Positions 1-64,000 of a stretch of 64,000 bases of DNA are shown in pieces. Each line of letters begins with the position of its first letter. Within the stretch, counting starts at the first letter, position 1. The stretch is taken from contig CAYZJA010000001.1 in NCBI GenBank assembly GCA_964479005.1, forward strand, positions 128,001 to 192,000, in the 5' to 3' direction. The stretch comes from an uncultured Candidatus Saccharibacteria bacterium. Its GTDB lineage: Bacteria; Patescibacteriota; Minisyncoccia; UBA6257. The translations under genes were made by a program, and so were the position numbers. A model generated the notes under the pieces. That model searched no databases. It saw only the letters and a program-made list of their open reading frames with translations, and was not told the origin of the DNA.

Positions 1-266
1 TTAAAGGTAAAAGATACGTTAAATATGGTTATGATAATGCGATCAATGATTTATATTTAATGAATGCGATAAAAACAAAAGAGTTTAATTTATTAGAGAA
101 ATATAAATCAAAAAGAAATAAGTATATTCATAATCTATTGTCAAAAAATACGGAGTGTATAGAAAATGAGGTTTTGGATATTCATAATCAGTATAAAGAT
201 TTTGTTTGGAAAATGATAAAAAAATTGGGGAGATTAGAGAAAAAAAGATTAAGTAAAAAAAAATAA
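1..266 (+). CDS. hypothetical protein, 5'-truncated by window edge
   Basis: Frame 3 is open from nt 3 to the stop at 266; the ATG at 60 listed in the ORF track is internal. No recognisable motifs. Confidence 0.3.
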   Translation, partial: KGKRYVKYGYDNAINDLYLMNAIKTKEFNLLEKYKSKRNKYIHNLLSKNTECIENEVLDIHNQYKDFVWKMIKKLGRLEKKRLSKKK

Positions 267-270
267 AACT

Positions 271-1047
271 GTGCTTACAAAATTTATTCAAAAATTGCGA
301 AAAAAGAATAATATGACGCAGGAATTTTTGGCGTCCGAGTTGAATATCTCTCGTCCTACTTATGTTCAAATAGAACAAGGCGAACGGGATTTAACTATCA
401 CCGAAGCGGAAAAACTAGCTTCTATTTTTGGAATTTCTTTTGAAGATTTTAGACATGGAAAAGATTCTTCAATTACCGCAAAAATTGAAAAGAATAAAAT
501 CAAACCAAAAATAGGAAAACAAGAGATAAGAATTAACGTCCCGCAAAAAAATCTTAAAAAATTTAAGGAAGTTTTACTTTATGTTTTGTCAAAAGTCGGC
601 GGTAAATCAAATGTCGGCGAAGCGGTATTATATAAACTGCTTTATTTTATTGATTTTGATTTTTACGAAAAATTTGAGGAACAATTGATTGGCGCGACAT
701 ATATTAAAAATCATTATGGGCCAACTCCTGTTGAGTTTAAAGCTATTATTGGCAATATGATTCAAAACGATGAAGTCGTAAAAGTTGAGGGAAAATATTT
801 TAATTATCCACAAAGAAAATATCTGCCAGTTAGACGGCCAGATCTTAATGTTTTATCTGGACGAGAGATAGAACATATTGATGATGTTTTGGCGCGTCTT
901 GCTGATAAAAATGCTAAAGAAATGGAAAATTACTCCCATGAAGATATTCCGTGGAAAACGGCGGAAAATGGCAAACCACTTTCCTACGAAAGTGTTTTTT
1001 ATCGTGACGAACGTTATTCTGTAAGAAATTATGAAGACGAACTTTAA
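271..1047 (+). CDS. XRE-family HTH fused to Panacea (DUF4065) domain; antitoxin-like
   Basis: N-terminus 'MTQEFLASELNISRPTYVQIEQGERDLTITEAEKLASIFGIS' is a Cro/C1-type HTH. The central 'VLYKLLYFIDFDFYEKFEEQLIGATYIKNHYGPTPVEF' matches the SocA/GepA-type Panacea fold. Its stop overlaps the start of the next ORF by 17 nt. Confidence 0.7.
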   Translation: MLTKFIQKLRKKNNMTQEFLASELNISRPTYVQIEQGERDLTITEAEKLASIFGISFEDFRHGKDSSITAKIEKNKIKPKIGKQEIRINVPQKNLKKFKEVLLYVLSKVGGKSNVGEAVLYKLLYFIDFDFYEKFEEQLIGATYIKNHYGPTPVEFKAIIGNMIQNDEVVKVEGKYFNYPQRKYLPVRRPDLNVLSGREIEHIDDVLARLADKNAKEMENYSHEDIPWKTAENGKPLSYESVFYRDERYSVRNYEDEL

Positions 1048-1366
1048 TGAACTATCTGAATTTTCTAAGGAATTTAAGCGGTTTTCAAAAAAATATAAAT
1101 CGTTATATGATGACTTAGAAGAGTTTAAGCGCATCGTTGATGTTGTACCATTAGGAAATAGCAAGCATTTTAATATTATTACACAAAACGAGCAATGCAC
1201 CGTTATTAAGGCTCGTTTCTTTTGTCGTTATTTAAAACACTCTTCTTTAAGGATTATCTACGCTTTTTACAGCCAAAATTGTAAAATTGAGTTTATTGAG
1301 ATATATTTTAAAGGCGAAAAAAATAATGAGGATCGCGAGAGAATCAAAGATTACTTGAAAGATTAA
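1031..1366 (+). CDS. RelE/ParE-superfamily toxin-like protein
   Basis: 111 aa. The C-terminal core 'GNSKHFNIITQNEQCTVIKARFFCRYLKHSSLRIIYAFYSQNCKIEFIEIYFKGEKNNEDRERI' fits the RelE/ParE pattern (…YRIIY…i.il.I.hRkd.Y). Translationally coupled to the upstream HTH-Panacea gene. Confidence 0.5.
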   Translation: MKTNFNELSEFSKEFKRFSKKYKSLYDDLEEFKRIVDVVPLGNSKHFNIITQNEQCTVIKARFFCRYLKHSSLRIIYAFYSQNCKIEFIEIYFKGEKNNEDRERIKDYLKD

Positions 1367-1375
1367 AAATAGATT

Positions 1376-1843
1376 TTGTTATTCTCTCACAGAAAATTTA
1401 TGGATAAAAGAATAATCAGGGAAAAATTGGATTTAATCAGAGGAGAAGTTATCTCATCCGCCACAAGAGTTGAGTTCGTTCTCGGCTATCGCTTAAGAAG
1501 GTATTTTTTTCCTAAAAGTAATAATAAAGCAACAATTCTTTTTTGGAATGTTATGAATACTCCTTACCTTACTTTTGATAATAAAATTAGTATTTATGAA
1601 TCAATACCTTATTTTAAAAAATTGAAAGGTTATCCTACTATTAAAAAATCTTTGAGATTTGTTCAGAGGTTGAGAAATACAATGGCTCATTGGGATTTAG
1701 ATGAAAAGAAAAGCGATCTTAAAAATATTTTTATGTTCACATTAGTTGGGAAATATAGAAAAATAACAATTAACGATAACTTGATTGAAAATTATAGAAA
1801 ACAGATTACTTTTCTTCTAAAAAAATTTGGTTATAGTAGATGA
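1376..1843 (+). CDS. hypothetical protein with HEPN-like Rx4H motif
   Basis: 'RLRNTMAH' matches the HEPN R-x4-6-H signature and the protein is predicted mostly helical. Lies next to the toxin/antitoxin pair. The true start may be the internal Met at ~1400. Confidence 0.3.
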   Translation: MLFSHRKFMDKRIIREKLDLIRGEVISSATRVEFVLGYRLRRYFFPKSNNKATILFWNVMNTPYLTFDNKISIYESIPYFKKLKGYPTIKKSLRFVQRLRNTMAHWDLDEKKSDLKNIFMFTLVGKYRKITINDNLIENYRKQITFLLKKFGYSR

Positions 1844-1917
1844 AGCTTGACGAGGGATTATCTATTTAGATGAAATCTTTTTTGTTTTCTCACTCTTATC
1901 TTAAAAAGATAATATAC

Positions 1918-3000
1918 TCAAATTATTCTTCCGCCGCCTAAGCATTTATCCTTTTGATAAAATACAGCAAATTGACCTGGGCAGGGAGCAAAGACGCCTT
2001 TTTTAAAGATAATCTTTAATTTTCTTTTTTCTGGAATTAAACAAGCTTGCGATAGTTTTTGTTGATAGCGGGTTTTAACTTGCGCATGAATAGATTTTAT
2101 CATTCTTTTTCCTGAAATCAAATGATATGGAAAAACAAACAGCTCTTTTTTATAAAGAGTTTTCTTATTTTTAGTAACAAAAAGTGTGTTTTTATTCTTA
2201 TCCCAGCCTGCTACAAAATATGGACCCCCAGATAATTTTATACCTTTTCGTTGGCCTAAAGTAAAAAAATGTAGCCCTTGATGTTTAGTCAGTATATTTC
2301 CTTTTAAATCTAAAACTGGTCCTTGTTTTTCACCAACCTTTTCTTTAAGAAAGGGACAAACTGATTGGCCAGCAACAAAGCAGAAATCTTGGCTTTGTTT
2401 TTTCTTAATAAAAAATTTGAAACCTTGCTTTTTAGCAATTTTATATATGTCTTTTTTTATATAATTTGCTAATGGAAAAATAATATGAGCAAGATATTTT
2501 TGTGGTAATAAGCATAAATTATATGATTGGTCTTTATTTTTATCTCGCGCTTTTAAAAGCTCATATTTTTTGGTTCTATTGTTTAATCTGAGTCGCGCAT
2601 AGTGGCCAGTGGCGATATATTGAATCTTGTGTTTTCTTGCCCATTGCAATAACTGTTTAAATTTAAAATTAGGGTTACAAATAACGCAGGGGTTTGGAGT
2701 TCTTAGATTTTTCCATTCGGAAATAAAATAATCAACAACTTCTTTTTGAAAATCTTTTCTGGCATCTATAATATAGTAGGGGACATCTAGTTTTTTGCAA
2801 ATGTTCTTGGCGATTTTCAAAGACTCCTTAGTGCAAAAAGGGTTTTCTTTAAAAGGATTTAATTTGTTTTGCCAGATAGGTAGTTTTAAAGAAACGCCAA
2901 TTGGGTTCCACCCTTGCTTTTTTAATAATATTAAAGCCATGGAAGAATCTATTCCACCTGACATTCCAACAACAATTTTTTTACCCTTACCTAATTCCAT
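1918..3000 (-). CDS. mnmA: tRNA-specific 2-thiouridylase MnmA
   Basis: PP-loop 'KKIVVGMSGGIDSSMALILL' and conserved Cys residues. Collinear with MnmA along its whole length. Confidence 0.9.
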   Translation of the reverse strand: MELGKGKKIVVGMSGGIDSSMALILLKKQGWNPIGVSLKLPIWQNKLNPFKENPFCTKESLKIAKNICKKLDVPYYIIDARKDFQKEVVDYFISEWKNLRTPNPCVICNPNFKFKQLLQWARKHKIQYIATGHYARLRLNNRTKKYELLKARDKNKDQSYNLCLLPQKYLAHIIFPLANYIKKDIYKIAKKQGFKFFIKKKQSQDFCFVAGQSVCPFLKEKVGEKQGPVLDLKGNILTKHQGLHFFTLGQRKGIKLSGGPYFVAGWDKNKNTLFVTKNKKTLYKKELFVFPYHLISGKRMIKSIHAQVKTRYQQKLSQACLIPEKRKLKIIFKKGVFAPCPGQFAVFYQKDKCLGGGRII

Positions 3001-3470
3001 TCCTTATACTTTTCTTCAATTATCTTTTTTTCTTTTTCTACTCTTTTATGATGTTTTTCCAATTCTTCTGATATTTCAATTTTGTTTTTTAAAAAATAAT
3101 TATAAATCGCCTCTTTTAGGGAATCGGCAGCTAAAATCGAACAATGGAGCTTAAAAGGTGGCAAAGGTTTACCCAATTTGTTTATTAAGTCTTCTTTTGC
3201 TATCTTTAATACTTTTTCAATTTTCTTGCCCTTTACTAAGGTAGTAAGTAAACTGGTATTGGCGATAGCAACAACGCAACCTAAGGTTTCGAATTTTATA
3301 TCTTTGATAATCTTTCCGCCTTTTTTATTTTCTCCGATTTTCAAATAAATATTCATTATATCACCACAAAGAAAATTACCAGCACTACCTGCGCCGTCGG
3401 GATTTTTAATTTTACCCACATTCCTCGGTTTTTTAAAATGTTTAATTATTTCTTTTGAATAAATTGCCAT
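2991..3470 (-). CDS. iscU: Fe-S cluster scaffold protein NifU/IscU
   Basis: 'PRNVGKI…GAGSAGNFLCGDIMNIYLKI…FETLGCVVAIANTSL…LHCSILAADSL' carries the three conserved Cys and matches IscU. Confidence 0.85.
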   Translation of the reverse strand: MAIYSKEIIKHFKKPRNVGKIKNPDGAGSAGNFLCGDIMNIYLKIGENKKGGKIIKDIKFETLGCVVAIANTSLLTTLVKGKKIEKVLKIAKEDLINKLGKPLPPFKLHCSILAADSLKEAIYNYFLKNKIEISEELEKHHKRVEKEKKIIEEKYKEWN

Positions 3471-3474
3471 GAAT

Positions 3475-4641
3475 TTATTTTTTAAATGGAGATATTTTTC
3501 TTAATTTTTTTATGGCTTTTGACAGTATTTTAAGCAGATAATTAATATCTTGTTCTGTAGTCCATCTTCCTATTGTTAATCTCAAAGAACTATGTGCTTG
3601 TTCTGGTCGTAATCCGCATGCCAAAAGAATATGGCTAGGTTCTAATTTTTCAGAAGAACAGGCAGAACCAGTAGAAGCGGCAATTCCATAGGAGTTTAAA
3701 TTCATTACAATAGATTCACCTTCAACATAAGAAAACCAAAAATTAGCATTATTAGGCAATCGTTTTTTGCCATGGCCATTAAGATGAGAATCTGGTATTT
3801 TCTTCAAAACTTCATTAATTAGCTTATCTCTTAACTTGATTTGTCTTTTTGATTCTTTTTTCATTTCTTTTTCACAGATTTCTATTGCTTTTCCAAACCC
3901 TACAATTGCCGGAACATTAACAGTTGATGCTCTTAATCCAAATTCATGGCCTCCGCCGTGAATTAATGGTTCTATTTTTGTTCCTTTTTTAACATATAAC
4001 AAAGCCGCGCCTTTTGGCCCATAGATTTTATGTGAAGAAGCAGTTAATAAATTAACTTTCATTTTCTGTACATCAAGAGGCATTTTTCCAAAACTTTGGA
4101 CTGCGTCAGTATGAAAATATACTTTTTTCTTTTCACAGATTTTTCCTATTTTTTCAATTGGTTCAATAGTTCCTATCTCATTGCTCCCATGAATAATTGA
4201 TACTAATATTGTATCTTTTCTTATGGCTTTTTCTATTTCTTTTGGATCGATCATGCCATATTTATTGACTTTTATTTTTGTAAGCTCAAAACCTTGTTTT
4301 TCTAACCATTCAGCGCTGTTTAAAACGCAGCTATGTTCAATAGAGGAAATAATAATGTGTTTGCCCTTGTTTTGGTTAGCAAAAGCTATTCCCTTAATAG
4401 CAAGATTATTACTTTCTGTTGCTGAGCTTGTAAAGATTATTTCATTTTTATTTTTCGCATTAAGGACTTTTGACATTATTGAGCGGCTTTTTTCCAGAGC
4501 TTTTTTTGCTTCTTCACCAAAACTATGCAAAGAAACAGAATTCCCAAATTTTTCTGTAAAATAAGGAAGCATCGCCTTTAATACGCGAGAATCAACAGGA
4601 GTAGTAGCAGCATAATCCAAATATGTTTTTGTAATTTTCAT
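3475..4641 (-). CDS. iscS: cysteine desulfurase (NifS/IscS class V aminotransferase)
   Basis: PLP-lysine region 'SSHKIYGPKGAALLYVKKG' and C-terminal 'STGSACSS' active-site Cys loop. Operon with iscU and mnmA. Confidence 0.9.
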   Translation of the reverse strand: MKITKTYLDYAATTPVDSRVLKAMLPYFTEKFGNSVSLHSFGEEAKKALEKSRSIMSKVLNAKNKNEIIFTSSATESNNLAIKGIAFANQNKGKHIIISSIEHSCVLNSAEWLEKQGFELTKIKVNKYGMIDPKEIEKAIRKDTILVSIIHGSNEIGTIEPIEKIGKICEKKKVYFHTDAVQSFGKMPLDVQKMKVNLLTASSHKIYGPKGAALLYVKKGTKIEPLIHGGGHEFGLRASTVNVPAIVGFGKAIEICEKEMKKESKRQIKLRDKLINEVLKKIPDSHLNGHGKKRLPNNANFWFSYVEGESIVMNLNSYGIAASTGSACSSEKLEPSHILLACGLRPEQAHSSLRLTIGRWTTEQDINYLLKILSKAIKKLRKISPFKK

Positions 4642-4713
4642 AATTCAATCAATTTTAGCACAAAGAAAATGAGTTTACAATTCTTATAATTTCTGTTAAT
4701 TTATATAAAGAAC

Positions 4714-4785
4714 GCCGGGGTAACTCAGTGGTAGAGTAGCTGTTTCGTAAACAGCAAGTCGCGAGTTCGAATCTCGCCTCCGGCT
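4714..4785 (+). tRNA. tRNA-Thr (anticodon CGU)
   Basis: Cloverleaf: acceptor GCCGGGG/CTCCGGC; D-arm ACTC-AGTGGTA-GAGT; anticodon stem GCTGT/ACAGC with loop TTCGTAA; T-arm GCGAG-TTCGAAT-CTCGC. Confidence 0.8.
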
Positions 4786-4801
4786 CAGTAATTTTTATTC
4801 C

Positions 4802-4829
4802 TTGACTTGATTTTACTTTGCTCTATAAT
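4802..4829 (+). promoter_or_regulatory. sigma70-like promoter (TTGACT-16-TATAAT)
   Basis: cTTGACTtgattttactttgctcTATAAT lies just upstream of an AAGGAGG SD and the ATG at 4871. Confidence 0.45.
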
Positions 4830-4870
4830 TATGCATTAGGGTAATGGCAGGAAAAAAGGAGGTGTTTGTT

Positions 4871-5212
4871 ATGAGAATTAAAAGAACAATCTCTGGACCA
4901 AAAAGAAACACCCCCTCTACTTATGGACAGGAACTTTCTATGGCCAAAAACGTTGTGGAAAGTACATTAAGTAGTAAAAATAAGCAACTGATAGAATATA
5001 TTTTATCAGTTGCTAAATTGAAAATTAGAGGCGATAATTTTTTCGCTACTAAGATAAAAAAACTTTCAGATAGGGTAATGATAAACGGGGGTGTTTTAAT
5101 GAAAAAAACCAGGAGAATCAATCTTTACATTTACAACATGGATTTAAGGTCAACGCAAGAATTGATTGATAAAGCCCGAAGTATTTTAGAGGTAAATAAA
5201 AATGCAGCTTAA
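4871..5212 (+). CDS. hypothetical protein
   Basis: ORF with a strong SD (AAGGAGG at 4855-4861, 9-nt spacer to the ATG at 4871); the upstream ATG at 4844 has no SD. No family recognised. It sits where rplK/rplA would normally precede rplJ. Confidence 0.35.
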   Translation: MRIKRTISGPKRNTPSTYGQELSMAKNVVESTLSSKNKQLIEYILSVAKLKIRGDNFFATKIKKLSDRVMINGGVLMKKTRRINLYIYNMDLRSTQELIDKARSILEVNKNAA

Positions 5213-5410
5213 TAAATTAACAAACAAAGTAAAACAATACATCCTGCCATTGCCTTACCCTACTTACTTGACAAAAAAATTAGATTCTATATACTTAAGT
5301 AAAGTTTCCCAAGACATCAGGCAGCGATTAAGCATAAGGCCTGGTAAGGAATAAATTTAATGTTTTTATATTCTATCTGTGGGAAACCACAGATTTTTAA
5401 TTATTTTTTT

Positions 5411-5929
5411 ATGATTTCTAAAGAAAAAAAGGAACAAATTATTAAAGAATTATCAGAACAGATAAAAAAAGCCAAGGCAATTTATTTTGCCAAATTTTTA
5501 GGACTAAAAGTTTCTGAAATGAATGAATTACGCCAAGAATTGAAAAAAGATAATGCTAAAGCGAGAGTAGTAAAAAAGAACCTGGCTAAAATTGTTTTTT
5601 CTCAGAAAGGTTATAAAGACGAGATTTCTAATGATGAAGCAAATTCTTTTATGGTTAATTTTGCTTTTGATGATCCGATTAGCACAGCTAAAGTACTTTG
5701 GAATTTTTCCAAAAAGAATGATAAATTTCAAATTTTGGGAGGAGTAACAGACGGAGTGTTCTTAGACGCAGAAAAAGTAATAAGATTAGCAAAGATACCA
5801 TCAAAAGATATACTTTTAGGTCGATTAGTTGGTTCAATAGCTTCTCCAATACAACGATTATTATATGTCTTAAATGGAAATATTCAGAAATTAGTTGTGG
5901 TATTGGAAGGCATAAAAGCAACAAAATAA
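5411..5929 (+). CDS. rplJ: 50S ribosomal protein L10
   Basis: 'ISKEKKEQIIKELSEQIKKAKAIYFAKFLGLKVSEMNELRQELKK…ARVVKKNLAKIVF' matches the L10 N-terminal region. Start placed at the ATG at 5411; the track's 5360 start adds non-L10 residues. Confidence 0.8.
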   Translation: MISKEKKEQIIKELSEQIKKAKAIYFAKFLGLKVSEMNELRQELKKDNAKARVVKKNLAKIVFSQKGYKDEISNDEANSFMVNFAFDDPISTAKVLWNFSKKNDKFQILGGVTDGVFLDAEKVIRLAKIPSKDILLGRLVGSIASPIQRLLYVLNGNIQKLVVVLEGIKATK

Positions 5930-5959
5930 TTCATTTAATAATTTAGTAATATAATTATC

Positions 5960-6394
5960 ATGGCAGAAAAAAAAGAAGAAAAAAAAGAGGAAAAGAAAGA
6001 AAAAAAAGTTTCTGAAAAATTACAGGAAATAATGAAAAAAGTTGAGGAATTGACCGTTATAGAATTGGCAGATTTAGTTAAGGCATTAGAAGATAAATTC
6101 GGTGTTTCTGCTGCTCCTCAAGCAGTAGCCTCAGCTGGCGCAGCTGGCGTTGGCGAAGGTGAAGAGAGAGCTGAAGAAAAAAAAGAAACAGTTTCTGTAA
6201 TTCTTAAAGATGCTGGTCAGGCAAAAGTGCAAATAATCAAGGAAATAAAGGAAATTATGGGTTTGGGGCTGAAAGAAGCAAAAGATTTAGTAGATGCTGC
6301 TCCAAAAGCGTTAAAAGAGAATATTTCTGTGTCTGAAGCAGAAGAAATTAAGAAAAAATTAGAAGAAGCTGGCGCTACAGTAGAGATAAAATAA
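5960..6394 (+). CDS. rplL: 50S ribosomal protein L7/L12 with Lys/Glu-rich N-terminal extension
   Basis: '[23 protein letters not shown]…' and the C-terminal domain '[56 protein letters not shown]' are diagnostic. Preceded by a (KEEKK)n extension. Confidence 0.85.
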
Positions 6395-6418
6395 TACGAA
6401 AGTGTAAAAGCGAAAAGT

Positions 6419-6492
6419 GCGCGTGTAGCTCAGTTGGTTAGAGCGTACGATTCACATTCGTAAGGTCTCTGGTTCGAATCCAGACACGCGCA
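6419..6492 (+). tRNA. tRNA-Val (anticodon CAC)
   Basis: Acceptor GCGCGTG/CACGCGC; D-arm GCTC-AGTTGGTTA-GAGC; anticodon stem TACGA/TCGTA with loop TTCACAT; T-arm TCTGG-TTCGAAT-CCAGA. Confidence 0.8.
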
Positions 6493-6610
6493 CTGGTAAT
6501 TTCAAGTTCTTGACTAATAGTTAAAGGTTGTTATACTTTAAATGTAGAAGAAAATTAAATAAAAAAGGTCGATAAAACTTTAAAATAATTATAATTGGAA
6601 TTTTAAAAAT

Positions 6611-6811
6611 ATGAATAAAACCTGGTTAATCATAGCACTTGCAGTATTAGTAGTGGTTATTATTATGATCGTTCGTAGTGCAGGAGCGCCAACTGATGTT
6701 CCTGAAACAACAACTACTACTGAGGCAGTTGTAGATGAAGTTTTGCCTTTAGAAGGTGAAACAGTCGAAGATGAAGTTTCAGAAGATGAAGCAGTGGTTC
6801 CTGTTGAATAG
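6611..6811 (+). CDS. small single-TM protein with acidic Thr/Glu-rich tail
   Basis: 66 aa. One hydrophobic helix (LIIALAVLVVVIIMIV) followed by a TTTTE…DE-rich tail. Has its own promoter (TTGACT-16-TATACT at ~6513-6545) and a terminator immediately downstream. Confidence 0.4.
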   Translation: MNKTWLIIALAVLVVVIIMIVRSAGAPTDVPETTTTTEAVVDEVLPLEGETVEDEVSEDEAVVPVE

Positions 6812-6823
6812 ACGATTTTTAAA

Positions 6824-6858
6824 AAGACCTGTTATATTTGATATAGCAGGTCTTTTTC
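6824..6858 (+). terminator. intrinsic terminator
   Basis: aaAGACCTGttatatttgatatagCAGGTCTttttctt: a GC-containing stem followed by a T-run. Confidence 0.6.
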
Positions 6859-6867
6859 TTTATACAT

Positions 6868-6916
6868 AAAGTTATCCACAATGGGACTTGACAAGATTTA
6901 AATGTTTGCTATACTA
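6868..6916 (+). promoter_or_regulatory. conserved strong promoter module (DnaA-box-like 9-mer + -35 + extended -10)
   Basis: aagTTATCCACAatgggacTTGACAagatttaaatgtt TGcTATACT. 48 of 49 nt are identical to the minus-strand copy at 29082-29130. Core also shared with 10481-10515. Confidence 0.6.
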
Positions 6917-6919
6917 CGG

Positions 6920-6983
6920 ATGCTGTCGTTTGGAAGTATTTGTTAGCTTGCTAATGGATATGGAAGAGTGGCAGCATTTTTTT
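6920..6983 (+). ncRNA. candidate structured small RNA, copy 1 (promoter-to-terminator unit)
   Basis: AUGCUGUCG…UGGCAGCAU forms a 9-bp outer stem around an inner GUUAG-CUUG-CUAAU hairpin, ending in U7. Both stems are kept in copy 2 by compensatory substitutions. Confidence 0.45.
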
Positions 6984-7212
6984 ATACTTACATAATAACA
7001 AAAGATACGAAGAATTGTCCTTCATATTTTTGATTGACTTTATTAATAAGACGTGATATAGTAAAAATGCTCTTAATTGAGCATTTTTTTGTACTTTGAC
7101 ATTTAAAATATATAGCCGTAACAGGGAAAATTCTTTGTTATTGGAGATAAAAGATAGATTATTAAATGATTTGATTAGTAAAAAATAAATTTAAATAAAG
7201 GAGGAAAGAAAG

Positions 7213-7926
7213 ATGAAAAGGAAGTTAGTTATAGTTTTTGTTTTGTTTATTTTAGTGCTGAGTTTTACTCCAATTTTGAAACACTGGTCTTCAGAATGGG
7301 AATTGAATGCCCCAGTGTTATTGGATAGCGTTCAATTATCGAATGATTGCCGTATATTGTTGGGATCGTATTATTCAAGCGGGGTGATTTATCAGGATAA
7401 TTCTTTTGAATTTATTACTCATTCATCTGATGTGTTTTCTGATGTAAATGGTTTTAGGCCCTATCCTTGGGGAGGAGAAGTGTTTTCAGGAGAAATATCT
7501 TTTTTATGTTCCCTTGATAATTATACAGGATTCAGATCATTTATGATCCAGGGGAAACAGAAAGATGATCATGGCGCCATTGCTGTTCCTGGTTTACTGT
7601 CAAAACCAAATGTAGAATCAGGAGAATTATATTATCTATCGTTTTGGGTGAAATATGATATTCAAGAAGGAGGATTTAGGCTTACACAACAATTCTTTCG
7701 TAAGCAAGACAGCGAATATCCTCATTATGCTTGCTATGGTTCTTTGATTAAAGGTAATAGTAATAAACGCTGGGAGTATGTAGGTTTAATTGTTCAGGCA
7801 CCAATTGATGCTTGGAAAGGAGATCCAGTATTAGAATTGAAAGGCAAGGGATTTGTTTTAGTTGATGATGTTTATTTCGGAAAGATAGAAATAATAAAGG
7901 AGGTGAATAAAGGTGAGATTCTTTAG
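7213..7926 (+). CDS. secreted/membrane-anchored hypothetical protein (possible beta-sandwich carbohydrate-binding protein)
   Basis: Strong SD AAGGAGG, N-terminal signal/TM helix, and a stop overlapping the GTG start of the GT2 gene. Function is inferred only from operon context. Confidence 0.4.
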   Translation: MKRKLVIVFVLFILVLSFTPILKHWSSEWELNAPVLLDSVQLSNDCRILLGSYYSSGVIYQDNSFEFITHSSDVFSDVNGFRPYPWGGEVFSGEISFLCSLDNYTGFRSFMIQGKQKDDHGAIAVPGLLSKPNVESGELYYLSFWVKYDIQEGGFRLTQQFFRKQDSEYPHYACYGSLIKGNSNKRWEYVGLIVQAPIDAWKGDPVLELKGKGFVLVDDVYFGKIEIIKEVNKGEIL

Positions 7927-9196
7927 AAAATTAGGTATTTTTTCTTTTGAGGATTTTGTCTATGCCGGTTCTACTTTTGTGCTCGCGATGTATGTCATTT
8001 GTATTCTTGTAATTACTCTTTTCCAAATAACAGGGCAATCAGTAATTTTTAGCAGCCGTTTTTCACTCTGTTCTTTGGACATTCAATTTCCTTTTTTCTT
8101 AATTATTTGCATCATCCTGATGTATTTGAGTATGTTTATCTGGATTTTTATGGGATTTGCAGGTATATTTTATAGAAAAAAGGTAGATTTGAAGCAAGAA
8201 GATGATTCTACTCTAATATCAGTTCTTATCCCTGCGCATAATGAAGAAGATGTTATAGAAGGTATTTTGGGAGATTTAGTAGCGCAAGAATATAAGAACT
8301 TAGAGATTATCGTATTAGCTCATAATTGTACTGATTCCACAATATCCAGAGCGCAATCAGTAGATGATTCAAGGATTCAAATATTGGATATAAGAACTCG
8401 TAAGTCAGGAAAAGCATTAGCCCTTAACAGAGGATTAGAAGAAGTAAAAGGAGAAATTATTGCTCTATTTGATACTGACAACAGGATAAAAGATAAAAAA
8501 TTCTTTAATCGAGCAATAGTATATTTCAGAGACGAAACCATTGATGCTATCCAAACCGAACTTGCTACAAGTAACAGATCTGCTTCTTTGTTGACTTTTC
8601 TTCAGGAAGTAGAATATGATACTTTCTCTTCAATATCCTGGCGTGGTAGGGATGTTCTAGGTCTTCCTTGTTTTTTAGCAGGAACAGGTATTTTTATCCG
8701 AACAAAAACCTTAAGAGAGATGGGTGGATGGAAAAATTCCTTGGTGGAAGATTTTGAACTTTTTACTAGATTGACTTTGGAAAAGAAGAAGATAGTTTTT
8801 GCTGATAATCTTGTTGTTTATGATGAAAAACCGCCATCTTGGAGTGGAATAATGAAACAAAGATCACGTTGGATAAAAGGTCATTTGAAGGTTACTTGGG
8901 ATAATCTAGATAAGTTTGGAAATTGGTTGGACTATATTTATCGCTTGACTCCTTTAGCTGTTTTTGCATGGTGGGCATCAAATTTCCTATACTGGTTTTA
9001 CTATCTAACTGGCCAAATTTCTATTTTTAATGTAACAGGATGGATTTGGTTAAGTTGGACTTTTGCCTTCTTTGCTCTTCCTACTTATAATAGTATAAAA
9101 AAACGCAGTTGGAAAGGGGTTTTATTTTTGCCTGTTTATTGGTTCTTTGTTTTTCACTTGCTGTGGGCAAGTTTATACAGTTTAGGAGTGAAATGA
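7913..9196 (+). CDS. family-2 processive beta-glycosyltransferase (cellulose/PNAG/chitin-synthase-like)
   Basis: N-terminal TM helices, 'ISVLIPAHNEE…' and 'LFDTDN' (DxD), plus 'QRSRWIKGH' matching the QxxRW processive GT2 motif, and C-terminal TM helices. GTG start preceded by AAGGAGG. Confidence 0.8.
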   Translation: MRFFRKLGIFSFEDFVYAGSTFVLAMYVICILVITLFQITGQSVIFSSRFSLCSLDIQFPFFLIICIILMYLSMFIWIFMGFAGIFYRKKVDLKQEDDSTLISVLIPAHNEEDVIEGILGDLVAQEYKNLEIIVLAHNCTDSTISRAQSVDDSRIQILDIRTRKSGKALALNRGLEEVKGEIIALFDTDNRIKDKKFFNRAIVYFRDETIDAIQTELATSNRSASLLTFLQEVEYDTFSSISWRGRDVLGLPCFLAGTGIFIRTKTLREMGGWKNSLVEDFELFTRLTLEKKKIVFADNLVVYDEKPPSWSGIMKQRSRWIKGHLKVTWDNLDKFGNWLDYIYRLTPLAVFAWWASNFLYWFYYLTGQISIFNVTGWIWLSWTFAFFALPTYNSIKKRSWKGVLFLPVYWFFVFHLLWASLYSLGVK

Positions 9197-10353
9197 AACT
9201 TAGTAGGGAAATTGTAATAACGATTATAATTTTAATCTTTTTATTGGTATCTTTATCCGAATTTGGAGCAACTTTTTATTCTTCTATATCTCAAAAGCAG
9301 AAAAGTAGTAATTATATTTACGATGAGAAAATTATAGTTATAGATGAGAAAGTTATAGAAGATGAAAGACAGGAGATAGAGAATATTCAAATCAGTTTTA
9401 GAGGAATAGATTTCTATCCTGATCCTTATCCTTATTCTACTTCAGAAGCTTTTGATGCCTTAGAACAGCTCCTTAATTTTCAGGGAATGAATTATGTCCA
9501 ATTACGTTTTTTCCTAACTCAAGATTCTCTTACTTCCAACAAAGTGGTTTATGATGAAAAACAAGATATTACTCTAGAAAGCATGATTGTTATGATTCAT
9601 CAAGCAGGAAAGAGAGTATCATTACTGCCTGATATTATCATTAAAACAGGGGATTATGTAGCTAGTCTTAGTCCTGAAGATATTGAACAATGGTTTGCTT
9701 CTTATTATGATGCTTTAATGCACTATGCTATTTTGGCGCAGACATATGATGTAGAATTATACTGTATCGGTAATGAGCTTCATTCTTTATGGATAGAGGA
9801 TCAAAAATGGAGATACATTATTGATAAACTGAGAGAGCAATACAAAGGTTTAGTCACTACTAAACTTAACTGTTGGTGGCAGGAAAAAACATTCCAAAAA
9901 GTATTAACTTATGGTTGGCTGGAAAAACTTGATTATATTGCCATTGCTCCATATTTTGATCTAACGTGGGAAAATGATCTTTCTTTAGAAGAAATAAAGA
10001 GCAGCTGGCAGAATAGTCGTCATGGACTTAATATAGTAGCAGAATTGGAAGAAATCGCTAAAAAATATAAAAAAAAGATGATTTTTTCAGAGATTGGTTA
10101 TAGAAGCATTGATGGAACTACTATTGAACCTTGGAATAGTGATTCTATAGTACCTCGTTCAGGAGGAAGTGGTAAGATTGATTTAGAAGAACAATCCTTA
10201 GCTACTCAAGCTTTATTTGATGTTTTCAAAGATAAAGATTGGTGGGGAGGAGTATTCTGGTTCTATTGGCCGACTGTTAAACCAAATGAACAAGATAAAA
10301 CATGGGCTATATGGAATAAACCAGTACAGCTGGTTATTCAAAATAATTTTTGA
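9193..10353 (+). CDS. membrane-anchored glycoside hydrolase (clan GH-A TIM-barrel-like)
   Basis: N-terminal TM segment. 'YCIGNELH' resembles the NEP acid/base motif and 'IFSEIGYRS' a nucleophile motif, and the protein is aromatic-rich. Start set at the ATG at 9193 (GGAG 5 nt upstream), which overlaps the GT2 stop. Confidence 0.5.
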   Translation: MKLSREIVITIIILIFLLVSLSEFGATFYSSISQKQKSSNYIYDEKIIVIDEKVIEDERQEIENIQISFRGIDFYPDPYPYSTSEAFDALEQLLNFQGMNYVQLRFFLTQDSLTSNKVVYDEKQDITLESMIVMIHQAGKRVSLLPDIIIKTGDYVASLSPEDIEQWFASYYDALMHYAILAQTYDVELYCIGNELHSLWIEDQKWRYIIDKLREQYKGLVTTKLNCWWQEKTFQKVLTYGWLEKLDYIAIAPYFDLTWENDLSLEEIKSSWQNSRHGLNIVAELEEIAKKYKKKMIFSEIGYRSIDGTTIEPWNSDSIVPRSGGSGKIDLEEQSLATQALFDVFKDKDWWGGVFWFYWPTVKPNEQDKTWAIWNKPVQLVIQNNF

Positions 10354-10356
10354 AAC

Positions 10357-10390
10357 AAAGGGGAAGATTAATCTTCCCCTTTTATTTTTT
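10357..10390 (+). terminator. intrinsic terminator of GT2-GH operon
   Basis: aaAGGGGAAGAttaaTCTTCCCCTtttatttttt. Confidence 0.7.
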
Positions 10391-10486
10391 ATAAATATAA
10401 AATATTTTTATCATTTAATTTATAAAGCCAATGAAAGAGTTGGCAAATCATTATTAATATCATATTTTACTTAATTAAGAGTGGAC

Positions 10487-10515
10487 TTGACAAGAAAAAA
10501 AAAGTTTGCTATTGT
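10487..10515 (+). promoter_or_regulatory. promoter (TTGACA-17-TGcTATTGT), third copy of the conserved promoter core
   Basis: 'ggacTTGACAag' and 'gtttGCTAT' are shared with the 6868 and 29130 modules. Confidence 0.5.
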
Positions 10516-10521
10516 GTTTTC

Positions 10522-10678
10522 ACGGTGGGGCTTTTATTTTAGCCCCGCAGTGGGGCTTATGAATAATATTCAAAAAAGGGGATTTCATAATTTAAACAAA
10601 ATTTCTTTTCGATTTCTTGCGTTTAGTAAAATTGAAAAAGAAGTTTTTTGAGGTTGGCGTTTTTGCGCCAACTTTTTA
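10522..10678 (+). ncRNA. structured leader or sRNA with alternative hairpins and intrinsic terminator
   Basis: GGGGCU-uuuauuuu-AGCCCC (10527-10546) overlaps AGCCCC-gcagu-GGGGCU (10541-10557), giving two mutually exclusive pairings. Later GTTGGCG-uuuuug-CGCCAAC plus U5 (10653-10677). The next gene starts at 10736. Confidence 0.4.
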
Positions 10679-10735
10679 ATATTAAAATTAATAAAAAAAA
10701 TAAATAAAAAAATAAAAATTAATAAAATAAAAAAA

Positions 10736-11998
10736 ATGAAAAAAATAATAACAATTTTAAGTACTTCCCTTTTGATGTTTGCTTTTGTAACTTCAGTTTC
10801 CGCAGCAGCTCCGAATTGGAATGTCAGTGGAACATGGATGGCAGAGCATGAGTTCGGGGGGAATACTTACTCTCATGTAAACAACATTGTTCAAGCACTA
10901 GACGGTTCCCTGACGGGGACCGGAGGATGGGATGGTACGCAAAACGGCATCCCCGTTGGTACTCCTAATACATGGGAGATAACCAACGGTTCGGTTTCTG
11001 GTAACAACATTCAATTTAACTACCAATACAATACCGTCGAGTTATGCGCCAAGGATGGAGGTATTGATGCAGTAATTAATGCTGACGGTTCTATGACTGG
11101 AACATGGCATGATGATTGTGGTACTGGACGAACTGGCGCATGGACAGTCCCAGCAGGTTCCGCAGTCTATTTAAGAACTGCAGAAATTACTTCTCCAACA
11201 TCAGGAGAAGAAGTTTCGGGAATGGTTTCATTTGATGCAATACTAACTGACAAAGATGGTGATGATAGTGTTCAATGGGCAGTTCGTCAGGGTACTTGCA
11301 CTGCAGGAATAGGAACAGTGTTTGGTAATGTAGATGGTAAATCAGATATCTACACTTGGGATCATGTCAATTTCCATGCATCAGCCGATACTTCTTCCTG
11401 GGCTCCTGGAAATTACTGTTTTGTCTTTAATCCCACAGAGAGTGCTGGAGATATAGCTATTAGAGAGACACGAGAGTTTATCCTAAAAGACACTGTAGCA
11501 CCATTGGTAACGATAGAAAGTCCTAGTGAGGGTGATGTTGTTTCTGGTACAGTTGAAATTTATGGAACTGTTGTAGAATACTATATGCTAAGTCACTACA
11601 ATATCTCGGTTTATCCAGGTGATGCCGACTTTAATGATTTCAGCAAAAGAATAGCTCAAGCAACTATTTATCGCACTACGGGTTTTAGTAATGAATTAAT
11701 TTTCGCATGGGATTCAACTGGATTTGAAGATGGCGAGTATCTAATTAGATTAGCTGCTAGAGACGCTGCTGGTAATCGTAGTTATGATGGCGATGCATAT
11801 CTAGGTGGTGATGATTCACAGCATGTGATTAGAGTAACTGTGAATAATATACCAGACCTAATTGGTCCACCGATTAATAAAGATCAATGTAAAAAAGATG
11901 GTTGGAAGATATTTGATAATCCAAGTTTTAAGAATCAGGGAGATTGTGTAAGTTATGTCCAGAGTAATGAAAATGCAAAAGGAAATAAAAATAAATAA
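10736..11998 (+). CDS. secreted protein with Ig-like beta-sandwich repeats
   Basis: Signal peptide 'MKKIITILSTSLLMFAFVTSVSAAAP'. Gly/Thr/Asp-rich beta-type composition. Noticeably GC-richer than its neighbours. A-rich leader with no SD. Confidence 0.5.
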   Translation: MKKIITILSTSLLMFAFVTSVSAAAPNWNVSGTWMAEHEFGGNTYSHVNNIVQALDGSLTGTGGWDGTQNGIPVGTPNTWEITNGSVSGNNIQFNYQYNTVELCAKDGGIDAVINADGSMTGTWHDDCGTGRTGAWTVPAGSAVYLRTAEITSPTSGEEVSGMVSFDAILTDKDGDDSVQWAVRQGTCTAGIGTVFGNVDGKSDIYTWDHVNFHASADTSSWAPGNYCFVFNPTESAGDIAIRETREFILKDTVAPLVTIESPSEGDVVSGTVEIYGTVVEYYMLSHYNISVYPGDADFNDFSKRIAQATIYRTTGFSNELIFAWDSTGFEDGEYLIRLAARDAAGNRSYDGDAYLGGDDSQHVIRVTVNNIPDLIGPPINKDQCKKDGWKIFDNPSFKNQGDCVSYVQSNENAKGNKNK

Positions 11999-12023
11999 AA
12001 AATAAATAAAAAAAATAAAAAAT

Positions 12024-13772
12024 ATGAATAAACAATTATTCTCTAAAACGATTTCACTTTTCTTAGTTTTTTCTTTGGTGTTCGTAGGTGTTTCAATATT
12101 TTCACCAAATAATATTGAAGCTAAAGGACAGAAACCAAATAACAAAATATCAATTTGTCATAGAACTAGTTCTGCTACTAATCCTTGGAATGTAATTAAT
12201 GTTAGTGTTAATGCTCAAGATGCTCACTTAGCTCATGGAGATTTTCTTTATGAAGGTAGTTATCCAGTGAATTCTAAAGAAGCAGAGGAATGGTGTGGCA
12301 TGACTAGATATACTTGTAATGAAAGTACTTGGCAATGTGTAATTGATAACCAAGGTCAATATTCAAGTTATGATGATTGTTCAACTGTTTGTCAGGAACC
12401 AATGGCAACTGTAACAATTTGTAAATATGACGAAGAAAGGAATCCTTTAAGTGGATGGAAAATGATTTTGAAAGGGGATTTGCAAGACCAAGTAACTGTT
12501 TTTCCTGATGGGTCAGCATATTTGTCAGGAGATTTACCATTAGAAGATTATTTATTAATGGCTTCTGGTCAATATGTTTATAGGCCTGGAACTTTAGGGG
12601 CTGAATATTCTGATGCTGGCTATACTAAGAGGAATTGTCCAGGAGATGCTACTTATTTATGTAGTGGTCCCTATACCCCATGGTTTAATGTTTTTGATAT
12701 TATAGGTATTCATAAAGGATGGTTGGGGATTATGGTTAATGACGCCGCAACTAATTGGGGTTCTTACTTTAACTCTGCTCATACTTATGCTCTGGGATAT
12801 CCTAATTATAGTGGTTCATTATCTTTTACAATTAAAGATGATGTGTATAGTGATAATTCAGGACAATTAAATGTTGATATTTATAAAGGATATACTGGGG
12901 AGACAGATGAAAATGGTTGTATAACCTTTAATGATGTTCCTTTGGAAACTTATTCTCTTGAGGAAATTCTTAAAGATGGATGGCAAAATGTTAGTGGTTT
13001 AGGACAGATTGTTATTGATGAATCTCAAGAAACTTTTGATGTGATTAATAGTGAAATTAAAAGCGAAAAAGAACTAGCATGCATAAATTCAGGTGGCACA
13101 GTTGGAACAGGTATATGCTGCAAAAGTGTAGAAGGTTTTCCAAATGATTGTGCTACAGGAGCCTGCGGTTGTTCTGCAGGAGATAGCCATGAAGTTCAGG
13201 TTTGTAATTGTCCAGCAGGCAAATGTTTTGATGGAAATTCCTGCGTAACAAAATGTGAAGAAGGAATTAATCTTCTTAAAAACGGTAGTTTCGAATATCC
13301 GGAAGTAACTAATACAAGCAAATGGCAGTTATTTCCATCAGGGACAGCTCTACTTGAATGGGTAGTTGGATGGGTTAGCGCTGCTCCATCAGACCCTCCA
13401 ACAATTGAAATACAGAAAGGCGTAGTAGTTTCTCCTAGTAATGGACTTCAAAGCATTGAATTAGATTCAGAAGCTCCAACCTATATTTCTCAAGCAGTTA
13501 ATACAGAATCTGGCTATGGATATAAATTAAGCTTTGATTTTGCAGCCAGGCCTAATACTTCAGAAGAAGATAATAAATTAGAGGTTTGGGCTGATAGTAT
13601 TCTTAAAGATAGTATTAGCAGCAATACATCTTGGCAAACAAAAACATATAATTTTAATGCTACTTCTAACCTTACGGAAATCAAATTCGTGGATATAGGA
13701 ATTCCTAATACCGATTCAATGGGTACATTATTAGATAATGTTAAATTAGAATGTGTTCCGCCGGTTCTGTAA
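12024..13772 (+). CDS. secreted surface protein (SpaA/Cna-B-like domain + C-terminal lectin-like domain)
   Basis: Signal peptide. The 'TVTICKYDEERNPLSGWKMILKGD…' domain and the C-terminal 'NGSFEYPEVT…LDNVKLECVP' domain are both paralogous to parts of the next gene. Confidence 0.55.
   Translation: MNKQLFSKTISLFLVFSLVFVGVSIFSPNNIEAKGQKPNNKISICHRTSSATNPWNVINVSVNAQDAHLAHGDFLYEGSYPVNSKEAEEWCGMTRYTCNESTWQCVIDNQGQYSSYDDCSTVCQEPMATVTICKYDEERNPLSGWKMILKGDLQDQVTVFPDGSAYLSGDLPLEDYLLMASGQYVYRPGTLGAEYSDAGYTKRNCPGDATYLCSGPYTPWFNVFDIIGIHKGWLGIMVNDAATNWGSYFNSAHTYALGYPNYSGSLSFTIKDDVYSDNSGQLNVDIYKGYTGETDENGCITFNDVPLETYSLEEILKDGWQNVSGLGQIVIDESQETFDVINSEIKSEKELACINSGGTVGTGICCKSVEGFPNDCATGACGCSAGDSHEVQVCNCPAGKCFDGNSCVTKCEEGINLLKNGSFEYPEVTNTSKWQLFPSGTALLEWVVGWVSAAPSDPPTIEIQKGVVVSPSNGLQSIELDSEAPTYISQAVNTESGYGYKLSFDFAARPNTSEEDNKLEVWADSILKDSISSNTSWQTKTYNFNATSNLTEIKFVDIGIPNTDSMGTLLDNVKLECVPPVL
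12560..12742. repeat. inter-paralog DNA repeat, copy 1
   Basis: ~180 nt, >90% identical to 16548-16730, with perfect runs of 46, 40 and 26 nt (e.g. tattctgatgctggctatactaagaggaattgtccaggagatgct). Confidence 0.8.
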
Positions 13773-13878
13773 GTTATAAATAATATCCGGCAATTACAAA
13801 AGAAAAAGTTGATAGGATTTAATGGCGAATTAACCGTTCATTTTAAATAAAAGATTAAAAAGTTAAATATATAAAAAA

Positions 13879-16800
13879 ATGAAAAAACAATTTTTCTCTA
13901 AAACATTTTCAATTTTCTTGGCACTTTCTTTTGTACTTTCTAATAGCGCAATGTTAGTGCCATTACAAGCTGAAGCTTGTGAGGAAGAAATATGCGAAGA
14001 CGTTATTGTGGTAAGTAATATAGAAGATAAGGTTTTTGATATTGCAGAAACTCTTCCCGGTGAAGCAGCTGTTCTTGCTTGGGATGATCATCCGGCATGG
14101 ACAGCGTATATTGAAGGCGCAAATTGGATTTGGAAGACAGAATATGTAGAAAATCCTGATCAAGACGAAACATATATATTTAAAAAAGATTTTGATATTG
14201 TTGGCATTCCAGATTCTGCAACATTAAAAGTTGCAACTGATAATTCGTATAGTGTTTGGGTTAACAATGTTTTGATTGGAGAAGTTATAACTGAAGATAA
14301 TCACAGTTCAACAACCCAAGATCAATATAATAATATCGTTGACTTTCATACCGGTTCAAATGAAATTAAATTTGAAGTTAAAAACTGGGCAGGAAATGCG
14401 TCACCGAAATTAAATCCTGCAGGTCTTTTGTATAGACTTGAGATTGTAAGATCTTCTTGTGAACCTCAATGTATACCTCAATCTTCTATAGAAACAGACT
14501 GTACTAATGGTTTAGATGATGACTGCGATGGTTTTATTGATAGTGAAGATTCTGATTGTCAGATGTTAATAATGGCTTCTAAAGTAATTTGTGATAATGA
14601 ATCAGATTTACCTAATTGGGGGACAGGATCTGGAGTTGACTATCCTTCATATAACATTGATCAAAACACAGCTTCGGATTATGTAGCTGAACATTCTGGT
14701 TGTTATTTAGCTTCTAATTGGTTTTTTCAATGGGGACAACAAGGTTCTGATGATTTTGGAAAAGACTTTTATGGAGAAGCTGGCAATGGCTACACTACTT
14801 TTGGGCCAACAAATGAAAATGGAGTAGCTAGTACAACAGTGGATTCTGTTACCGGTAGTTATTTGGAATTAAGGGAAGTTCTGCAGCAAGGTTATATTCC
14901 TTTTACGTATGACCAATCACATAAATCTAATGATAATAATATTTCTGCAGAATTTTATTGCCACAATGATATTCTCAATTATGATAACTGGGATTATATA
15001 AAAAATCCTCAATTAGGAATTACTCATTATTGCGTTGGATTTAATGCATTAATCGAACAAGAAGAACCAGAACCTGTTTGTGGAAATGAAATTATAGAAA
15101 CTGGTGAACAATGTGATCCACCTTCAACCACTGCTCCTAATTCTACTGATGAATATTTCTGTGACCAAAATTGTAATTTAGTTCCTATCTATCATTCTCT
15201 GGATGGTTGTCCAAAAAATCAAATCCTAGAATTTATTCAGTCTTATCAAATTCATTCAACTAGTACGACAGAAGTTATTATTCCTGTGAGTGGTAGCGAT
15301 ACATATAAGTTTGAAGTTAAAGGAACTTTTTATCCTACTCAAAATGGAAAAAATGAGAATTTCCTATCAGATGCCGCCTATACGACTGAAGATGGCTGGG
15401 TTTCAACTTCTACAAAATACGGAATTAAAGGCATACCACCTGATTATGCTGCCCATGCTTTATTAGGTGATTTAGGATTAGGGGCTGGAGTAATTAATTG
15501 GGGAGATTATGATTCTTCTCATGAATATGATTTCTCTTACACAATTCCTTCAGGCGCTACTTCTACTCAATTTGTGATAGGTGATAGATGGGATAATTGG
15601 TTTATACCAGATGATATTAGTTGGAATAATCAAGGCGGAATGAAAGATAATCTTGGAAATTTGACTTTAGATGTTTATGAGTGTAAGCCAATCCAAGCTA
15701 GATGTGATCCTAAGTTAGAATTAGTTATGAATGGCGATTTTGAGAGTCCTGAAGTGACTGATCTAGTAAAAAAATGGGGTATTTTTCCATCAGGGACAAC
15801 CGATTTAGAATGGTTAATTAATTGGAGAGAAATTTGGCCTTCAGCACCAAAAATAGCAAATCTTGAAATTCAGAAAAGTTATTATACTCCAGTAATAGCT
15901 CCTGTAGTTCCTGGAGATCCAGATCAATATGCTGAGTTAGATACTGATTGGCATGGTCCAGGTGGACCTTCTGGTGAACCAGCCTCAGTAGCTATTTCTC
16001 AAGATATTCCAACAATTATAGGGGAAACTTATAGATTAAGTTTTGATTTTTCACCACGACCATATACTGATTTAGAACAGAATCATTTAAAGGGTTTTGT
16101 TGATAGCGCTGAATTATTTGATATTTCTGCTGATGGTTCTGGTTTAACAGATACTTTATGGAATCAATATTCTGATAATTTTGTTGCTACAAGTTCAATA
16201 ACAAACATTAAATTTACTGATTATGGTACACCAGACTCTTTAGGCACTTTCTTAGATAATGTTAGCGTAAGATGTGTTCCTCAGGACGAACCTACTATGT
16301 ATCATTGTAATGAGGAATGGCAATGTATAGCAGATCCTGAAGGTGAATATAATACTGATAATTGTGACAATCAATGTATTAAACCTGGAACATCCACAGT
16401 TACTATTTGTAAATATAATGAACAAGAAGAACCTTTAAGAGGTTGGAAGATGATACTTAAAGGTGATAGGTATGATACAGTGCCTGTTTTTCCAGATGGG
16501 CAAAATTATTCTTCAAATCCTTTGCTATTAGGTGATTACTTAATTCAGGCTTCTGGTCAATATTTATATAGACCAGGAACACCTGGCGCTGAGTATTCTG
16601 ATGCTGGCTATACTAAGAGGAATTGTCCAGGAGATGCTGATTATTTATGCAGTGGAGATTATACCCCATGGTTTAATGTTTTTGATATTATAGGTATTCA
16701 TCAAGGATGGTTGGGGATTATGGTTAATGATAATCTTACTGATTGGGGGTATTTTACTTCTGACCATACTTATACTCTTGGCTATCCTGGTTATAGTGGT

Positions 16801-18201
16801 TCGTTCACTTTTACTATAAAGGATGATGTATATTCAGATAATAGTGGATCATTAACAGTTAAAATCTATAAAGGCTATGTAGGGGAAACTGGAGAAAAAG
16901 GATGTGTTACATTTAATGGTGTTCCTTATGGCGAGTATATAGTTGATGAAGATCTTCAAAGTGGTTGGATAAATCAAGATGGTTTAGGAAATGTTACAGT
17001 AGATGACCTAGAAGAAACATTTGATGTTGTCAATATTCCACCAGAAGGACAGATAGGTTCTTTAACTGTTTGTAAATATAGAGATCACGAACCATTTGGG
17101 GAATACAATACAGGTATTGATACACCTCTAACTTGGGAGATGAGAATTATTGGACCTAATAGTTATGATCAATTGTACGAAACTGATCCTCAGAATGGAT
17201 GCAAAACAATAAATAATTTAGAATATGGCCAATATGTAGTTTCTGAAGAATTGAAGATTGGTTGGGATCAAACTTATCCTCTTGATCCTAATACCCATAC
17301 CATTGATATAAATGGCGGTAATTCTAATCCATCAGTATATTTCTTGAATTATAAAACAATTGATAATGGTGGAACAAAATATGCTTGTAATGCAGAAGGG
17401 CAATGTATAGAAAATGAAGGGGGTAATTATACCACTTCTAATTGTGATGAAGAATGTAGACCATATCCATATACTTGTAATTCATCTACCTCAGAATGTG
17501 TACGTGATGTTCATGGCCAATTTGGTTTATTGCAAGGTTGTGAGGATGCTTGTAGGGTATCTACTCCATTAGGAGGTCAATATGCAATATTGGGAACAGT
17601 TTTGGGTGCTGCTACTGAAAAGGAAGAAGAACCTTGCGGTCTTTATCTTTTGGAATACATAAAGCTTGGAGGTGATAATAATCCTGAGGAAGTGAAGAAA
17701 TTACAATATTTCTTAAATGAATATCTTGGCATTAATTTAGAGATAACAGGAGTTTATAATCAAGCTACTTATCAAGAAGTTATGAGATTCCAGCTTCTTT
17801 TGAACGATGAAATTTTGGCTCCTTGGGTTGAAGTTAATTGTCTTCCATCTAGTAATATAGCTACTGGTTATGTTTATCGAACAACACAATGGAAAATAAA
17901 TATGATTGTTTGTCCAGAATTGAACCTTCCAGTACCGAATTTATATGATGAAACTTGTAAATATATTAGTCTATATCCAGGAGAAGGTGTAGTTGCTGGA
18001 GCAGCTACTTCTACAGTGGGTGGAACTAATGGAACTACCACAACTACCTCAACTACAACTCCTGAAACAATAGGAGATACTACAACAACTGTTCCTCAAG
18101 ATACTGGGGATGAGCAGTCACAAAATTGGATTTGGGTTTTGATTGGACTTTTAGTGATTGGCGGCGCAGCTTATTTGGTTTATCAAACTAGACAAGTATA
18201 A
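13879..18201 (+). CDS. giant (1440 aa) cell-surface protein with C-terminal TM anchor
   Basis: Signal peptide, multiple Cys-rich beta domains, two regions ~70% identical in protein to the 12024 gene product, a Thr-rich stalk (TTTTSTTTPETIGDTTTT), and a C-terminal helix 'WIWVLIGLLVIGGAAYLVY'. Confidence 0.6.
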   Translation: MKKQFFSKTFSIFLALSFVLSNSAMLVPLQAEACEEEICEDVIVVSNIEDKVFDIAETLPGEAAVLAWDDHPAWTAYIEGANWIWKTEYVENPDQDETYIFKKDFDIVGIPDSATLKVATDNSYSVWVNNVLIGEVITEDNHSSTTQDQYNNIVDFHTGSNEIKFEVKNWAGNASPKLNPAGLLYRLEIVRSSCEPQCIPQSSIETDCTNGLDDDCDGFIDSEDSDCQMLIMASKVICDNESDLPNWGTGSGVDYPSYNIDQNTASDYVAEHSGCYLASNWFFQWGQQGSDDFGKDFYGEAGNGYTTFGPTNENGVASTTVDSVTGSYLELREVLQQGYIPFTYDQSHKSNDNNISAEFYCHNDILNYDNWDYIKNPQLGITHYCVGFNALIEQEEPEPVCGNEIIETGEQCDPPSTTAPNSTDEYFCDQNCNLVPIYHSLDGCPKNQILEFIQSYQIHSTSTTEVIIPVSGSDTYKFEVKGTFYPTQNGKNENFLSDAAYTTEDGWVSTSTKYGIKGIPPDYAAHALLGDLGLGAGVINWGDYDSSHEYDFSYTIPSGATSTQFVIGDRWDNWFIPDDISWNNQGGMKDNLGNLTLDVYECKPIQARCDPKLELVMNGDFESPEVTDLVKKWGIFPSGTTDLEWLINWREIWPSAPKIANLEIQKSYYTPVIAPVVPGDPDQYAELDTDWHGPGGPSGEPASVAISQDIPTIIGETYRLSFDFSPRPYTDLEQNHLKGFVDSAELFDISADGSGLTDTLWNQYSDNFVATSSITNIKFTDYGTPDSLGTFLDNVSVRCVPQDEPTMYHCNEEWQCIADPEGEYNTDNCDNQCIKPGTSTVTICKYNEQEEPLRGWKMILKGDRYDTVPVFPDGQNYSSNPLLLGDYLIQASGQYLYRPGTPGAEYSDAGYTKRNCPGDADYLCSGDYTPWFNVFDIIGIHQGWLGIMVNDNLTDWGYFTSDHTYTLGYPGYSGSFTFTIKDDVYSDNSGSLTVKIYKGYVGETGEKGCVTFNGVPYGEYIVDEDLQSGWINQDGLGNVTVDDLEETFDVVNIPPEGQIGSLTVCKYRDHEPFGEYNTGIDTPLTWEMRIIGPNSYDQLYETDPQNGCKTINNLEYGQYVVSEELKIGWDQTYPLDPNTHTIDINGGNSNPSVYFLNYKTIDNGGTKYACNAEGQCIENEGGNYTTSNCDEECRPYPYTCNSSTSECVRDVHGQFGLLQGCEDACRVSTPLGGQYAILGTVLGAATEKEEEPCGLYLLEYIKLGGDNNPEEVKKLQYFLNEYLGINLEITGVYNQATYQEVMRFQLLLNDEILAPWVEVNCLPSSNIATGYVYRTTQWKINMIVCPELNLPVPNLYDETCKYISLYPGEGVVAGAATSTVGGTNGTTTTTSTTTPETIGDTTTTVPQDTGDEQSQNWIWVLIGLLVIGGAAYLVYQTRQV
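16548..16730. repeat. inter-paralog DNA repeat, copy 2
   Basis: Matches 12560-12742. Confidence 0.8.
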
Positions 18202-18373
18202 ATATCAGACAAGATTGAATCAAAAAACAGTGCTGATTTAGCATTTTTTGCGTCAATTTTTAGTAGTTGGACCTAAATATGAAATTTAGGTAGTAAAAAC
18301 TAATAGGTCGATCTTTGGTAAAAACCAAAGTAAAAAAATCAAAAATAACAAATTAAATTAATTAAAAATTAAA

Positions 18374-18889
18374 ATGAAAAAGATATTAATTGGTTTAACG
18401 ATCATTACATTGGCTGCAATGGTTGCTAGTCCTGCTATGGCTTACTACTGGCCAATGCCAATGGAATCCAGTGACGTAACAGTCAATAATGATAGTTACT
18501 CGAGGATTCGCAATAACGTAACAGTTGTTGCTAAAACCGGCGATAACACTGCTAATACTGGCTCGGCAAGTTTCGGTGGTTTGGGTAGTACAATTCAGAC
18601 TGGTAATGCTGTCGCTGAAGCGACAGTAGTAACTGTTGCCAACACAAATTACACCAGAATTAAGGCTCCTTGCACTAATTGCGACGGCGATGTCACTGTT
18701 AACAATGATGATAGTGACGCTTTTGTCAGGAATAGAGTTAGGGTTATTGCCGACACCGGCGATAACACTGCTAATACTGGCTCGGCATGTTTAGGTGGTG
18801 AGGGTAGTTTGATTGTAACAGGCAGTGCATGGGCTGAAGGAAATGTTGTTACTGTTACTAACACTAACATAACCAGAATTCGCAGATAG
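18374..18889 (+). CDS. secreted protein with two tandem ~50-aa repeats
   Basis: Signal peptide. Repeats 'NNVTVVAKTGDNTANTGSASFGGLGSTIQTGNAVAEATVVTVANTNYTRI' and 'NRVRVIADTGDNTANTGSACLGGEGSLIVTGSAWAEGNVVTVTNTNITRI'. Confidence 0.55.
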   Translation: MKKILIGLTIITLAAMVASPAMAYYWPMPMESSDVTVNNDSYSRIRNNVTVVAKTGDNTANTGSASFGGLGSTIQTGNAVAEATVVTVANTNYTRIKAPCTNCDGDVTVNNDDSDAFVRNRVRVIADTGDNTANTGSACLGGEGSLIVTGSAWAEGNVVTVTNTNITRIRR

Positions 18890-18994
18890 TAATTGATTGT
18901 TATGAACAGGAAGGGGGTTCTTTGTCCTCTTCCTTGCATAAGCCCTTAAAAGATTATTTTGAGGGCTTATGCAAGGGATATTAAAAAATCAAAT

Positions 18995-19549
18995 ATGAAA
19001 AATCAAATATCAAAAATTCCGGTTTTAGTTGCTTTTCTGACAATTATTCCGTTAGTTTGCGGGGCTTTTTCCTTTGAAGAACCTTTTGATGATTTTGAAG
19101 AATGGATTTCGGATCTTAGTGATGGAATGAGTAGTACTCATATAATAAATGAAGTTAAGGTTTTAACAAATACTGGCAATAATGTAATTAATGGCGAAAT
19201 AACAGAAGGTGAAGCAAAAAGCCGGATTTTTATTAAAAACGTTATTAATGGAAAAGAAATAGACCCAATTGAGATTGAATCTGATAAAAACGAAATTAAA
19301 GTGGAAAGCCAAATTAAAACAGAAAATGGCAAAGTTATTATTCAGAGAGAAATTCAAATTGATTCTGAAAAAAGCACTGAAAATTATGAGGTTGATTTGG
19401 AAAATTCAGAAACTGAGACAGAAAGTGAAGGAATATTGAAAGACGGTTTAGATTCCTTTCAAGAAGGATGGTTAGATTTTATCGAAGATTTAAGGTCTTT
19501 TTTTGACGATATCTTTAATATTTTTAAATTAAATGCAAGAATCAAATAG
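18995..19549 (+). CDS. secreted acidic protein carrying one copy of the same repeat
   Basis: Start chosen at the ATG at 18995, which gives the signal peptide 'MKNQISKIPVLVAFLTIIPLVCGAF'. 'INEVKVLTNTGNNVINGEITEGEAKSRIFIKN' matches the repeat. Confidence 0.45.
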   Translation: MKNQISKIPVLVAFLTIIPLVCGAFSFEEPFDDFEEWISDLSDGMSSTHIINEVKVLTNTGNNVINGEITEGEAKSRIFIKNVINGKEIDPIEIESDKNEIKVESQIKTENGKVIIQREIQIDSEKSTENYEVDLENSETETESEGILKDGLDSFQEGWLDFIEDLRSFFDDIFNIFKLNARIK

Positions 19550-22163
19550 ATTAAAAAACTTTATTTTAATTCCTTTGCTAATCATAAGTTTGGTAGGTTT
19601 TAATTTTTATCCCTTTTTGGTTTTTGCAGAAGGAGATGGAGTTGTCACCGAAGGAGTAGTAATTGAGAATAATGAAGACACGCAGATTGTTACTGGAGAT
19701 TCTAATACTGAAGTTAATCTTGAAAACACTGTAAATTCTAATCTTACCGAATTAAACGGGGATGATTCTTCAGACGGAGAATCAGAACCTCTTGAGAATT
19801 TAGAATGTGAGGAAATTGATGTTACTACTTCAAGCACTGATGTTGTTTTTAATATTGCCAATGATAATGAGGCAGAAGTAGAGAATAATATCGAGACTGA
19901 GGAAGAAACTGGAGATAATGAAATTGATCAAAGTGAAGGAGATGCCATCATTGACACCGGAGATATAAATTTAGTCGTTGGCGTAGTTAATACAGTCAAC
20001 ACTAATGTTACTGGTTCTGATTTTTCTCAGCTTTTGTTAAACGTTTTTGAAAATTTAGAAGAAGATATTGATTTATCTGACCAATTAATGGGAATTTCTT
20101 CTTTGGAAAATTGTTATTCACCAATGGAATGTTTTGATCTTAATATTGTTAATGATAACCAAGGAAGTATTGAAAATAATATTTTAGTTGATGCATCAAC
20201 TGGCGAAAATACTGCCCAGAGTATTGATGGAGACGCAATCATTAAGACCGGTAACGCTAATGTTGCAGTTAATGCTTTAAATATTCTCAATACCGATATT
20301 ATCGGCTCAAACTGGACTCAGCTTATTATCAATGTATTTGATAATTGGACTGGCGATTTAGTTTTTCCCGGAAAAGGAAAAATGCAAGGATTTTTAAATC
20401 AAAAACCGCGCTCCTGTGAAGGAGATTGTGGAGATACTAATATAGTTAATTCTAATGAAGGCGAGATTGAAAATAAAGTCCATGTTCAGGCTAATACTGG
20501 CGAAAATCAATCTAATGGAAATTCAAGTATTATCCGCACTGGCCAAGCTAATGCTGAAGTTAATCTTTTAAATATTGCCAATACTAATTTATATGATAAG
20601 AATTGGTTTTTTGTAGGAATTAATAATTTTGGCAACTGGAAAGGAAATGTATTTAGTTTGCCTCCTGGTTTGGAAATGTCAGGAGATTCTAATAGTGTTC
20701 AAATTTATAATCTTGAACTAGAAGATGTTAATAATCCAACAGAAGATTTTGATAATAACACCAGTGGTAATTCTTTGAATATAGTCAATGAAAATACCGG
20801 GATTATTAAAAATAATATTATAGTTAATCTTTCGACTGGCGAGAACTCAGCTATTTCTTCTAACGGTCAGACAACGATAGAGACCGGAGATGCCAATACC
20901 CTAACTAACATTGCCAATCTTTTAAATTCAAATATTGTCGGCAGTAATTGGCTTTTGGGAACTGTAAATATTTTAGGAGATTGGAATGGAGATTTGGCTT
21001 TTGGCCGTCCTGATAATTGGATTGGTGGGAGTGTTGCCTCTTCTCATAATCCGGTTTCTCCTGGAGAAACTATAACTTATACTTTGACATATATTAACAA
21101 TGGGGATGCTGATGCTACACAAGTAATGATTATTGATGATTACGATGAGGCGCATCTTTCTATTATAGATACAGGTGGTGGAATTATCATTGATAATCCT
21201 GGCGAGATTCAGTGGGACATTGGAACAATTGCAGTAGGCGGTTCCGGTTCAGTTTCTTATTCTGCTGTAATTGATCCAGAAGTACCTTATGGTACTACCT
21301 ATCTTACTAATCAGGCGACAATTGATAGTTTTGAAGAAGATTTTAATAATGAAGATAACATTGAAATTTTATCAATTGAAGTGTATAGACCTTTGCCAGT
21401 TGCTTCAGTTATGTTGGGTTTTTCTTCTCCCTCGTCTTCGCCAAAATTGGAAATTAGCAAAACTCACAATGTAGATGATTTCGTTTATTCAGGAAGCGAT
21501 GTTGATTTTAAGATAGTGCTATATAATGATAGCGATAGTTCTGCTTATGATGTTGTCGTTTATGATACTTTACGGAACGATGCATCTGAAGCGATCAGTA
21601 CTTCCCATTGGGATTTGGGAGAAGTTTTCCCTCACGAAGAAATAATTATTGACTATACGGCAGCCATAGGTTCTGAGTTTCCAGCCGGCTTTTATACTAA
21701 TATAGCTGAGGCTCTAGGTTTTGATAGCCAGGGAAATCCAGTTAGTTCTCCTGAGGCCTCTAGCACAATTGAGGTTAGGGCGGCAGAAGTTCCTCCTGAT
21801 GAAACAGAGGAAGTGGAGGAAATTTCTCTTGAGGAGATAGAAAAGGAATTAAAAGAAATGAAAGACAAGATAAGAAAAATAAGAGAAGAGATAGAAAGAC
21901 TTTCTCATCCGTCTCCAGTCGAAGAATTTACAAGTTCTCTTCCAAAACAATTAATATCAGAGGTTTTGGCTGCTGAAGAACCTTTTGTTCCCAAAGAAAA
22001 AATTAATTTGCCTGAAAGAGGTTTGGCTCCGTTGCTTTTGGCTAGCTTAAGAGAGATAGGGGGAACGGATTGGATGATGATTTTGGCCATTTTTTGCCTT
22101 ATTGGGTTAATTATAATTGGAATTAGAGAGTGGGAATTAATTCGAAAAAAGAAAAAGAGATAA
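19533..22163 (+). CDS. large surface protein: 4 copies of the ~50-aa repeat + DUF11/CARDB-like domains + C-terminal TM anchor
   Basis: Four 'IENN(I/V)xVxAxTGxNxAxSxxGxAxIxTGxAxxxVNxLNIxNTxxxGSNW' units. 'PGETITYTLTYINNGDADATQVMIIDDYD' is DUF11-like. Coiled-coil 'EEIEKELKEMKDKIRKIREEIERL'. Terminal helix 'WMMILAIFCLIGLIIIGI'. Confidence 0.55.
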   Translation: MQESNRLKNFILIPLLIISLVGFNFYPFLVFAEGDGVVTEGVVIENNEDTQIVTGDSNTEVNLENTVNSNLTELNGDDSSDGESEPLENLECEEIDVTTSSTDVVFNIANDNEAEVENNIETEEETGDNEIDQSEGDAIIDTGDINLVVGVVNTVNTNVTGSDFSQLLLNVFENLEEDIDLSDQLMGISSLENCYSPMECFDLNIVNDNQGSIENNILVDASTGENTAQSIDGDAIIKTGNANVAVNALNILNTDIIGSNWTQLIINVFDNWTGDLVFPGKGKMQGFLNQKPRSCEGDCGDTNIVNSNEGEIENKVHVQANTGENQSNGNSSIIRTGQANAEVNLLNIANTNLYDKNWFFVGINNFGNWKGNVFSLPPGLEMSGDSNSVQIYNLELEDVNNPTEDFDNNTSGNSLNIVNENTGIIKNNIIVNLSTGENSAISSNGQTTIETGDANTLTNIANLLNSNIVGSNWLLGTVNILGDWNGDLAFGRPDNWIGGSVASSHNPVSPGETITYTLTYINNGDADATQVMIIDDYDEAHLSIIDTGGGIIIDNPGEIQWDIGTIAVGGSGSVSYSAVIDPEVPYGTTYLTNQATIDSFEEDFNNEDNIEILSIEVYRPLPVASVMLGFSSPSSSPKLEISKTHNVDDFVYSGSDVDFKIVLYNDSDSSAYDVVVYDTLRNDASEAISTSHWDLGEVFPHEEIIIDYTAAIGSEFPAGFYTNIAEALGFDSQGNPVSSPEASSTIEVRAAEVPPDETEEVEEISLEEIEKELKEMKDKIRKIREEIERLSHPSPVEEFTSSLPKQLISEVLAAEEPFVPKEKINLPERGLAPLLLASLREIGGTDWMMILAIFCLIGLIIIGIREWELIRKKKKR

Positions 22164-22181
22164 AAGAATTGAATTAGAAAT

Positions 22182-22220
22182 AAAACAGGACTGATAACAA
22201 TATTAGCCCTGTTTTGTTTT
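22182..22220 (-). repeat. 32-nt conserved hairpin/terminator-like element, copy A (inverted, diverged)
   Basis: The reverse complement reads gggctaatattgttatcagtcctgtttt. On the + strand it forms AAAACAGG-N18-CCTGTTTT followed by a T-run. Confidence 0.55.
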
Positions 22221-22329
22221 ACGATAATTGACTATTGACTCTTGGCCTATAATCTGTTATCATTTTAGAGCAATTAAAGAAGATTATTTTATAGCATTTT
22301 GAAAATTTTATAAAAAGAGGTGAAATATA

Positions 22330-22578
22330 GTGGATAAGAAAGAAAAGATAGATGTATTGGTTTTATGTTGTATGATGATAGTTTTTGTTACTTTGTCGAA
22401 ATTGACGTATAATTTTTGCATGTCTAAAGGAGTAGAATATATATCAAAATATATCGCTGCTTCTTTAACACCTTTAGAATCCATATTAGCTTTAGTTTGC
22501 TGGATTATTTTTTCTTGTCTTATGTTTCTTCTGACGCTTTACTTGTTTTGTCTTTGGAAAGATGATTTTTGCGAATGA
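22330..22578 (+). CDS. small 2-TM Cys-rich membrane protein
   Basis: GTG start with SD AGAGGTG and two hydrophobic helices. First gene of the small-ORF cluster. Confidence 0.35.
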   Translation: MDKKEKIDVLVLCCMMIVFVTLSKLTYNFCMSKGVEYISKYIAASLTPLESILALVCWIIFSCLMFLLTLYLFCLWKDDFCE

Positions 22579-22606
22579 TGAAAATTATATTAAGGAGGTA
22601 ATTAAT

Positions 22607-22849
22607 ATGTCAAGGGAATTAACAAATCTCGAGATAAGAGCATTGAATTTCAAAGTAGGAGAAAAAGTCAAGGAGTTTTTAGTGTGCGCGGTATGCAAAG
22701 GCAATCCCGGTATAGAATATGGGAATATTGACAATGTCAAATTTTGCGGTGATAAAGATTTTGCTAAAGAAAAAAAGAAGAAATTAAAAAAGAAATTTTC
22801 TAAAGATAATGTAAGCATTTTAGAAATTCAAGTTAGAAAAATAGAATAA
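22607..22849 (+). CDS. small Cys-containing protein with Lys-rich tail
   Basis: SD AAGGAGGTAATTA with an 8-nt spacer. 'CAVCKGNPGIEYGNIDNVKFCGDKDF' is a possible metal-binding knuckle. Confidence 0.4.
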   Translation: MSRELTNLEIRALNFKVGEKVKEFLVCAVCKGNPGIEYGNIDNVKFCGDKDFAKEKKKKLKKKFSKDNVSILEIQVRKIE

Positions 22850-22882
22850 TAAAATTAATTAATAAAAAAGGAGGTAATTATA

Positions 22883-23083
22883 ATGATACATATTTTAGAC
22901 ACTGAAGAAACACCTAATATTGGAAACCAAGTGTTTGCAAACTGCGGAGAGAAATTAGATTTTCGTCCTATATGCGCAGATATTTATGGCCGAAAAACTT
23001 GTCCCGAGTGTTTGAAAAAACATGATTTATTATCAAAATCGAAAACACCATCAATGTACATGTTTATACTAGAAGAAAAGTAA
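22883..23083 (+). CDS. small 4-Cys zinc-ribbon-like protein
   Basis: Identical SD (AAGGAGGTAATTA). 'CGEKLDFRPICADIYGRKTCPEC' has CxnC…CxxC spacing. Confidence 0.4.
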   Translation: MIHILDTEETPNIGNQVFANCGEKLDFRPICADIYGRKTCPECLKKHDLLSKSKTPSMYMFILEEK

Positions 23084-23191
23084 ATTTAAATTGGTGTGAG
23101 AGCCCTCTTAAAGGTACGTAAAACTATCTTAAGGGGGTTTTTATTTTGATATAGCTAAGTTGCTAAAGTTAATTTATTGTAATGATTTATT

Positions 23192-23229
23192 TAGAGCTGA
23201 TATATTGTTATCAGTCCTGTTTTGTTTTA
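23192..23229 (+). repeat. 32-nt conserved element, copy B
   Basis: tagagctgatatattgttatcagtcctgtttt is 32/32 identical to copy C. CTGATA/TATCAG palindrome followed by a T-rich run. Confidence 0.6.
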
Positions 23230-23253
23230 TAATTTGTATTAAGTTTATTAAAT

Positions 23254-24606
23254 ATGTCTTATACGGTTGACACATTATTAATTATATCTTATTTCGTAAT
23301 AATAATTCTTGTAGGTTTATTTGCAGCGAGAAAACAAACTAAAGAAGGTTTTCTTATTTCTAATAGAAAGCTTTCTTCATTTCCATTGATATCTACGATC
23401 GTAGCTTCGCTTATTGGAGGAAATGCTATTGTTGTTTTTACAACAGCTATTTTCCTATATGGAATTTCTGCTTTTTGGGGTTTTATAGGGCTTGCCTGTG
23501 GTTGTTTATGCCTTATTTTTGTTACAAAAAAGGTAAAATCAATAGCTGATGAAAAGAAGTTCTATACTCTTAGTGATTTCTTTTATGAAAAATATGGTAA
23601 AAGCGTTGGTTTATTAATAGCTTTTACTATTACATTAACCTTTTTTATTCTCTTACTTATTCAGATAATCGCTGGCAGCATTCTACTAAGTAAAATAATC
23701 GGTTTAAGCTATGTATTATCTGTTTTAATTGTAACCACAGTTGTTTTCCTTTATCTACTCGCAGCAGGCTTTAAAGCGGTTGTTAGAACAGATATTTTTC
23801 AATGTTTTGCTATTTTGATACCGCTTTTAATAATTGCTATTTTTTTATCCACTGGGAAAGGTATTAGTATTTCAGAGTTTAATCCATTTAGAAGTGGCTT
23901 TATGTCCATATCATTTTTTCTATTTGGGTTAATTACTGTGATAATTGGTGCGGATATGTGGCAACGTATTTACGCAGGGGAAAATTTCAAGACAATTAAA
24001 AAATCTTTGATTATTTCAGCTATTACTATTCCAATTATTGGTCTTGGAGTATCTATGATTGGTTTTGCAGCTAAATCAAATTTTCCAAATATTCTATCTG
24101 AAGAAGCGCTTATTTATGGTATCTCATATTTATTACCTGCTGGATTGTCTGGTTTAGCACTTGTTGTTTTATTTGCAGCAATTATGTCTACCATAGATAC
24201 GATAACATTTGTTCTGGCTACTAATTTTTCCAAAGATTTTATTTCTAGATTAAAAAACGAAGAAACTAGTAAAAAAGACCTTGTGTCTTTAACTCGTTTA
24301 GGAATATTTTTATTTATTGCCCTCGCTTTAGTTATAGCTTTATTTTATTCAAATATAATAAATGTAGCTTTATCATTAGCTAGTATGACTTTTATCTTGG
24401 CCCCAACGATAATTGGCTCCTTGTATATTAAATTAAAAAGGAGGGCAATATTATTAAGTATTTTGTCAGGATTATTCTATACCTTTTTGATGGTATTATT
24501 AGGACTTATAAAACCAGAAACCATTACCGTATCTTTGTTTATTTCTCTGGGATCTCTTTTTATAGGTCAAAAAATTTTTAAATATAAAGAGGTTAAATCT
24601 GATTAA
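23254..24606 (+). CDS. sodium:solute symporter-family (SSS-like) transporter
   Basis: About 12-13 TM helices. The N-terminal 'GFLISNRKLSSFPLISTIVASLIGG' resembles the SSS 'FLAGR…' signature region. Confidence 0.5.
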   Translation: MSYTVDTLLIISYFVIIILVGLFAARKQTKEGFLISNRKLSSFPLISTIVASLIGGNAIVVFTTAIFLYGISAFWGFIGLACGCLCLIFVTKKVKSIADEKKFYTLSDFFYEKYGKSVGLLIAFTITLTFFILLLIQIIAGSILLSKIIGLSYVLSVLIVTTVVFLYLLAAGFKAVVRTDIFQCFAILIPLLIIAIFLSTGKGISISEFNPFRSGFMSISFFLFGLITVIIGADMWQRIYAGENFKTIKKSLIISAITIPIIGLGVSMIGFAAKSNFPNILSEEALIYGISYLLPAGLSGLALVVLFAAIMSTIDTITFVLATNFSKDFISRLKNEETSKKDLVSLTRLGIFLFIALALVIALFYSNIINVALSLASMTFILAPTIIGSLYIKLKRRAILLSILSGLFYTFLMVLLGLIKPETITVSLFISLGSLFIGQKIFKYKEVKSD

Positions 24607-24609
24607 AAA

Positions 24610-24641
24610 TAGAGCTGATATATTGTTATCAGTCCTGTTTT
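24610..24641 (+). repeat. 32-nt conserved element, copy C
   Basis: Identical to copy B over 32 nt, directly after the transporter stop. Confidence 0.6.
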
Positions 24642-24677
24642 AATATAATAATAGCCAGAGATTTCCAATTCTATTAG

Positions 24678-24726
24678 GTTCTTGACTTCCTTAATAGATT
24701 GGCTATAATTGGATATAGCTAATATA
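24678..24726 (+). promoter_or_regulatory. fic promoter (TTGACT-16-TATAAT) embedded in a 10-bp inverted repeat
   Basis: ATTGGCTATA (24687-24696) and TATAGCCAAT (24717-24726) flank the -10 element and the likely transcription start. Confidence 0.45.
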
Positions 24727-24738
24727 GCCAATAATCAT

Positions 24739-25800
24739 ATGGCAAGAAATAAACAATTTGATCAGAGAATAGAAAATATTCCTACAGAAATTTGGTCAAA
24801 GCTTATACAAATTGATGAATTAAAGGGGCAATGGATTGCCGGCGCTCGGTTGAGCCCACAAGTTTTAAACCACCTTAAGCGGTCTGTTTTGATTACTTCT
24901 ACTGGTGCCTCAACTCGTATTGAGGGAGCTCGGCTTTCTGACGAAGATGTTGAGAAATTAATGCGTGGTATTGATATTCAGAAGTTTACTGACCGTGATA
25001 AGCAGGAAGTAAAGGGATATTTTGAATTACTAGAAAATATTTTTGATTCTTGGAGATCGATTAAGCTTTCAGAAAGCGCTATCAAGCATTTTCACAAAGA
25101 GCTTTTGAAGTATGTAAAAAAGGATGAACTCCACAGAGGTGATTATAAGAAAACCGAGAATAAAGTTGAGATGATTGATGCAGCTGGTAAATCCATCGGA
25201 ACTCTTTTTGACACTACACCGGTATATCTTACCCCGAAAGAAATGCAGGAATTAGTAGAGTGGACCCGAGAATCTTTGGCTGAAAAAAAATCTCATCCAC
25301 TTTTGATTGTTGGTAATTTTCTTGTTGAGTTTTTACAGATTCATCCATTCCAAGATGGCAATGGCCGGCTTAGCCGTGTTCTTACAAATCTTCTTTTATT
25401 GAAAGAGGGATATTTATATATGCCCTATATTTCTCATGAGAAGCTGGTTGAAGACAATAAGCCGGATTACTATATGGCCTTACGCAGAAGTCAAAAGACT
25501 TTTAAGACAGATCACGAAGACATCACTTCGTGGTTGGATTTCTTTTTGACTATTTTATTGAAGCAGTCAAAGATGGCCGTTGAGCTACTCTCAAAAGAGA
25601 ACATTGAAAAACTTCTTTCAATGAAGCAACTTGCTGTTTGGGAGTATTTGCAAAAGGCAAAAGAAACTACTACCGGCGAGATTATCAGAGGAACCAAGAT
25701 TACACGGCCTACTGTAAAACAGGCTCTTAACAAATTATTGCGTCTCAAAAAAATTGAACGCATTGGGCTCGGTAGAAGCACAAGATATAGAAAATTATGA
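24739..25800 (+). CDS. Fic/Doc family protein (putative AMPylase) with C-terminal winged-helix
   Basis: Canonical Fic motif 'HPFQDGNGRLSRVLTNLLL'. The start is moved to 24739 because the track's 24709 start lies inside the promoter -10 region. Confidence 0.85.
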   Translation: MARNKQFDQRIENIPTEIWSKLIQIDELKGQWIAGARLSPQVLNHLKRSVLITSTGASTRIEGARLSDEDVEKLMRGIDIQKFTDRDKQEVKGYFELLENIFDSWRSIKLSESAIKHFHKELLKYVKKDELHRGDYKKTENKVEMIDAAGKSIGTLFDTTPVYLTPKEMQELVEWTRESLAEKKSHPLLIVGNFLVEFLQIHPFQDGNGRLSRVLTNLLLLKEGYLYMPYISHEKLVEDNKPDYYMALRRSQKTFKTDHEDITSWLDFFLTILLKQSKMAVELLSKENIEKLLSMKQLAVWEYLQKAKETTTGEIIRGTKITRPTVKQALNKLLRLKKIERIGLGRSTRYRKL

Positions 25801-25830
25801 TAATTTAATAAAAGTGATAAATCTAAAAGT

Positions 25831-26847
25831 ATGAGTTTATCAATTGGAATTGTCGGTTTACCTAATGTGGGAAAATCCACTCTTTTTAAACTTTTAACAA
25901 AGCAGGAAGTTAATATTGCTAATTATCCATTTACTACCATTGATCCTAATGTGGCTGTTGTTTCAGTGGCTGATGAGAGATTAGAAAAAATAGCTGAGAT
26001 AAGCAAACCGGAAAAAGTAATTCCTGCCGCAATTGAATTTTTTGATATTGCAGGGTTAGTAAAAGGAGCTAATAAGGGAGAAGGGTTAGGAAATCAATTT
26101 TTAGCCCAGATTCGCGAAACCAATGCTATAGTACAAGTAGTTCGATGTTTTTCTGAAGAAACAGTAGCTCATATAGATGGCAGTATAGATCCTTTAAGAG
26201 ATATTAAAGTAGTTAATACCGAGTTAATCTTAAAAGATTTAGAAACTACAGAAAAGAGAATTAGTAAAATAGAAGGGGAAGCTCATGCTGGAAATAAAGA
26301 CATTGTTAAAGAATTAGAAATATTAAATCAGATAAAAAATTTACTAACAGAAGACAATCTTTTGATAAATTTTTTGAACGAAGAGTTATTAAATAATCCA
26401 GCAGTGAAAGATTTAAATTTTTTAACGGCAAAAAAACAAATCTACTTGTTTAATGGCAGAGACGAGGATACTCCAAAAGAAGTTATTAATTTTATTCAGC
26501 AATTAAAAAGTGAATATATTATTACTGGTTTAGAAACAAATCCTGATTTATTAGAGCTTATTAAAAAAGCCTATCAGGTTTTGGGGCTTATTAGCTTTTT
26601 TACTATTGTAGGTGAAAAAGAGGCGCGCGCTTGGCCTGTAAAAAAAGGTATTAAAGCTCAGGAAGCGGCAGGGATGATTCACAGTGATTTTGCCGATAAA
26701 TTTATTAAAGCTGAAGTTATTGATTGGAAGAAATTATTAGAAGCAGGCAAGTGGAGTGTTGCCCGCCAAAAAGGATGGATTCAATTAGAAGGAAAAGAGT
26801 ATGAGGTACAGGATGGAGATGTTATAATATTTAAACACGGGGGATGA
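25831..26847 (+). CDS. ychF: ribosome-binding ATPase YchF
   Basis: 'IGIVGLPNVGKSTLFKLLT…NYPFTTIDPNV…FFDIAGLVKGANKGEGLGNQFL' and a C-terminal TGS-like region. Confidence 0.9.
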   Translation: MSLSIGIVGLPNVGKSTLFKLLTKQEVNIANYPFTTIDPNVAVVSVADERLEKIAEISKPEKVIPAAIEFFDIAGLVKGANKGEGLGNQFLAQIRETNAIVQVVRCFSEETVAHIDGSIDPLRDIKVVNTELILKDLETTEKRISKIEGEAHAGNKDIVKELEILNQIKNLLTEDNLLINFLNEELLNNPAVKDLNFLTAKKQIYLFNGRDEDTPKEVINFIQQLKSEYIITGLETNPDLLELIKKAYQVLGLISFFTIVGEKEARAWPVKKGIKAQEAAGMIHSDFADKFIKAEVIDWKKLLEAGKWSVARQKGWIQLEGKEYEVQDGDVIIFKHGG

Positions 26848-27104
26848 AAAAGAAATTTATATTTTATGGTCGGGTCCAAGGTATAGGGTTTCGTTTTAGA
26901 GCCGAAATGTTAGCTAAAAAATTTAATATATTTGGTTGGGTGGAGAATAATGATGATGGAGGTGTTACTTTAATAGCAGAAGGGGCAGAAGAAAACATAG
27001 AAAGTTTAATAAATAATTTAAAAGATTATTTTCAAGATAATATTGAAAATATAAAAGAAAGTATAGAAAAAGGCGAGGGGTTAATTGATTTCAAAATAAA
27101 ATGA
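26844..27104 (+). CDS. acyP: acylphosphatase
   Basis: 'FYGRVQGIGFRFRAEMLAKKFNIFGWVENNDDGGVTLIAEG'. Confidence 0.85.
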   Translation: MKKKFIFYGRVQGIGFRFRAEMLAKKFNIFGWVENNDDGGVTLIAEGAEENIESLINNLKDYFQDNIENIKESIEKGEGLIDFKIK

Positions 27105-27451
27105 GTTTTATTAAGCATAAAGAGAGTAAAGAAAGCTTATTTGTTTGGACTAAGCATTCGCAAGCAAAGATGCGTCAATATATGCTTTCTGAAAGTAGAG
27201 TAAAGCGGGTGATAAGAAATCCTAAAAGAGTGGAAGAGGGTATTGCTCCAAAGACTTTAGCTTCAATGCAAAAGGCGGGTTCTAAAAAGCATCCTTATGA
27301 GATTTGGGTAATGTATCAACTTGTTAGTGAGCGAGGCCGTAGAATAAAAGTTATTAGCGCGTGGAAATATCCTGGTACTACTCATCCCGGAGATCCAATT
27401 CCTATTCCACCAGATATTTTTGAGGAAATTATTAAAGACCTTGGAACATAA
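27101..27451 (+). CDS. DUF4258-like small protein
   Basis: 'VWTKHSQAKMRQYMLSESRVKRVIRNPKRVEEG…IWVMYQL…IKVISAWK' fits the DUF4258 pattern. Overlaps both neighbouring genes (ATGA junctions). Confidence 0.35.
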   Translation: MSFIKHKESKESLFVWTKHSQAKMRQYMLSESRVKRVIRNPKRVEEGIAPKTLASMQKAGSKKHPYEIWVMYQLVSERGRRIKVISAWKYPGTTHPGDPIPIPPDIFEEIIKDLGT

Positions 27452-27453
27452 AT

Positions 27454-28164
27454 ATGGAGAAAGAAAAGTTTGAAGATTTAATAAGCCAGTCCTTAAAAAA
27501 ACTTCCTTATCGGTTCTTAAATAAATTAAAAAATATCGCTATTATAGCGCAAGATAAGCCAAGTGAATTCCAGAGACAACAATTAGGTTATTCTTCCGGC
27601 GGCTCTATTTTGGGCTTGTATGAAGGAGTTCCTCAAATTAAAAGGGGATACTATTATAGAGCAGCGCCAGACAAAATAACTTTATTTCAAAAAAACATTG
27701 AAAGAGCGGCAGGTAATAATGAAGAAAGAATTAAGGAAATTGTGCAAGGAACAGTTTGGCACGAAATAGCTCATCATTTTGGAATGAATGAAGAGGAGAT
27801 TCAAAAGCGAGTTCAAGACAATAAACCATTTTCTCGAAAAAATATGATTACTTTTGACCAATTTGAACAATTAGATTTACGCGTAGCTAAAATTTTAAAA
27901 GCGGAAAAAATAGAAGAAGCAGACGAGCTTCTTATTTTGCATATTGACTTGGGTGCAGAAAAAAGGCAATTAGTTGCCGGTATTGCTAAGGATTATTCTT
28001 TAGAGGAATTAGAGGGCAAAAAAATTATTATTGTGGCTAATTTAGAGCCAAAAAAAATAAAGGGTTATATAAGTCAGGGCATGCTTTTAGCAGTTGATTC
28101 TCCGCAAGGGCCCGTTTTATTAGTTCCAGAAGGTGAAGTATCACCTGGTAGTAAAGTAAGATAA
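27454..28164 (+). CDS. fusion of zincin-like HExxH domain and Trbp111/CsaA-type tRNA-binding domain
   Basis: N-terminal 'GTVWHEIAHHFGMNEEEI' is a zincin-like HExxHH motif. C-terminal 'DLRVAKILKAEKIEEADELLILHIDLGAEKRQLVAGIAKDYSLEELEGKKIIIVANLEPKKIKGYISQGMLLAV' matches the tRNA_bind (EMAP/Myf) fold. Confidence 0.6.
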   Translation: MEKEKFEDLISQSLKKLPYRFLNKLKNIAIIAQDKPSEFQRQQLGYSSGGSILGLYEGVPQIKRGYYYRAAPDKITLFQKNIERAAGNNEERIKEIVQGTVWHEIAHHFGMNEEEIQKRVQDNKPFSRKNMITFDQFEQLDLRVAKILKAEKIEEADELLILHIDLGAEKRQLVAGIAKDYSLEELEGKKIIIVANLEPKKIKGYISQGMLLAVDSPQGPVLLVPEGEVSPGSKVR

Positions 28165-28168
28165 AAAT

Positions 28169-29017
28169 ATGAAAAAACTATATGTTATCAACAGTTTAGG
28201 TATGAAGGAGCCTTTTTCATGGAGAAAGATTTGTAATGGCGCTGAACGAGTTGGCGCTTCAAAAGCATTAGCAAAAGAAATTGCCACTATTATTGAAAGA
28301 GAAGCATATCCTGGAATAACCACAAAAGAGATTTTTCAACGAGTGGAACAAATTTTATCAAAAGAGTGTCCTCGCGGCAGAATTCGTTTTAGATTAAAAG
28401 AAGCAATGAGACGTTTAGGCCCCAGTGGTTTTCCATTTGAAAAATATGTTGGAGGGATTTTAATGCAATTAGGTTTTTCCATTGAACTTAATCGATATGT
28501 TAAAGGGCAATGTGTTCGTCACGAAATTGATTTTTTAGCCAAAGAGGAAAAATATTTTTTAATTGGAGAATGTAAATATCATAGTTTGCCAGGGGGAAGG
28601 GTGGATTTAAAAGTTGGTTTGATTCATTGTGCCCGTTTTTTAGATTTGAAATCAGGTGATTTTTTTGGAAAGATTAAATCAGAAAAACTAAAAATACGAC
28701 CGATTATTGTCACCAATACTAAATTTACAAGCAAAATAATTAAATATGCTGAGTGTGCTGGCATAGATTTATTAGGATGGAAATATCCAGAGCTGAGAGG
28801 ATTAGAGTATGTGATTGAATCAGAAAGATTTTACCCAATTACTATTCTTCCGTCTTTAACTAATAATTTATTAGAAATATTTTATCAGCAAAAATTAATG
28901 TTGGTTCAGGATTTATTAAAGTTAGATGTAATAAAATTTTCAAAAAAGACAAGAATTCCAGAAAAAAAGATATCTGCCATTAAAAGGGAGGCAGAGATAT
29001 TGTTATTAGAAGAGTAG
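28169..29017 (+). CDS. ATP-cone domain fused to Mrr-type PD-(D/E)xK restriction-endonuclease-like domain
   Basis: N-terminal 'FSWRKICNGAERVGASKALAKEIATIIEREAYPGITTKEIFQRVEQIL' is ATP-cone-like. 'FEKYVGGILMQLGFSIELNRYVKGQCVRHEIDFLAKEEKYFLIGECKYH' resembles the Mrr catalytic core (D…E.K). Confidence 0.5.
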   Translation: MKKLYVINSLGMKEPFSWRKICNGAERVGASKALAKEIATIIEREAYPGITTKEIFQRVEQILSKECPRGRIRFRLKEAMRRLGPSGFPFEKYVGGILMQLGFSIELNRYVKGQCVRHEIDFLAKEEKYFLIGECKYHSLPGGRVDLKVGLIHCARFLDLKSGDFFGKIKSEKLKIRPIIVTNTKFTSKIIKYAECAGIDLLGWKYPELRGLEYVIESERFYPITILPSLTNNLLEIFYQQKLMLVQDLLKLDVIKFSKKTRIPEKKISAIKREAEILLLEE

Positions 29018-29018
29018 T

Positions 29019-29080
29019 AAAAAAATGCTACTGCCCTTTGAAACTAAATAGCAAGCTATTCAATCTCTCTAGACAGTAGC
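29019..29080 (-). ncRNA. candidate structured small RNA, copy 2
   Basis: The minus-strand transcript is caAUGCUACUGuc…AAUAG-CUUG-CUAUU…ggGCAGUAGCAU followed by U7. The outer stem is 9-11 bp. Confidence 0.45.
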
Positions 29081-29081
29081 A

Positions 29082-29130
29082 TTGGTAGTATAGCAAACAT
29101 TTAAGTCTTGTCAAGTCCCATTGTGGATAA
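29082..29130 (-). promoter_or_regulatory. conserved promoter module, copy 2 (DnaA-box-like + -35 + extended -10)
   Basis: The reverse complement reads aagTTATCCACAatgggacTTGACAagacttaaatgttTGcTATACTac. Confidence 0.6.
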
Positions 29131-29139
29131 CTTAAAATT

Positions 29140-31548
29140 ATGATAATTATGAAGAAAAAATATATTTTGTGGTTTAAGGAAATAAATATTAAAGATGTTC
29201 CTATTGTTGGCGGGAAAAATGCTTCATTAGGGGAGATGTATAGGAATTTATCAAAAAAAGGAGTAAATATCCCAAATGGTTTTGCTATTTCTGCTCAGTC
29301 ATATTTCTATTTTTTGAAAAAAGGAAAAATAAAAAAAAGAATTCAAGAGATTTTGTCTGAGTTTAATCCGAAGAGCATTAAGAGTCTTCAAGAAACAGGA
29401 AAGAAAATAAGAAAATTAATTTTAGATATACCATTACCAAAAGATTTGGAAAAAGATATTATTAAAAATTATCAAAAGCTTTGCAAGATGTATAAGCAAG
29501 ATGATTTAGATGTGGCAGTTCGTTCTTCTGCCACAGCCGAGGATCTTCCCTCAGCCAGTTTTGCAGGTCAACATGAAACCTATCTTAATGTAAGAGGAGA
29601 AGAAGAATTACTGAAAGCGGTTAAAAACAGTTATGCGTCTTTATTTACAGATAGGGCAATAATGTATCGTGAGGAAAAAGGATTTAAACACATGGATATT
29701 GGGCTTTCCACTGGAGTCCAAAAAATGGTGCGTTCTGATTTAGCATCTTCTGGAGTTATGTTTACTTTAGATACAGAGACAGGATTTGCTAATGTAGTTT
29801 TAATTAATTCTATTTTTGGAATAGGAGAGATGATAGTAAAAGGGTTGATTACTCCTGACGAATTTTATGTTTTTAAACCAACACTTAAACAAGGATATAA
29901 AGCGATTATTAGAAAAGATTTAGGAAGAAAGACAAAAAAATATATTTATAACAAAAAAGCTGGGCTCAAGGAAATTGCGGTTTCTAAAAAAGATCAATTA
30001 AAATTTTCTCTTTCTGATGACGAAATTCTTACTTTGGCAAAATGGGGAATTATTATTGAAGAGCACTACTCAAAAATTCAAAAAAAATGGATGCCTCAGG
30101 ATATAGAATGGGCAAAAGATGGAAAAACAGGCGAATTATTTATTGTTCAATCAAGGCCAGAAACTGTTCATTCAATTGAAACAAATATTTATAAGGAATA
30201 TAAAATAAAAACCGCTAAAAGACCAATTTTAAATGGCATTGCTATTGGTAATAAAATAGGCGCAGGTAAGATTCATATTATAAAAAACGCTTCAAAACTT
30301 TCAGAATTTAAAAAGGGAGAGATTTTAGTCACCAAGATGACTGATCCTGACTGGACTTCAGTTTTCCCTATGGCTTCAGCTATTATTACTGATGAAGGTG
30401 GTAAAACCTGCCATAGCGCAATAATTTCCAGAGAATTAGGCGTGCCTTGTATTGTAGGGACAAGAAACGCGACAAAAATTCTTAAAAATGGACAGGAAGT
30501 AACTGTAGATTGTACTCAAGGCCTTGATGGAAAGATCTTTAATGGAAAAGTTCCTTTTAAAATTAAAGAATATAATTTTAAAAAATTTCCAAAAATAAAG
30601 ACCAAGATCATGATTAATATCGGCGCTCCTGAAATAGCTTTTGCAACATCATTTCTTCCTAATGATGGAGTAGGTTTAGCCAGAGAGGAATTTATTATTG
30701 CGGAGAAAATCAGGATTCATCCGTTGGCGTTATATCACTACAAAAAACTTAAGTCAAAAGAGGTTATTAAAAAGATTGACGAGATGACTGTGGAACATAA
30801 GGATAAGAAAGAATATTTTATAAAAGAATTAGCAGAAGGAATTGCTCAGATAGCTGCTGCTTTTTATCCAAAAGAAGTAATTGTAAGATTTTCTGATTTT
30901 AAAACCAATGAATATCGCAATCTGATTGGAGGAGAACTTTTTGAACAGGAAGATGAAGCCAATCCAATGCTTGGATTCAGGGGTGCTTCAAGGTATTATG
31001 ATGAAAAATTTAAACCAGCTTTTTTGATGGAGTGTGAAGCGATAAAGCGAACTCGCGATGTTTTTGGTTTAAAGAATATTAAAGTAATGATTCCTTTTTG
31101 TCGGACAGTCGATGAGGGAAAAAAAGTGATTGAATTAATGAAAAAGGCAGGTTTACAAAGAGGGAAAGATGGTTTGAAAATTTATGTAATGTGCGAAATT
31201 CCGTCAAATGTAATTTTAGTAGATCGTTTCAGTGAAATTTTTGATTTTTACTCAATTGGGAGCAACGATCTAACACAACTCATATTAGGAGTTGATCGAG
31301 ATAATGCACATTTAACACAAGTTTTTAATGAAAATGATGATGCAGTAAAAAGAGCTATAGAGGAGTTTATTAAAAAAGTTCATCAATATAAAAAGAAAGT
31401 GAGTATTTGTGGTGAAGCTCCAGCGAGCGTTGAAGGATTTGTAGAATTTCTTATTAAGTGTGGGATAGATTCTATTTCAATAAACCCTGGCTCTGTTATA
31501 AAGACGATGCTTTTAGTAAGTAAAATAGAGAAAAAATTACAAAAATGA
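29140..31548 (+). CDS. ppsA: phosphoenolpyruvate synthase (pyruvate, water dikinase)
   Basis: 'VGGKNASLGEM' ATP-grasp start, the PEP-utilizer His site 'GGKTCHSAIISRELGVPCIVG', and a C-terminal PEP/pyruvate-binding TIM domain. About 800 aa. Confidence 0.9.
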   Translation: MIIMKKKYILWFKEINIKDVPIVGGKNASLGEMYRNLSKKGVNIPNGFAISAQSYFYFLKKGKIKKRIQEILSEFNPKSIKSLQETGKKIRKLILDIPLPKDLEKDIIKNYQKLCKMYKQDDLDVAVRSSATAEDLPSASFAGQHETYLNVRGEEELLKAVKNSYASLFTDRAIMYREEKGFKHMDIGLSTGVQKMVRSDLASSGVMFTLDTETGFANVVLINSIFGIGEMIVKGLITPDEFYVFKPTLKQGYKAIIRKDLGRKTKKYIYNKKAGLKEIAVSKKDQLKFSLSDDEILTLAKWGIIIEEHYSKIQKKWMPQDIEWAKDGKTGELFIVQSRPETVHSIETNIYKEYKIKTAKRPILNGIAIGNKIGAGKIHIIKNASKLSEFKKGEILVTKMTDPDWTSVFPMASAIITDEGGKTCHSAIISRELGVPCIVGTRNATKILKNGQEVTVDCTQGLDGKIFNGKVPFKIKEYNFKKFPKIKTKIMINIGAPEIAFATSFLPNDGVGLAREEFIIAEKIRIHPLALYHYKKLKSKEVIKKIDEMTVEHKDKKEYFIKELAEGIAQIAAAFYPKEVIVRFSDFKTNEYRNLIGGELFEQEDEANPMLGFRGASRYYDEKFKPAFLMECEAIKRTRDVFGLKNIKVMIPFCRTVDEGKKVIELMKKAGLQRGKDGLKIYVMCEIPSNVILVDRFSEIFDFYSIGSNDLTQLILGVDRDNAHLTQVFNENDDAVKRAIEEFIKKVHQYKKKVSICGEAPASVEGFVEFLIKCGIDSISINPGSVIKTMLLVSKIEKKLQK

Positions 31549-32990
31549 GACACTTTCATTTAATAGATTTACCTTCGGATTTAGTTTTTGTTTATTTAGA
31601 AGATGAATTTCGGAAACAATTTTTGGAAACAGCCAGGCAAGCTTTTAGAAGTTTTAAAAAATTAGGAGAGTTTGTTGGTTATACAAGGACAGGGATTATA
31701 GAAACTTTTAGAGTTAAAAATAGATTTACAAAATTATCAACCGTAATAAAATTAGCAAATTTTCTTTCTCGAGAAGGGTTTCAAGGCTTTAGCCTTAATG
31801 AAGTGGAAAAGAAAATCATTGCTTATCGAGGAATTGGAACGAGTTTAATTATCAAAAATTCATATTTTTCTCTGAAAGAAGATGAAAGAATGATTAGAAT
31901 ATTTTTTCATTTATTAGGTGATGGATATGGTGGAAAATATGGTGCAGGTAAACCTTTTTATCGAAACTACGCGAAAGAATTGTTGAATGAATTTGGGGAA
32001 GATTTGAAAGTTTTTGGAAGAGTTCCTTATATAAAAAGAGAAACAATTGTTGAAATTCCTAGTGTTATAGGTTATATCCTTGAACATATTTATAAGATTA
32101 ATTTTGAAAGCCATAAATCATTTATTCCGTTGGTTATTTATAAACTTCCAAAAAAGATTATAGCTCAAGGCATAAAAGCGTTTGCAGACGATGAAGCAAA
32201 TATAGAAGATTCCAGGATTAGATTTTATTCTTCTAACAAAAGATTGCTTTCCGGAATAAAAAGTTTAATGATTAAGAAATTTCCTGAATTTTCTGGTAAA
32301 ATTGGCGAAATTAAAAAAAGCAAAAATTATCTAAGAGGAAGAGAATATATTAACTATTCTTTTTCGATTTTTTCAGGTGGACTTCAAGCATACTATAATT
32401 TAATTGGCTTTTCGCATTATGAGAAAGCGAGGATTTTAAAAAGAATTATTGAGAGAAAGGGGAGGGTATGGAAAAGAAGGAATAAAGATATTACGAAATT
32501 ATTAATACTACAAATTTTAAGGAACAAGAATAAAATGATAAAAGAAATTTCTAGTGAGATTGGTATTACTACAAGCATTACAAGATGTCATCTTGAAGGG
32601 AACAGTACTACGGGAATATTATCCTTGAAAAAGATGGGTTATGTTAAAGATATGGGTTTTAGTAGAACGAAAGCTAAAATTTGGGGCATTACTGACAAAG
32701 GAATAAATTTCTTGAGAGAAAACGTACATAAGTTAAATAAATTTTCAATCGAAGGAAATATTTCCAAGTTCTATTTAAAAATAGTTAGAAGATTCTCATT
32801 AGTTATGCCTTCCTACATAGCTAAACTGCCTTCCTACATAGCTAAACAAAGAAGTTGCAGAAATGATACAGCGAGTAAGCAACTATTGAAATTATATAGA
32901 AGTAATTATTTAAAAAGGAATAGATGCTCTAAAGAAGAATATAGCTATACATTAACCAATAAAGGGATTAAATTTTTAGTAAGTGGGTAG
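31545..32990 (+). CDS. hypothetical protein with degenerate LAGLIDADG-like motifs and C-terminal winged-HTH
   Basis: Motif 1 is 'RIFFHLLGDGYGG' and motif 2 'GIKAFADDEANI' (~120 aa later). A wHTH-like 'ILQILRNKNKMIKEISSEIGITTSITRCHLEG' follows. The start overlaps the ppsA stop (ATGA). Confidence 0.3.
   Translation: MRHFHLIDLPSDLVFVYLEDEFRKQFLETARQAFRSFKKLGEFVGYTRTGIIETFRVKNRFTKLSTVIKLANFLSREGFQGFSLNEVEKKIIAYRGIGTSLIIKNSYFSLKEDERMIRIFFHLLGDGYGGKYGAGKPFYRNYAKELLNEFGEDLKVFGRVPYIKRETIVEIPSVIGYILEHIYKINFESHKSFIPLVIYKLPKKIIAQGIKAFADDEANIEDSRIRFYSSNKRLLSGIKSLMIKKFPEFSGKIGEIKKSKNYLRGREYINYSFSIFSGGLQAYYNLIGFSHYEKARILKRIIERKGRVWKRRNKDITKLLILQILRNKNKMIKEISSEIGITTSITRCHLEGNSTTGILSLKKMGYVKDMGFSRTKAKIWGITDKGINFLRENVHKLNKFSIEGNISKFYLKIVRRFSLVMPSYIAKLPSYIAKQRSCRNDTASKQLLKLYRSNYLKRNRCSKEEYSYTLTNKGIKFLVSG
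32807..32848 (+). repeat. tandem 21-bp duplication inside CDS
   Basis: gccttcctacatagctaaac ×2, encoding PSYIAKL-PSYIAKQ. Confidence 0.8.
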
Positions 32991-33020
32991 GTTTTAAAAA
33001 TTAAGAATTAAAAATTTATA

Positions 33021-34238
33021 ATGAGGATTAATGATATTATTCTTAAGATAATTTCTGATTCAAGAGGGCAAGAAACTTTAAAGGCCACGATGAAAAGTGG
33101 TAATATTGAAGTGGATTCCAGTGTTCCTCAAGGAAAAAGTAAAGGGGAAAAAGAAGTTTATATTTTAGAACCGCATTCAGCTATTAGAAAATTTGAAATA
33201 ATTAAAAATCAGATTATAAATACTGAATTTGCTAGCTTAAAAGAATTTGATAATTATTTATTAAGGTTGGATGGAACAGAAAATAAAAGTAATCTTGGTG
33301 GAAATTTAATTTTGGTTTTATCGCAAGCATTTTGCCGTTTAGCGGCAAAAAGTGAAAGATTAGAACTTTGGCAGTATTTAGAAAAACAATTATCTATTTC
33401 TAAAGAAAAAAAAGCGCCGTATCTTTTATTTAATTTGATTAACGGAGGCAAGCATGCCATTTATGGGCCAAAAATTCAAGAATATATGATTGTTCCTCAA
33501 GTTGATAATCCAAAAGTTTCTTTAGAGGTTGCTCAAATATTCTTTGTCGGGTTAAAGGAATATTTCAAGAAAGAATATGGAGAGAATAAATTTGGCGATG
33601 AAGGGGGATTGTTAATTTTTGGGGATGATTATGAAAAACCTTTAAAAATTCTTAATCAAATCAAAGAAGAATTAAATTTAAAGAATAAAATAGAATTTTC
33701 ATTAGATATTGCAGCGTCCTCTTTTTATAACAAAGAGAAGGAGGTGTATTTATTGGAAAAAGATAAAAGTTTTTCAAAAGAAGAATTAGGGCAAATATAT
33801 AAAAAACTTATTTCCGAATACGGTATTCTTTCTTTAGAAGATCCTTTTGAAGAGAATGATTGGGAAAGTTTTCAGAAATTAACTTCTGAAATAGGGGATA
33901 AAACTATAATAATAGGAGACGATTTAACAGTAACTAATCCAGAGTTAGTTAAGAAGGCTGTGGAAATGAAAACAATTACTGGAGTGATTATAAAGCTTAC
34001 ACAAATAGGAACTGTTTCTGAAACTTTAAAAACAATTGATTTGGCTAATAAACATGATTTAAGGATTGTTATAAGCCATCGGAGCGCAGAAACTAATGAT
34101 GATTTTATTGCGGATTTGGCATTGGCAAGCAGGGCATGGGGGCTGAAGGCTGGAGCTCCCAATCAAGAGGAAAGAATGGTAAAATACAATAGAATGATAA
34201 AAATTCATGAAGAAAATAATATTTTTAGAGGCAACTGA
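33021..34238 (+). CDS. eno: enolase (divergent)
   Basis: 'DSRGQETLKATMKSGNIEVDSSVPQGKSKGEKE' and C-terminal 'IIGDDLTVTNPELVKKAVEMKTITGVIIKLTQIGTVSETL…ISHRSAETNDDFIADLALA' are collinear with enolase. Confidence 0.75.
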   Translation: MRINDIILKIISDSRGQETLKATMKSGNIEVDSSVPQGKSKGEKEVYILEPHSAIRKFEIIKNQIINTEFASLKEFDNYLLRLDGTENKSNLGGNLILVLSQAFCRLAAKSERLELWQYLEKQLSISKEKKAPYLLFNLINGGKHAIYGPKIQEYMIVPQVDNPKVSLEVAQIFFVGLKEYFKKEYGENKFGDEGGLLIFGDDYEKPLKILNQIKEELNLKNKIEFSLDIAASSFYNKEKEVYLLEKDKSFSKEELGQIYKKLISEYGILSLEDPFEENDWESFQKLTSEIGDKTIIIGDDLTVTNPELVKKAVEMKTITGVIIKLTQIGTVSETLKTIDLANKHDLRIVISHRSAETNDDFIADLALASRAWGLKAGAPNQEERMVKYNRMIKIHEENNIFRGN

Positions 34239-35220
34239 TTGGGAAAAAGAAACCCTTCAAAAGTATCCTGATTTTTTGGAGAGAGTGGATTTTTCTTCGG
34301 AAAAACTTACTTTGGAAAATGCCAAAGAATTTAAGGATTATGAAGTTGTTTCTATTTTTATTAGTTCTCAGTTGTCAGCAGAGGCGTTGGGGCAACTGGA
34401 AAATTTAAAATTTATTGCCACTCGTTCTACTGGTTTTGATCATATTGATTTAGATTATTGTAAGAAAAAAGAAATTTTAGTAGCTAATGTTCCTGCTTAT
34501 GGAAGCCATACTGTGGCTGAATATACTTTTGCTTTACTTTTATGTTTAATAAGAAAAGTTTATAATGCTTATCATCGTGTTAGAGAAACAGGGAGTTTTT
34601 CTCTTGAGAGCTTGCGAGGTGAAGAATTGTTTGAAAAAACTATAGGAATAATAGGAACAGGACGAATTGGCACTGAGGTGATAAAAATAGCAAAAGGATT
34701 TTCAATGAATATAATCGCTTGTGATAAATATCCAAAAGAAGGATTGACTGAGCAATTAGGTTTTAAATACGTTTCTTTTGAAGAATTATTGTCCCAATCA
34801 GATATAATCACTTTGCATGTTCCTTATAATAAAGAGACACATCATTTATTAAATAAAGATAGTTTATCAAAAACAAAGAAAGGGGTTTATATTATTAATA
34901 CTGCTCGCGGCGGGATAATAGAAACGCAAGCACTTTATCAGGCATTAAAGAAAGGTCAGATAGGAGGCGCGGCATTAGATGTTTTGGAAGAAGAAGGCGA
35001 TTTAAAAGAAGAACAAAGAATGCTTTTAGAAAAAGAAAATATTCCTCCAGAAAAATTAAAAACACTTTTAGCTAATCATATTTTTATTGATTTGGATAAT
35101 GTGATTATTTCTCCCCATAATGCTTTTAATACAAAAGAAGCGCTTCAGAATATCGTTGTTACAACTGTTGAGAATATTGAGAGTTATTTAAACAAAAAAC
35201 CAATAAATCTTGTAAACTAA
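34207..35220 (+). CDS. D-isomer-specific 2-hydroxyacid dehydrogenase family protein
   Basis: NAD-binding Rossmann 'IGIIGTGRIGTEVIKIAKGF', and 'ARGGIIETQALYQALKKGQIGGAALDV' followed by 'SPHNAF' with the catalytic His region. Confidence 0.8.
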   Translation: MKKIIFLEATDWEKETLQKYPDFLERVDFSSEKLTLENAKEFKDYEVVSIFISSQLSAEALGQLENLKFIATRSTGFDHIDLDYCKKKEILVANVPAYGSHTVAEYTFALLLCLIRKVYNAYHRVRETGSFSLESLRGEELFEKTIGIIGTGRIGTEVIKIAKGFSMNIIACDKYPKEGLTEQLGFKYVSFEELLSQSDIITLHVPYNKETHHLLNKDSLSKTKKGVYIINTARGGIIETQALYQALKKGQIGGAALDVLEEEGDLKEEQRMLLEKENIPPEKLKTLLANHIFIDLDNVIISPHNAFNTKEALQNIVVTTVENIESYLNKKPINLVN

Positions 35221-35224
35221 AATT

Positions 35225-35584
35225 ATGTTAAAAGAAGATTGTCTTTTTTGTAAAATTATTAAAGGAGAAATCCCTTCAAAGAAATATTACGAAGATAATA
35301 ATTTTTTGGCTATTTTTGACATTAATCCTATTAGTGAAGGGCATCTTGTAGTATTTTCTAAAAATCATTATTCTAATATTGAAGAAATGCCTGAACAAGA
35401 ATGGCAAAAAATCTGCGTTTTAGCCCGTAATTTAGCAGAAAAACATATAAAAGAAATAAAGGCTGATGGATATAATTTTTTAACTAATCAAGGTGAAGCA
35501 GCTCAATCAGGCATTGCTCACCGTCCTCATATTCATATTATTCCCCGTCGTTTTAATGATGGATTAAAAATTGACCCAAGGTAG
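35225..35584 (+). CDS. HIT-family hydrolase
   Basis: 'CLFCKIIKGEIPS' and the histidine triad 'HRPHIHIIPR'. Confidence 0.85.
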   Translation: MLKEDCLFCKIIKGEIPSKKYYEDNNFLAIFDINPISEGHLVVFSKNHYSNIEEMPEQEWQKICVLARNLAEKHIKEIKADGYNFLTNQGEAAQSGIAHRPHIHIIPRRFNDGLKIDPR

Positions 35585-35705
35585 TTTTTAACAAAGGTTT
35601 GGAATATTATCTCAAAAACACGCTAATCGCTATCGTTTTTTTTCAACAACATTCCGAACCTTTTATGGCTTCAGTTTAAAAATCAAAGCATTAAATTGTT
35701 ATTAA

Positions 35706-36527
35706 ATGAAGAATAAAATTGTAATTTTAGATTTTGATGGCACTTTAACTCTGGCAGATGAAGAAGCAAAACCGTTTTTGATTAATTTTAAAAAGGATAT
35801 TGCTAATCTACTAAATAAGAAAGATATAGATAAAGAATGGAAAAAGGCAGAAAGAGAAATTTTGCAAAATCCTAGTGGATATGGCTGGAAATATAAAGGA
35901 AAAATAGTTGCTCCTCCAAATGCAGATGATTATGTATTAGCGACAGTTATAGCCAAATTTCTTTTAGATAAAGCGGGGGTTTTAATGGATATGAATGAAA
36001 GAGATAACATTCTTCAGCAGATCTATCAGCAAAATTATTCGAAAAGCGATATTGCTTTTAAAAAACAGGCAAAAGAAGTTTTAGAAGAATTAATTAAAAG
36101 AATGCCTGTTTTTATCGTGACCAATTCCAATTCAGAAGCTGTTGCTAATAAAATAGAAAAATTAAATCCTCGTGGTAAAGAAAAAATTGCACTTTTTGGT
36201 GATGCCAAAAAATATGTTATTGATTTTAAATTTGATGCTGTTCCTGAAAATATGACAATAAATGGCTTGAATAGAGTCATTTTTCTAAGGAGAAAAAAAT
36301 ATTTTGATGTTTTAAATAAAATTTGGAAAGCAACTATTACAAAACCTGAACAAACCTTGATAATAGGTGATATTTTTGAACTGGATTTAGCTTTACCTGC
36401 CATACTTGGTTGTAATATTTTCTTAATTGCTAATTCTAATACGCCATCCTGTGAAAAAGAGGCCGTGAGTCATTTATTTAAGGGTTATGTGAGTGAAGAT
36501 ATCAAAGATATATTAAAGGTAATTTAA
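35706..36527 (+). CDS. HAD-superfamily hydrolase
   Basis: Motif I 'VILDFDGTLT' and 'IIGDIFELDLA'-type motif IV. Confidence 0.6.
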   Translation: MKNKIVILDFDGTLTLADEEAKPFLINFKKDIANLLNKKDIDKEWKKAEREILQNPSGYGWKYKGKIVAPPNADDYVLATVIAKFLLDKAGVLMDMNERDNILQQIYQQNYSKSDIAFKKQAKEVLEELIKRMPVFIVTNSNSEAVANKIEKLNPRGKEKIALFGDAKKYVIDFKFDAVPENMTINGLNRVIFLRRKKYFDVLNKIWKATITKPEQTLIIGDIFELDLALPAILGCNIFLIANSNTPSCEKEAVSHLFKGYVSEDIKDILKVI

Positions 36528-36546
36528 AATTAAAAATTATTATTGT

Positions 36547-38319
36547 ATGTGTGGAATTATTGCTTATAAAGGAAAAGAAGACGCTACTTCAATTGTTATA
36601 AATGGTTTAAAGCATCTTGAGTATAGGGGGTATGATTCTTGGGGTATAGTCTATTTAAATAATCAAAAAGCTCATTTATTAAAAAAAGTTGGAAAGATTG
36701 GTGAGTTTCAAGGACTAAATAATCTTTCAAGTTCTTCTATAGCCATTGGCCAAAACCGCTGGGCAACTCATGGTAAAGTTTCAGTAGCTAATGCTCATCC
36801 TCATTTTTCCTGCGATAAAAATATTTTTGTTGTTCATAATGGGATTGTTGAAAACTATGAAGTATTGAAAGAAAAATTAATTAAAAAAGGACATCATTTT
36901 GTTTCCCAAACTGATACAGAAGTTATTCCTCATTTAATTGAAGAATACAGAAAAAAGAATAGTTTTGTTGCTTCTTGTGAAAAAACTTTTCGTCAATTGA
37001 AAGGTTTATTTGCTATTGTTGTTTTAGATAAAAAAACAGGAGAAATTATTGGAACTAGAAAAGGTTCTCCTTTGGTAATGGGAATTAGCGACAAAGGACT
37101 TTTTTTGGCTTCAGATGTACCAGCTTTTTTAAATAAAACAAACAAGGTTATATTTTTAGATGACGGGGATATGGTGCATATTATTGATGATAAAACATAT
37201 CAAATTAAAAATTTATCTTCAAAAAAGATACTGAAAAAGAAAATAGATACGATTAAATGGACTCAAGAAGAAGCGGAAAAAGGAAAACATCCGCATTTTA
37301 TGATAAAGGAAATAAAAGAAATACCAGAAGCTATTGAAAAAGCTGTTTGTCAGGATAATAAGAAATTACGATTAATAGCAGGTTTAATAAACAAGAGTCC
37401 TAATTTGTTTTTTGTAGCTTGCGGTACTGCAGGACATGCTTGTTTAGCCGGTCAATATTTATTTTCTTCAGTAGGAAAGCCAACTGGTTTTAGCGCTGCG
37501 AGTGAATTTAAAAATTTTCTACCGACATTAGATAAAAAAACTTTGTTAATCGCTGTTTCACAGAGTGGGGAAACCATTGATGTGATAGAAGCTGTAAAAA
37601 AAGCTAAAGAAAAAGGTATAAAGGTGGTATCTTTGGTAAATGTGATGGGATCTACTTTAACAAGGATAAGTGATTATGTTTTGATGATTAATGCTGGTCC
37701 GGAAAAATGCGTTTTGGCGACAAAAAGTTATTTATCTCAATTAAGTTTGATCATTTTACTTTTTTATTCTATCTTTGGCCAATATAAAAAAGGAGAAAAA
37801 GATTTAAAAAAGATAAGCCGAGAAATAAATCAGCTAATAGAGAATAAATTATTTATTTCTAAAATTAAAAAATTAGCTAAAAAATTATCTTTAGTTAAGC
37901 ATATTTATGTAATTGGGAGAAGTTATAATTACCCAACTACATTAGAAACCGCTTTAAAAATTAAAGAAGGTTGTTATATTCATACTGAGGCTTTTGCAGG
38001 CGGAGAATTAAAGCATGGAGTAATTGCTTTAATACAAAAAGGAACACCTTGCATAATTCATTTGTCAAAAGGCGATGAAGAAGAAAATACTTTAATAAAC
38101 GCGATGGAATTAAAAAGCCGGGGAGCTTATATTATAGGCATAGGGCCTGAACAGAAAAAAGATTTTGATTTTTTTGTTGAAGTTTCAGAAGTTGAAGAAA
38201 TCTTTTCTTTATTGGTAAATATCGTTCCAATTATGCTTTTGAGTTATTATATTGCCTTGGAAAAAGATATAGATCCAGATAAACCGCGTAATTTAGCAAA
38301 AAGTGTTACAGTCAAATAA
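36547..38319 (+). CDS. glmS: glutamine--fructose-6-phosphate aminotransferase
   Basis: Ntn 'MCGIIAYKG', two SIS domains, and the C-terminal 'DKPRNLAKSVTVK'. Confidence 0.9.
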   Translation: MCGIIAYKGKEDATSIVINGLKHLEYRGYDSWGIVYLNNQKAHLLKKVGKIGEFQGLNNLSSSSIAIGQNRWATHGKVSVANAHPHFSCDKNIFVVHNGIVENYEVLKEKLIKKGHHFVSQTDTEVIPHLIEEYRKKNSFVASCEKTFRQLKGLFAIVVLDKKTGEIIGTRKGSPLVMGISDKGLFLASDVPAFLNKTNKVIFLDDGDMVHIIDDKTYQIKNLSSKKILKKKIDTIKWTQEEAEKGKHPHFMIKEIKEIPEAIEKAVCQDNKKLRLIAGLINKSPNLFFVACGTAGHACLAGQYLFSSVGKPTGFSAASEFKNFLPTLDKKTLLIAVSQSGETIDVIEAVKKAKEKGIKVVSLVNVMGSTLTRISDYVLMINAGPEKCVLATKSYLSQLSLIILLFYSIFGQYKKGEKDLKKISREINQLIENKLFISKIKKLAKKLSLVKHIYVIGRSYNYPTTLETALKIKEGCYIHTEAFAGGELKHGVIALIQKGTPCIIHLSKGDEEENTLINAMELKSRGAYIIGIGPEQKKDFDFFVEVSEVEEIFSLLVNIVPIMLLSYYIALEKDIDPDKPRNLAKSVTVK

Positions 38320-38333
38320 ATTGCTAAATTGTT

Positions 38334-38897
38334 TCATTGCTGAACTCTTGCCACATAGCTTATTGTTTCCGTATTAATAATTAATATATCCCCTTCTTTT
38401 ATAAAGATTGGGGTGTTAATTTTTAATCCAGTTTCTAAAACAACTGTTTTAATGGCGCCTGAAACAGTATTTCCTTTTATTGCCGGTGGTGCTTCAATAA
38501 CTTTTAATTCAACTTTTGTTGGTATATTAATATTAATTGGTTTTTCATCAAGAAAGATAATTGAAATTTCACTCTCTTTTTTTAAAAATTGAATAGATTC
38601 TTTTACTTTTTCCAATGGAAAGCTGATTCGCTCTTTGCTATCTTTTAGTTGGAAAACAGCTGATTTTCTATCACTATATAGGTAAAAGGCGGATTGATAT
38701 TGAACTTCAATCTTTTTAAATTTATCCCCAGAGCGAAATGTTTTTTCTAAAACTTTTCCCGTTTGGAAATTTTTTAACTCAGTTCTCATTACGGCTCCTC
38801 CTTTTCCAGGTTTATAAAATTGAAAATCGACGATTTGCCAAGGCTCGCCATTAACATTAATAACCATTCCTTTTTCAAAATCTGAAGTAGATATCAT
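38334..38897 (-). CDS. efp: elongation factor P
   Basis: 'KPGKGGAVMRTELKNFQTGKVLEKTF' and three OB/KOW-like domains. Confidence 0.9.
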   Translation of the reverse strand: MISTSDFEKGMVINVNGEPWQIVDFQFYKPGKGGAVMRTELKNFQTGKVLEKTFRSGDKFKKIEVQYQSAFYLYSDRKSAVFQLKDSKERISFPLEKVKESIQFLKKESEISIIFLDEKPININIPTKVELKVIEAPPAIKGNTVSGAIKTVVLETGLKINTPIFIKEGDILIINTETISYVARVQQ

Positions 38898-38938
38898 ATT
38901 ATTGATTTCTGATTAAACTGATGTTATGATATTCTTTA

Positions 38939-39418
38939 ATGGATATTTCGTCAAGCATTTTTCTTTTAAGTTTGAAGGGGTTAATCTTAGCTGCCGCTCT
39001 TGGCGCTTTAATTGGTCTTGAGAGAGAATGGGCTCAAAGAGCAGCAGGATTAAGAACATTTTCTTTAATTAGCTTGGGAGCTGCTTTATTTGTAATGATT
39101 TCCCGTTTGAGTTTTAGTCAGTATTTAGGAATATCAAGTTTAGATCCTTCACGAACTTTAGGACAGATTATTGTTGGAATAGGATTTTTAGGAGCTGGAA
39201 TTATTATTTTTAGGCAAAGAGAGGGTAAAGTTGAGGGGTTAACTACAGCAGCAATGATGTGGGTAACAGCTGCTGTAGGAGCAGCAGTAGGATTAGAATT
39301 ATATTGGTTAGCGATATCTGTTACCGTATTGATTGTTTTGATTAATTTTGTTGTTTTACCACTTGAAAAACGATTAGAAAAAAAGATTGAGAAAATAAAA
39401 AACGGAAAAGAAGAATAG
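38939..39418 (+). CDS. MgtC/SapB-family membrane protein
   Basis: 'LGLEREWAQRAAGLRTFSLISLGAALF'. Four TM helices. Confidence 0.75.
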   Translation: MDISSSIFLLSLKGLILAAALGALIGLEREWAQRAAGLRTFSLISLGAALFVMISRLSFSQYLGISSLDPSRTLGQIIVGIGFLGAGIIIFRQREGKVEGLTTAAMMWVTAAVGAAVGLELYWLAISVTVLIVLINFVVLPLEKRLEKKIEKIKNGKEE

Positions 39419-39460
39419 TTATTGCCCCCACGTTAAACGTGGGACAGGTACGTTAAACGT

Positions 39461-39531
39461 GCCCCCATAGCTTAACGGAAAAGCAGTTGCCTTTTAAGCA
39501 ATTGATGGAAGTTCGATTCTTCCTGGGGGCA
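39461..39531 (+). tRNA. tRNA-Lys (anticodon UUU)
   Basis: Acceptor GCCCCCA/TGGGGGC; D-arm GCTT-AACGGAA-AAGC; anticodon stem GTTGC/GCAAT with loop CTTTTAA; T-arm GGAAG-TTCGATT-CTTCC. Confidence 0.75.
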
Positions 39532-39620
39532 CTATTAAATCGTCAATTAATTGATGATTTTTTTATTTTAAAAATAAATTGTGGTATAATTATTTAATAA
39601 TATTAAAATGTTATAAAAAG

Positions 39621-42600
39621 ATGAGTTTTAATAGATCTATAAAAATTTCTGTTGTATTTTTAGTTATTTTCGCTTGGGTATTAAATAGCTTTCCTTTGAA
39701 AGCGGCTGACGGTTCTGGTACAAATGTTGTTGATCCGATTACTGCTACGGCCAGCGCTACAGATAAAACTTTTGATTTTACTTTTACTGCGGCAGAAACA
39801 ATGGATTCTGGCGAGATTTCAATAGCAGTGCCTAGTGGCTGGTCTGCTCCACAAGATATATCAACAACAGTTGGTTATACAACAGCTGCTTCTACTGGTA
39901 TGACAGCTGATGTTTTAACCGCTTTAGATACTCATACTGGTTGGAGCACAGGCAGTAATATAGCCATTTCTGCTGATGGCGCTGATTATCAGGAGGGTTC
40001 ATATTCTATTTCAGCTGATATTGCTGTAGGAGCTCAGGCTGGTGAAAAGTGGTATTTTAACGAACCTGGAGCAAAAGATTTTGGCAGCGCCACAAAGATG
40101 ATTTTTTGGATTAAATCAAGTGTTAATACTAATGCTGGTGATTTGCAATTTGAGGTTGATGATTCTGCTGATTTAGCTTCGCCAGAAGAGACGGTTAATA
40201 TTCCAGCTTTAACAGTTGATACCTGGACTGAAGTAACAATTAGTTTAGGAGCAGCTCGCAGTTCAGTGCTTTCTTATGGAATCAAATACACTGTTGATAT
40301 TGGAGCAGCTACTGTGAAAATTGATGATATAAGGGCAATGTTTGATGATGCTGATGCTACTACTAGTTGGACTCAATCTGGTAGTGGAAAGATTACTATT
40401 AGCTCAGATGCAGCAATAAAAAAACAGGGTACAGCTTCAATCAAAGCTGCCTTTCTCCCTCAGGCTAAACCCTTGGATAAATATTTTTGGTCAAGCGCTA
40501 CACCGAGAAGTTTTGGTTCTTACGCTAGAGTTTCTTTTTGGATTTATTCGAGTAAGGCAACAGAAGCTGATGATTTGAAATGGGAGAATGATAATAGTAC
40601 AGGTCTAGCCTCGCCCGAAGATACTATTGGTCTTCCAGCCCTAGCTGCTACTACCTGGACCTATCTCCAGGTTACTCTTGGGGCAACCAGGACTTCGGTT
40701 CTCTCCCACGGTATTCACCAAGTAATTGACTTAGGAGCTCATAATGAATATGTTGACGCTATGGCTGTGCAGGTTAATGCAGCTGAATCAACTACTAATT
40801 GGACAAAGACCTCTCCAATGGTTTTAAGCACTGATACAACTGTTTATCATGAAAATGCTGCGTCTTTGAAAAATATTGTAGCAGTTACTGCTGGAACTGG
40901 AGATGAATGGTGGTATAATTTAGGAGCTGCAGATGATTGGTCAAGTTATACTAATGTTGGTTTTTGGATTCGTTCAACAGTTAATACTTCTGGTGGAAAT
41001 TTACAATTTGAATATGATGATAATACTGATTTAGCTTCTCCAATTGCTTCTCTTGATATTGGCGCTTTAACTGCTAATACCTGGTCTTATCAAAATTTAA
41101 CTTTAACTGATACTCGAACAACTATTAATAGTTATGGTTTTAAATATACTACTGATGTAGGAGCAGTTATTATTAATGCTGATGATATTCTTTTGGGTCC
41201 TGGAGAACCAAGTTTTTCTGGAAGCGGACCGTGGGATATTAATGTAAGAATTTTAGCTTTAGCTAATACAGAAACAATTACTGTGACTTATGGTGATAAT
41301 GCAGGTTCTGGAGGTGGAGTAACTGTTACTTCTGCAACTGGTGACGCTACTTTTACAACCAAATCCAGAATTTCTGATTCAGGAACTCTTACTAATATTG
41401 CCTCTTCTCCAGTTGTAACAGTCGGCACAGCACTGGTTGTTGATAATGTTCAGTTAAATGGTCAGGCTGCAATTGATTTAATTGAAAACACAACTAAATC
41501 TGTATCAGCTACAGCTAATATTTCTCATCCTACAGATTGTAATCTTATTACCAATGTAACATCTAAAATTTATCGTTCAGGTGTCACTAATAATAAAGAT
41601 TGCACATCTGATAATAATGATTGTTATAGTGTTGCTTCTTGCAGTAAAACTTCTTGCGTTGAAACAGAGGCTGTTTATACTTGTACGATTAATATGCAGT
41701 TTCACGCTGATCCGACTGATGAAGATGCAGAATATTGGAGAGCTTGGATTGAAGCAACTGATGGATCTTTGACAAATTCTAATTATAGTCCAGTTGACGC
41801 GCCTGATGTTAATACTTTACGGGCTCTGAATACTACTGCGACAATTAACTATGGAACATTAGATCCCGGACAAAATAGTACCTCGACAAATCAACAAATC
41901 ACAGTGACAAATACTGGCAATGATGCTATTGATATTAGACTTTATGGTATTGATATGACTTGGAACGGAAATACTATTGACACAGCTAATCAAGAATACA
42001 GTTTATCTCCATTTACTTATGGTTCTGGAAATTATCTTAAGGAAGCACCAAGCTATGATGATGTGGATGCTAATTTGCCAAAACCTACAGAATCGCCATC
42101 AAATTCGTCAGATATTTTTTATTGGGGACTAGGTATTCCTTCACCAATGCCTTCAGGTGGACCTTATCAGGGAACAAATACATTTGAAGCGATAAATGAT
42201 CAGGGGGTACTTGGTTGGTATAATCCATCTTGGGGATATAGAGTAAAAGTTACGGTTTTAGCATCAGAAGTTGACGCTGATTTAACTGATTATCCCGTAT
42301 ATGTAGATTTATCTAATTTACCAGCAGGATTTCATACTAATGTTAACCAGACAGATGCAAGGGATATTCGTGTTACGAAATATAATGGTACATTAGAAGT
42401 TCCAAGGGAAGTTGTTTTTTATGATTCAGCAACTGATACTGGGGAGTTACATTTTAAAGGAAATGTAGATGATGGTACAAATACTGATTTCTATATTTAT
42501 TATGGAAATGGTGGGGCAAGTGATTATGCGGTAGATGCAGAATTTGGGGCAGAAAATGTTTGGAATGCGAATGCCAAAATGGTTCAGCATATGAAAGATG

Positions 42601-43244
42601 ACCCTGACACTTCTCATATTAAAGACAGTACTGTGAATGCTAATAATGGCACAAAAAAAGCAGCAAATGAACCGGTAGAAGCAGACGCTAAAATAGCCAA
42701 AGGGCAAAGTTTTGACGGAGCGGATGATTATGTGGATGCTCCTATTCCCAACCTAATTGATTACACTTATGAAGCGTGGTTTTATACTCGAAGTTTTGTT
42801 AATGGTAATGCTAATGATGGTACGGGCACTTATTTTATAGATAGACAAATTGGAGGTAACTCATTGGTTTCTCTAAAGGCTATTAGTGGAAATTTCGCAC
42901 ATCAGTATAGAGATAATGCTGGTGCAGGTCTTGGAGCAGTTCAAGGTGGCGCAATTCAGCTAGATACTTGGCAGCATGTTGTTTGGGGAAGGGAGGAAGG
43001 AATAGGGTTTTTCATTTATGTTGATACTATCAAAAATAGCGTTGCTGATACTCTTGGTGCTTTGACTCCCGACTCACCAAGAATTGGAGCACATCAAGGT
43101 TTAGTAATTTTTTTAAACGGTCTCATCGATGAAATTCGTATATCCAATATTGCACGTTCTTCAACCTGGATTTCTACAGAATACAATAATCAGTCATCAC
43201 CTAGTTCTTTTTACACAGTGGGAAACCAAGAAGAGAGTTACTAA
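39621..43244 (+). CDS. giant secreted protein: 4 tandem ~135-aa repeats + DUF2341-like + LamG/ConA-like lectin domain
   Basis: Signal peptide 'MSFNRSIKISVVFLVIFAWVLNSFPLKAA' from the ATG at 39621. Repeats read '…TGW(S/T)…W(Y/F)…(K/S)…FWI(K/R)SSVNT…G(D/N)LQFE(V/Y)DD…DLASP…'. 'YRVKVTV…YVDLSNLP' is DUF2341-like. The C-terminal 'FDGADDYVDAP…WQHVVW…' is LamG-like. Confidence 0.6.
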   Translation: MSFNRSIKISVVFLVIFAWVLNSFPLKAADGSGTNVVDPITATASATDKTFDFTFTAAETMDSGEISIAVPSGWSAPQDISTTVGYTTAASTGMTADVLTALDTHTGWSTGSNIAISADGADYQEGSYSISADIAVGAQAGEKWYFNEPGAKDFGSATKMIFWIKSSVNTNAGDLQFEVDDSADLASPEETVNIPALTVDTWTEVTISLGAARSSVLSYGIKYTVDIGAATVKIDDIRAMFDDADATTSWTQSGSGKITISSDAAIKKQGTASIKAAFLPQAKPLDKYFWSSATPRSFGSYARVSFWIYSSKATEADDLKWENDNSTGLASPEDTIGLPALAATTWTYLQVTLGATRTSVLSHGIHQVIDLGAHNEYVDAMAVQVNAAESTTNWTKTSPMVLSTDTTVYHENAASLKNIVAVTAGTGDEWWYNLGAADDWSSYTNVGFWIRSTVNTSGGNLQFEYDDNTDLASPIASLDIGALTANTWSYQNLTLTDTRTTINSYGFKYTTDVGAVIINADDILLGPGEPSFSGSGPWDINVRILALANTETITVTYGDNAGSGGGVTVTSATGDATFTTKSRISDSGTLTNIASSPVVTVGTALVVDNVQLNGQAAIDLIENTTKSVSATANISHPTDCNLITNVTSKIYRSGVTNNKDCTSDNNDCYSVASCSKTSCVETEAVYTCTINMQFHADPTDEDAEYWRAWIEATDGSLTNSNYSPVDAPDVNTLRALNTTATINYGTLDPGQNSTSTNQQITVTNTGNDAIDIRLYGIDMTWNGNTIDTANQEYSLSPFTYGSGNYLKEAPSYDDVDANLPKPTESPSNSSDIFYWGLGIPSPMPSGGPYQGTNTFEAINDQGVLGWYNPSWGYRVKVTVLASEVDADLTDYPVYVDLSNLPAGFHTNVNQTDARDIRVTKYNGTLEVPREVVFYDSATDTGELHFKGNVDDGTNTDFYIYYGNGGASDYAVDAEFGAENVWNANAKMVQHMKDDPDTSHIKDSTVNANNGTKKAANEPVEADAKIAKGQSFDGADDYVDAPIPNLIDYTYEAWFYTRSFVNGNANDGTGTYFIDRQIGGNSLVSLKAISGNFAHQYRDNAGAGLGAVQGGAIQLDTWQHVVWGREEGIGFFIYVDTIKNSVADTLGALTPDSPRIGAHQGLVIFLNGLIDEIRISNIARSSTWISTEYNNQSSPSSFYTVGNQEESY

Positions 43245-43337
43245 AGTGAAAGTGCTTGTCCATAAATATTGACATTGTTTTCTAAATAAATTATATGTTA
43301 TAATAAATAAACAAAACTATGACTAATTCCATATCTT

Positions 43338-43391
<54 letters not shown>

Positions 43392-43396
43392 ATCGC

Positions 43397-43427
43397 GGTT
43401 TTTCAGAAAAACCCTTTTTTTGTTGGT
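43397..43427 (+). terminator. intrinsic terminator
   Basis: cGGTTTTTCaGAAAAACCctttttttg. Confidence 0.6.
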
Positions 43428-43506
43428 TCAGTCTATAATACTTAACTTAGGCTGGACTTTTTTATTTGTTAATAAAAATTAAATTTTAAAAATAAAATTA
43501 AAAAAT

Positions 43507-45243
43507 ATGCCTAAAATAATAAAAAAATCTATTCCTTGGTTTTTAATTGTAAGTTTAACTCTTGCAACAGTATTAACTTTTAACTTTATGAGTTCAAGAG
43601 TTGAAGCTGATTCAGCAGATACTTCAGTAAGTGTAGGTAATACCACACCAACTTTTAATAGTGGTTATGAGCCTCATGAAGACATAGCTTCAGATGGTAC
43701 GACTCCGACAAATGTTGGTAGTGATGTAACTTTTAAAGCAACAGCAACTGACGCTAATAGTGATGATTGGAAGCTTTTGATTTGCGACAGTCCTGGTACA
43801 ACCGGTGTGACTTGTACTGGTACTGTAATTTGTAATACTGCTGTTGCAGTAAGTTCTGATACAGAAGCTACTTGTAGTTATACTGCGCTTATAGGTGATA
43901 ATCAATCAATTGATTGGTATGGTTATGCTTGTGATTCAACAGGATGTTCTGACGAGGATCACAAAGTAGATGCTTCTGGTCCTCCATTTAAAGTTAATCA
44001 TAGTCCAGCATTTACTGTTTATGCAGATGATGGACCTAAAGGACCTAACGCTACTATTACCTGGACTACCACAGCTTCTGACACAGATGATGATACAGAG
44101 CAAGATACGATAAGCTTATATGTTTGTAAAGCAGATGATTTTACCGGTTCTGCGTGCGGAGTTGGAGGACAGTGGTGTTCATCACTTAACGATGCTGATG
44201 GTGATCCAACTTGTAACGAAACCACTCCGAGACCAGATGGTGATTATGCTGCTTATGGTTATATAGTTGATAGCCATAGTTTAGTTTCTGTAGGTACAGC
44301 AGAAGGAACTGATTCTTCACCAACAGTTACTAATAGCACTCCTTCAATTACTGATTCTTCAATTAATTTATTAGACACAGATGGAAGCGGCAATTTAGAA
44401 TTAATTGATGAGCAAGCTGAAACTGCTAATTTTACAGTTACTTTTATAGTAAATGATGAGAATAGTTGTGAAAATATTACGTCCGGAGATGAAATATCTT
44501 CAGCTTTTATTAATGTAAGGATGTCAGAAAAACCAACAGGCGACTGTGATATTACTGGTGAATATAATGCTAATGATTGTTATCCAGATGATTATACTGA
44601 ATGGAATCCTGTTTGCGCTGCTTCTTCAACAGTTGATGCTTGTAATGGTGATACTGATACTACTGTTGGTTGGGCATGTACTTTCCCTTTACAATATCAT
44701 GCTGATCCAACAGTTACTGGAACTCCAAAGGCAGCTTATACCTGGATAGCAGCTGTTCAAGCTGAAGATGATCAGGCAGCTAATACGGGTCTAATAGATT
44801 CTTCAACTGGCAGCAATGATATTGATAAATTTATGTCTTATAATTTAACTACTGCCTCAATTGCTTATGGTACAGTAGCTCCTGATGATTACAGCTTAGA
44901 GCAAACCACAATTATTGAGGCTACTGGTAATGTTGGATTAGATGAGAATCTTTTGGGGAGTCTGTTATGTAATGATTATGAAACTTGTGCAGGTGATGAT
45001 GATATCGCAATTGCTGAACAACATTATAATCTAAGCCAAGGCGCAGGCTGGGCAGCTGGAACAGAACTTACTGATAGTTTGGTTGAATCTGAGCTTAATT
45101 GTACGAAGACTACTATTACTGGAACTCCAGAAACAAAAAGTACTTATTGGTATTTGCATATACCTCTAGGTCAAGGTGTAGATAGTTATACTGGTGAGAA
45201 TACTATTGAAGGCAAGGTTGATAATGAAACTTACGAAACATAA
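43507..45243 (+). CDS. secreted Thr/Asp/Cys-rich surface protein
   Basis: Signal/TM helix 'IPWFLIVSLTLATVLTF'. Shares the 'GWACTFPLQYHADPT' module with 39621 ('YTCTINMQFHADPT'). Confidence 0.5.
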   Translation: MPKIIKKSIPWFLIVSLTLATVLTFNFMSSRVEADSADTSVSVGNTTPTFNSGYEPHEDIASDGTTPTNVGSDVTFKATATDANSDDWKLLICDSPGTTGVTCTGTVICNTAVAVSSDTEATCSYTALIGDNQSIDWYGYACDSTGCSDEDHKVDASGPPFKVNHSPAFTVYADDGPKGPNATITWTTTASDTDDDTEQDTISLYVCKADDFTGSACGVGGQWCSSLNDADGDPTCNETTPRPDGDYAAYGYIVDSHSLVSVGTAEGTDSSPTVTNSTPSITDSSINLLDTDGSGNLELIDEQAETANFTVTFIVNDENSCENITSGDEISSAFINVRMSEKPTGDCDITGEYNANDCYPDDYTEWNPVCAASSTVDACNGDTDTTVGWACTFPLQYHADPTVTGTPKAAYTWIAAVQAEDDQAANTGLIDSSTGSNDIDKFMSYNLTTASIAYGTVAPDDYSLEQTTIIEATGNVGLDENLLGSLLCNDYETCAGDDDIAIAEQHYNLSQGAGWAAGTELTDSLVESELNCTKTTITGTPETKSTYWYLHIPLGQGVDSYTGENTIEGKVDNETYET

Positions 45244-45291
45244 TATCTCTGTGTGATAGCAAAGAAATTATTTTAGATAGAGTAAAAACTC

Positions 45292-46227
45292 ATGGTTTTA
45301 AAGAGGATAATTTTATTTATAGTTTTGTGTTCACTATTTAGTTTTAGTTTGATTAATGTTGTTCAAGCTGGCTTTGGAATTTCTCCGCCATATATTAACA
45401 ATGAAAATCTTAGTCAGGGTTCTTATTATGAAAAGAAAATCACATTAGTAAGAGGCGATCCAATTGAAGATTGGAAAGTGGAAATAATTACCAATGTTCC
45501 CGGAGCTGATGATTGGATTTCAGTTAACAAAGGAAAAGAATTTATTATGCCAAAAGGAGCCCAGCAGGTTCCTATTGTTTTTAGTATTGATGTTCCAAAA
45601 AATGCTAAATTTGGAAGATATACAGGAAGTATTAGAGTAAAAACCGCGCCAGTAAAAGATCCAGAAGAAGGAACAATATCAATTCTTTTAGGAGGACAAA
45701 TTGACGTTGATTTAAATATTCAAAAAGAAATTTTTGATTTTAATGTAAGAGGAATAAAAGCTTCTGATTTAGAAGAAGGAGAAAAGCGATTGATATTTTA
45801 TTTTCCGGGAATAATAAAATTCTCAATGCAAATTGAAAATCTTGGGAATATAAAAGCTGCTCCAAGCAAAGTGCTTCTTGAGATTTATGATGAAAAAGAA
45901 AACGAACTTTTGGAAACGATTCAAACCACTAAGATGAATAAAATAAATCCATTTGAAATAGATTGGGTTATTGCCGAACTTAAAACTAAGTTAAAAGCCG
46001 GCAGTTATTACGCGCAATATCAAATTTTTAAAAAAGATGAAGTGGTAAGTCAAGGAAAAATTCATTTGAGCATTTTATCAAAAGGTGCCATTGCTGATTA
46101 TCAAAGGGCAACAATTTTTGATATAGGAGTAAAAGATAAATTAATTATTTTATTTGGAATTTTAGCTAGTATTGGATTAGTGATTTTTGTTATTCCAAAA
46201 ATTATTAGAACTTTTCGAAAAAAATAA
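45292..46227 (+). CDS. secreted protein with C-terminal TM anchor
   Basis: Signal peptide and a terminal 'LIILFGILASIGLVIFVIPKIIRTFRKK'. Confidence 0.4.
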   Translation: MVLKRIILFIVLCSLFSFSLINVVQAGFGISPPYINNENLSQGSYYEKKITLVRGDPIEDWKVEIITNVPGADDWISVNKGKEFIMPKGAQQVPIVFSIDVPKNAKFGRYTGSIRVKTAPVKDPEEGTISILLGGQIDVDLNIQKEIFDFNVRGIKASDLEEGEKRLIFYFPGIIKFSMQIENLGNIKAAPSKVLLEIYDEKENELLETIQTTKMNKINPFEIDWVIAELKTKLKAGSYYAQYQIFKKDEVVSQGKIHLSILSKGAIADYQRATIFDIGVKDKLIILFGILASIGLVIFVIPKIIRTFRKK

Positions 46228-46248
46228 TTTGAAGTCGAGAAAAGTATA

Positions 46249-47160
46249 ATGTTCAGAAATTCAAATCGTTTTGGAATTTTTATTATTATTTTAATTTTTT
46301 TTGGATTTTTATCCTCAATCTTTTTATTTCCAAAAAAAACATTTTCAGAAATGCTTTCTACTTCTGTACAGGTACAGATAGTAACTACAACCATCGGTGG
46401 CGGAGGTGGGGGTGGGGGATATATTCCACCTTTGCCACCAGAAACAAAAGTTATTTTTGAAGGAAGGGCTTATCCTTTAAGTAAAGTTAATATTCTTAAA
46501 GATGGTCAGTTAGCTGTTAGCACTATTTCTGGTCCAGATGCAAAATTTTATGTTTCAATAGAAGGCTTATCTTCTGGAAACTATTTGTTTGCAGTTTATA
46601 GCGAGGATAGTCAGGGAAGACGTTCTGTATTATTCACTTTTCCGGTTTTTATTACTCAAGGAGTCACCACCAAGATAAGTGGTATTTTTATTGCGCCAAC
46701 TATTGATGTAGATAAATTGGAAGTCAAAAAAGGGGAAGTAATTAAAATTTTTGGCCAAACAGTTCCTAATATCGATGTTGCCGTTATCATTAATTCCGAA
46801 GAAGAAATTTATGGGAAAACAAAATCAGACGAAATAGGCGCTTATCTTTATAATTTAGATACTATAGAAGTAGAAATGGGAAATCATTTGGCAAAATCAA
46901 GGGCTACTATTGAAGAAGAAATTAGTCCTTTATCGCAAGCAATAAGTTTTAAGGTAGGAACAAAAACAGTTTTAAAAGAAACTGTAAAAATACCAGAAAA
47001 AGGGGATTTAAATAATGATAAAAGGGTAAATTTGGTTGATTTTTCCATTCTTGCTTATTGGTATCAAAGGCCATCACCTTCAGCAACAGTTGATTTTAAC
47101 AATGATGGAAAAGTAAACTTAGTGGATTTTAGTATAATGGCATACTACTGGACAGGTTAA
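46249..47160 (+). CDS. secreted protein with C-terminal type-I dockerin
   Basis: Two Ca-binding repeats: 'DLNNDKRVNLVDFSILAYW' and 'DFNNDGKVNLVDFSIMAYYW'. Also an internal Gly8 tract. Confidence 0.7.
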   Translation: MFRNSNRFGIFIIILIFFGFLSSIFLFPKKTFSEMLSTSVQVQIVTTTIGGGGGGGGYIPPLPPETKVIFEGRAYPLSKVNILKDGQLAVSTISGPDAKFYVSIEGLSSGNYLFAVYSEDSQGRRSVLFTFPVFITQGVTTKISGIFIAPTIDVDKLEVKKGEVIKIFGQTVPNIDVAVIINSEEEIYGKTKSDEIGAYLYNLDTIEVEMGNHLAKSRATIEEEISPLSQAISFKVGTKTVLKETVKIPEKGDLNNDKRVNLVDFSILAYWYQRPSPSATVDFNNDGKVNLVDFSIMAYYWTG

Positions 47161-47200
47161 AATTTTCAATTTTTAATTTCCAATTTTTAAATAAATTCTA

Positions 47201-48172
47201 ATGACAAAAACTCAAAAACTAATTTTTATTCTTCTATTTTCTACTTTCTGCTTTCTATTTTTTAGTTCTTCTTCTACTTTAGCCGCGGAGTTATATTTGG
47301 AGAATTCCGAGGATAATTATTACGTTGATGAAACTTTTATTACTGATATAAGGATTAATGTTGAAAATAATGAAAGCATTAATGCTATTGAAGGTTATTT
47401 AAAATTTCCAAGTAATATTTTGGAAGTAAAAGATTTTAGCACTGGTAATTCGATACTTACTTTTATTGAAGAGCCAAAAATTAATAAAGAAGAAGGTTTG
47501 ATTTCTTTTGTTGGAATTATTCCTGGTGGATATAGTGGAAGGATTCCTGGTGATCCTGGACAAAGTAATCTTTTAGGAAAAATAATTTTTTATTCTATTT
47601 TTTCTGGCACAGCAGAGATTATTTTTGAAGATAGATCACAAGCATTATTAAGCGATGGGGAGGGAACACCAGCTAAGTTAATTAATAAAGGAGTAACTAT
47701 TGAGATCGTAACTAAACCCTTCGACTACGCTCAGGGCAAGGATGAATGGCAGGAACAATTAGAAAAAGACAAAATTCCTCCAGAAGATTTTAAACCAGAA
47801 ATTATTAAAATTGATGATAAATATTATTTAGCTTTTACTACTAAAGATAAAGATTCTGGTATTGATCATTATGAAGTTTTAGAAAAGAATTTTTGGACAA
47901 ATATAAGTAAATTATTAGGAAGAGAAAAATGGATAGTCGCAGAAAGTCCTTATTTATTAAATGGGCAATCATTAAGTAATAGGATAGAAATAAAAACAAT
48001 AGATAAAGCGGGCAATGAGAGAATTGTTAAATTACCAGCTACATATTATTTGCCTTGGTATAAAAATTACTTTATTTGGGTTATACTTATAATAAGTATT
48101 TTTTATGTGATATGGAGAATAATCGCGAAACAGAAAAAAAACAATACGCGAAACCCCGAAGAAAAGCCTTAG
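47201..48172 (+). CDS. membrane-anchored cohesin-like scaffold protein
   Basis: Signal peptide. 'ELYLENSEDNYYVDETFITDIRINVENNESINAIEGYLKFPSNILEVKDFSTGNSILTF…' has the cohesin-type beta-sandwich pattern. C-terminal TM helix 'YFIWVILIISIFYVIWRI'. Confidence 0.5.
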   Translation: MTKTQKLIFILLFSTFCFLFFSSSSTLAAELYLENSEDNYYVDETFITDIRINVENNESINAIEGYLKFPSNILEVKDFSTGNSILTFIEEPKINKEEGLISFVGIIPGGYSGRIPGDPGQSNLLGKIIFYSIFSGTAEIIFEDRSQALLSDGEGTPAKLINKGVTIEIVTKPFDYAQGKDEWQEQLEKDKIPPEDFKPEIIKIDDKYYLAFTTKDKDSGIDHYEVLEKNFWTNISKLLGREKWIVAESPYLLNGQSLSNRIEIKTIDKAGNERIVKLPATYYLPWYKNYFIWVILIISIFYVIWRIIAKQKKNNTRNPEEKP

Positions 48173-49929
48173 GCTTCCTACGGGGCAGGCAGACGCGAAA
48201 TTTCTTAATTTGGTTTAGCGTCGGTTTAGCGTTTTTCCTTGGCGTTGGTTTAACGCTGCCTGTGGTAGCGCAAGCGGCAAGTCTATATTTTTATCCTTCA
48301 TCTGGTTCTTATTCCATTGGTCAAACTCTTACTGACTCTGTCTATGTTTCCAGTTCTGATCAGGCAATCAACGCGGCTTCAGGAATTATTTCCTTTCCAC
48401 AGAATAAAATACAGGTTGTATCACTTTCAAAAACAGGTTCTATAATGAGTCTTTGGGTTCAAGAACCATCTTTTTCTAATACTATTGGGACAATCAACTT
48501 TGAAGGTATTATATTAAATCCTGGGTTTATCGGAAATAATGGCAAGATTATTGATATTATTTTTAAATCAAAGGCGTCAGGAATTACACCGTTAAGTTTT
48601 TTTTCAGCGTCAGTTTTGGCTAATGATGGTAAAGGGACAAATATTTTAACAAGCTCTGGGAGCGCTAAATATAATATTATAATCACTACAACTACAGCAA
48701 CCTCGCCAAGTATACCAACTGGGGATGCAAGAACGCCAAGCGCTGTAATTATTTCTTCTGAAACTCATTCCGATTCTAATAAGTGGTATAGTTCTGCAAC
48801 AGCTGAACTTTCTTGGCCTTTAACTGATGATATTACGGCTACTCGTCTTCTTATTAGCAGAAGCTCAAAAGCTTATCCTACTGTGATTTATACACCTGCG
48901 ATTTCTTCTAAAACAATCACCAATTTAGGTGAGGGTATTTGGTATTTTTATGTACAGCTCAGAAATAAATATGGGTGGGGTGATGTTGCTCATTTTCGTT
49001 TACAGATTGATAATACTCCTCCAGGGCCATTAGAAGTTGAAATAGACAATGAAGGAGACCCTACTAATCCTCAGCCCTTGCTTTGCTTTAAAACAAGTGA
49101 TTTTTTATCAGGAATTGATTTTTATGAAATAAAGATTGGAGAGATCTATAATCTCCAGATTTCAATTAATGAAATAAAGGATAATATTTATCGTTTACCG
49201 CTTTGTCCTCCAGGCGAATATTCATTAATAGTAAAAGCCGTAGATAAAGTAGGAAAATACAGTTCAGTAACAAAAAAATTAAATATAGCATCAATAGACG
49301 TTCCAATTATTAGTGACTACTCAAGAATATTATCTAAAAATGATTACTTAGTAATTCTGGGTTATGCAAGATTAAATGATATTGTAAAGTTGTTTATTAA
49401 AAGTGAAAATAAAAAAGTTGCAAGTTATATTGCTAAACGCGATAATGAAAAATGGAGTTATAAAGCAGAAAAACCTTTGCAAGCAGGGATTTATGCAATT
49501 TGGGCACAAGCAGTTGATTCTCGTGGAGCTAAAAGTAATTTTTCAGAAAAAGTCGAAATTTCCGTAGATTCTCCAGCATTTCTTAGATTTGGATTTGGCA
49601 ATTTTATAGTTAGTTATATTGATATTATAATTATTTTTATTATTCTTATTGTTCTTACAGCATTGGCTTGGGTCTATTATGCAAGAATAAAATTAGTGCA
49701 GACAAATCTTCTTAAAGAAGATATTACACAGACTCAGAAAAACTTATACGAAGCTTTTGATCTTTTGAGAAGAGAAGTTACAAGAGAAATAGCCAAACTT
49801 GATAATAATGATCTTTTATCAGAGAGAGAAGAAGCAGTTAATGAAGAATTGAAAAAAGCTATTAGAAAGTCAGAAGAGTTAATTACTGAAGAAATTAAAG
49901 ATATAAAAGAAAAAATAGACAAATCGTAA
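48112..49929 (+). CDS. membrane-anchored cohesin-like scaffold protein with C-terminal coiled coil
   Basis: Start taken at the ATG at 48112 (basic tail then signal anchor). 'ASLYFYPSSGSYSIGQTLTDSVYVSSSDQAINAASGIISFPQNKIQVVSLSKTGSIMSLW' is paralogous to the 47201 domain. A TM helix follows near the C-terminus, then a charged coiled coil. Confidence 0.5.
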   Translation: MENNRETEKKQYAKPRRKALGFLRGRQTRNFLIWFSVGLAFFLGVGLTLPVVAQAASLYFYPSSGSYSIGQTLTDSVYVSSSDQAINAASGIISFPQNKIQVVSLSKTGSIMSLWVQEPSFSNTIGTINFEGIILNPGFIGNNGKIIDIIFKSKASGITPLSFFSASVLANDGKGTNILTSSGSAKYNIIITTTTATSPSIPTGDARTPSAVIISSETHSDSNKWYSSATAELSWPLTDDITATRLLISRSSKAYPTVIYTPAISSKTITNLGEGIWYFYVQLRNKYGWGDVAHFRLQIDNTPPGPLEVEIDNEGDPTNPQPLLCFKTSDFLSGIDFYEIKIGEIYNLQISINEIKDNIYRLPLCPPGEYSLIVKAVDKVGKYSSVTKKLNIASIDVPIISDYSRILSKNDYLVILGYARLNDIVKLFIKSENKKVASYIAKRDNEKWSYKAEKPLQAGIYAIWAQAVDSRGAKSNFSEKVEISVDSPAFLRFGFGNFIVSYIDIIIIFIILIVLTALAWVYYARIKLVQTNLLKEDITQTQKNLYEAFDLLRREVTREIAKLDNNDLLSEREEAVNEELKKAIRKSEELITEEIKDIKEKIDKS

Positions 49930-49987
49930 CTGTTGTGTTAAATTATATTTAATTAAAATTTTTGATAGGATTGTAAAGAATTAAGCA

Positions 49988-51307
49988 ATGAATTACAAAA
50001 AGTTATTAATTATTATTGGTATTTTTATAGTCACCATTTTATTGGGGGCTTTTGTTTATCCTGATGGATTAAAAGAAAGGGGGATTGAACTTCCCAGTTT
50101 TTTTGATAAGTCCTTTAGTTTTGGGTTAGATGTTTCTGGTGGAACACTTTTGCTTTATGAAGCTGATTTAAATAATATTGAAACTTCTGATCATGATTCG
50201 GCAATGGATGGTTTGAGAGATGTAATAGAAAGGCGTATAAATTATTCAGGTGTTAGAGAACCGCGTGTGGCAATAAATAAAAGCGGAGAAAAATGGCGTT
50301 TAATAGTGGAATTAGCTGGAATTAAAGATATTCAAGAAGCAATAAAAATGATTGGGGAAACTCCTTATTTAGAATTTAAAGAAATTCGCACAGAAGAAGA
50401 AGCAAAAAGCATTTTAACATTACAAGAAGAAGAATCAAATAAAGAAGAACCCGATTTAAAAATTATGCGGATAGATCCATATTTTAAACAAACTTCTTTA
50501 ACTGGAAAATATTTAAAAAGAGCAAATTTGGGGTTTGACCAAAATTCTTTACCTATCATTAATCTTCAATTTAATGATGAGGGCGCAAAGATTTTTGCCG
50601 CTTTAACAAAAAAGAACATTGGGCAACCATTAGCAATTTATTTAGATAATTATCCAATTAGTATTCCTGTAGTGCGGGAAGAAATTCCTTCAGGTAAAGC
50701 CCAGATTTCTGGAAAATTCACTTTACCTGAAGCAAAGGAGTTAGTGACAAGATTAAATCAAGGCGCTTTACCTGTTCCAATTAATTTAATTTCCCAGCAA
50801 TCTGTTGGCGCTGTTTTAGGGGAAGAATCAATTGAGAAGATAGCCAAAGCGGCTCTTTTAGGATTTGTTTTAGTGCTTATATTTATGATTTTGATTTATC
50901 GTATGCCGGGATTTTTAGCCTCAATTTCTTTGATAATTTATGTTATTTTAACAATGAGTATTTTTAAGGCTCTACCAGTAACCCTTACTTTAGCTGGTAT
51001 TACTGGGTTTATTCTCTCTGTTGGTATGGCTGTAGATGCTAATATCTTAATTTTTGAGCATGCAAAAGAAGAAATTAAAAAAAATAAACCAATGAGGATT
51101 TCAATGGAAGACGGTTTTCAAAGGTCATGGCCAGCTATTCGAGATTCTAACATTGCTACAATAATTTCTGCTGTAATCCTTTATTATTTTACATCAAGTA
51201 TGATAAGAGGATTTTCTGTTACATTGGCAATTGGAGTAGGGGTGAGTATAATTACAGCTTTGTATGTTACAAGGATATTCTTGCAGGTACTCACGACAAA
51301 CAAATAA
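49988..51307 (+). CDS. secD: protein translocase subunit SecD
   Basis: 'GLDVSGGTLLLYEA' and the C-terminal six-TM region 'LAGITGFILSVGMAVDANILIFE'. Confidence 0.85.
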   Translation: MNYKKLLIIIGIFIVTILLGAFVYPDGLKERGIELPSFFDKSFSFGLDVSGGTLLLYEADLNNIETSDHDSAMDGLRDVIERRINYSGVREPRVAINKSGEKWRLIVELAGIKDIQEAIKMIGETPYLEFKEIRTEEEAKSILTLQEEESNKEEPDLKIMRIDPYFKQTSLTGKYLKRANLGFDQNSLPIINLQFNDEGAKIFAALTKKNIGQPLAIYLDNYPISIPVVREEIPSGKAQISGKFTLPEAKELVTRLNQGALPVPINLISQQSVGAVLGEESIEKIAKAALLGFVLVLIFMILIYRMPGFLASISLIIYVILTMSIFKALPVTLTLAGITGFILSVGMAVDANILIFEHAKEEIKKNKPMRISMEDGFQRSWPAIRDSNIATIISAVILYYFTSSMIRGFSVTLAIGVGVSIITALYVTRIFLQVLTTNK

Positions 51308-51372
51308 CAAACAACAAACAACAAATAGCAGATAACAAATAACAGATAACAGATAACAGATAACAGATAATA
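51308..51372. repeat. tandem heptamer microsatellite (ACAAACA/ACAGATA)n
   Basis: caaacaacaaacaacaaatagcagataacaaataacagataacagataacagataacagataat. Confidence 0.85.
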
Positions 51373-51412
51373 TTGTTTATTGTTCCTTGTTAATTGTTAA
51401 TTAATATTTAGT

Positions 51413-52303
51413 ATGGATTTTATTAATAAGCGGAAAATTTTTTACGGTTTTTCAATAGCAATGATTGTTACTTCCTTTTTGTGTCTCCTGACCTTTGGAT
51501 TTAATTGGGGGATTGATTTTACTGGTGGAAGTCTTTGGGAATTAACTACAGCAGATATTAAAAATGACACAATTAAAATTGTAAATTATTTAGAAAACCA
51601 AGAATTAGGGCAAATTAATGTTCAAACTACAAATGAAAATAGTTTAATATTACGCTTTTCTAATATTTCTGAAGAAAAACATGTCCAATTATTTAAAGGA
51701 TTACAAGAGAAACTTTCTTTAATTCAGGAAAGAAAATTTGAATCAATTGGTCCTTCCATTGGACAGGAATTGAAATCCAAGTCTATTTGGGCTGTTCTTT
51801 TAGTCTTTTTTGGAATTTTAGCATATCTTTCTTATGCTTTTCACAATTCCTCCTTCCGTATTCCGTCTTATCGTTATGGTATTTTGGCAGTTTTAGTATT
51901 AATGCATGACGCAGTGTTCATTATAGGTTTATTTTCCTTGCTGGGAAAATTAAAAGGATGGGAAGTAAATTCGGATTTTTTGGTGGCTCTATTGGTAGTA
52001 GCTGGTTATTCTGTCCATGACACAATAGTAGTTTTTGATAGAGTTAGAGAAAATATACGATTAAAAACAAAAGAAAGTTTAGCTGAAATTATTAATTTAA
52101 GCATTAATCAAACCCTTTTGCGATCTTTAAATACATCTCTTACAACAGCTTTTCCTTTAATAGCTTTATATTTTTTAGGTCCTATTTCTATTAAAATACT
52201 GGTAATAGCAATGATTAGCGGTGTAATAATAGGTACTTATTCTTCAATTTGTCTTGCTGCCCCATTATTATATGATTGGTCGCTAAGGCGAGGACGAACT
52301 TAA
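51413..52303 (+). CDS. secF: protein translocase subunit SecF
   Basis: 'GIDFTGGSLWEL' and six TM helices. Confidence 0.85.
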   Translation: MDFINKRKIFYGFSIAMIVTSFLCLLTFGFNWGIDFTGGSLWELTTADIKNDTIKIVNYLENQELGQINVQTTNENSLILRFSNISEEKHVQLFKGLQEKLSLIQERKFESIGPSIGQELKSKSIWAVLLVFFGILAYLSYAFHNSSFRIPSYRYGILAVLVLMHDAVFIIGLFSLLGKLKGWEVNSDFLVALLVVAGYSVHDTIVVFDRVRENIRLKTKESLAEIINLSINQTLLRSLNTSLTTAFPLIALYFLGPISIKILVIAMISGVIIGTYSSICLAAPLLYDWSLRRGRT

Positions 52304-52352
52304 TATCATTGCAATATTGACTTTTTGTTTGTTTTTTGCTTTAATTAATAAT

Positions 52353-53462
52353 ATGAGTATAAACAATTTTAACTTAAGTAAAGAGAGTCCACATCAATTG
52401 GCTCTTAAAATCATTGCTATTTTACCTTCCCGCACGCAGGATATTGTTAAGAAAAGATTTGGTTTAGATAATAACGATCCTAAAACATTAGAAGCAGTTG
52501 GTCAGGATTATAAGATTACGAGGGAGAGAATTAGGCAAATTATAGAGGTAGCTTTAAAAACTGTTAAAAAACAGCCAGTTTTAAAAATGGCTGATGTTTT
52601 TATAAAGCAAGCTGAACAGATTTTAAAGCAAAGCGGAGGAGTAGACGAGAACGTGAGGTTCCTTACAAAAATAGATAAGCAGTTTAAAGAATCAAAAGGG
52701 AATCTGTCCGCAATTAGATTTTTATTGGCATTAAATCCTGATTTTTCATTTGAAGAAGAAAATGATTTATACAATAGTTTTTGGCATTTTTCCAGGATTT
52801 CCAAAAATAAAATTTATAAAAATATTAAAAATATAGAAGGACTTTTTAAGAAAAAACAATCAACTTATTTGATGAACGAAATATTGACTTTGGTTAAAAA
52901 AAATATTTCCTCAAATATTAATAAGGAAGAGCTAAGGGCATATTTAGAAATATCCAAGAAAGTTGGTATGAATCCATTTGGCGAGTATGGCCTATTTGAT
53001 TGGATGGAGATAGATCCATCTGGCGCTCGCGATAGGGCATATTTAATAATGAAACATTCTAAAAAGCCTTTACATTTTTCTGATATTACAAAACGCCTTA
53101 ATGAGTGTAATGAAATAACTATTCCAGCATCTGTTGCCTCTCATTCTTGGCAAAAGAAAGTATGTATTCAAACAGTGCATAATGAATTAATCCGTGATTC
53201 CCGTTTTGTTCTTATTGGAAGGGGAATTTATGCGTTAGGAGAGTGGGGTTATAAACCTGGAAAAATAGTCAATGTTATTAAGGATATTTTAAAGGAAGCC
53301 GGAAAACCGTTAAAACAGGAAGCAATCATTAAGGAAGTTAAAAAACGCAGAATGGCAAAAGATAATACTATTATTTTGAATCTTCATAATAAGAAATATT
53401 TTAAAAAATTGCCGAATAAATATTATAGCTTAGTTAGGTCCTATAAAATATTAGAGGTTTAA
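52353..53462 (+). CDS. sigma-70 region-4-like HTH domain protein
   Basis: '[28 protein letters not shown]' is a sigma region 4.2-type HTH; the remainder is unassigned. Start set at the in-frame ATG at 52353. Confidence 0.45.
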   Translation: MSINNFNLSKESPHQLALKIIAILPSRTQDIVKKRFGLDNNDPKTLEAVGQDYKITRERIRQIIEVALKTVKKQPVLKMADVFIKQAEQILKQSGGVDENVRFLTKIDKQFKESKGNLSAIRFLLALNPDFSFEEENDLYNSFWHFSRISKNKIYKNIKNIEGLFKKKQSTYLMNEILTLVKKNISSNINKEELRAYLEISKKVGMNPFGEYGLFDWMEIDPSGARDRAYLIMKHSKKPLHFSDITKRLNECNEITIPASVASHSWQKKVCIQTVHNELIRDSRFVLIGRGIYALGEWGYKPGKIVNVIKDILKEAGKPLKQEAIIKEVKKRRMAKDNTIILNLHNKKYFKKLPNKYYSLVRSYKILEV

Positions 53463-54655
53463 TGTTAGGAGAGATTATTCGTGAATTTTGGTGGATATTA
53501 GCCCTTATTGTTTTGGGGAAGTTTTTTATTGATTCAAGTAAAAAGTATGAAGAGAAAAAAAAGAAAGAAAAAGAAGAGATAAAAGATTGGGTTACTCTAC
53601 AAGCAAAGATTAATCGTGAGATATTACAAACTCCTAAAGCAATGGAGCAAGTATTTAATGGTTTTCATGTTATAGAAAAGGGATATATTTGCTTAGAGCT
53701 GGTTGGTATGGACAGAGAGATATATTTTATTATTCGCGCACCTAAAGAATATAAAAATTTAGTAGAATCACAATTTTACGCGCAATATCCAGAAATAGAA
53801 ATTAAAGAGATTGATGATTATTTTTCACGTCTTCCAGCTCATTTACCAAATAAGGATTTTGATTTATGGGGAACCGAGATCATTTTAGAAAAAGAAAATT
53901 ATTATCCTATTAAAACTTATTCTTATTTTGAGGAATTAAAAGAAGAAAAAAGAATTGATCCAATATCAAGTTTTGCAGAAAGTATTGCCAAGCTTCAAAA
54001 ATCTGAATGGTTTATTTTAGAGATTCTTATTAAACCTCTTTCTGATAAAGATGAGGAAAAATTTATAAATGAAGGGAAAAAACAGATTGACAGTATGTTA
54101 GGTAAAAAAAAGGGAAAAGAAATTACTTGGACAGATTGGGTTGGAGCTTTTTTTAAAAATCTTTTAGTAGGACTAGTTGAACCTCCAGTTTGGCCTACAA
54201 AAGAAGAAAAGAAAAATGGGGCGCCTTTAGTCATTTCATCTGGTGAAAAGGATATAATTAAATCAATTGAAAATAAAATAAGCCGATTATCATTTAATAC
54301 AAACATAAGATTGATTTATATTTCCCCAAAAAAGATTTTTAACGAATCTAATATTTCCGCTTTTATGGCGTTTTTGAAACAATTTAATTCAAAAGATTTA
54401 AATGGTTTTAAGATCAACAAAGACGCTTCTACAATTCTTAAATCTAAATTTTTGCAAAACAGAAGATTATTTTTAAAAAAGATGGATTTTTATCAAAAGT
54501 GTTTAAAGCGAACAAAAACGCAAGATGCAATGATTTTAAACACAGAAGAATTGGCGACTATTTATCATTTCCCGGCATTAAAGGTTGTAACCCCTACATT
54601 GGTCAGGGTTTTGAGTAAAAAAGGCGAACCGCCAGCAGGGTTGCCAGTAGAATAA
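53462..54655 (+). CDS. membrane-anchored hypothetical protein (partner of downstream ATPase)
   Basis: N-terminal TM helix 'FWWILALIVLGKFFI'. Stop/start coupled with the ATPase gene. Confidence 0.35.
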   Translation: MLGEIIREFWWILALIVLGKFFIDSSKKYEEKKKKEKEEIKDWVTLQAKINREILQTPKAMEQVFNGFHVIEKGYICLELVGMDREIYFIIRAPKEYKNLVESQFYAQYPEIEIKEIDDYFSRLPAHLPNKDFDLWGTEIILEKENYYPIKTYSYFEELKEEKRIDPISSFAESIAKLQKSEWFILEILIKPLSDKDEEKFINEGKKQIDSMLGKKKGKEITWTDWVGAFFKNLLVGLVEPPVWPTKEEKKNGAPLVISSGEKDIIKSIENKISRLSFNTNIRLIYISPKKIFNESNISAFMAFLKQFNSKDLNGFKINKDASTILKSKFLQNRRLFLKKMDFYQKCLKRTKTQDAMILNTEELATIYHFPALKVVTPTLVRVLSKKGEPPAGLPVE

Positions 54656-54659
54656 ATTT

Positions 54660-56210
54660 ATGGATATAAATCATATTGGAATAACAAATTTTAGAGATGA
54701 ATTTCAGCGATTTGGCATTAAAGCCGATGATAGGCGTCGGCATATATATTTTGTTGGAAAGAGTGGAGTAGGTAAGACTACAATGATGGAGAATATGATT
54801 ATTCAGGATATTAATAATGACAAAGGTGTATGTGTTATTGATCCTCACGGAGAATTAATAAACAGAGTTCTTTACTTTATTCCTGAAAACAGAATAAAAG
54901 ATGTGATTTATTTTAATCCTGGCGATGTTGAATGGCCAATTGCTTTTAATGTTATTGAAGAAGTTCCAGTAGAATATCGCCATTTGGTTGTAGCGGGTTT
55001 AATGGGAGTCTTTAAAAAAATCTGGCCAGATGTATGGTCTGCCAGAATGGAATATATCTTAAATAATGCTTTACTGGCTCTTTTAGAATATCCTGGAGCA
55101 ACGCTTTTAGCTGTAAACAGATTGCTTTCTGACGAAGATTTTCGTAAAGCAGTAATGAAAAAGGTAACAGATCCAATAGTTAAATCTTTTTGGGAAAGAG
55201 AGTTTGCTCGTTATAATGCCCGCTTTGCGACAGAAGCAATTGCTCCAATTCAAAATAAAGTTGGGCAATTTATTTCAAACCCTTTAATTAGAAATATTAT
55301 TGGACAGAAAGAATCAAAAATTGATATCAGGAAAATAATGGATGATGGTAAGATTCTTTTAGCTAATTTGTCAAAAGGAATGGTTGGTGAGGATAATTCT
55401 AGTCTTTTGGGAGCTCTCTTGGTTACAAAAATACAATTAGCTGCAATGAGCCGTATAGATGTTCCTGAAGAGAAAAGAAAGGATTTTTATTTGTACGTAG
55501 ATGAGTTTCAAAATTTTTCCACTGAATCATTTGCTTCTATTTTTGCCGAAGCTAGAAAGTATCGTTTAAACTTAGCTTTAGCTCATCAATATATAGCTCA
55601 ACTTAATGAGCAAGTTAAAGATTCTATTTTTGGTAATATAGGAACTTTGATTTCTTTTAGATTGGGCCCTGAAGACGCGGAATTACTGGAAAAATATTTT
55701 GCTCCAGAATTTTCAAAAGAAGATTTAATTAATCTTCCAAATTATAATTTTTATATAAAATTGATGATTGATGGTGTTTTGTCCAAAAGTTTTTCAGCGA
55801 TGAATATACCACCTTCTAGTTTGCCAGAGAACTCGTTTATACAAGAAATAATTCAGTATTCACGTGAGCATTATGCTGCTTTGCGGCAAGAAATTGAAAA
55901 GAATATCGCGCATTGGGAGTTATTGGATTTTTCTCCAAGCTTCAAGGCAGGGGATCTTAGAAGCAGAAAAGTTGGCGTTAAAGAAGGTTGGGAAGCTGTA
56001 TGTTCTCAATGTGGAAAAAGAATTATTGTACCTTTTCAACCAGATCCTGCCAGGCCTGTTTATTGTGATGAATGTTTTAAAGAAATACGAAGGCAAAGAG
56101 GAAAAGATTTAACACATGCAAATTCTGTTCAGCATACTCAATCTAAAATTAAACCAAAAAAAGAAGAAATAAAGGAGGTAATTAAAAATATTTTCCGTCA
56201 GGATACTTAA
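54660..56210 (+). CDS. TraD/VirD4/HerA-FtsK-superfamily P-loop ATPase with C-terminal zinc ribbon
   Basis: Walker A 'FVGKSGVGKTT' followed by 'VIDPHGE' (compare TrwB 'DPKGD'). Walker B 'LYVDEFQNF'. 'EARKYRLNLALAHQ' is a sensor/arginine-finger region. Terminal 'CSQCGKRII…PVYCDEC'. Confidence 0.55.
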   Translation: MDINHIGITNFRDEFQRFGIKADDRRRHIYFVGKSGVGKTTMMENMIIQDINNDKGVCVIDPHGELINRVLYFIPENRIKDVIYFNPGDVEWPIAFNVIEEVPVEYRHLVVAGLMGVFKKIWPDVWSARMEYILNNALLALLEYPGATLLAVNRLLSDEDFRKAVMKKVTDPIVKSFWEREFARYNARFATEAIAPIQNKVGQFISNPLIRNIIGQKESKIDIRKIMDDGKILLANLSKGMVGEDNSSLLGALLVTKIQLAAMSRIDVPEEKRKDFYLYVDEFQNFSTESFASIFAEARKYRLNLALAHQYIAQLNEQVKDSIFGNIGTLISFRLGPEDAELLEKYFAPEFSKEDLINLPNYNFYIKLMIDGVLSKSFSAMNIPPSSLPENSFIQEIIQYSREHYAALRQEIEKNIAHWELLDFSPSFKAGDLRSRKVGVKEGWEAVCSQCGKRIIVPFQPDPARPVYCDECFKEIRRQRGKDLTHANSVQHTQSKIKPKKEEIKEVIKNIFRQDT

Positions 56211-56217
56211 TTAAAAG

Positions 56218-57315
56218 ATGAAAAAAACGATTGCAATTGTTTGTGGGGGGAAAAGCGGAGAACATGAAGTGTCTTTGCGTTCTGCTTTTTATGTTTACAA
56301 TAATATAAATAAAAAAAAGTATCGGGCAGTAATTATAGCAGTTGATAAAAAAGGAAAATGGTATTTTAGCCGTAATTTTAAAGATATTATTAATACTATT
56401 GGTCAGTTATGGAAATTAAAATCCAGATTAGATGAAATTGTTCTTTTAAAATCCAAAAAATGTAGTCAGGTATTCAGCTTAAAACAAAAGAAAAATTTAA
56501 TTGGAATAGATATATTTTTTCCATTAATTCATGGCACTTACGGAGAAGACGGTTGTTTGCAGGGATTTTTTGAGCTTTTAGGTATTCCTTATGTAGGGGC
56601 AGATGTTATAGGCTCGGCAATAGCAATGGATAAAGAAATAACAAAAAGATTATTAATGCTTGAAAAAATACCTGTGACAAAATTTATTATCCTTAAAAAA
56701 GAAGACAAATTAGTAGAGAGAAAAAGAAAAGTTAATCAAGCTATAAAAGAGTTTCATTTTCCTCTTTTTATTAAACCTGTTTGTTTAGGCTCTTCAGTGG
56801 GAATATCCAAGATTTTTAGCAAAAAAGAAATTAATAAGGCTATTGAAGAAGCATTCCAATACGATAACAGAATTATGATTGAAAAATTTGTAAAAGGAAG
56901 AGAAATTGAATGTTCAGTATTAGGAAATTCTAATCCAAGGGCTTCTTTGCCAGGAGAAATCAAATCTCGTTCTTTTTATTCCTATGAGGCAAAGTATTTA
57001 AATTCTGAAGAAGCAGAACTATTGGTTCCAGCTTCTTTGTCAGAAAAAATTATTAAAAAAGTGCAGGAATTAAGTATTAAAGTATTTAAAATATTAAAAT
57101 TGCAAGGAATGGCGCGAATAGATTTTTTCTTAAAGCCAAATGAACAATTAATAGTTAATGAGGCAAATACTATTCCAGGATTTACTCAAATTAGTATGTA
57201 TCCCAAATTATGGCAAATTTCAGGGATAAAATATTCAAAACTACTTGATGAATTAATTCAATTATCTATTGAGAATTTTAACAATAAAAATAAATTAAAA
57301 AGAAATTATCAATGA
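56218..57315 (+). CDS. ddl: D-alanine--D-alanine ligase
   Basis: 'IAIVCGGKSGEHEVSLRSA…FPLIHGTYGEDGCLQGFFELLGIPYVG' and the ATP-grasp C-terminal region. Confidence 0.85.
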   Translation: MKKTIAIVCGGKSGEHEVSLRSAFYVYNNINKKKYRAVIIAVDKKGKWYFSRNFKDIINTIGQLWKLKSRLDEIVLLKSKKCSQVFSLKQKKNLIGIDIFFPLIHGTYGEDGCLQGFFELLGIPYVGADVIGSAIAMDKEITKRLLMLEKIPVTKFIILKKEDKLVERKRKVNQAIKEFHFPLFIKPVCLGSSVGISKIFSKKEINKAIEEAFQYDNRIMIEKFVKGREIECSVLGNSNPRASLPGEIKSRSFYSYEAKYLNSEEAELLVPASLSEKIIKKVQELSIKVFKILKLQGMARIDFFLKPNEQLIVNEANTIPGFTQISMYPKLWQISGIKYSKLLDELIQLSIENFNNKNKLKRNYQ

Positions 57316-57686
57316 AACTTTCTTTTAAAAAATTTCTCAAAAGCATATATCATGCCTCTCAAGGAATAAAATATGTATTTTTGCAACAGAATTTCTTTTT
57401 AATGTTTCTTATAACGATTGGAACATTAATTCTCGGATTTTGGCTGCAAATTTCTTATTTTGAATGGCTGATAATAATCTTTCTTATTGGTTTTATTCTT
57501 AGTTTAGAAATATTAAACACTGTCCTTGAAAGAACATTAGATTTTTTAGAGCCATATATTTCTGATAAAATTAGAATGATAAAAGACTTAATCGCAGGAG
57601 CGGTTTTTTTAGCTTGTTTGACAGCGCTTATTTTAGGATTTATAATCTTTTTTCCCAAAATACTTATAATAATTTTAAATAACTAA
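57312..57686 (+). CDS. dgkA: diacylglycerol/undecaprenol kinase family protein
   Basis: Three TM helices and the 'LEILNTVLE' motif. Confidence 0.7.
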   Translation: MKLSFKKFLKSIYHASQGIKYVFLQQNFFLMFLITIGTLILGFWLQISYFEWLIIIFLIGFILSLEILNTVLERTLDFLEPYISDKIRMIKDLIAGAVFLACLTALILGFIIFFPKILIIILNN

Positions 57687-57706
57687 ATTCATAAATTAGA
57701 AATATT

Positions 57707-59506
57707 ATGATTTCTTCTTCTGAAGAGATAAAAAATAAATTAGATATTAAAGAAGTAATTGGTCAGTATGTAAAACTGCAGAAAGCAGGGGCTAATCATA
57801 GGGCTCTTTGCCCTTTTCATAAAGAAAAAACCCCTTCGTTTTTTGTTTCTCCATCCCGTCAAATTTGGCATTGTTTCGGTTGCGGAGAAGGGGGGGATAT
57901 TTTTTCTTTTATAATGAAGATAGAAAATATTGAATTTAAAGAAGCTTTAAAAATATTAGCTCAAAAAGCAGGAGTAAAATTAGCTTATGAAAATCCTCAG
58001 GTGCGTTCTCAGAAACAAAGGTTGATTGATATTAATAAAGAAGCAGTGATATTTTTTGAAGAGAATCTTTGGAAAGAGAAAGAAGTTATAGATTATCTTA
58101 TTAAAAGAGGCTTTAAACAAGAGACAATAAAAGAATTTCATCTTGGCTGGGCTTCTGATGAATGGCAATTTCTTAGCGACTTGCTTATAAAAAAAGGATT
58201 TAAATCAGAAGACATTGTGGCTAGTGGTCTAGGCATTTCTAAAAACACAAAAATATACGATCGTTTTCGTTCACGAATTATGTTTCCTATAGAAGATTAC
58301 TCCCAAAACATAGTTGGTTTTACCGGCAGAATTTTTCAAGGTAAAACTCCTTTGAAAACGATTAGAGATATAGAAAAAATAGGAAAATATATTAATAGTC
58401 CACAAACTTTAATCTTTGATAAAAGTAAGATTTTATATGGTTTATCAAAAAGCAAAAATTATCTACGTTCTCAAGAAAATACTTTGTTAGTAGAAGGCCA
58501 AACAGATTTCTTAATGGGTTGGCAGGCAGGTATTAAAAATATAGTAGCTACTTCGGGAACAGCTTTAACTTTTTATCAATTAAAGATTCTAAGAAGGTAT
58601 AATAATACTTTGGTTTTAGGTTTTGATATGGATGAAGCAGGAGAAAAAGCGGCTGAAAGAAGCATAGAATTAGCATTATCTAGAGAATTTAATATAAAGA
58701 TTCTTAGGTTGCCCCAGGGAAAAGATTTAGCCGACTATCTCAATGATAAGGAAAACAAAGAAAACATTAAAGATTTAATAAATCAAGCCGAGGCAATAAT
58801 GGATTTTTATTTTACCAGAGCCAAAAACGCAGGCGATAAAACAAATATTGATGGTAAGAAAGCCATAGCTTCTTATTTTCTTCCTAAAATCAAAAAACTT
58901 AATAATGCCCTAGATAGATCCTTTTGGATAAATAAGCTCTCGCGTTTTATAAATATCCCTGAACAAGCCCTTGAAGATGAATTAAATAGGCTATTAAAAG
59001 AAGTCGATAAAGAAAATGTTATTGATGAAAATGAATCTCTTTATCAATTTCCCGCTTCTCAATTGCAATCACGAATAGATGGCATAGCTGAAAGAATAAT
59101 ATCTTTTTTAATAAAAACGCCTTCATTAAAAAAAGAGGCTTCTGAATATGAAGAATATTTTCCCGAGAATTTTCAAAAGATTTTTGAAGTTATCAAAAAC
59201 ATTTCTTCGGAAAAAGATTTGAGTATTGAAAATTTGAAAAAAGTAAATTTACCGGAAAATTTAATTAATCAAATCAATCAATTAGCCTTGAGAGCTGATT
59301 ACGAGACAGAATTATTGGAAAAATTTCAGGTTTCTCTTGATGAGGAATTTAAGAAAGAATTAAAAGAATTAAAAAGAGAGTACACCAAGAAGGAATTAGA
59401 AGGAATAGAAAAAGAAATTCAGGTTGCGGAAAAAAATAAAGATAAAAAAGTGCTCAAAGATTTAATGACAAAATTTAACAAATTATCAAAAAGATTATTA
59501 AATTAA
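57707..59506 (+). CDS. dnaG: DNA primase
   Basis: CHC2 zinc finger '[32 protein letters not shown]', RNA-polymerase domain, and Toprim '[15 protein letters not shown]…VATSGTALT'. Confidence 0.9.
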
Positions 59507-59507
59507 T

Positions 59508-60824
59508 ATGAAACGAATTAAAAAAAACAAAAAGAAGAAAAAAGTTAGAAAAGGAAAAGCCCGTCTTGCTAAAACTTTAGTGAGGCGAGCAAAAAAGGTA
59601 AAAGTTGTAAAAAAGAAAAGAAAAGTAAAAATCATTAAAAGAACAAGAAAAGTAAGGAAGATGAGGAAAATCAAAAAAACCGGGAAGATTAAGAATAACA
59701 AGAAGGTCAAGAATATTAAGAAAAAAAGGCAACAGCCCAAAAAAGAGAAAATACAAGAAAAGATAGGGGTATTGATTGAAAGGGGTAAATCGCGAGGATT
59801 TATTACCCAAGATGAGATCTTAAAATATTTTCCACGCATTGAAGCAGATATTAATCTTTTAGAAAAACTTTATGATGCATTAGCAGAGGTTAATATTGAA
59901 GTAGTAGAAAGTGGGGATTTATTGATACCAAAAAAAGAAGTTTCTGATAAAGAATTAAAAGATGCTTTAAAAGTTCCAAGTTCCAGGGTATTATCTGGGG
60001 CAGTTCAGTCATATCTTAGGGAGATAGGAAAAGTTTCTCTTTTAACTGCTGAGGAAGAAAGGGAATTAGCAAAAAAAGTAGATAGCGGAGATGAACAAGC
60101 AAGACGAAAGATGATTGAAGCCAATCTCCGTTTAGTGGTTTCTATTGCCAAACGTTATATCGGCCGAAGCAGAAATTTGGGCTTATTGGATTTGATTCAG
60201 GAAGGCAATATTGGTCTTTCTAAAGCAGTTGATAAATTTGATTACAAAAAAGGTTTTAAATTTTCCACTTATGCCACTTGGTGGATCAGGCAAGCGATTA
60301 CACGGGCTTTAGCTGATCAAGGACGGACGATTCGTATTCCCGTACATATGGTTGAAACAATTACCAAATATTTAAAAACAAGAAGGGCATTGGCTCAAAC
60401 ATTGGGGAGGGATCCTTTACCAGAAGAAATAGCTTCTGAAATGGGGAAAGAAGTTGAAGAAATTCTTTACCTTATGAGAATTTCTCAAAGCACTTCATCA
60501 TTAAATCAACCAGTAGGGGATGAAGATGGCGGCAGCCAGTTAGGAGATTTTATTTCAGATACGAAAGCCATAACTCCTGATAGCCATGCTGCAAGAGAAT
60601 TGTTAAAAACCGAATTAGAAAAAATTATGAGTGAATTATCTGAAAGAGAAAGAGAGATCATAAAAATGAGGTTTGGCTTGGAAGATGAAATCACCCATAC
60701 ATTAGAAGAAGTAGGAAAATCTTTTGGCGTGACTCGAGAAAGAATTAGACAGATTGAAGCTAAAACCTTAGAAAAACTTAAAGAACATTCTCAATCTAAT
60801 AGACTCAAAGAGTTTTTAAAGTAG
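59508..60824 (+). CDS. rpoD: RNA polymerase sigma-70 factor RpoD with ~85-aa poly-Lys/Arg N-terminal extension
   Basis: Region 1.1 starts at '[16 protein letters not shown]'; region 2 at '[31 protein letters not shown]'; region 4 at '[27 protein letters not shown]'. Preceded by [17 protein letters not shown]…. Confidence 0.9.
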
Positions 60825-60826
60825 GT

Positions 60827-62170
60827 ATGAATCTACTGGAAAAAATAAAAAGGAATAGCTTATTGCGAAAGATGATTGCTTTTTTGGCTGCTTTGAGATT
60901 TGGTTTTCCAGGGCGTCATCTTACGATTATTGGTATTACAGGAACCACTGGCAAGACCACAACAGCTTTTATGATTAAGAATATACTGGAGGTTAATGGT
61001 ATAAAGACGGGATTAATTAGTACTGCAGGTTATTACATTGGAGAAGAAGTGATACATCCAGAAGCTTATGCGTCGGGCACTACGCCTGATCTATTTTTTC
61101 TTTATTACTTACTGAAAAAGATGGCAAAAAAAAGTTTGAAAGCGCCAGGTACTACACCTGATCCGTTTTTCCTTCACTATTTGCTAAGAAAGATGGTAAA
61201 AAAAGGCTTAAAAGCTGTAGTAATTGAAGTTGCTTCATTTGGTTTAATGTATGAACGAGTTTATGGATTAAATTTCTCAGCAGCAGTTTTAACTAATATT
61301 TCTTACAATCACCATATTACTTTGCATGGTAATATGAATAATTATGTTTCTGCTAAATTAAAACTTTTTCGTAATTTAAAAACGACATCAATTGCTGTTT
61401 TACCGAAAGAAAGCGAGTATTTTGATCTATTTGCCAAGAACACGCAAGCTCAAGTTCTAAAATTTGGTATTGATAAAACCTGCGATTTATGGATGGACAT
61501 AAAAGAGATTACTAAAACAGAAAATAAAGCGGTTATTCATTGCAATGACAATTCTTTTTCTATTAATTTACCTTTACCCGGGCTTTTTAATATTCTTAAT
61601 GCTTTAGCGGCTGTTGGCGCTGTTTATGGATTTTCTTTTTCCATTGAAAAATTAAAAAAGGGATTAGAAAGTTTAAAAGAAATTCCAGGACGATTAGAGT
61701 ATATAAATGGCAAGCATCCTTTTTCTATAATTATAGATAAAGCGAATACACCAGCAGCCTTTTATGGTATAATAGATTTTATTAAAATTTTAAATCCCAA
61801 AAAGAAAATTGCTGTTTATGGAAACTTTGGGGAAAGTCCTTTAAAAGAAAGGGAAAAACTGGCAGAAATAGCAACCAATTTTTTTGATATTACTATTATC
61901 ACAGAAGATGATCCCCAGGAAGAATCTCCTCAGAAGAGCATTAATGATTTTTTGAATTTTGTGAAAAAAAAGAATATTTCTTCAACTAAATACCAGTCTT
62001 TCCTAAATAGAAGGCAGGCAATTCAAGAAGCGATAAAACAGGCTAATAAAGGAGATTTAATAGTAATTTTAGGCCGTGGCAATGAACAAACAATGGATTA
62101 TGGAACTAAAATTACGCCTTTTGATGATAGGCAAGTGACGAGGGAGGTGCTGAAGAAACAAGGTTATTAG
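60827..62170 (+). CDS. murE: Mur ligase family protein (MurE-like UDP-MurNAc-tripeptide synthetase)
   Basis: 'IIGITGTTGKTTTAFMI' P-loop, 'LFNILNALAAVGAVYG' (compare the MurE 'HNxYNALAA' motif), and a C-terminal Mur_ligase_C domain. Confidence 0.65.
   Translation: MNLLEKIKRNSLLRKMIAFLAALRFGFPGRHLTIIGITGTTGKTTTAFMIKNILEVNGIKTGLISTAGYYIGEEVIHPEAYASGTTPDLFFLYYLLKKMAKKSLKAPGTTPDPFFLHYLLRKMVKKGLKAVVIEVASFGLMYERVYGLNFSAAVLTNISYNHHITLHGNMNNYVSAKLKLFRNLKTTSIAVLPKESEYFDLFAKNTQAQVLKFGIDKTCDLWMDIKEITKTENKAVIHCNDNSFSINLPLPGLFNILNALAAVGAVYGFSFSIEKLKKGLESLKEIPGRLEYINGKHPFSIIIDKANTPAAFYGIIDFIKILNPKKKIAVYGNFGESPLKEREKLAEIATNFFDITIITEDDPQEESPQKSINDFLNFVKKKNISSTKYQSFLNRRQAIQEAIKQANKGDLIVILGRGNEQTMDYGTKITPFDDRQVTREVLKKQGY
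61070..61213 (+). repeat. in-frame tandem duplication (2 × 72 bp, ~80% nt identity) inside the Mur ligase gene
   Basis: ASGTTPDLFFLYYLLKKMAKKSLK and APGTTPDPFFLHYLLRKMVKKGLK. Confidence 0.75.
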
Positions 62171-62193
62171 TTGTTAATTGTTATTATAGTTTA

Positions 62194-64000
62194 TGGATTC
62201 AAAAGAGTTAAGAAAAAGATTTTTGAAGTTTTTTGAACAAAGAGGGCATAAAATAATCCCTTCTTCTTCTTTAATTCCAGAAAATGATTCAACGACCTTG
62301 TTTACTGGTTCAGGAATGCAGCCTTTAGTGCCGTATTTGATGGGCGAGTCTCATTCTAAAGGCAAGCGGTTAGTAAATGTCCAAAAATCATTTCGAGCTG
62401 AAGACATTGAAGAAGTAGGTGATAATCGTCATACAACCTTTTTTGAAATGCTGGGCAATTGGTCATTAGGCGATTATTTTAAAAAAGAACAATTAAATTG
62501 GTTGTTTGAATTTCTCATTGAGGAAGTAAAATTAGATCCTAAAAAGATTTACGTATCTGTTTTCCGAGGGAATGAAAAAATTGGCATCAATAGAGACTTA
62601 GAATCTGTTCAGGTTTGGAAAGATATTTTTAAAAAAAATGGAATTGAAGCTAATGACGTCGATTATTCTGAAAAACATGGATTTCAAGATGGTCGTATTT
62701 TTTATTATGACGAAACCAAAAATTGGTGGTCACGTTCAGGAACTCCGGCTAATATGCCGATTGGAGAAATTGGGGGGCCAGATAGCGAAGTTTTTTATGA
62801 TTTAGGAGAAGAATTAAAACGGCATGAAAATTCTAAATGGCGAAATCAACCTTGTCATATTAATTGTGATTGCGGGCGTTTTATTGAAATCGGCAACAGC
62901 GTTTTTATAGAATTTATTCGTTCTGCAAAAGGATTTGAATCCTTACCGCAAAAGAACGTAGATTTTGGCGGTGGTTTGGAAAGAATTACTATGGTAGCGC
63001 AAGGTAAGAACAATATTTTCAAAACAGATTTATTTATTAGTATCATTAAAAGAATTGAAGAATTGTCAGGTAAAAAATATGAAGACAATATGCAATCATT
63101 TGAAATTATTGCGGACCATTTAAGGGCCGCAACCTTTATTATGGGTGATGATAGGGGAATTGTTCCTTCTAATGTTGATCAGGGATATATAGCTCGCCGA
63201 TTAATTAGAAGGGCTATTCGTTATGGTCGGCAAATAGATATTCAACAGAAATCCTGGACTCAGGAAATAGCAAAAGTCATAAATAATGATTATAAATTAA
63301 TTTATCCTGAATTAACCCATAATCTTAAATTTATAACAAATAATTTAGAAAAAGAAGAAATTAAATTCAGTAAAACATTGGAGAAAGGGCTAAAAGAATT
63401 AGAAAGATATAAGAGTAGTGGAAAAGAAATCACAGGAATAATAGCTTTTGATTTATATCAAACCTATGGATTTCCTTTTGAAATGACTGAAGAAGAATTA
63501 TTTAAATCTGGTATTAAAATAAAAAATCCAGAAAAGTTCAAAGAAGCATTGATTAAGCATCAAGAACTTTCTCGAACTGCTGCTGTTGGTAAATTTAAAG
63601 GCGGATTAGCTGATGTTTCTGATAAAACCAAGAAACTTCATACTGCTTGCCACCTTGTTTTAGCTGCTTTAAGGAGTGTGTTAGGGGATCATGTAGAGCA
63701 AAGAGGCTCAAATATCACGGCTGAACGTCTTCGTTTTGATTTTTCTCATACTGAAAAACTTACCTTAGAACAAAAAACTACAGTGGAAAAAATGGTAAAT
63801 GAAGCAATTCAAAAAGATTTGCCAGTGCTTTCCGAAGAGATGTTATTGGAAGATGCTAAAAAACAAGGGGCACTAGGAATATTTGAGTCAAAATATGGAG
63901 AAAAAGTAAAAGTTTATACTATTGGAGAAAAAGATAATTCTTTTTCAAAAGAAATTTGTGGTGGTCCACACGTAGAATCCACTGGTAAATTGGGTTATTT
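62194..64000 (+). CDS. alaS: alanine--tRNA ligase, 3'-truncated by window edge
   Basis: 'FTGSGMQPLVPYLMG…KRLVNVQKSFRAEDIEEVGDNRHTTFFEMLGNWSLGDYFKKE' matches the class-II AlaRS catalytic core. No stop codon before position 64000. Confidence 0.9.

Follow-up and report, generated by a model that had tools for sequence, protein, structure and literature searches.

A multi-copy family of predicted hairpin small-RNA genes with their own promoters and terminators in Paceibacterota genomes

Comparative analysis of a 64-kb stretch of DNA (64,000 nucleotides, hereafter the window) out of a 551,616-bp JGI contig and of short loci from related genomes revealed a real, previously undescribed family of predicted small-RNA genes with a narrow phylogenetic range. 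At least ten related Paceibacterota genomes contributed fourteen distinct versions of the RNA, as many as three copies lying within 1.7 kb, and the predicted genes fall into at least two conserved paralogues, A-type and B-type. Similarity between the paralogues begins at (G)ACTTGACA and stops just past the U-tract, the flanks being unrelated. Since these borders coincide with the −35 element and the U-tract, the conserved unit consists of promoter, hairpin, and terminator and thus represents a minimal gene. In line with a stand-alone small-RNA gene, the family combines a predicted promoter of its own at a fixed distance, an own terminator (U6-8 in every copy), and a covarying structure. Our literature search found no prior description of the family or of small RNAs in Patescibacteria/CPR. 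An earlier reading of the window, made without database searches (the sequence-only reading), had proposed a CPR origin of the DNA, in agreement with proteins at ≥90% identity that are labelled Candidatus Pacebacteria/Paceibacterota.

Promoter, hairpin, and terminator of the two window copies

Two promoter-hairpin-terminator units sharing a nearly identical 49-bp block had been described in the sequence-only reading. Both sites were read and aligned, and the block (6869-6917 on the + strand, 29133-29085 on the − strand) proved to be identical at 48 of 49 positions. Its sequence is AAGTTATCCACAATGGGACTTGACAAGA[T/C]TTAAATGTTTGCTATACTAC, with the T/C position being the single difference between the copies. 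A 25-mer of this block has just two occurrences in the window, compared with none in 100 shuffles. The core promoters of both units (Table 1), assigned by their match to the sigma-70-type consensus alone, equal the rplJ promoter in quality, which is one of only three sites with 11/12 matches in the first 20 kb.

Table 1. Coordinates of the two family copies and of a neighboring promoter-like element in the window.
Feature	Positions	Strand	Details
Copy 1 (A-type), upstream block AAGTTATCCACAATGGGAC	6869-6887	+	contains TTATCCACA at 6872-6880
Copy 1, predicted core promoter: TTGACA, 16-nt spacer, TG-extended −10 TGCTATACT	6888-6915	+	TTGACA-16-TATACT; 11/12 consensus matches, with TG
Copy 1, predicted RNA, long form	6920-6983	+	hairpin 6920-6977, 5'-AUGCUGUCG...CUUG...UGGCAGCAU-3'; U7 6977-6983
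Copy 2 (B-type), upstream block, sequence as copy 1	29115-29133	−	from alignment
Copy 2, predicted core promoter: TTGACA-16-TATACT with TG-extended −10	29087-29114	−	11/12 consensus matches
Copy 2, predicted RNA, long form	29019-29082	−	hairpin 29082-29025; U7 29025-29019
Second promoter-like site TTGACT-17-TATAGT, then 10-bp hairpin AAAAAUGCUC-UUAAUU-GAGCAUUUUU and U-tract	7034-7095	+	conserved in L020 and L028

The hairpin of each copy comprises 58 nt, begins 5 bases past the −10 element, and finishes in U7. Outer stems are formed by AUGCUGUCG/UGGCAGCAU in copy 1 and AUGCUACUG/CAGUAGCAU in copy 2, the inner hairpins being GUUAG-CUUG-CUAAU and AAUAG-CUUG-CUAUU, respectively. These stems, the CUUG loop, the U7 tails, and the 8-codon frames (MLSFGSIC and MLLSREIE) had all been quoted correctly. 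Both postulated stems do form, but as parts of one continuous hairpin, which in most family members contains a purine-rich internal loop. That both units fold alike was confirmed, and the fold is confined to the given strand, sense structures being far more stable than antisense ones: copy 1 folds with −23.5 kcal/mol (z −4.2) compared with −5.9 kcal/mol on the opposite strand, copy 2 with −30.3 kcal/mol (z −6.7) compared with −15.2 kcal/mol. The complementary strands fold poorly because many of the pairs are G-U. Orthologues gave corresponding values (−22.1 versus −16.1 and −23.7 versus −10.9 kcal/mol). The minimum free energy structure accounts for 0.37-0.66 of the ensemble, with no alternative fold.

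Examination of the whole window against Rfam 15 at gathering thresholds returned three tRNAs only. At E ≤10, sub-threshold noise was obtained for both unit loci, the best match on the units reaching 16.3 bits against a threshold of 76, and ARAGORN detected neither tRNA nor tmRNA at either of them. With nothing relevant in Rfam at both settings, the proposal of a conserved structured RNA family outside tRNA, SRP, 6S, tmRNA, and RNase P stands. A covariance model (R1) scored copy 1 with 51.9 bits (E 2.6e-07) and copy 2 with 58.6 bits; in related genomes, the covariance-model check suggested earlier recovered the family with its stems kept through many compensatory changes.

A filter-free covariance-model scan of the window yielded the two copies and a weak 20.3-bit match (E 0.15) at 7067-7090. 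For the promoter-like element at this location (Table 1, last row), two identities are conceivable, the attenuator of the ORF237 leader and a degenerate relative of the family. The surrounding intergenic stretch of ~230 nt between copy 1 and ORF237 (window 6984-7215 on the + strand, L020 5028-5260, L028 3011-3243; L-numbers denote loci from related genomes) is 96% identical in genomes whose third codon positions are only ~80% identical. It holds the promoter-like site, the 10-bp hairpin with U-tract (7063-7095), and a 117-nt leader, which is 100% conserved save one base in L028 and contains a predicted stem at 7116-7143 (z −3.1). An Rfam scan of the leader region (7040-7260) at E ≤10 gave no match. 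We regard this stretch as a candidate cis-regulatory leader of the ORF237/glycosyltransferase operon. A further leader with a module-like promoter (GGACTTGACAAGA...GTTTGCTATTGT) was found at 10487-10570 (+), upstream of a 420-aa Ig-domain surface protein. It differs from the family RNA, features the mutually exclusive pairings GGGGCU/AGCCCC/GGGGCU followed by a terminator (10650-10675), and may be an attenuator; Rfam returned no match for 10470-10750 at E ≤10.

Genomic positions and distribution in related genomes

Copy 1 is preceded by rplJ, rplL, tRNA-Val, and the gene of a 66-aa acidic membrane protein with its own terminator, and is followed by ORF237 and a glycosyltransferase gene. Copy 2 lies inverted in a 122-bp gap between two + strand genes, coding for a 282-aa ATP-cone/AF1548-like protein and PEP synthase (ppsA). 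Its RNA directly adjoins the convergent 282-aa gene at the stop codon, its upstream block is situated 6 bp from the first ppsA ORF ATG (29140) and 15 bp from the JGI-called ppsA start (29149), both on the opposite strand, and no gene follows on the − strand for many kilobases. Accordingly, the A-type position is defined as 3' of rplL, tRNA-Val, and the small ORF for the small acidic membrane protein, and the B-type position as convergent with the 282-aa gene and back-to-back with ppsA.

Metagenomes scanned for a 19-mer from the promoter block yielded three real loci and one chance match, the source contig not being among them, and a genome scan with a promoter 18-mer one real locus (L012) and six chance matches in unrelated taxa, together providing four true loci (L008, L009, L010, and L012). 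Further loci were reached via the contigs of RplL homologues and one PpsA homologue. The module occupies the A-type site in L019/L023, L020/L021, L022, L028, L029, L031, L033-L036, and L037-L039, and follows the 282-aa gene in L012, L019, L023, and L040. At the syntenic site of the more distant L025/L026 (RplL 87% identical) the element is absent. Multi-copy genomes carry two to three modules spaced among genes of small membrane, lipoprotein, or Cys-rich proteins (L037 at 4011, 5002, and 5645; L033 at 3603 and 4607; two copies in L008). The earlier term “duplicated” thus holds for the two copies in the window, but the family is multi-copy, wider than this pair, and occurs in short and long forms. 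Two lipoprotein-like genes lie between two of the L037 modules (4254-4908); the pair contains consecutive CEQC/CETC/CEIC repeats, and its two ORFs apparently overlap or are separated by a frameshift.

Taxonomic labels of the carriers are in conflict. The sole GTDB-representative carrier of the module, L012 (CAYTXM010000006.1), is titled “uncultured Candidatus Saccharibacteria”, and PpsA at ≥90% identity (homologue P0135) is labelled Bacteroidales, whereas ribosomal proteins at ≥90% identity are assigned to Pacebacteria/Paceibacterota. The Saccharibacteria title of L012 and the Bacteroidales label of P0135 are probably due to mislabelling or mis-binning.

Several copies per genome, all of them intergenic and built around a palindrome, as well as the location of the L010 B copy in a different context, would fit a mobile or repeat element, i.e., a MITE- or REP-like palindrome with an outward-facing promoter. 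We consider this highly improbable, as terminal inverted repeats and target-site duplications are lacking, the borders coincide with the −35 element and the U-tract, positions are syntenic across at least ten genomes, and the G-U-rich pairing works on one strand only. In addition, a viral-contig scan with a promoter-plus-apex pattern gave 0 matches, and a genuine MITE of these genomes (end CCCCACACCA) looks quite different. This MITE-like element of ~75 bp with inverted ends CCCCACACCA...TGGTGTGGGG was located in L022 (4913-4987), L010 (2416 onward), and L025 (4553-4620) and is absent from the window.

The window also differs from L019 and L023 in gene content. Between copy 1 and ychF, genes of glycosyltransferases and of giant surface proteins with SpaA-like, DUF11, DUF642, and Ig-like domains extend over 19 kb (positions 7213-25800). 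L019 (5119) and L023 (5129) lack this block, which marks it as a cell-surface island of the window genome that is inserted or variable. In L019 and L023, the A (+) and inverted B (−) copies directly bracket a 3.3-kb ychF-acylphosphatase-ORF132-zincin/tRNA-bind-282-aa operon.

The extra tandem copies have no upstream AAGTTATCCACAAT block. Where present, the block upstream of the −35 element is identical in both window copies, L008, L009, L010, and L012 but variable in L019, L031, L037, and L040. It contains TTATCCACA 7 bp upstream of the −35 element in both window copies (29122-29130 on the − strand in copy 2), and the same 9-mer is found at 804-812 (+). TTATCCACA is the textbook DnaA-box consensus (box form TTATNCACA), and most first-copy A and B promoters have either TTATCCACA or TTATTCACA, the latter, a change at the degenerate position alone, in L019, L022, and L031. 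A putative role as DnaA box is weakened by the sequences TTATCCCCA in L037 and TTATCCAGA in L040 at the box position and by the block-less copies. The window shows no excess of DnaA boxes, with 22 observed versus 19.8 expected. An origin of replication was rejected, the GC skew being uniformly positive from ~4 kb on and DnaA boxes forming no cluster. In L022, a 75-bp MITE separates the upstream block from the −35 element, the RNA gene being intact. Based on its distribution, the block is an accessory element of some copies, possibly with a regulatory role.

Covariation and sequence constraint

Within the promoter, none of the 18 aligned copies deviates from TTGACA and TTTGCTATACT, and the stem always starts 4-5 nt downstream. 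Short forms of the RNA consist of a 19-bp stem with CUUG loop; long forms reach ~27 bp by eight extra apical pairs, formally a 16-nt insertion at the loop. The latter comprise both window copies, L022, and all B-type RNAs, thereby restricting the A-type long form to one lineage (window and L022). Common to the family are the G(CUUG)C apex, the U6-8 tail, and the closing pairs 5'-AUG/CAU-3' (AUG in 13 of 14 versions, UUG in L010). Invariant positions of the RNA are U2, G3, G9, U10, U12, G14, C56, A57, and the U-tract, with A1, A15, G52, and G55 being nearly invariant. G14 and A15 are conserved even though they face purines in a small internal loop in 10-11 of the 14 versions.

Support of the stems by covariation, as claimed from the two window copies, is weak on the basis of two sequences and strong with the 14 distinct homologues. 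Standard pairs account for 90.0% of cells, 14 of the 27 pairs have changed on both sides (37 cells), and none of 500 shuffles reached any of the five covariation measures. Sliding the 3' partner by 1-3 columns left 36-63% pairing and two-sided changes in 2-4 pairs; the test was also made in a 13-sequence version. Typical compensatory changes are C4-G55 to U-A in L012, G6-C53 to A-U in the B-type, G17-C42 and G19-C40 to A-U, and U21-A38 to C-G in L040.

The paralogues diverge at different rates. When the window is compared with L019 and L040, third codon positions of the adjacent 282-aa gene show 86% and 74% identity, respectively, while the B-type RNA bodies match at 58/58 and 53/58 positions. 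The B body is therefore more alike than silent sites, indicating a constraint in sequence as well as in structure. The truncated L023 locus is identical to copy 2 over the part present, and the B bodies of L010, L012, and L040 are 1, 2, and 5 bases off. A-type bodies diverge among genomes about as much as silent sites, the pairing being kept.

A coding function does not account for this pattern. Of the 14 versions, 13 begin with AUG, and several short forms read M-x-L-F-stop, which could indicate a leaderless micro-mRNA for a peptide of 4-8 residues. We give next to no credence to this explanation. As noted before for the two window copies, there is no conserved coding frame: the predicted peptides vary in length and sequence among homologues (MLLF, MPLF, MSLF, MLSF, MLSFR, MLSFGSIC, MLLSREIE), two versions (L031, L033) are devoid of an in-frame stop codon inside the RNA, and L010 has UUG instead of AUG. 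Conservation of the AUG is explained by the closing pairs A1-U58, U2-A57, and G3-C56.

As the hairpin is at the same time an intrinsic terminator, covariation proves selection for the fold and not a function of the released RNA. The terminator of the 66-aa gene (window 6826-6858 on the + strand, AAAAAGACCUG...CAGGUCUUUUU), an ordinary bidirectional one, displays compensatory changes across genomes too (e.g., GACCUGUU/AGCAGGUC to GGUCUGUC/GGCAGACC in L020), hence plain terminators can covary here as well. Covariation therefore cannot separate a functional hairpin RNA from its main rival, a device at the level of transcription with the RNA as by-product. Such a device might serve as insulator, RNA polymerase sink, or source of local supercoiling, with B as head-on roadblock, and would delimit units in a compact genome. 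Consistent with this, the RNA is a terminator hairpin and nothing more, most stem positions vary freely provided that pairing is kept, and modules reside at gene-unit boundaries, punctuating arrays of small genes. They bracket the ychF-to-282-aa operon in L019 and L023, and in L028 the upstream ORF is without other terminator. Nevertheless, we rate this explanation as unlikely: the stems (≥19 bp, ~two helical turns) are ~2-3 times longer than those of other terminator-like hairpins in the window (5-11 bp), and the GCUUGC apex, G14-A15, and AUG/CAU foot are conserved beyond the needs of termination. Moreover, the upstream gene usually has an own terminator already, and B does not terminate + strand transcripts, for that strand has no U-tract and folds weakly.

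The surroundings of the modules also bear on a function as regulators of neighboring genes, in which B would act by cis-antisense or interference on a 282-aa-to-ppsA read-through mRNA and A as conditional attenuator of the downstream operon. B lies wholly antisense within the 122-bp gap between two + strand genes, and no promoter-like site for ppsA was found on the + strand of this gap; a read-through mRNA would thus be perfectly complementary to B over 64 nt. The majority of A copies are oriented towards downstream genes. However, A copies have no antisense partner, with no opposite-strand genes nearby, and no RNA is present 5' of the hairpin to form an alternative antiterminator. Downstream genes have an own promoter or a further terminator, as exemplified by the second terminator 3' of the A copy in L019 and the separate promoters in L037 and the window. 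Copy 2 and the third L037 copy have no co-directional downstream gene, the latter facing convergent genes, and the L010 B RNA adjoins PolX instead, having changed by one inserted base only. Since a 4-nt tetraloop in addition makes a poor kissing loop, regulation of neighbors is improbable as a general explanation. For B alone, a cis-antisense or interference role on the 282-aa-to-ppsA mRNA is plausible; it cannot apply to the A copies.

Proposed role and comparison with known systems

The comparisons establish the anatomy, conservation, covariation, strand specificity, and gene-like borders of the family; transcription, abundance, and, most tentatively, a protein-binding mode of action are what we infer. 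We tentatively propose, at chances somewhat short of even, an independently transcribed and probably abundant hairpin RNA that acts via its structure or protein binding and not via a seed. The near-consensus sigma-70-type promoter would start transcription at the hairpin foot or a few bases from it, and the hairpin together with the U-tract would halt RNA polymerase and free an almost wholly double-stranded RNA of 48-65 nt. Considering the lack of a single-stranded seed and a stem of at least 19 bp, this presumably abundant and very stable RNA may be read by a protein as dsRNA of defined length, with the AUG/CAU foot, the invariant G14-A15 purine loop, and the G(CUUG)C apex as likely recognition marks. 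The most plausible partner would be an RNase III-type or other dsRNA-binding protein, for which the RNA could be substrate, competitor, or scaffold. A terminator acting through structure alone would also be in keeping with a stem that can change in most of its sequence. Pfam analysis of 20 window proteins revealed ribosomal, surface, glycosyltransferase, and housekeeping functions only, with no RNA-guided or defence proteins near, and no conserved protein neighbor points to a partner.

Two other classes of regulatory RNA were rejected. Unpaired positions of the RNA are confined to the CUUG loop, the small purine loop, and the U tail, and a search of the remaining window for stretches complementary to either RNA gave none of ≥12 nt (chance-level 11-mers only), which argues against a seed-type base-pairing sRNA. 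A riboswitch-type attenuator is contradicted by the absence of RNA 5' of the stem, the absence of an alternative fold, and copies without co-directional gene.

Little dispensable DNA is retained in genomes of ~0.6 Mb. A covarying hairpin with a strong predicted promoter, present in several copies and conserved across a genus-level clade, is consequently a concrete candidate for an RNA with a regulatory or structural role, the first to be specific to CPR, and has the unusual design of a transcript that as a whole is its own terminator. Should the RNA be a mere by-product, the modules would exemplify how promoter-terminator pairs punctuate the gene units of a minimal genome.

The layout of promoter, 19-27-bp stem, tight loop, and U-run resembles an engineered shRNA cassette. 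It could be speculated that episymbiotic CPR bacteria make these hairpins in bulk as natural shRNA effectors, which act on or are handed to the host machinery for sensing or processing dsRNA, or as mimics of 16S helix 6 controlling ribosomes; we regard both as far-fetched. Effectors of this kind would imply different targets for the freely varying A stem and the sequence-constrained B stem. The family apex aGgaGCUUGCucCu (window 6942-6955 and 29047-29060) shows the same motif as E. coli 16S rRNA at the tip of its helix 6 (V1), AGAAGCUUGCUUCU (L041 249-262), the match being limited to the 14-nt apex (8.6 bits, E 0.57) with the remaining RNA unrelated. Bacillus and Pseudomonas carry GGGAGCUUGCUCC in V1. 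The likeness, a comparison with E. coli 16S, is to be taken as a lead only.

Among known systems, IS10 RNA-OUT and the plasmid RNAs CopA/RNAI are single-hairpin antisense RNAs of ~60-70 nt with strong constitutive promoters, in which a larger flexible loop starts pairing with a defined overlapping target. The family RNA likewise is about one long stable hairpin, and its B copy is antisense to a + strand unit, but its loop, CUUG, is a closed tetraloop, and an antisense transcript is lacking for the A copies. Qrr, the streptococcal csRNAs, and LhrC are paralogous sRNAs with a shared promoter box that act by base pairing through exposed seeds. Several paralogues per genome, the same conserved promoter, an upstream box in some copies, and an own terminator for each are shared with these groups; in contrast to them, the family exposes no seed and has no target in the window. 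In phage lambda PR'-tR', a terminator lies only a short way past a strong promoter, the architecture of Q antitermination. The promoter-terminator layout of the family would similarly give an abundant short RNA. Unlike PR'-tR', several copies are without co-directional genes and others are followed by extra terminators or promoters; a Q-like protein or pause element was not identified. With intrinsic terminators, the family shares a G/C-containing hairpin foot, directly following U6-8, and a stable tetraloop nucleating the fold. It differs from them by its stem of 19-27 bp compared with 5-11 bp for the others in the window, a near-consensus promoter 4-5 nt upstream that makes the terminator the whole transcript, the conservation of the apex and several stem bases, and its multi-copy, syntenic occurrence.

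Follow-up and report, generated by a model that had tools for sequence, protein, structure and literature searches.

The locus considered here raises the question of whether a small set of adjoining genes makes and processes a single extracellular polysaccharide, and which polysaccharide that might be. Cells of CPR bacteria are tiny and, for the most part, uncultured; they are thought to be attached to other cells, and little is understood of how they build their surfaces and with what they attach. The set lies in a stretch of 64,000 nt, the whole of which is called the window below; the window GT2, GH113 and ORF1 are the copies found in it. A CPR-like genome, as proposed in a preliminary description, fits the labels of the sources of the closest homologues (Pacebacteria, Paceibacterota and Parcubacteria) and a GC content of roughly 30–35%. 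Three overlapping same-strand reading frames lie where that description had placed them, and a terminator ends the set:

6888–6915, + strand: best promoter-like candidate upstream of the operon (TTGACA-16-TATACT, TG-extended, 11/12 match).
6919–6985, + strand: promoter-proximal candidate hairpin with a U-run (dG −23.1, z −3.7), with a compensatory change in L096.
7085–7212, + strand: ORF1 leader and 5′ region, in which the AGGAGG ribosome-binding site lies (alignment A6).
7213–7926, + strand: ORF1, 237 aa, membrane-anchored or secreted, with an N-terminal hydrophobic helix and a CBM-like β-sandwich at residues about 87–229.
7913–9196, + strand: GT2 membrane synthase, 427 aa (DxD at 8471–8479, ED at 8747–8752, QRSRW at 8858–8872).
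9193–10353, + strand: GH113 hydrolase (clan GH-A), 386 aa, with an N-terminal transmembrane anchor at about 9211–9264, acid/base E195 (9775–9777) and nucleophile E300 (10090–10092).
10357–10392, + strand: intrinsic terminator closing the operon (hairpin 10357–10382; 11-bp stem, 5 GC pairs, T-run).

As the genes overlap, have ribosome-binding sites and share a single terminator, we conclude that ORF1, GT2 and GH113 are one operon, which is real and conserved. The ATG of ORF1 has AGGAGG 8 nt upstream. The GTG start of the GT2 gene, noted earlier as overlapping the end of ORF1, lies 14 nt inside it and is likewise preceded by AGGAGG, and the GH113 ATG overlaps the GT2 stop as ATGA. Segment 7085–7212 is nearly 100% identical between close relatives (against a coding dS of 0.19–0.37). 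When the region upstream of the operon was compared with Rfam, no family was matched and no riboswitch or other known RNA was found.

The middle gene had been assigned to the processive synthases by its DxD and QRSRW motifs, and these hold up on alignment. D141, D187-T-D189, E279-D280 and Q316-R-S-R-W320 are invariant in an alignment of 48 sequences, and the motifs align to FDADH, TED and QQRGRW of BcsA. Relatives conserve the N-terminus from residue 1. The protein matches Pfam Glyco_tranf_2_3 at 6.9e-28. Its AF2 model (pLDDT 92.9) has helices around the GT domain, at 12–39, 60–84, 310–330, 338–365, 376–398 and 400–423, which could form a channel. The top Foldseek match of the model was BcsA (1.8e-15), followed by the Pyrobaculum mannosyltransferase PcManGT and by HAS at about 1e-13.

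The downstream protein, previously described as a membrane-anchored, TIM-barrel-like hydrolase, does belong to a glycosidase family. It matches Pfam GH113 (PF22612) at 1.6e-37 (129.9 bits, cut-off 27) over profile positions 12–276 of 289, and solved GH113 mannanases match it at 1e-19 to 5e-14, with the Alicyclobacillus β-mannanase (4cd6/3civ) at 1e-19. With residues counted from the alignment, the counterparts in AaManA are the acid/base E151 for N194-E195 and the nucleophile E231 for E300; both glutamates are invariant in the clade. All of the GH113s with measured activity are β-1,4-mannanases or mannosidases (PMC9032380). However, a Bacteroidetes clade of GH113s, whose members tend to adjoin GT2 genes, was inactive on every mannan tried (PMC9032380), and mannanase activity of the window GH113 therefore cannot be assumed.

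ORF1 begins with a hydrophobic N-terminus, MKRKLVIVFVLFILVLSF. A CBM fold had been raised as a possibility for this product, and structure prediction returned a CBM-like β-sandwich behind the N-terminal anchor, a jelly-roll like those of CBM4, CBM22 and CBM70-type modules. ORF1 had no sequence match in Pfam, NCBIfam or PDB, and none of the described CBM families fits; judged by its sequence, it belongs to an undescribed family. The most conserved motif of that family falls in a low-confidence stretch of the model (residues 53–84), so ORF1 may have a role other than sugar binding. Two possible kinships were rejected: hhalign gave a probability of 1.4% for BcsB, and ORF1 proved unrelated to the DUF642 domains found in giant secreted proteins nearby.

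The order ORF1, GT2, GH113 was found in every related locus that is long enough, about 20 loci in which ORF1 identity falls as low as 44–47%. The flanking genes differ, making up at least four neighbourhoods, and in a fifth locus (L110) the parts are rearranged, with GT2 followed by an ORF1-GH113 fusion. This fusion (P0087, 631 aa) runs ORF1 domain-TM-TM-GH113 and adjoins the GT2 gene. In L107, GT2 and GH113 form one 820 aa protein with a transmembrane linker, and in L007 a CE4-GH113 fusion (P0031) sits inside the same three-gene arrangement. The CE4 domain of P0031 keeps the IYDDG and HTCNH motifs, and the GH113 of this CE4-bearing close relative is 68% identical to that of the window. The three genes are genetically linked, as their order is conserved across different neighbourhoods and their parts are naturally fused. 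The arrangement is not universal in the GT2 family, since two archaeal loci with GT2 homologues (L013 and L014) are without GH113 or ORF1 and have different, unannotated neighbours. A Methanobacterium homologue is fused to receiver domains and is uninformative on the sugar.

The fusions of GT2, of the CBM-like domain and of CE4 to GH113 point to a synthase-dependent polysaccharide module. The logic of a synthase paired with a trimming hydrolase, which the preliminary description had read from the window, is much strengthened by the conserved order and by the first two of these fusions. We consider it probable that the operon encodes a synthase-dependent system for an extracellular polysaccharide, pared down to three membrane proteins. 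By homology and topology, the GT2 would be a membrane protein whose GT-A domain faces the cytoplasm, and would polymerise a sugar nucleotide and push the chain out via its own transmembrane helices, like BcsA, HAS and PgaC. The GH113, tethered to the outer face by a single transmembrane helix at its N-terminus, would cut the emerging β-linked chain, and its cutting would release the chain, set its length or clear stalled polymer. ORF1 would be anchored on the same face, probably next to the synthase and in place of BcsB/PssD, where its β-sandwich may bind the same polymer.

For the polymer, our tentative preference, at a little under an even chance, is a chain of the N-acetylmannosamine type, β-1,4-linked and akin to Listeria Pss, which would be partly deacetylated in those relatives that have a CE4-GH113. 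GT2-linked GH113s have been proposed to remodel a self-made polymer (PMC9032380). A pattern scan for GT2s, with one genome per species, was the source of the Listeria and Clostridium Pss loci; among the matches listed, the GT2s share at most 34% identity. In one clostridial Pss-like operon (L057) the order is GGDEF-DUF2334-GT2-BcsB-GH113. The C. difficile locus is predicted to yield a deacetylated ManNAc polymer (PMC7710045), and Listeria Pss is a β-1,4-ManNAc chain with Gal branches (PMC13492145). A Thermofilum homologue (39% identity) is flanked by genes for a UDP-sugar dehydrogenase and a UDP-GlcNAc 2-epimerase. Homologues of these two were absent from the 64-kb window and from within 10 kb of any three-gene locus, which counts against this preference.

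An unmodified β-1,4 glycan (mannan, glucomannan, or a cellulose- or chitin-like chain), with the GH113 as an ordinary β-mannanase-type trimmer, would suit the β-1,4-mannan and glucomannan cut by characterised GH113s, the position of PcManGT as second-best structural match of the GT2, and a window operon that has neither deacetylase nor epimerase. This is unlikely: an apparently intact CE4 domain on the GH113 of the close relative would be odd for a polymer without acetyl groups, the GT2-adjoining Bacteroidetes GH113s failed on the mannans tested, and the nearest characterised relatives of the synthase make HexNAc polymers.

A Pga/Ica-type system, in which the GT2 would make poly-β-1,6-GlcNAc (PNAG) and the GH113, CE4-fused in some relatives, would be a PgaB-like deacetylase-hydrolase, appears still less likely. 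UDP-GlcNAc is the likeliest sugar nucleotide in a peptidoglycan-bearing CPR cell, homologues carry the JGI label 'cellulose synthase/PNAG synthase-like', and the CE4-GH113 fusion mirrors the CE4+GH architecture of PgaB. PgaC_IcaA (TIGR03937 equivalog) is the top NCBIfam hit of the window GT2 (5.7e-29), but the score of 101.3 bits is far under the cut-off of 422.3; the CelA model gave 39 bits against a cut-off of 699. With the GT2 family HMM, PssC-like GT2s scored 194–216 bits, E. coli PgaC 137 and NfrB 26, and in a single-sequence search with the window GT2 the PssC-like proteins again outscored E. coli PgaC, by 114 to 77 bits, at an identity to PssC of only about 30%. Hydrolases known to act on PNAG come from GH153 and GH20, not from GH113. 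The GH113s with measured activity all act on β-1,4-mannosides (PMC9032380), and the 2-epimerase gene beside the Thermofilum homologue also speaks against PNAG. Indirect evidence favours the β-1,4-linked ManNAc-type chain over PNAG.

That the genes are not one system, with the GH113 and ORF1 scavenging mannan from the environment or a host and the GT2 an unrelated lipid or protein glycosyltransferase between them, is very improbable. In its favour, GH113s are best known from mannan catabolism, CBM and GH pairs are typical of degradative enzymes, and of the two enzymes in this genome the hydrolase shows signs of constraint and the GT2 does not. Against it, a single-polypeptide GT2-GH113 fusion exists, gene order and overlapping frames are invariant at all loci in several neighbourhoods, the GT2 combines QxxRW with a transmembrane architecture like that of BcsA/HAS and unlike that of a monotopic transferase, and neither a sugar transporter nor a downstream catabolic gene is linked in the loci examined.

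In the window itself, the 3′ end of the GT2 gene has been altered:

9183–9199, + strand: junction of a lineage-specific 80-nt deletion, GGAGTGAAATGAAAC (DNA alignment A5 and protein alignment).

The deletion, between short direct repeats, takes out the GT2 tail S-W-x-x-T-K-T-x-H-x-G together with the native ribosome-binding site of GH113; the AGGAG that is left stands 5 nt ahead of the GH113 ATG. Thus, the 4-nt overlap of GT2 and GH113 reported earlier is present, but it is a product of this deletion and not ancestral. The same form was found in an independently assembled contig (L114) that differs at 2/10,572 nt. In close relatives of the L005 or L096 type the GT2 is 456 aa long, against 427 aa in the window. 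The tail motif, as S-W-x-x-T-K-T-x-H-x-G or W-x-K-T-x-R, is present in all of the other aligned GT2s (47/47), and the window protein stops just short of it; PssC-like proteins have the C-terminal end KWYKTERF. The truncated gene is an intact reading frame with all of the GT-A motifs.

From its position and residue pattern, we take the W-x-x-T-K tail to be the likely counterpart of the gating loops FxVTxK of BcsA and WGTR of HAS. A single-sequence search of the tail against solved synthases found nothing, and HMM profile alignments to BcsA end before the tail. The activity of HAS and BcsA is abolished by mutation of the gating-loop Trp or Phe (PMC11750622; PMC9934533), and owing to the deletion the window GT2 is missing the motif at the putative gating-loop position after the last interface helix. 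W416, a Trp in 94% of sequences, is Leu in the window. Substitutions private to the window lineage number 15 nonsynonymous to 13 synonymous in GT2, compared with 15:65 for three relatives taken together (p=0.001 by Fisher's test), and 7:18 in GH113, compared with 30:39 in relatives. The GH113 hydrolase looks to be under constraint. Against impairment stand the intact reading frame and an excess of amino-acid changes in the window GT2 that is below the neutral expectation of about 3:1. On balance, the window copy of the synthase seems slightly more apt to be impaired or dead than functional.

A stronger reading joins all of these parts: an undescribed minimal CPR polysaccharide secretion machine, with GT2 kin in archaea and a new CBM-like family replacing BcsB/PssD, whose synthase was knocked out here by a repeat-mediated deletion while hydrolase and binding protein were kept under selection. 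On that reading the cell would no longer make the polymer and would still bind and cut that of its neighbours or of a host surface, which would suit an episymbiont. Taken whole, it is improbable. Three proteins that together make, hold and trim a surface polysaccharide are a concrete, clonable candidate for the surface chemistry of CPR bacteria. Such a system would give a job to the GH113s that adjoin GT2 genes, of which those assayed so far resist plant mannans, and would make of the ORF1 family a new carbohydrate-binding module whose ligand is defined. With the truncated window GT2, a test of the W-x-x-T-K tail as a gating loop in PgaC/PssC-type synthases is at hand. Current ideas are not overturned, as the operon follows the logic of known synthase-dependent systems and is a pared-down relative of those that make biofilm sugars.

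Pairing of GH113 with GT2 is already in the literature, and the three-gene operon is a variant of that known pairing. In GH113 clade 5 of the Bacteroidetes, the same pairing was read as building or remodelling a self-made polymer (Couturier et al. 2022). That clade belongs to another phylum, and neither a three-gene arrangement nor a CBM-like partner is described for it in that study, nor are membrane anchoring or fusions (Couturier et al. 2022). The synthases of PgaABCD and IcaADBC resemble the window GT2 in size and topology (two transmembrane helices at the N-terminus, then the GT-A domain, then the C-terminal helices), and the CE4+GH fusion in relatives of the window GH113 recalls PgaB. 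However, the window GT2 reaches a quarter of the PgaC_IcaA cut-off, there is no PgaD/IcaD homologue or outer-membrane porin here, and the hydrolase family differs.

BcsA is the best match of the GT2 in PDB by both sequence and structure, with D, DxD, ED and QxxRW common to the two, and the Bcs operon also has genes for a carbohydrate-binding partner outside the cytoplasm and for a glycosidase of its own, as we propose here. The window GT2 has no PilZ domain and no transmembrane helices after the gating-loop position, and its partner is one 237 aa β-sandwich rather than BcsB. BcsZ is a GH8 and the hydrolase here a GH113; the resemblance to BcsA/BcsZ is therefore one of function and not of homology.

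The Pss systems of Listeria (pssA-E and PssZ) and of clostridia contain components not found in the window operon, namely the BcsB-type PssD, the GGDEF-type c-di-GMP receptor PssE and the DUF2334 protein PssB. PssD and PssE are in no related three-gene locus, whereas both were found in L022 and L057. The upstream slot is filled here by a small protein, CBM-like and from a family not yet described, with no detectable BcsB homology, and Listeria PssZ is a GH8, unlike the hydrolase here. The PssC-like GT2s are the best-scoring characterised relatives of this GT2 family with the family HMM, and they share a C-terminal W-x-K/x-T motif with the full-length relatives of the window GT2. A deacetylase is associated with some members of the Pss group, as with some relatives of the window operon. 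In Listeria the polymer is cut by a membrane-bound, outward-facing hydrolase (PMC13492145), the position predicted for the GH113 here, and in the clostridial Pss-like systems the hydrolase role is held by a GH113 (L057; PMC7710045), as in the window. We conclude that Pss of Listeria or clostridia, and not Bcs, is the nearest of the characterised systems.

The three genes lie on one strand at the coordinates that the preliminary description gave, with both of the overlaps it proposed:

7213–7926, + strand: ORF1 (237 aa), preceded by AGGAGG
7913–9196, + strand: GT2 synthase gene (427 aa), GTG start 14 nt within ORF1, AGGAGG ahead
9193–10353, + strand: GH113 hydrolase gene, ATG at 9193, 4 nt ATGA overlap with the GT2 stop
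10357–10382: strong terminator hairpin, 3' of the GH113 gene

No terminator hairpin was found within the module (7213–10353). The GTG start is supported by relatives of GT2, in which the N-terminus is conserved from residue 1, and relatives of the hydrolase start at the same residue as the product of ATG 9193. As the GC content of the region is approximately 33% and the closest homologues carry the labels Pacebacteria, Paceibacterota or Parcubacteria, an origin in the CPR, a group of ultra-small bacteria, is reasonable.

GT2 matches Pfam Glyco_tranf_2_3 (6.9e-28), and its top curated match is PgaC_IcaA (101 bits; cut-off 422). The DxD and QRSRW motifs of processive synthases noted earlier are borne out by alignment with BcsA, the closest solved relative: FDTDN, VED and QRSRW correspond to DxD, TED and QxxRW, and the catalytic motif residues do not vary across 48 aligned sequences. 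In the AlphaFold model (pLDDT 92.9), a GT-A domain sits between two transmembrane helices at the N-terminus and a helical bundle at the C-terminus, and Foldseek groups the model with BcsA (1.8e-15), a Pyrobaculum membrane mannosyltransferase and hyaluronan synthases. The downstream TIM-barrel-like hydrolase, previously placed in clan GH-A, matches a family of that clan, GH113 (Pfam, 1.6e-37; solved GH113 beta-mannanases, 1e-19). Alignment with the solved beta-mannanases pairs N194-E195 with acid/base E151 and E300 with nucleophile E231, and E195 and E300 are invariant within the clade. ORF1 has no sequence match in Pfam, NCBIfam or PDB, and a profile run against 1.84 billion representative proteins returned only 40 relatives. 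Structure prediction, proposed earlier to look for a CBM fold, gave an N-terminal helix and a CBM-like beta-sandwich.

The case that the three genes constitute one system is as strong as sequence data can make it. Wherever ORF1 homologues occur, the order is ORF1, GT2, GH113, which adjoins rplJ-rplL in window-type loci, is kept in three further neighbourhoods (L004, L008/L009 and L010) and recurs in metagenome loci L095–L108. No member is missing from any related locus with enough sequence. Fusions also link the parts. In locus L107, GT2 and GH113 are a single 820 aa protein joined via a transmembrane helix, and protein P0087, encoded directly after a GT2 gene, combines the ORF1 domain and GH113 in 631 aa with two transmembrane helices between them. 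Topology, too, is fixed by the fusions, with the GT2 C-terminus cytoplasmic and ORF1 and GH113 outward-facing. P0031 and P0032 are GH113 proteins extended at the N-terminus by a CE4 deacetylase domain that has its Asp and His motifs; the three-gene arrangement around them is otherwise unchanged. The 4.5 kb contig encoding P0031 (L007; JGI Ga0366834_1081637, also in NCBI) is labelled Candidatus Heimdallarchaeaceae; as its three proteins are 68–75% identical to the CPR proteins of the window, it is probably mis-binned. Most likely, GT2 would polymerise and export a chain, the anchored CBM-like ORF1 protein would bind it beside the synthase, and the anchored GH113 would trim or release it.

Weighing leads and counter-points, we tentatively favour a ManNAc-type beta-1,4 chain as the polymer. 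All GH113s with measured activity cleave beta-1,4-mannosides. Enzymes of the large Bacteroidetes clade, which tend to adjoin GT2 genes, were inactive on every mannan tested and were suggested to remodel a polymer of the cell's own making (PMC9032380). Scott et al. predicted a partly deacetylated ManNAc polymer for a C. difficile locus with GT2, BcsB, GH113, WecB and a CE4-like deacetylase (PMC7710045), and we recovered a locus of this kind, GGDEF-DUF2334-GT2-BcsB-GH113, from Clostridium sp. (L057). The Listeria pss operon was also recovered (L022); it makes a Gal-branched beta-1,4-ManNAc chain, which an outward-facing, membrane-bound hydrolase cuts (PMC13492145). Scored with a profile built from the CPR and archaeal GT2 family, PssC-like proteins reach 194–216 bits, E. 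coli PgaC 137 and NfrB 26, and single-sequence searches agree for PssC-like proteins and PgaC. A full-length Thermofilum homologue of GT2 (39% identity) lies between UDP-sugar dehydrogenase and UDP-GlcNAc 2-epimerase genes. Against the ManNAc-type reading, no epimerase gene is present in the 64 kb window or near any three-gene locus, and the CE4 plus GH architecture resembles PgaB. An unmodified beta-1,4 glycan is unlikely. PNAG, to which the PgaB resemblance points, has only a slim chance of being the product.

The UDP-glucose/GDP-mannose dehydrogenase family gene 5' of the Thermofilum sp. GT2 (L012, 5160–6014) encodes only 284 aa, with N-terminal and central domains but no match for the C-terminal domain, and may be truncated or atypical. 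In the archaeal loci L013 and L014, GT2 homologues (35–37% identity) lie between unannotated proteins of approximately 305 aa and 505–528 aa, followed by radical-SAM, methyltransferase and beta-propeller genes, a distinct and uncharacterised setting for this synthase family. Methanobacterium sp. MBAC-LM (L015) encodes a 783 aa fusion protein in which two response-regulator receiver domains precede the GT2 homologue, an architecture suggesting that this methanogen places a polysaccharide synthase under direct phosphorelay control.

The GT2 of the window is 427 aa, versus 444–465 aa in all close relatives. The lost tail includes S-W-x-x-T-K-T-x-H-x-G, a motif kept in 47/47 other aligned sequences; PssC-like proteins end K-W-Y-K-T-E-R-F and E. 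coli PgaC R-W-V-S-P-D-R-G. DNA alignment shows that 80 nt flanked by short direct repeats (GGAGTGAAAT and GGAGGTGA..GAAATG) have been deleted; the native GH113 ribosome-binding site went with them, and AGGAG remains 5 nt ahead of the ATG. Assembly error is unlikely, as an independently assembled contig (JGI 3300005782), differing from the window at 2/10,572 positions, has the same shortened form. The position of the tail motif matches FxVTxK of BcsA/CesA and WGTR/KG of HAS/CHS, with a common aromatic-Thr-basic pattern, and by analogy it would be equivalent to that loop; sequence alignments to solved synthases ended short of the tail. In BcsA/CesA and HAS/CHS the loop touches UDP, and altering the aromatic residue abolishes activity (PMC11750622; PMC9934533). 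Private GT2 changes on the window branch comprise 15 nonsynonymous and 13 synonymous, versus 15 and 65 in three relatives pooled (Fisher p=0.001), and include W416L at a Trp otherwise conserved in 94% of sequences. Corresponding ratios are 12:7 versus 19:25 for ORF1 (not significant) and 7:18 versus 30:39 for GH113. From the tail loss, the excess of nonsynonymous private changes and W416L, we conclude that the synthase in this genome, but not GH113, is probably impaired and under relaxed constraint.

The 128 nt ahead of ORF1 (7085–7212) show almost 100% identity across L005, L096 and L099, where adjacent coding dS is 0.19–0.37. Such conservation of the leader suggests a regulatory element; the fold predicted for it does only slightly better than shuffled sequences (z -1.95), and no Rfam family matches upstream of the operon. 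Strong sigma-70-like promoters (TTGACA..TG-TATACT) with a stable hairpin and U-run within a few bases occur at 6888–6990 and 7034–7095, ahead of the leader, and at 10487–10560. None has an Rfam match. Promoter-proximal hairpins reach dG -23.1 (z -3.7) and dG -11.4 (z -4.5), and in L096 two substitutions, G>A and C>T, preserve pairing in the first. Each unit could represent a tiny RNA or a terminator close to its promoter.

Immediately 3' of the operon, as in L005, lie genes for three large secreted proteins (10736–18201), which carry Big_7, SpaA-like and DUF642 domains and may be surface proteins; segments 12408–13042 and 16396–17027 are paralogues sharing 76% DNA identity. No relationship between ORF1 and the DUF642 domains was detectable. 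Elsewhere the window encodes a TrwB/VirD4-like coupling protein with a zinc finger (54660–56210), a small dockerin type I domain protein (46249–47160) and a Fic-domain protein (24709–25800).

The module works like the Bcs, Pga/Ica and Pss systems, in that it is synthase-dependent, but is a member of none. GT2 scores under the cut-offs of both the PgaC_IcaA and CelA families, PilZ, BcsB/PssD, PssE and PgaD are absent, and the hydrolase is GH113 rather than GH8 or GH153. Pairing of GH113 with GT2 has been noted twice before (PMC7710045; PMC9032380), and we found no description in the literature of the ORF1-GT2-GH113 arrangement in CPR. The CBM-like third partner family, which lacks annotation, the fusions linking the three parts, the CPR setting and the natural truncation of the synthase appear to be new.

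Follow-up and report, generated by a model that had tools for sequence, protein, structure and literature searches.

A candidate attenuator leader with a conserved short open reading frame upstream of secreted Ig-like protein genes in Patescibacteria

Organization of the locus and its leader

We analyzed a 64-kb segment of a Patescibacteria genome with 32% G+C (hereafter, the window), in which a gene on the + strand (10736..11998) encodes a secreted protein of 420 amino acids with tandem Ig/FN3-like beta-sandwich domains (Big_7). Read off the sequence, the N-terminus of this protein (MKKIITILSTSLLMFAFVTSVSA|AAP) is a typical Sec signal peptide. Its structural model has a mean pLDDT of 80.4, and the fold matches are FN3/Ig tandems and the S-layer protein Sap. 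The 338 homologues that we found belong to Patescibacteria or Paceibacterota wherever a taxon is named. Genes encoding a DUF642 secreted protein of 582 amino acids and a secreted protein of 1440 amino acids follow on the same strand (12024..18201), with intergenic gaps of 25 and 106 nt, respectively. The gaps among the genes between 10736 and 18201 contain no convincing terminator on the + strand and no strong promoter, and the two downstream genes probably share an operon with the gene at 10736 and are probably co-transcribed with it. The gene at 10736 is the proposed target of the regulation considered below.

Upstream of this gene lies a promoter composed of the -35 hexamer TTGACA (10487..10492, +) and the extended -10 element TGcTATTGT (10507..10515, +), in which TG occupies 10507-10508 and the -10 hexamer TATTGT 10510-10515. 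The two hexamers are separated by 17 nt, including a run of nine A. The -35 hexamer is located inside a shared core, GGACTTGACAAGA, and is kept in the related loci L020, L018, L094 and L109, where the extended -10 reads TGCTATTGT, or TGATATCAT / TGATATTGT. A search for the core in the form CTTGACAAG-N-TTGCTAT returned exactly three sites in 64 kb (6887+, 10486+ and 29115-) and none in 100 shuffles, and among all TTGAC[AT]-N16-18-TAnnnT sites of the window only these three have GGACTTGACAAGA...GTTTGCTAT in common. The other two sites with the same promoter type belong to hairpin-RNA genes. We rejected these two hairpin RNAs as trans-regulators of the leader, as their duplex energies were no better than those of shuffled sequences for the window, L094 and L109. 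By the usual spacing, transcription is predicted to start at the A at 10522 (+), 7 nt past the -10 element, which places the beginning of the first hairpin 0-3 nt away. The predicted transcript extends from ~10522 to 10677/80 (~156-159 nt) and folds with an energy of -54 kcal/mol (z = -6.5 relative to shuffles).

The 5'-terminal hairpin, hairpin 1 (10522..10551, +), is predicted by folding to form between GGUGGGGCU (10524-10532) and AGCCCCGC (10541-10548) around the loop UUUAUUUU, with an energy of ~-21 kcal/mol. An alternative hairpin (10534..10566, +) pairs AGCCCC (10541-46) with a downstream GGGGCU (10552-57) and is extended by UUAUUU (10534-39) pairing with GAAUAA (10561-66). The three segments GGGGCT (10527-10532), AGCCCC (10541-10546) and GGGGCT (10552-10557) form a combined pattern that occurs once, with no occurrence expected. 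Being at the extreme 5' end, hairpin 1 may additionally serve as an mRNA stabiliser.

The first ATG of the predicted transcript, at 10559, opens a short ORF of 30 codons (MNNIQKRGFHNLNKISFRFLAFSKIEKEVF; 10559..10651, +) whose stop codon, TGA, occupies 10649-10651. If translation began at the GTG at 10550, in the same frame, the product would be longer by MGL. A G-rich, Shine-Dalgarno-like element (10552..10555, +) stands 3 nt before the ATG, nearer than optimal, and the alternative hairpin buries both this GGGG element and the AUG. The first stem bases of an intrinsic terminator, GAGGUUGGCGU-UUUU-GCGCCAACUUU followed by a U tract (10650..10677, +), overlap the stop codon of the short ORF. The stem (10650-10675) has 11 pairs, 5 of them G-C, with a core at 10653-10659 / 10666-10672 and a U5 tract at 10673-10677, and it ranks among the two best terminator-like sites in 10 kb. 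Between the end of the terminator and the ATG at 10736 there are 58 nt of A-rich, unstructured spacer (10678..10735, +) that lacks a Shine-Dalgarno sequence. Since this genome rarely uses Shine-Dalgarno sequences and most of its genes lack one, such a spacer is normal there. A scan of 10676-10735 found no promoter-like site; the TAAAAT at 10723-10728 was considered as a hidden spacer promoter and discarded, having no -35 element and no conservation in relatives. A preliminary description of this DNA had reported a promoter core in three copies, the GGGGCU/AGCCCC/GGGGCU segments, an RNA of ~155 nt, a terminator (10653-10677, core and U5) ~60 nt before the ATG at 10736 and a secreted-protein gene downstream. 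All of these features are borne out at the sequence level, the segments at exactly the positions given. The description had missed the conserved short ORF that ends at the terminator foot.

Conservation of the leader among relatives

Distant versions of the leader were collected through homologues of the downstream protein, contig look-ups for individual homologues and a search with the short-ORF peptides. The JGI contig Ga0309839_1000001 (551,616 bp) is near-identical to the window. Five near-identical strains (L001-L005), with an identical downstream protein, differ from the window at 2 positions, both in the A-rich spacer, and are uninformative for conservation. Phase variation at the A9, A6 or T6 runs was rejected, as the run lengths are constant in six strains; a T6 versus T5 difference between lineages comes together with other changes. 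In total, six distinct leader versions were recovered: the window, L100, L020/L093, L018/L091/L092, L094 and L109/L110. L006 contributes a leader fragment only, in which the 3' half of the terminator is also present. Further copies were found neither by nhmmer with a five-sequence profile in ~110 loci and the window, nor by BLAST of the element against the window, which returned the shared promoter core only. Similarly, a search of GTDB species genomes based on the GH113 neighbour gave no relative, and pattern scans of IMG/VR gave no matches. The pattern GGTGGGGCTNTTATTTT-N(88-118)-TTGGCG had seven matches in GTDB, all in unrelated phyla, and we attribute these to chance. The short-ORF peptide search reached two database clusters only.

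In all six versions the leader lies directly upstream of a gene for a secreted Ig-like protein homologous to that at 10736. Its upstream neighbour varies: the window has a GH113 gene (+ strand) there, L018 a gene on the minus strand, and L094 and L109 each a small hairpin-RNA gene. The constant downstream gene family, together with the spacer free of promoter-like sites, indicates a leader linked in cis rather than a free small RNA, and we consider positions 10487-10735 of the window very probably a cis-regulatory leader with a premature terminator. The preliminary description had left the choice between a stand-alone sRNA and an attenuator-type leader; the sixfold linkage, the spacer and the aptamer found in L109 (see below) favor the leader and speak against the sRNA.

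The terminator is conserved in all relatives (96% of cells paired). Every version retains hairpin 1 (87% of cells paired), in part by way of wobble pairs or a shifted register (GGGGCU/AGCCUC, GGGCUU/AAGCCC and GGCUC/GGGCC), and it is the favored fold in each, leaving the GGGG and AUG of the short ORF free. Once the 5' arm of hairpin 1 is blocked, the alternative hairpin forms in five of five versions (-13.3 kcal/mol in the window); 80% of its cells are paired with one double change, in a set of few related sequences for which covariation tests have no power. In L018 and L094 a degenerate form, AAAGGUUU, stands in place of the second GGGGCU. The RNAalifold consensus keeps three helices only: hairpin 1, the terminator and a weak A/U-rich helix. 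Hairpins 2 and 3 of the window were dismissed as conserved structure because they are absent in relatives, and the middle of the leader RNA is largely deleted in L018, L094 and L100.

The preliminary description read the exclusive pairings as a classic antiterminator/anti-antiterminator arrangement. This reading is not supported: neither helix touches the terminator, ~100 nt downstream, and RNAalifold found no conserved helix competing with a terminator arm. The degeneracy of the second GGGGCU in L018 and L094 and the distance of ~150 nt between the GGGGCU/AGCCCC partners in L109 also speak against it. Because the downstream GGGGCU sits at the position of the ribosome binding site of the short ORF, the alternative pairing is better read as occluding or exposing the start of this ORF, i.e. 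as a sequestor and anti-sequestor rather than as antiterminator elements. The earlier idea of a riboswitch found no family in Rfam to which the window element could be assigned. No match reached the gathering score in the whole window, and at E <= 10 the leader region gave only sub-threshold, terminator-driven matches (DapZ, Phe_leader, sraA), with no aptamer among them. The match to Phe_leader is weak (25 bits vs 55) and arises from the terminator.

Equivalent open frames are present in the other leader versions, with lengths of 30 amino acids in L109, 31 in L094, 33 in L018, 41 in L020 and 43-45 in L100. The ATG frame is the sole open frame in 5/5 versions tested, and the probabilities that a shuffled sequence keeps an open frame as far as the terminator are 0.049, 0.14, 0.058, 0.27 and 0.40 for the five. 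Combined, these amount to ~1e-4 to 1e-2 depending on how independent the versions are taken to be, a range that is wide because there are only six, mutually related, sequence versions. Owing to a 5-nt indel, the window and L020 read the same nucleotides in different frames, both of which are open. In L094 the ATG has become ATA and a new in-frame ATG stands two codons downstream. The stop codon lies -1 to -4 nt from the stem in the window and ~2 nt before it in L109; in L018, L020 and L094 the last residues of the U tract form part of a TAA stop, in L100 the stop falls slightly beyond, and in these four versions it stands at +24 to +48 nt from the stem start. Variability at the three codon positions (0.40 / 0.35 / 0.35) has no bias, which argues that the open frame is kept and not the peptide sequence, and it is the former on which, from these alignments, selection appears to act. 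The frame that encodes the C-terminal half of the peptide differs from relative to relative, and the N-terminal halves resemble each other loosely (MNNI/MNYT ... K/R-rich). Gene callers predicted two of these short ORFs, P0121 (JGI; the short ORF of the window) and P0122. The peptide has no Pfam match. The window peptide has 5 Phe among its 30 residues, and a Phe-sensing attenuator was considered and rejected, as neither the positions nor the frame of the Phe codons are conserved and the downstream genes are not biosynthetic.

Riboswitches and short ORFs in related leaders

The leader of L109 carries an insert of ~150 nt between hairpin 1 and the GGGG element, and in this insert (L109 5913-5997) lies a predicted c-di-GMP-II aptamer (Rfam RF01786; 63.9 bits vs a gathering score of 53.5, E = 5e-14, full-length model match). 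The leader is otherwise the same, with hairpin 1, AAGGGGCUUAUG and a short ORF that differs from that of the window in 3 of 30 residues. Constraint folding gave two states. In one, with P1 enforced, the unpaired value of the Shine-Dalgarno-like AAGGGG was 0.73-0.97; in the other, blocking of P1 let CCUUUGAUG pair with CAUCAAGGGG and lowered this value to ~0.2. The target of the riboswitch platform in L109 is AAGGGGCUUAUG, which is also present in the window. As the accessibility of the Shine-Dalgarno-like element in these folds follows the state of the platform, the sensor would act where the short ORF starts rather than on the main gene, which lies 165 nt farther on, and the modelled folds suggest that the aptamer gates the start site of the short ORF. 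That a sensor sits at the short ORF, with a terminator between it and the main gene, argues more strongly than any other observation for control of the terminator through translation of this ORF. In contrast to the usual c-di-GMP-II riboswitch, the copy in L109 has no adjoining terminator of its own, and the window has no aptamer. A crude motif search of the 64-kb window found no c-di-GMP enzymes.

Aptamers of the same class above the gathering score precede homologues of the 10736 protein in L109/L110, L038, L059, L077 and L088. In the last four a conventional terminator overlaps the 3' side of the aptamer and the short ORF is located downstream of this riboswitch terminator, which makes terminator masking by the ORF impossible in that leader type.

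Among the wider family of secreted-protein genes, a terminator 20-75 nt before the ATG was found for 16 of 59 genes, compared with 11 of 132 other genes (p = 0.0012). An ATG located 6-8 nt past the -10 element was found at 9 of 17 promoter sites of the family and at 10 of 135 elsewhere (p = 1.4e-5); leaders of this kind include L007, L008, L012, L044, L046, L057, L065, L084 and L095. With so short a distance, their short ORFs are effectively leaderless. In 9/9 wider-family leaders the stop codon of the short ORF falls <=15 nt from the start of the terminator stem (product of shuffle probabilities, 5e-6). No wider-family leader with a near-promoter ATG had a match in Rfam. The short ORFs of other leader types present a recurring LP[TVI] motif.

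A proposed mechanism, its rivals and related systems

With a probability of roughly 0.55, we propose that ribosomes on the short ORF act as the antiterminator and that the leader is a ribosome-mediated transcription attenuator of the pyrBI or pil1 type. The near-consensus extended -10 promoter would start the RNA at ~10522, the predicted start, and the first 30 nt would fold into the 5'-terminal hairpin. The 30-codon ORF would then be read from AUG 10559 to a UGA whose last two bases lie in the terminator foot. Behind a polymerase with no ribosome following, the terminator would form and an RNA of ~156 nt would be released; a ribosome moving on the short ORF close behind the polymerase would cover the 5' arm of the terminator and allow read-through into the Ig-like genes. 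Access to the GGGG and AUG would be set by the mutually exclusive hairpins, hairpin 1 freeing the start and the AGCCCC:GGGGCU pairing burying it. Translation of the short ORF and ribosome-dependent read-through are both steps that we infer from sequence. Of the sequence-level features of terminator-masking leader-ORF attenuators, we found a promoter, a terminator within the leader, a stop codon near this terminator and an open frame that has been kept (with moderate statistical power). In E. coli, a stop codon placed 5 bp before tR2 drops termination from ~90% to <10% (PMC4824070). The same study reports that an E. coli terminator lying in the initial 100 bp of a coding sequence stays efficient (PMC4824070). 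As only 91 nt separate the AUG of the short ORF from the terminator stem, tight coupling or polymerase pausing would be required. We know of neither in Patescibacteria.

Four other explanations have to be weighed. An attenuator made of RNA alone, with a protein, small RNA, ligand or temperature acting on the hairpins or the terminator and the short ORF incidental and untranslated, would fit the fact that every version retains both hairpin 1 (87% of cells paired) and the alternative pairing (80%), the lack of codon-level selection on the peptide and the use of an RNA sensor in this leader by relatives. The initiation signals of the short ORF are also weak, with GGGG 3 nt from an AUG that lies in a stem in the lowest-energy fold. 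We nevertheless judge this explanation unlikely, since the alternative hairpins have no helix to the terminator, a conserved antiterminator is absent, no Rfam aptamer is present in the window at E <= 10, and the aptamer platform of L109 targets the start region of the short ORF. It would also leave unexplained why the frame has stayed open despite indels, why a lost start codon was replaced and why the stop sits at the terminator. An unregulated leader is quite improbable. In this view the 5' hairpin would do no more than stabilise the mRNA, and the terminator, stopping a constant fraction of polymerases, would set how strongly the genes are expressed. This explanation accounts neither for the conserved short ORF that ends at the terminator nor for the acquisition of a c-di-GMP aptamer by the same leader. 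What it does explain is the hairpin at the very 5' end in all versions, a position typical of mRNA stabilisers such as those of ompA and aprE, and the constant preference for hairpin 1 would mean a fixed default state.

The remaining two explanations treat the ~156-nt unit as a gene in its own right. If the unit were a stand-alone, trans-acting small RNA bounded by a promoter and terminator of its own, and the 10736 gene were transcribed separately, the same gene family would not be expected immediately downstream whatever the upstream neighbour, nor would a spacer devoid of promoter-like sites or a cis-acting riboswitch inserted in L109. Structure in the central part of the RNA is not kept, most of this part is missing from L018, L094 and L100, and the window and the ~110 loci contain no second copy. 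We consider such a small RNA highly improbable despite the strong promoter, of the same type as those of two hairpin-RNA genes, the good terminator and the stable fold (z = -6.5); the terminated leader may well accumulate. Least probable of all is a genuine small-protein gene (30-45 aa) with its own terminator, whose product rather than its translation matters. The open frame is conserved, the N-terminal halves are loosely similar, gene callers predicted P0121 and P0122, and short ORFs in other leader types share LP[TVI], but the three codon positions are equally variable, the C-terminal half changes frame, the length ranges from 30 to 45 aa, and the peptide has no Pfam match and occurs in two database clusters only.

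The proposed ribosome-mediated attenuator has several relatives among known systems. The pyrBI leader ORF of E. coli runs through its terminator and the pyrE upstream ORF ends just before, and in both a coupled ribosome blocks the hairpin. By this distinction L018, L020, L094 and L100, with an ORF through the terminator, are pyrBI-like, and the window and L109 are pyrE-like. Both E. coli leaders sense UTP via polymerase pausing and control pyrimidine genes, whereas here the target is a surface-protein operon and the predicted input, in L109, is c-di-GMP. With the trp, his and phe attenuators the window shares a leader peptide and a terminator but neither an antiterminator (2:3) helix nor a conserved run of regulatory codons, and its genes are not biosynthetic. 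Overall, the leader does not have the defining features of a trp-type attenuator, of any Rfam family or of a stand-alone sRNA.

A closer parallel is the pil1 locus of Streptococcus gallolyticus, in which pilus transcription is turned on by leader peptides that stop inside or beyond a premature terminator (Danne et al. 2014, PMC3894217). The likeness includes the way in which a surface-structure operon is preceded by a promoter, a leader ORF and a premature stem-loop terminator, a stop in or near the terminator that lets ribosomes prevent the hairpin while the peptide sequence is irrelevant, and natural variants that differ in the stop position relative to the terminator. On the other hand, pil1 switches within a strain by slippage of GCAGA repeats, whereas no repeat tract varied among six near-identical strains here. 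The window leader adds a 5' hairpin with alternative pairing, its relative adds a riboswitch, and the two systems belong to different phyla and are not homologous in sequence. The nearest analogue of L109 is the B12 riboswitch of Mycobacterium tuberculosis ppe2, which controls an upstream ORF (Kipkorir et al. 2024, PMC11260477). In both, an aptamer seems to decide whether ribosomes start on a short upstream ORF, on whose translation downstream expression would depend. The relay in ppe2 is translation termination-reinitiation, whereas that of L109 would mask an intrinsic terminator; the ligand there is B12 and in L109 the aptamer is of the c-di-GMP-II class, with no aptamer in the window.

We found no paper on c-di-GMP-II riboswitches or leader-ORF attenuators in Patescibacteria and, to our knowledge, almost nothing is known of gene regulation in this group. 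Patescibacteria spend their lives attached to host cells and rely on surface proteins. If the leader works as a premature terminator, by way of a ribosome following the polymerase or not, it would place Ig-like surface proteins under the control of premature termination, with the same scaffold fitted with a c-di-GMP-II riboswitch in relatives, and would provide a testable model of surface-protein switching in these organisms. Ribosome-dependent read-through, if true, would in addition be evidence for tight transcription-translation coupling in Patescibacteria, and L109 would show, as a natural case, how a riboswitch can affect an intrinsic terminator by way of a leader ORF. The compact promoter, terminator and leader are also parts for the genetic tools being built for Patescibacteria. 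Taken together, the leaders tentatively hint at a modular relay, a possible but doubtful extension of the attenuator model, in which sensors that can replace one another (a c-di-GMP-II aptamer or a pair of competing 5' hairpins) would open or close the start site of a tiny upstream ORF and the ribosome would be the antiterminator. Such a relay would mean tight coupling in ultra-small bacteria that largely lack Shine-Dalgarno sequences, and would group Ig-like surface proteins into a c-di-GMP regulon, in a phylum whose regulation is almost unexplored. In many lineages the tiny upstream ORF is leaderless.

Candidate c-di-GMP regulation of the surface-protein family

The 10736 protein is the secreted Ig/FN3-like protein encoded downstream of the leader. 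In five locus groups of relatives, its homologues are preceded by c-di-GMP-II aptamers that score above the Rfam gathering score (L109, 5913-5997; L038, 86-169; L059, 299-382; L077, 961-1045; L088, 1319-1401). This recurrent placement suggests that the family of Ig-like surface proteins forms a c-di-GMP regulon in several lineages. We found no published report of such a regulon in Patescibacteria.

Other leaders of the family

A second leader type, unrelated in sequence to that of the window, precedes the family gene in L007, L008, L012, L044, L046, L057, L065, L084 and L095, and no matching family was found in Rfam. It starts with a strong promoter and an ATG located 6-8 nt past the -10 element, giving a leaderless short ORF that often opens with ATGGGAC (MG[LQ]) and whose stop codon lies at the foot of an intrinsic terminator; a strong AAAGGAGGTGA Shine-Dalgarno sequence follows the terminator, ahead of the main gene. 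The leader of another homologue (L052, 2300-2500) has an A-rich spacer, as does the window leader, and an 8-bp long-range helix (ACGCCUAA / UUAGGCGU) that is followed by a U tract and encloses the Shine-Dalgarno sequence together with the greater part of a 27-codon short ORF, with a second terminator at the stop of the short ORF. Although their leaders differ widely, the peptides encoded by the short ORFs of L007, L057, L024, L088, L077 and L094 share an LP[TVI] motif, with the instances ILPTQ, NLPVQ, LPTQ, RLPTI, GLPII and ILPRS. Its recurrence could reflect chance, a constraint at the RNA level or a function of the peptide.

Hairpin-RNA genes sharing the promoter core

The promoter core of the leader also drives two hairpin-RNA genes in the window (6872-6983, plus strand; 29130-29019, minus strand), each of ~65 nt. 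Each RNA is a long hairpin that carries UAGCUUGCUA at its apex and has a U7 terminator. Compensatory stem changes distinguish the two window copies; Rfam returned no match even at E <= 1. Related genes occur in L094 (1-115) and L109 (5720-5810), where they directly precede the leader. No significant base-pairing between hairpin RNA and leader was detected in the window, L094 or L109. A DnaA-box-like TTATCCACA lies 7 nt 5' of the -35 element of these genes in the window and L094. The window holds three copies (804-812, 6872-6880 and 29122-29130) versus 0.75 expected, and others lie 30-45 nt upstream of leader promoters in L012 (1733) and L052 (2254). TTATCCACA may be a site for DnaA or another factor at these strong promoters.

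Elsewhere in the window

In the window, A-rich stretches rather than Shine-Dalgarno sequences precede most long ORFs. The plus strand carries 34 of the 36 long ORFs, and the whole window shows a positive GC skew. The interval 18228-18374, between the 1440-aa gene and a further signal-peptide gene (MKK...) at 18375, contains a degenerate copy of the leader terminator (GCATTTTTTGCGTCAATTTTTAG; weak nhmmer match, E = 0.32) together with an A-rich spacer.

Follow-up and report, generated by a model that had tools for sequence, protein, structure and literature searches.

Do short stretches of identical DNA, shared by two otherwise diverged neighbouring genes, record gene conversion that is still under way? 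The question is raised by genes A and B, which lie next to each other in the genome of an ultra-small bacterium, placed in the Patescibacteria (CPR) from the source names of homologs, within the 64,000-nt stretch of DNA that was analysed as a whole (the window). A reading made from the sequence alone had taken perfect runs shared by the two genes as the sign of ongoing conversion. Our analyses indicate that A and B are probably paralogs of an ordinary kind, modular and adhesin-like, whose history is mosaic and whose shared runs reflect a conserved lectin core together with old exchange between A and B. As a case of gene conversion the locus is unremarkable, this being a well-known phenomenon.

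Both ORFs were present as that reading had given them (Table 1), although its word "giant" is too strong for the 582-residue product of A, and the two domain types that it had seen in both products, i.e., module X and DUF642, were found in each. From N- to C-terminus, A comprises a signal-peptide-like start, a conserved "ICHR...HLAHGD" module near the N-terminus, a 4-Cys linker, X, a Cys-rich linker and a DUF642 module of alpha type. In B, a signal-peptide-like start precedes many beta-rich modules: module Y, a DUF642 module of gamma type, a 4-Cys linker, X and another domain of SpaA type come first, a further pair of 4-Cys linkers and a domain resembling PG_binding_1 come next, and the protein closes with a stalk rich in Thr and a hydrophobic C-terminal anchor. 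Because the module order differs (linker, X, Cys-rich linker and DUF642 in A; DUF642, linker and X in B), A does not represent a straightforward tandem duplicate of B. The signal-peptide-like N-termini of both proteins and the anchor of B were judged by eye from the translations, and no membrane anchor was visible on inspection of the translation of A. The C-terminal hydrophobic stretch of B is also kept in the orthologs P0019 and P0020. By BLASTP with the 4-Cys linker of A, three copies were located in B (residues 806-836, 1164-1194 and 1190-1226). The PF01471 score in B falls just below the cut-off of 23, and many homologs carry a precomputed assignment to this family. A scan of the A-B spacer revealed no terminator-like site. 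Repeat families of at least 48 nt at positions 11500-18700 were confined to A and B, and two shorter families in that interval are probably chance matches. A is apparently a secreted or loosely attached protein, and B is apparently fixed in the membrane by its C-terminal anchor, behind the peptidoglycan-binding-like domain and the Thr-rich stalk; the adjacent genes would then encode modular, exported, lectin-rich proteins.

Table 1. Positions in the window of genes A and B, their modules and the segments compared between them.
Feature	Position	Strand	Description or basis
Gene A	12024..13772	+	ORF, 582 aa; gene call also in two independent JGI assemblies
4-Cys linker of A, ~30 aa, YTCNESTWQCVIDNQGQYSSYDDCSTVCQ	12303..12395	+	Repeat families D3 and D6; BLASTP
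Module X of A, aa 129-342	12408..13049	+	CnaB/SpaA prealbumin-like domain with inserted lectin-type beta-sandwich
Variable loop of X in A, short "VFPDG" type (B partner 16472-16533)	12484..12545	+	Phylogeny conflicts with flanks
PA-IL/LecA-like insert of A, aa ~169-289 (extent approximate)	12528..12890	+	Includes the "DDVYSDNSG" motif
Lectin-insert core of A	12606..12742	+	Carries the 45-, 42- and 28-nt exact runs
DUF642 of A, aa 420-578, alpha type	13281..13757	+	PF04862; module typing
A/T-rich intergenic spacer, 106 nt	13773..13878	.	Between A and B
Gene B	13879..18201	+	ORF, 1440 aa; domain matches and internal comparisons
Module Y of B, aa ~440-615	15196..15723	+	Stand-alone distant homolog of the X lectin insert
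DUF642 of B, aa 618-800, gamma type	15730..16278	+	PF04862 below cut-off; module typing
Module X of B, aa 840-1052	16396..17034	+	Alignments; Pfam SpaA 26.9 bits
Lectin-insert core of B	16594..16730	+	Partner of 12606-12742
PG_binding_1-like segment of B, aa 1270-1305	17686..17793	+	PF01471, 18.9 to 22.5 bits
Presumed membrane anchor of B, WIWVLIGLLVIGGAAYLVY then QTRQV	18127..18198	+	Read from translation

Module X carries the exact runs. Between A and B, its TVTICK...FDVIN stretch has a protein identity of 72% and a DNA identity of 75%, and X plus the 4-Cys linker is 62% identical over 281 aa (BLASTP). PF17802 (SpaA) was matched above its cut-off of 23.1 bits by A (24.8), B (26.9) and X alone (27.7), the match spanning only the part of X that is C-terminal to the insert. 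X has the seven-stranded prealbumin-like beta-sandwich fold of PF17802, and its insert has the small jelly-roll beta-sandwich fold of the PA-IL type. The sequence-only reading had applied the label "lectin-like" to DUF642 only, which was incomplete, as X, the other shared module, also holds a lectin-type fold. Among 23 homologs, K10 and E190 of X do not vary, and N218 is kept in at least 90%; X thereby retains the Lys, Glu and Asn positions of a putative isopeptide triad. Likewise invariant among homologs are D272, D277, N278 and G280 of the "DDVYSDNSG" motif in the insert. A profile comparison with the PDB gave a weak match (E=0.049 over only 39 residues), no Pfam PA-IL match was obtained at E<=1, and PDB sequence searches with the whole A and B proteins returned no match; Foldseek against the PDB returned CnaB matches only, which were weak. 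Module Y, for which there was no Pfam match, is 24% identical to X over 138 aa (BLASTP, E=5e-4), in an alignment that pairs "...DNLGNLTLDVYE" with "...DNSGQLNVDIYK".

The nearest known counterparts of the X scaffold are the CnaB/SpaA-type (PF17802) domains of Gram-positive pilins and MSCRAMM adhesins (BcpA, SpaA, SdrD B repeats). In contrast to these, X has a lectin-type domain of ~120 residues between the scaffold strands; moreover, neither an LPXTG sorting signal nor a sortase context was observed, and the C-terminus of B is a plain hydrophobic anchor. The insert shares 13-15% identity with the galactophilic lectins of the PA-IL/LecA family (LecA of Pseudomonas aeruginosa, PllA, the N-terminal domain of EclA). 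Whereas the latter are free tetrameric lectins, the domain occurs here as an insert in, or a module (Y) of, giant multidomain proteins. X is probably a CnaB/SpaA pilin-type stalk domain into which a PA-IL/LecA-like lectin domain has been inserted.

The other shared module, NG(S/D)FE...LDNV...CVP (DUF642), is considerably more diverged between A and B, with only 41% protein and 59% DNA identity. In A, PF04862 was matched end to end (residues 416-575, positions 1-156 of the 157 in the profile, 52 bits with a cut-off at 27), whereas B matches its C-terminal two thirds (profile positions 67-156) at 21.5 bits, i.e., below the cut-off. Neither protein reached the cut-off of 120 bits for TIGR04362 (choice-of-anchor C), with scores of 75.9 for A and 51.8 for B, and, unlike choice-of-anchor C domains, the DUF642 module of B is internal and has no adjoining sorting signal. 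The literature searched held nothing specific on CPR bacteria with DUF642, on choice-of-anchor C or on Patescibacteria surface lectins.

The exact runs were measured at 45 nt (12606-12650 = 16594-16638), 42 nt (12672-12713 = 16660-16701) and 28 nt (12715-12742 = 16703-16730), so that the lengths of 46, 40 and 26 nt reported earlier were essentially right. A further run of 16 nt lies at 12560-12575, and the offset between the runs of A and B is constant at 3988 nt. A repeat search aligned 300 nt at 78% identity (12408-12707 with 16396-16695) and 178 nt at 75% (12765-12942 with 16750-16927). Since a 45-nt run is very improbable under a uniform identity of 75%, divergence between A and B must be uneven along X.

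Might collapse or chimerism of two repeats during assembly have made the identical stretches? Over A and B, the window matches two contigs without a single difference, one of 551,616 bp from JGI (sample 3300028837) and one of 11,099 bp from another sample (3300005782); all three are separate assemblies because they differ elsewhere. The identity of three independent assemblies across both genes makes collapse very unlikely, and it was rejected; moreover, the exact runs do not exceed 45 nt, and syntenic A/B pairs at loci L003 and L004 have the same layout. No sign in favour of an artefact emerged, and the probability that we would give to one is close to nil. The hazard for short-read assembly that had been suspected is likewise small, because the runs are shorter than a typical read and the region was assembled identically three times. 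The search for mosaic alleles in metagenome variants, proposed at the same time, yielded no variants in 12024-18201 among the three assemblies (window, L001 and L002). A degenerate-pattern scan of metagenome contigs found no A/B loci beyond those compared. In a scan of GTDB genomes, the single match was a short contig labelled Deltaproteobacteria and covered the Cys-rich linker only.

The runs fall in the lectin-insert core, which adjoins the DxxYxDNxG motif and is the most conserved protein segment of X (dN 0.06-0.07, with many invariant residues). The core is also conserved as DNA across genomes: across six loci, all nine copies of A or B are 75-95% identical to one another. Comparing A and B of this window (A_win, B_win) with the copies of relatives (A_L3, A_L5, A_L6, B_L7 and others), core identity was 95% for A_win-A_L6, 93.5% for A_win-B_win and 91% for B_win-A_L3. 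The core DNA is unusually conserved in every member of the family, across genomes and paralogs. These observations would be expected if there had been no conversion, and purifying selection on the protein had acted with codon preference at critical residues alone. However, genome codon usage predicts a same-codon identity of only 0.51 for the core, against 0.50 elsewhere, so that codon bias was rejected as the source of the silent identity. Selection alone is also contradicted already by the history of the family described below, and we consider it improbable.

Family-wide conservation of silent sites in the core, with no explanation in codon usage, might instead point to an element acting at the nucleotide level, such as a structured RNA or regulatory site, or to the repeat pair of a diversity-generating retroelement. 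Against this, RNA folds of both copies and of the antisense strand were less stable than those of shuffled sequences (z = +1.6 to +2.0), and no Rfam family reached its gathering score in the region, the only Rfam hits in the window being three tRNAs. We accordingly rejected the idea that the core contains a structured RNA or an antisense element. A template/variable repeat pair was also rejected, as the A-B mismatches in 12590-12760 are not adenine-specific (A>G, C>A, T>C, T>A, C>G). Both copies, moreover, lie mid-gene within long ORFs. Such an element is therefore a very poor candidate.

More weight attaches to the proposal that recent, still ongoing conversion between A and B in this genome left the 45-, 42- and 28-nt runs. 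Recombination in the family is demonstrated (see below), and several properties of the A_win-B_win pair agree with this proposal. Where the core has conserved degenerate codons, the two copies use the same codon in 37 of 40 cases (0.93), the highest fraction of 36 pairs; for A_win and its orthologs, the range is 29/37 to 36/41. A silent-site scan found 3 differences in 40 consecutive silent-capable codons, compared with 41 in 146 overall (p=0.007), a local dip that was the strongest of 13 pairs, but the size of the scan window was picked after the data had been seen. The core dS is 0.44 for A_win-B_win and 0.75 for B_win-B_L7, and an NJ tree of the core joins A_win and B_win with 58% bootstrap.

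Other comparisons argue against ongoing conversion. Core dS is about equal for A_win-B_L7 (0.40), and cross-genome pairs share nearly as many codons, i.e., 36/41 for A_win-A_L6, 33/39 for B_win-A_L3 and 33/38 for A_L3-B_L7. A_win and B_win alone share only four sites, a count at noise level (1-6 in noise pairs), and a quartet with the nearest orthologs gave 40 sites for orthology, eight concerted and six cross sites. Tests of the longest run at silent sites only gave p=0.07-0.08, and the identity excess is modest once protein conservation has been removed in this way. Nine A_win-B_win differences persist in 138 nt of core, and no polymorphism was seen among the three assemblies. Nothing could be learned from a GENECONV-like test of all polymorphic sites, because a patch unique to L004 makes long runs among all other sequences.

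Support for a conversion tract confined to this genome is therefore only moderate; given the top silent similarity of A_win and B_win, the strongest dip and their grouping in the core tree, a conversion tract may have formed after the split from the L005 relative. That conversion is both recent and still ongoing is doubtful, albeit the most serious of the alternatives. The runs sit in the best-conserved core, nearly as similar across genomes, and hence speak for conservation and old A-B swapping rather than for demonstrated ongoing conversion. In the earlier interpretation, the exchange of segments between A and B stands as a property of the family, whereas "ongoing" is not demonstrated and the perfect runs do not serve as its sign.

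The older exchange between A and B is well supported. In NJ trees, the variable loop of X (12484-12545) groups A_win, A_L5 and B_win with 99% bootstrap, while its flanks cluster by orthology (88-96%) and the 3' part joins B_win with B_L7 (96%). The trees of the loop and the 3' segment are thus discordant, as in gene conversion between paralogs. All 12 sites exclusive to A_win, A_L5 and B_win lie at 12484-12527, and the loop is 5-6 codons shorter in these three copies. PHI-type tests gave p<=0.0005, and short and long loops each occur in both A and B, a four-gamete incompatibility. Whole modules have moved as well: in the related genomes L003 and L008, A and B have traded DUF642 modules, as 44/49 and 41/49 diagnostic sites show. 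It is these conflicting trees, incompatible sites and module swaps that contradict a history of selection alone. With a loop identity of 61-71%, the exchanges look old. The central quarter of X (loop and core, ~12484-12760) has probably passed from one of the two lineages, A and B, to the other on one or more past occasions, and, as this exchange and the DUF642 swaps show, the family evolves by segmental and module-level recombination between tandem paralogs.

The locus resembles known cases of concerted evolution or segmental gene conversion of surface-protein paralogs in its tandem genes, discordant segment trees, mosaic patches and module swaps. It differs from the cassette systems pilE/pilS, vlsE and tprK, as there are only two copies, both full-length with their own start codon and signal-peptide-like N-terminus; these are 75% identical, and there is no archive of silent cassettes. 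The locus accordingly does not fit cassette-type antigenic variation, in which a single expression site is accompanied by several partial cassettes that lack promoters.

Returning to A and B as modular paralogs with a mosaic history, their function would most likely be carbohydrate-mediated attachment to a host cell or polymer, judging from the folds only. A bolder proposal, which we regard as unlikely, is that secreted A and anchored B form a two-partner segmental-exchange system that repeatedly copies the loop and the sugar-binding core of the LecA-like lectin, as well as whole DUF642 modules, from one gene to the other, with the family-wide silent conservation of the core serving as a "landing pad" for recombination by which the system is kept functional. 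If true, this would let an episymbiotic CPR bacterium re-tune its recognition of hosts or glycans. To our knowledge, the host-recognition molecules of CPR/Patescibacteria are largely unknown, and the locus supplies concrete candidates for glycan binding. X-type and DUF642 modules have been shuffled between neighbouring paralogs over evolutionary time, and X itself would represent a widespread, unannotated composite module (pilin-type stalk plus LecA-like lectin) of the largest CPR/Patescibacteria surface proteins: it has no Pfam model of its own, yet occurs in at least 377 protein clusters.

Genes A and B, two adjacent paralogous genes for surface proteins, lie 106 nt apart and share three long exact runs, all at a constant offset of 3988 nt between the copies. 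The sequence-only reading had put these runs at 46, 40 and 26 nt, sizes that proved essentially right, an exact-match search giving 45, 42 and 28 nt. Around them, homology extends over 300 nt (78% identity) and 178 nt (75%). Protein and DNA identity between A and B are 72% and 75%, respectively, for module X (TVTICK...FDVIN), i.e., a CnaB/SpaA pilin-type domain with an inserted PA-IL/LecA-like lectin domain, and just 41% and 59% for the NG(S/D)FE...LDNV...CV module. The N-termini are alike, both being signal-peptide-like, and a four-cysteine linker (~30 aa) occurs as a single copy in A and as three copies in B. Because the modules are ordered linker-X-Cys-rich-DUF642 in A and DUF642-linker-X in B, A is no simple tandem copy of B.

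Features of the A/B locus and neighbor-joining (NJ) groupings of module X segments. A_win and B_win are the window copies; A_L3, B_L7 and the like are copies from contigs L003, L007 and so on.
Feature	Window position	Detail	Support or source
420-aa gene	10736-11998		
Gene A	12024-13772	ORF, 582 aa, same strand as B	
Gene B	13879-18201	ORF, 1440 aa, same strand as A	
171-aa secreted protein	18374-18889		
DUF11/CLIPPER-repeat protein	19533-22163	L001 17510-20425	
Exact shared run, 45 nt	12606-12650 = 16594-16638		exact-match search
Exact shared run, 42 nt	12672-12713 = 16660-16701		exact-match search
Exact shared run, 28 nt	12715-12742 = 16703-16730		exact-match search
Module X, 5' end	12408-12483	B_win with B_L3 and C_L4	bootstrap 71%
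Module X, loop	12484-12545	{A_win, A_L5, B_win}	bootstrap 99%
Module X, core	12546-12760	{A_win, B_win}	bootstrap 58%
Module X, core	12546-12760	{A_L4, C_L4}	bootstrap 86%
Module X, 3' end	12761-13049	{B_win, B_L7}	bootstrap 96%
Module X, 3' end	12761-13049	all B copies	bootstrap 88%

The exact A protein is also encoded on L001, a 551,616-bp JGI contig, and on L002, a contig of 11,099 bp that comes from a different sample, both of which equal the window at every position of 12024-18201. Near the locus, all that differed was a pair of intergenic SNPs (10709 and 10719) and, for L001, the gene at 19533. As these differences lie outside 12024-18201, the window, L001 and L002 are separate assemblies that agree on the A/B region, and assembly error was rejected as the source of the runs. 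The two SNPs, at a distance of 10 nt from each other, exchange A and T reciprocally and fall in the A/T-rich leader that precedes the 420-aa gene. In contrast to A and B, the DUF11/CLIPPER-repeat surface protein is a real length variant between assemblies (876 aa in the window, 971 aa in L001); overlapping BLAST blocks in its gene fit a 285-nt (95-aa) internal tandem duplication, and a few SNPs fall at 19892-19907.

For conversion tests, related genomes supplied syntenic A/B pairs, and nine copies of module X were compared. L003 encodes A and B proteins of 591 and 1610 aa, L004 an A protein of 763 aa and B as two ORFs, and L005 and L006 additional A orthologs. L007 and L008 carry B orthologs with no A between the upstream gene and B, and gene A is therefore confined to some lineages.

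The core, i.e., the lectin-insert stretch that holds the runs, was found to be largely not special to the window pair. Over 12606-12743 all pairs among the nine copies share 75-95% DNA identity, with 95% for A_win-A_L6, 93.5% for A_win-B_win, 91% for B_win-A_L3 and 88% for A_L3-B_L7. At conserved degenerate codons, the same codon is used in a fraction of 0.61-0.93 in the core and 0.58-0.70 elsewhere in A-B pairs, codon usage predicting ~0.50 in both. The core exceeds this prediction, so silent sites are conserved family-wide and codon bias is no explanation; neither RNA structure nor an overlapping ORF accounts for this conservation, which may stem from recurrent recombination or nucleotide-level selection. 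It extends to cross-genome and cross-paralog pairs (window 12606-12743 and equivalents in L003-L007). We read the exact runs as the probable mark of the lectin-type module's functional core, conserved down to silent sites, within a central part of module X whose mosaic history takes in both paralogs. RNA structure and a DGR were also examined as explanations of the runs, and both were rejected.

The similarity of A_win and B_win in the core is only moderately exceptional. This pair has the top same-codon value (37/40), and its local silent-site dip is the strongest among 13 pairs tested (scan p=0.007, with the scan size picked post hoc). Its silent-site longest-run tests gave p=0.07-0.08, and core dS was 0.44, compared with 0.75 for B_win-B_L7 and 0.40 for A_win-B_L7. 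Only four sites are exclusive to A_win and B_win, where noise pairs have 1-6 and B_win with its ortholog B_L7 has 23; in the quartet A_win, A_L5/B_win, B_L7, orthology sites number 40, concerted sites 8 and cross sites 6. Conversion over a short tract in this lineage is possible but doubtful, and the runs can be accounted for without it.

Exchange between A and B did occur in the history of the family. The segments of module X group differently in NJ trees, and PHI-type permutation tests were significant for X (p<0.0005) and DUF642 (p=0.0005). A short 'VFPDG' loop is found in A_win, A_L5 and B_win, and a form longer by 5-6 codons in both A and B genes of the other genomes; with both loops in both genes, all four gene-type/loop-type combinations exist. 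Within L003, core dS is 0.36 between paralogs and 0.93 between B orthologs, an order reversed in the 3' segment (1.19 and 0.39). DUF642 modules are of three types: the L003 A gene carries the usual B type (44/49 diagnostic sites), the L008 B gene the A type (41/49), and that of A_L4 has a mosaic 3' end. Given a whole-module dS of ~0.7 between A_win and B_win and loops only 61-71% identical, these exchanges are not recent. No result here shows conversion to be ongoing, as the sequence-only reading had proposed; each of the two genes reads the same in the window, L001 and L002. Exchange of this kind is close to the ordinary concerted evolution seen in paralogous genes for surface proteins; as the genes number just two, both full-length, and no archive of silent copies accompanies them, the pair is unlike cassette systems such as pilE/pilS.

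In Pfam, module X gave a partial SpaA (PF17802) match alone, on its C-terminal third. A profile built from the module alignment reached BcpA at E=1.5e-6 and 6ygq_A at a weak E=0.049, the family motif 'D..dvysDNsgslevdiyk' aligning with 'DGKDQYKDNAGEFSVEVYR' in the lectin comparison. Residues K134, E314 (YxLxE context) and N342 of A occupy the CnaB isopeptide-triad positions, the first two invariant and N342 at least 90% conserved; in the lectin motif, D272, D277 and N278 never vary and conservation of G280 is at least 90%. The C-terminus of A matches Pfam DUF642 (52 bits, cut-off 27), with a weaker match internal to B, and neither module reaches the NCBIfam choice-of-anchor C cut-off. B also has module Y, a further relative of the insert that stands alone (24% identity, 138 aa, E=5e-4), a second SpaA-like domain, a PG_binding_1-like domain slightly under the Pfam cut-off and, by inspection, a Thr-rich stalk and C-terminal hydrophobic anchor. 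Known proteins that come nearest are the CnaB-domain adhesins/pilins of Gram-positive bacteria, PA-IL/LecA lectins and DUF642 proteins.

Module content varies among A orthologs, Y being present in P0002 and P0003 and X absent from P0006. The L004 B ORFs (2556-5129 and 5122-7410) overlap, with the break within a partly missing Y module; this split may reflect a frameshift/deletion, an assembly error or the scar of a recombination event. In L007, the gene that precedes B (1-1242) shares the C-terminal motif 'NK.QCKK.GWK...NPSFKNQGDCVSY.QSNE' with the window's 420-aa gene and then runs into a stand-alone LecA-like module copy ('...FNILDDAYGDNSGSIHVKIYE').

The composite CnaB-plus-LecA-like module, which has no Pfam model and no description in the literature searched, is common: it was found in 58 of 134 retrieved proteins and in at least 377 representative clusters at E<=1e-30 (1323 at E<=1e-10), mostly in proteins of 800-3300 aa, which often carry it more than once. 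Named homologs are from Patescibacteria (Minisyncoccia, Paceibacterota, Nealsonbacteria, Nomurabacteria). Genes for a family-2 glycosyltransferase, a GH113 enzyme, an Ig-like protein and DUF11-repeat proteins flank the pair, in what looks like a cell-surface locus of modest value as a starting point for finding the proteins by which CPR bacteria recognize hosts. The 171-aa secreted protein is built from an internal duplication of the motif 'VTVNND...TGDNTANTGSA...G.A.A...VVTV.NTN.TRI', and the 876-aa protein repeats a motif like it in its N-terminal half; neither the former nor this part of the latter has a Pfam match. A 3.8-kb contig labelled as a Deltaproteobacteria MAG (L009, 1930-2184) aligns with A in the Cys-rich linker alone (51%, residues 328-410); it could be a CPR fragment placed in the wrong bin, or this linker could be more widely shared.
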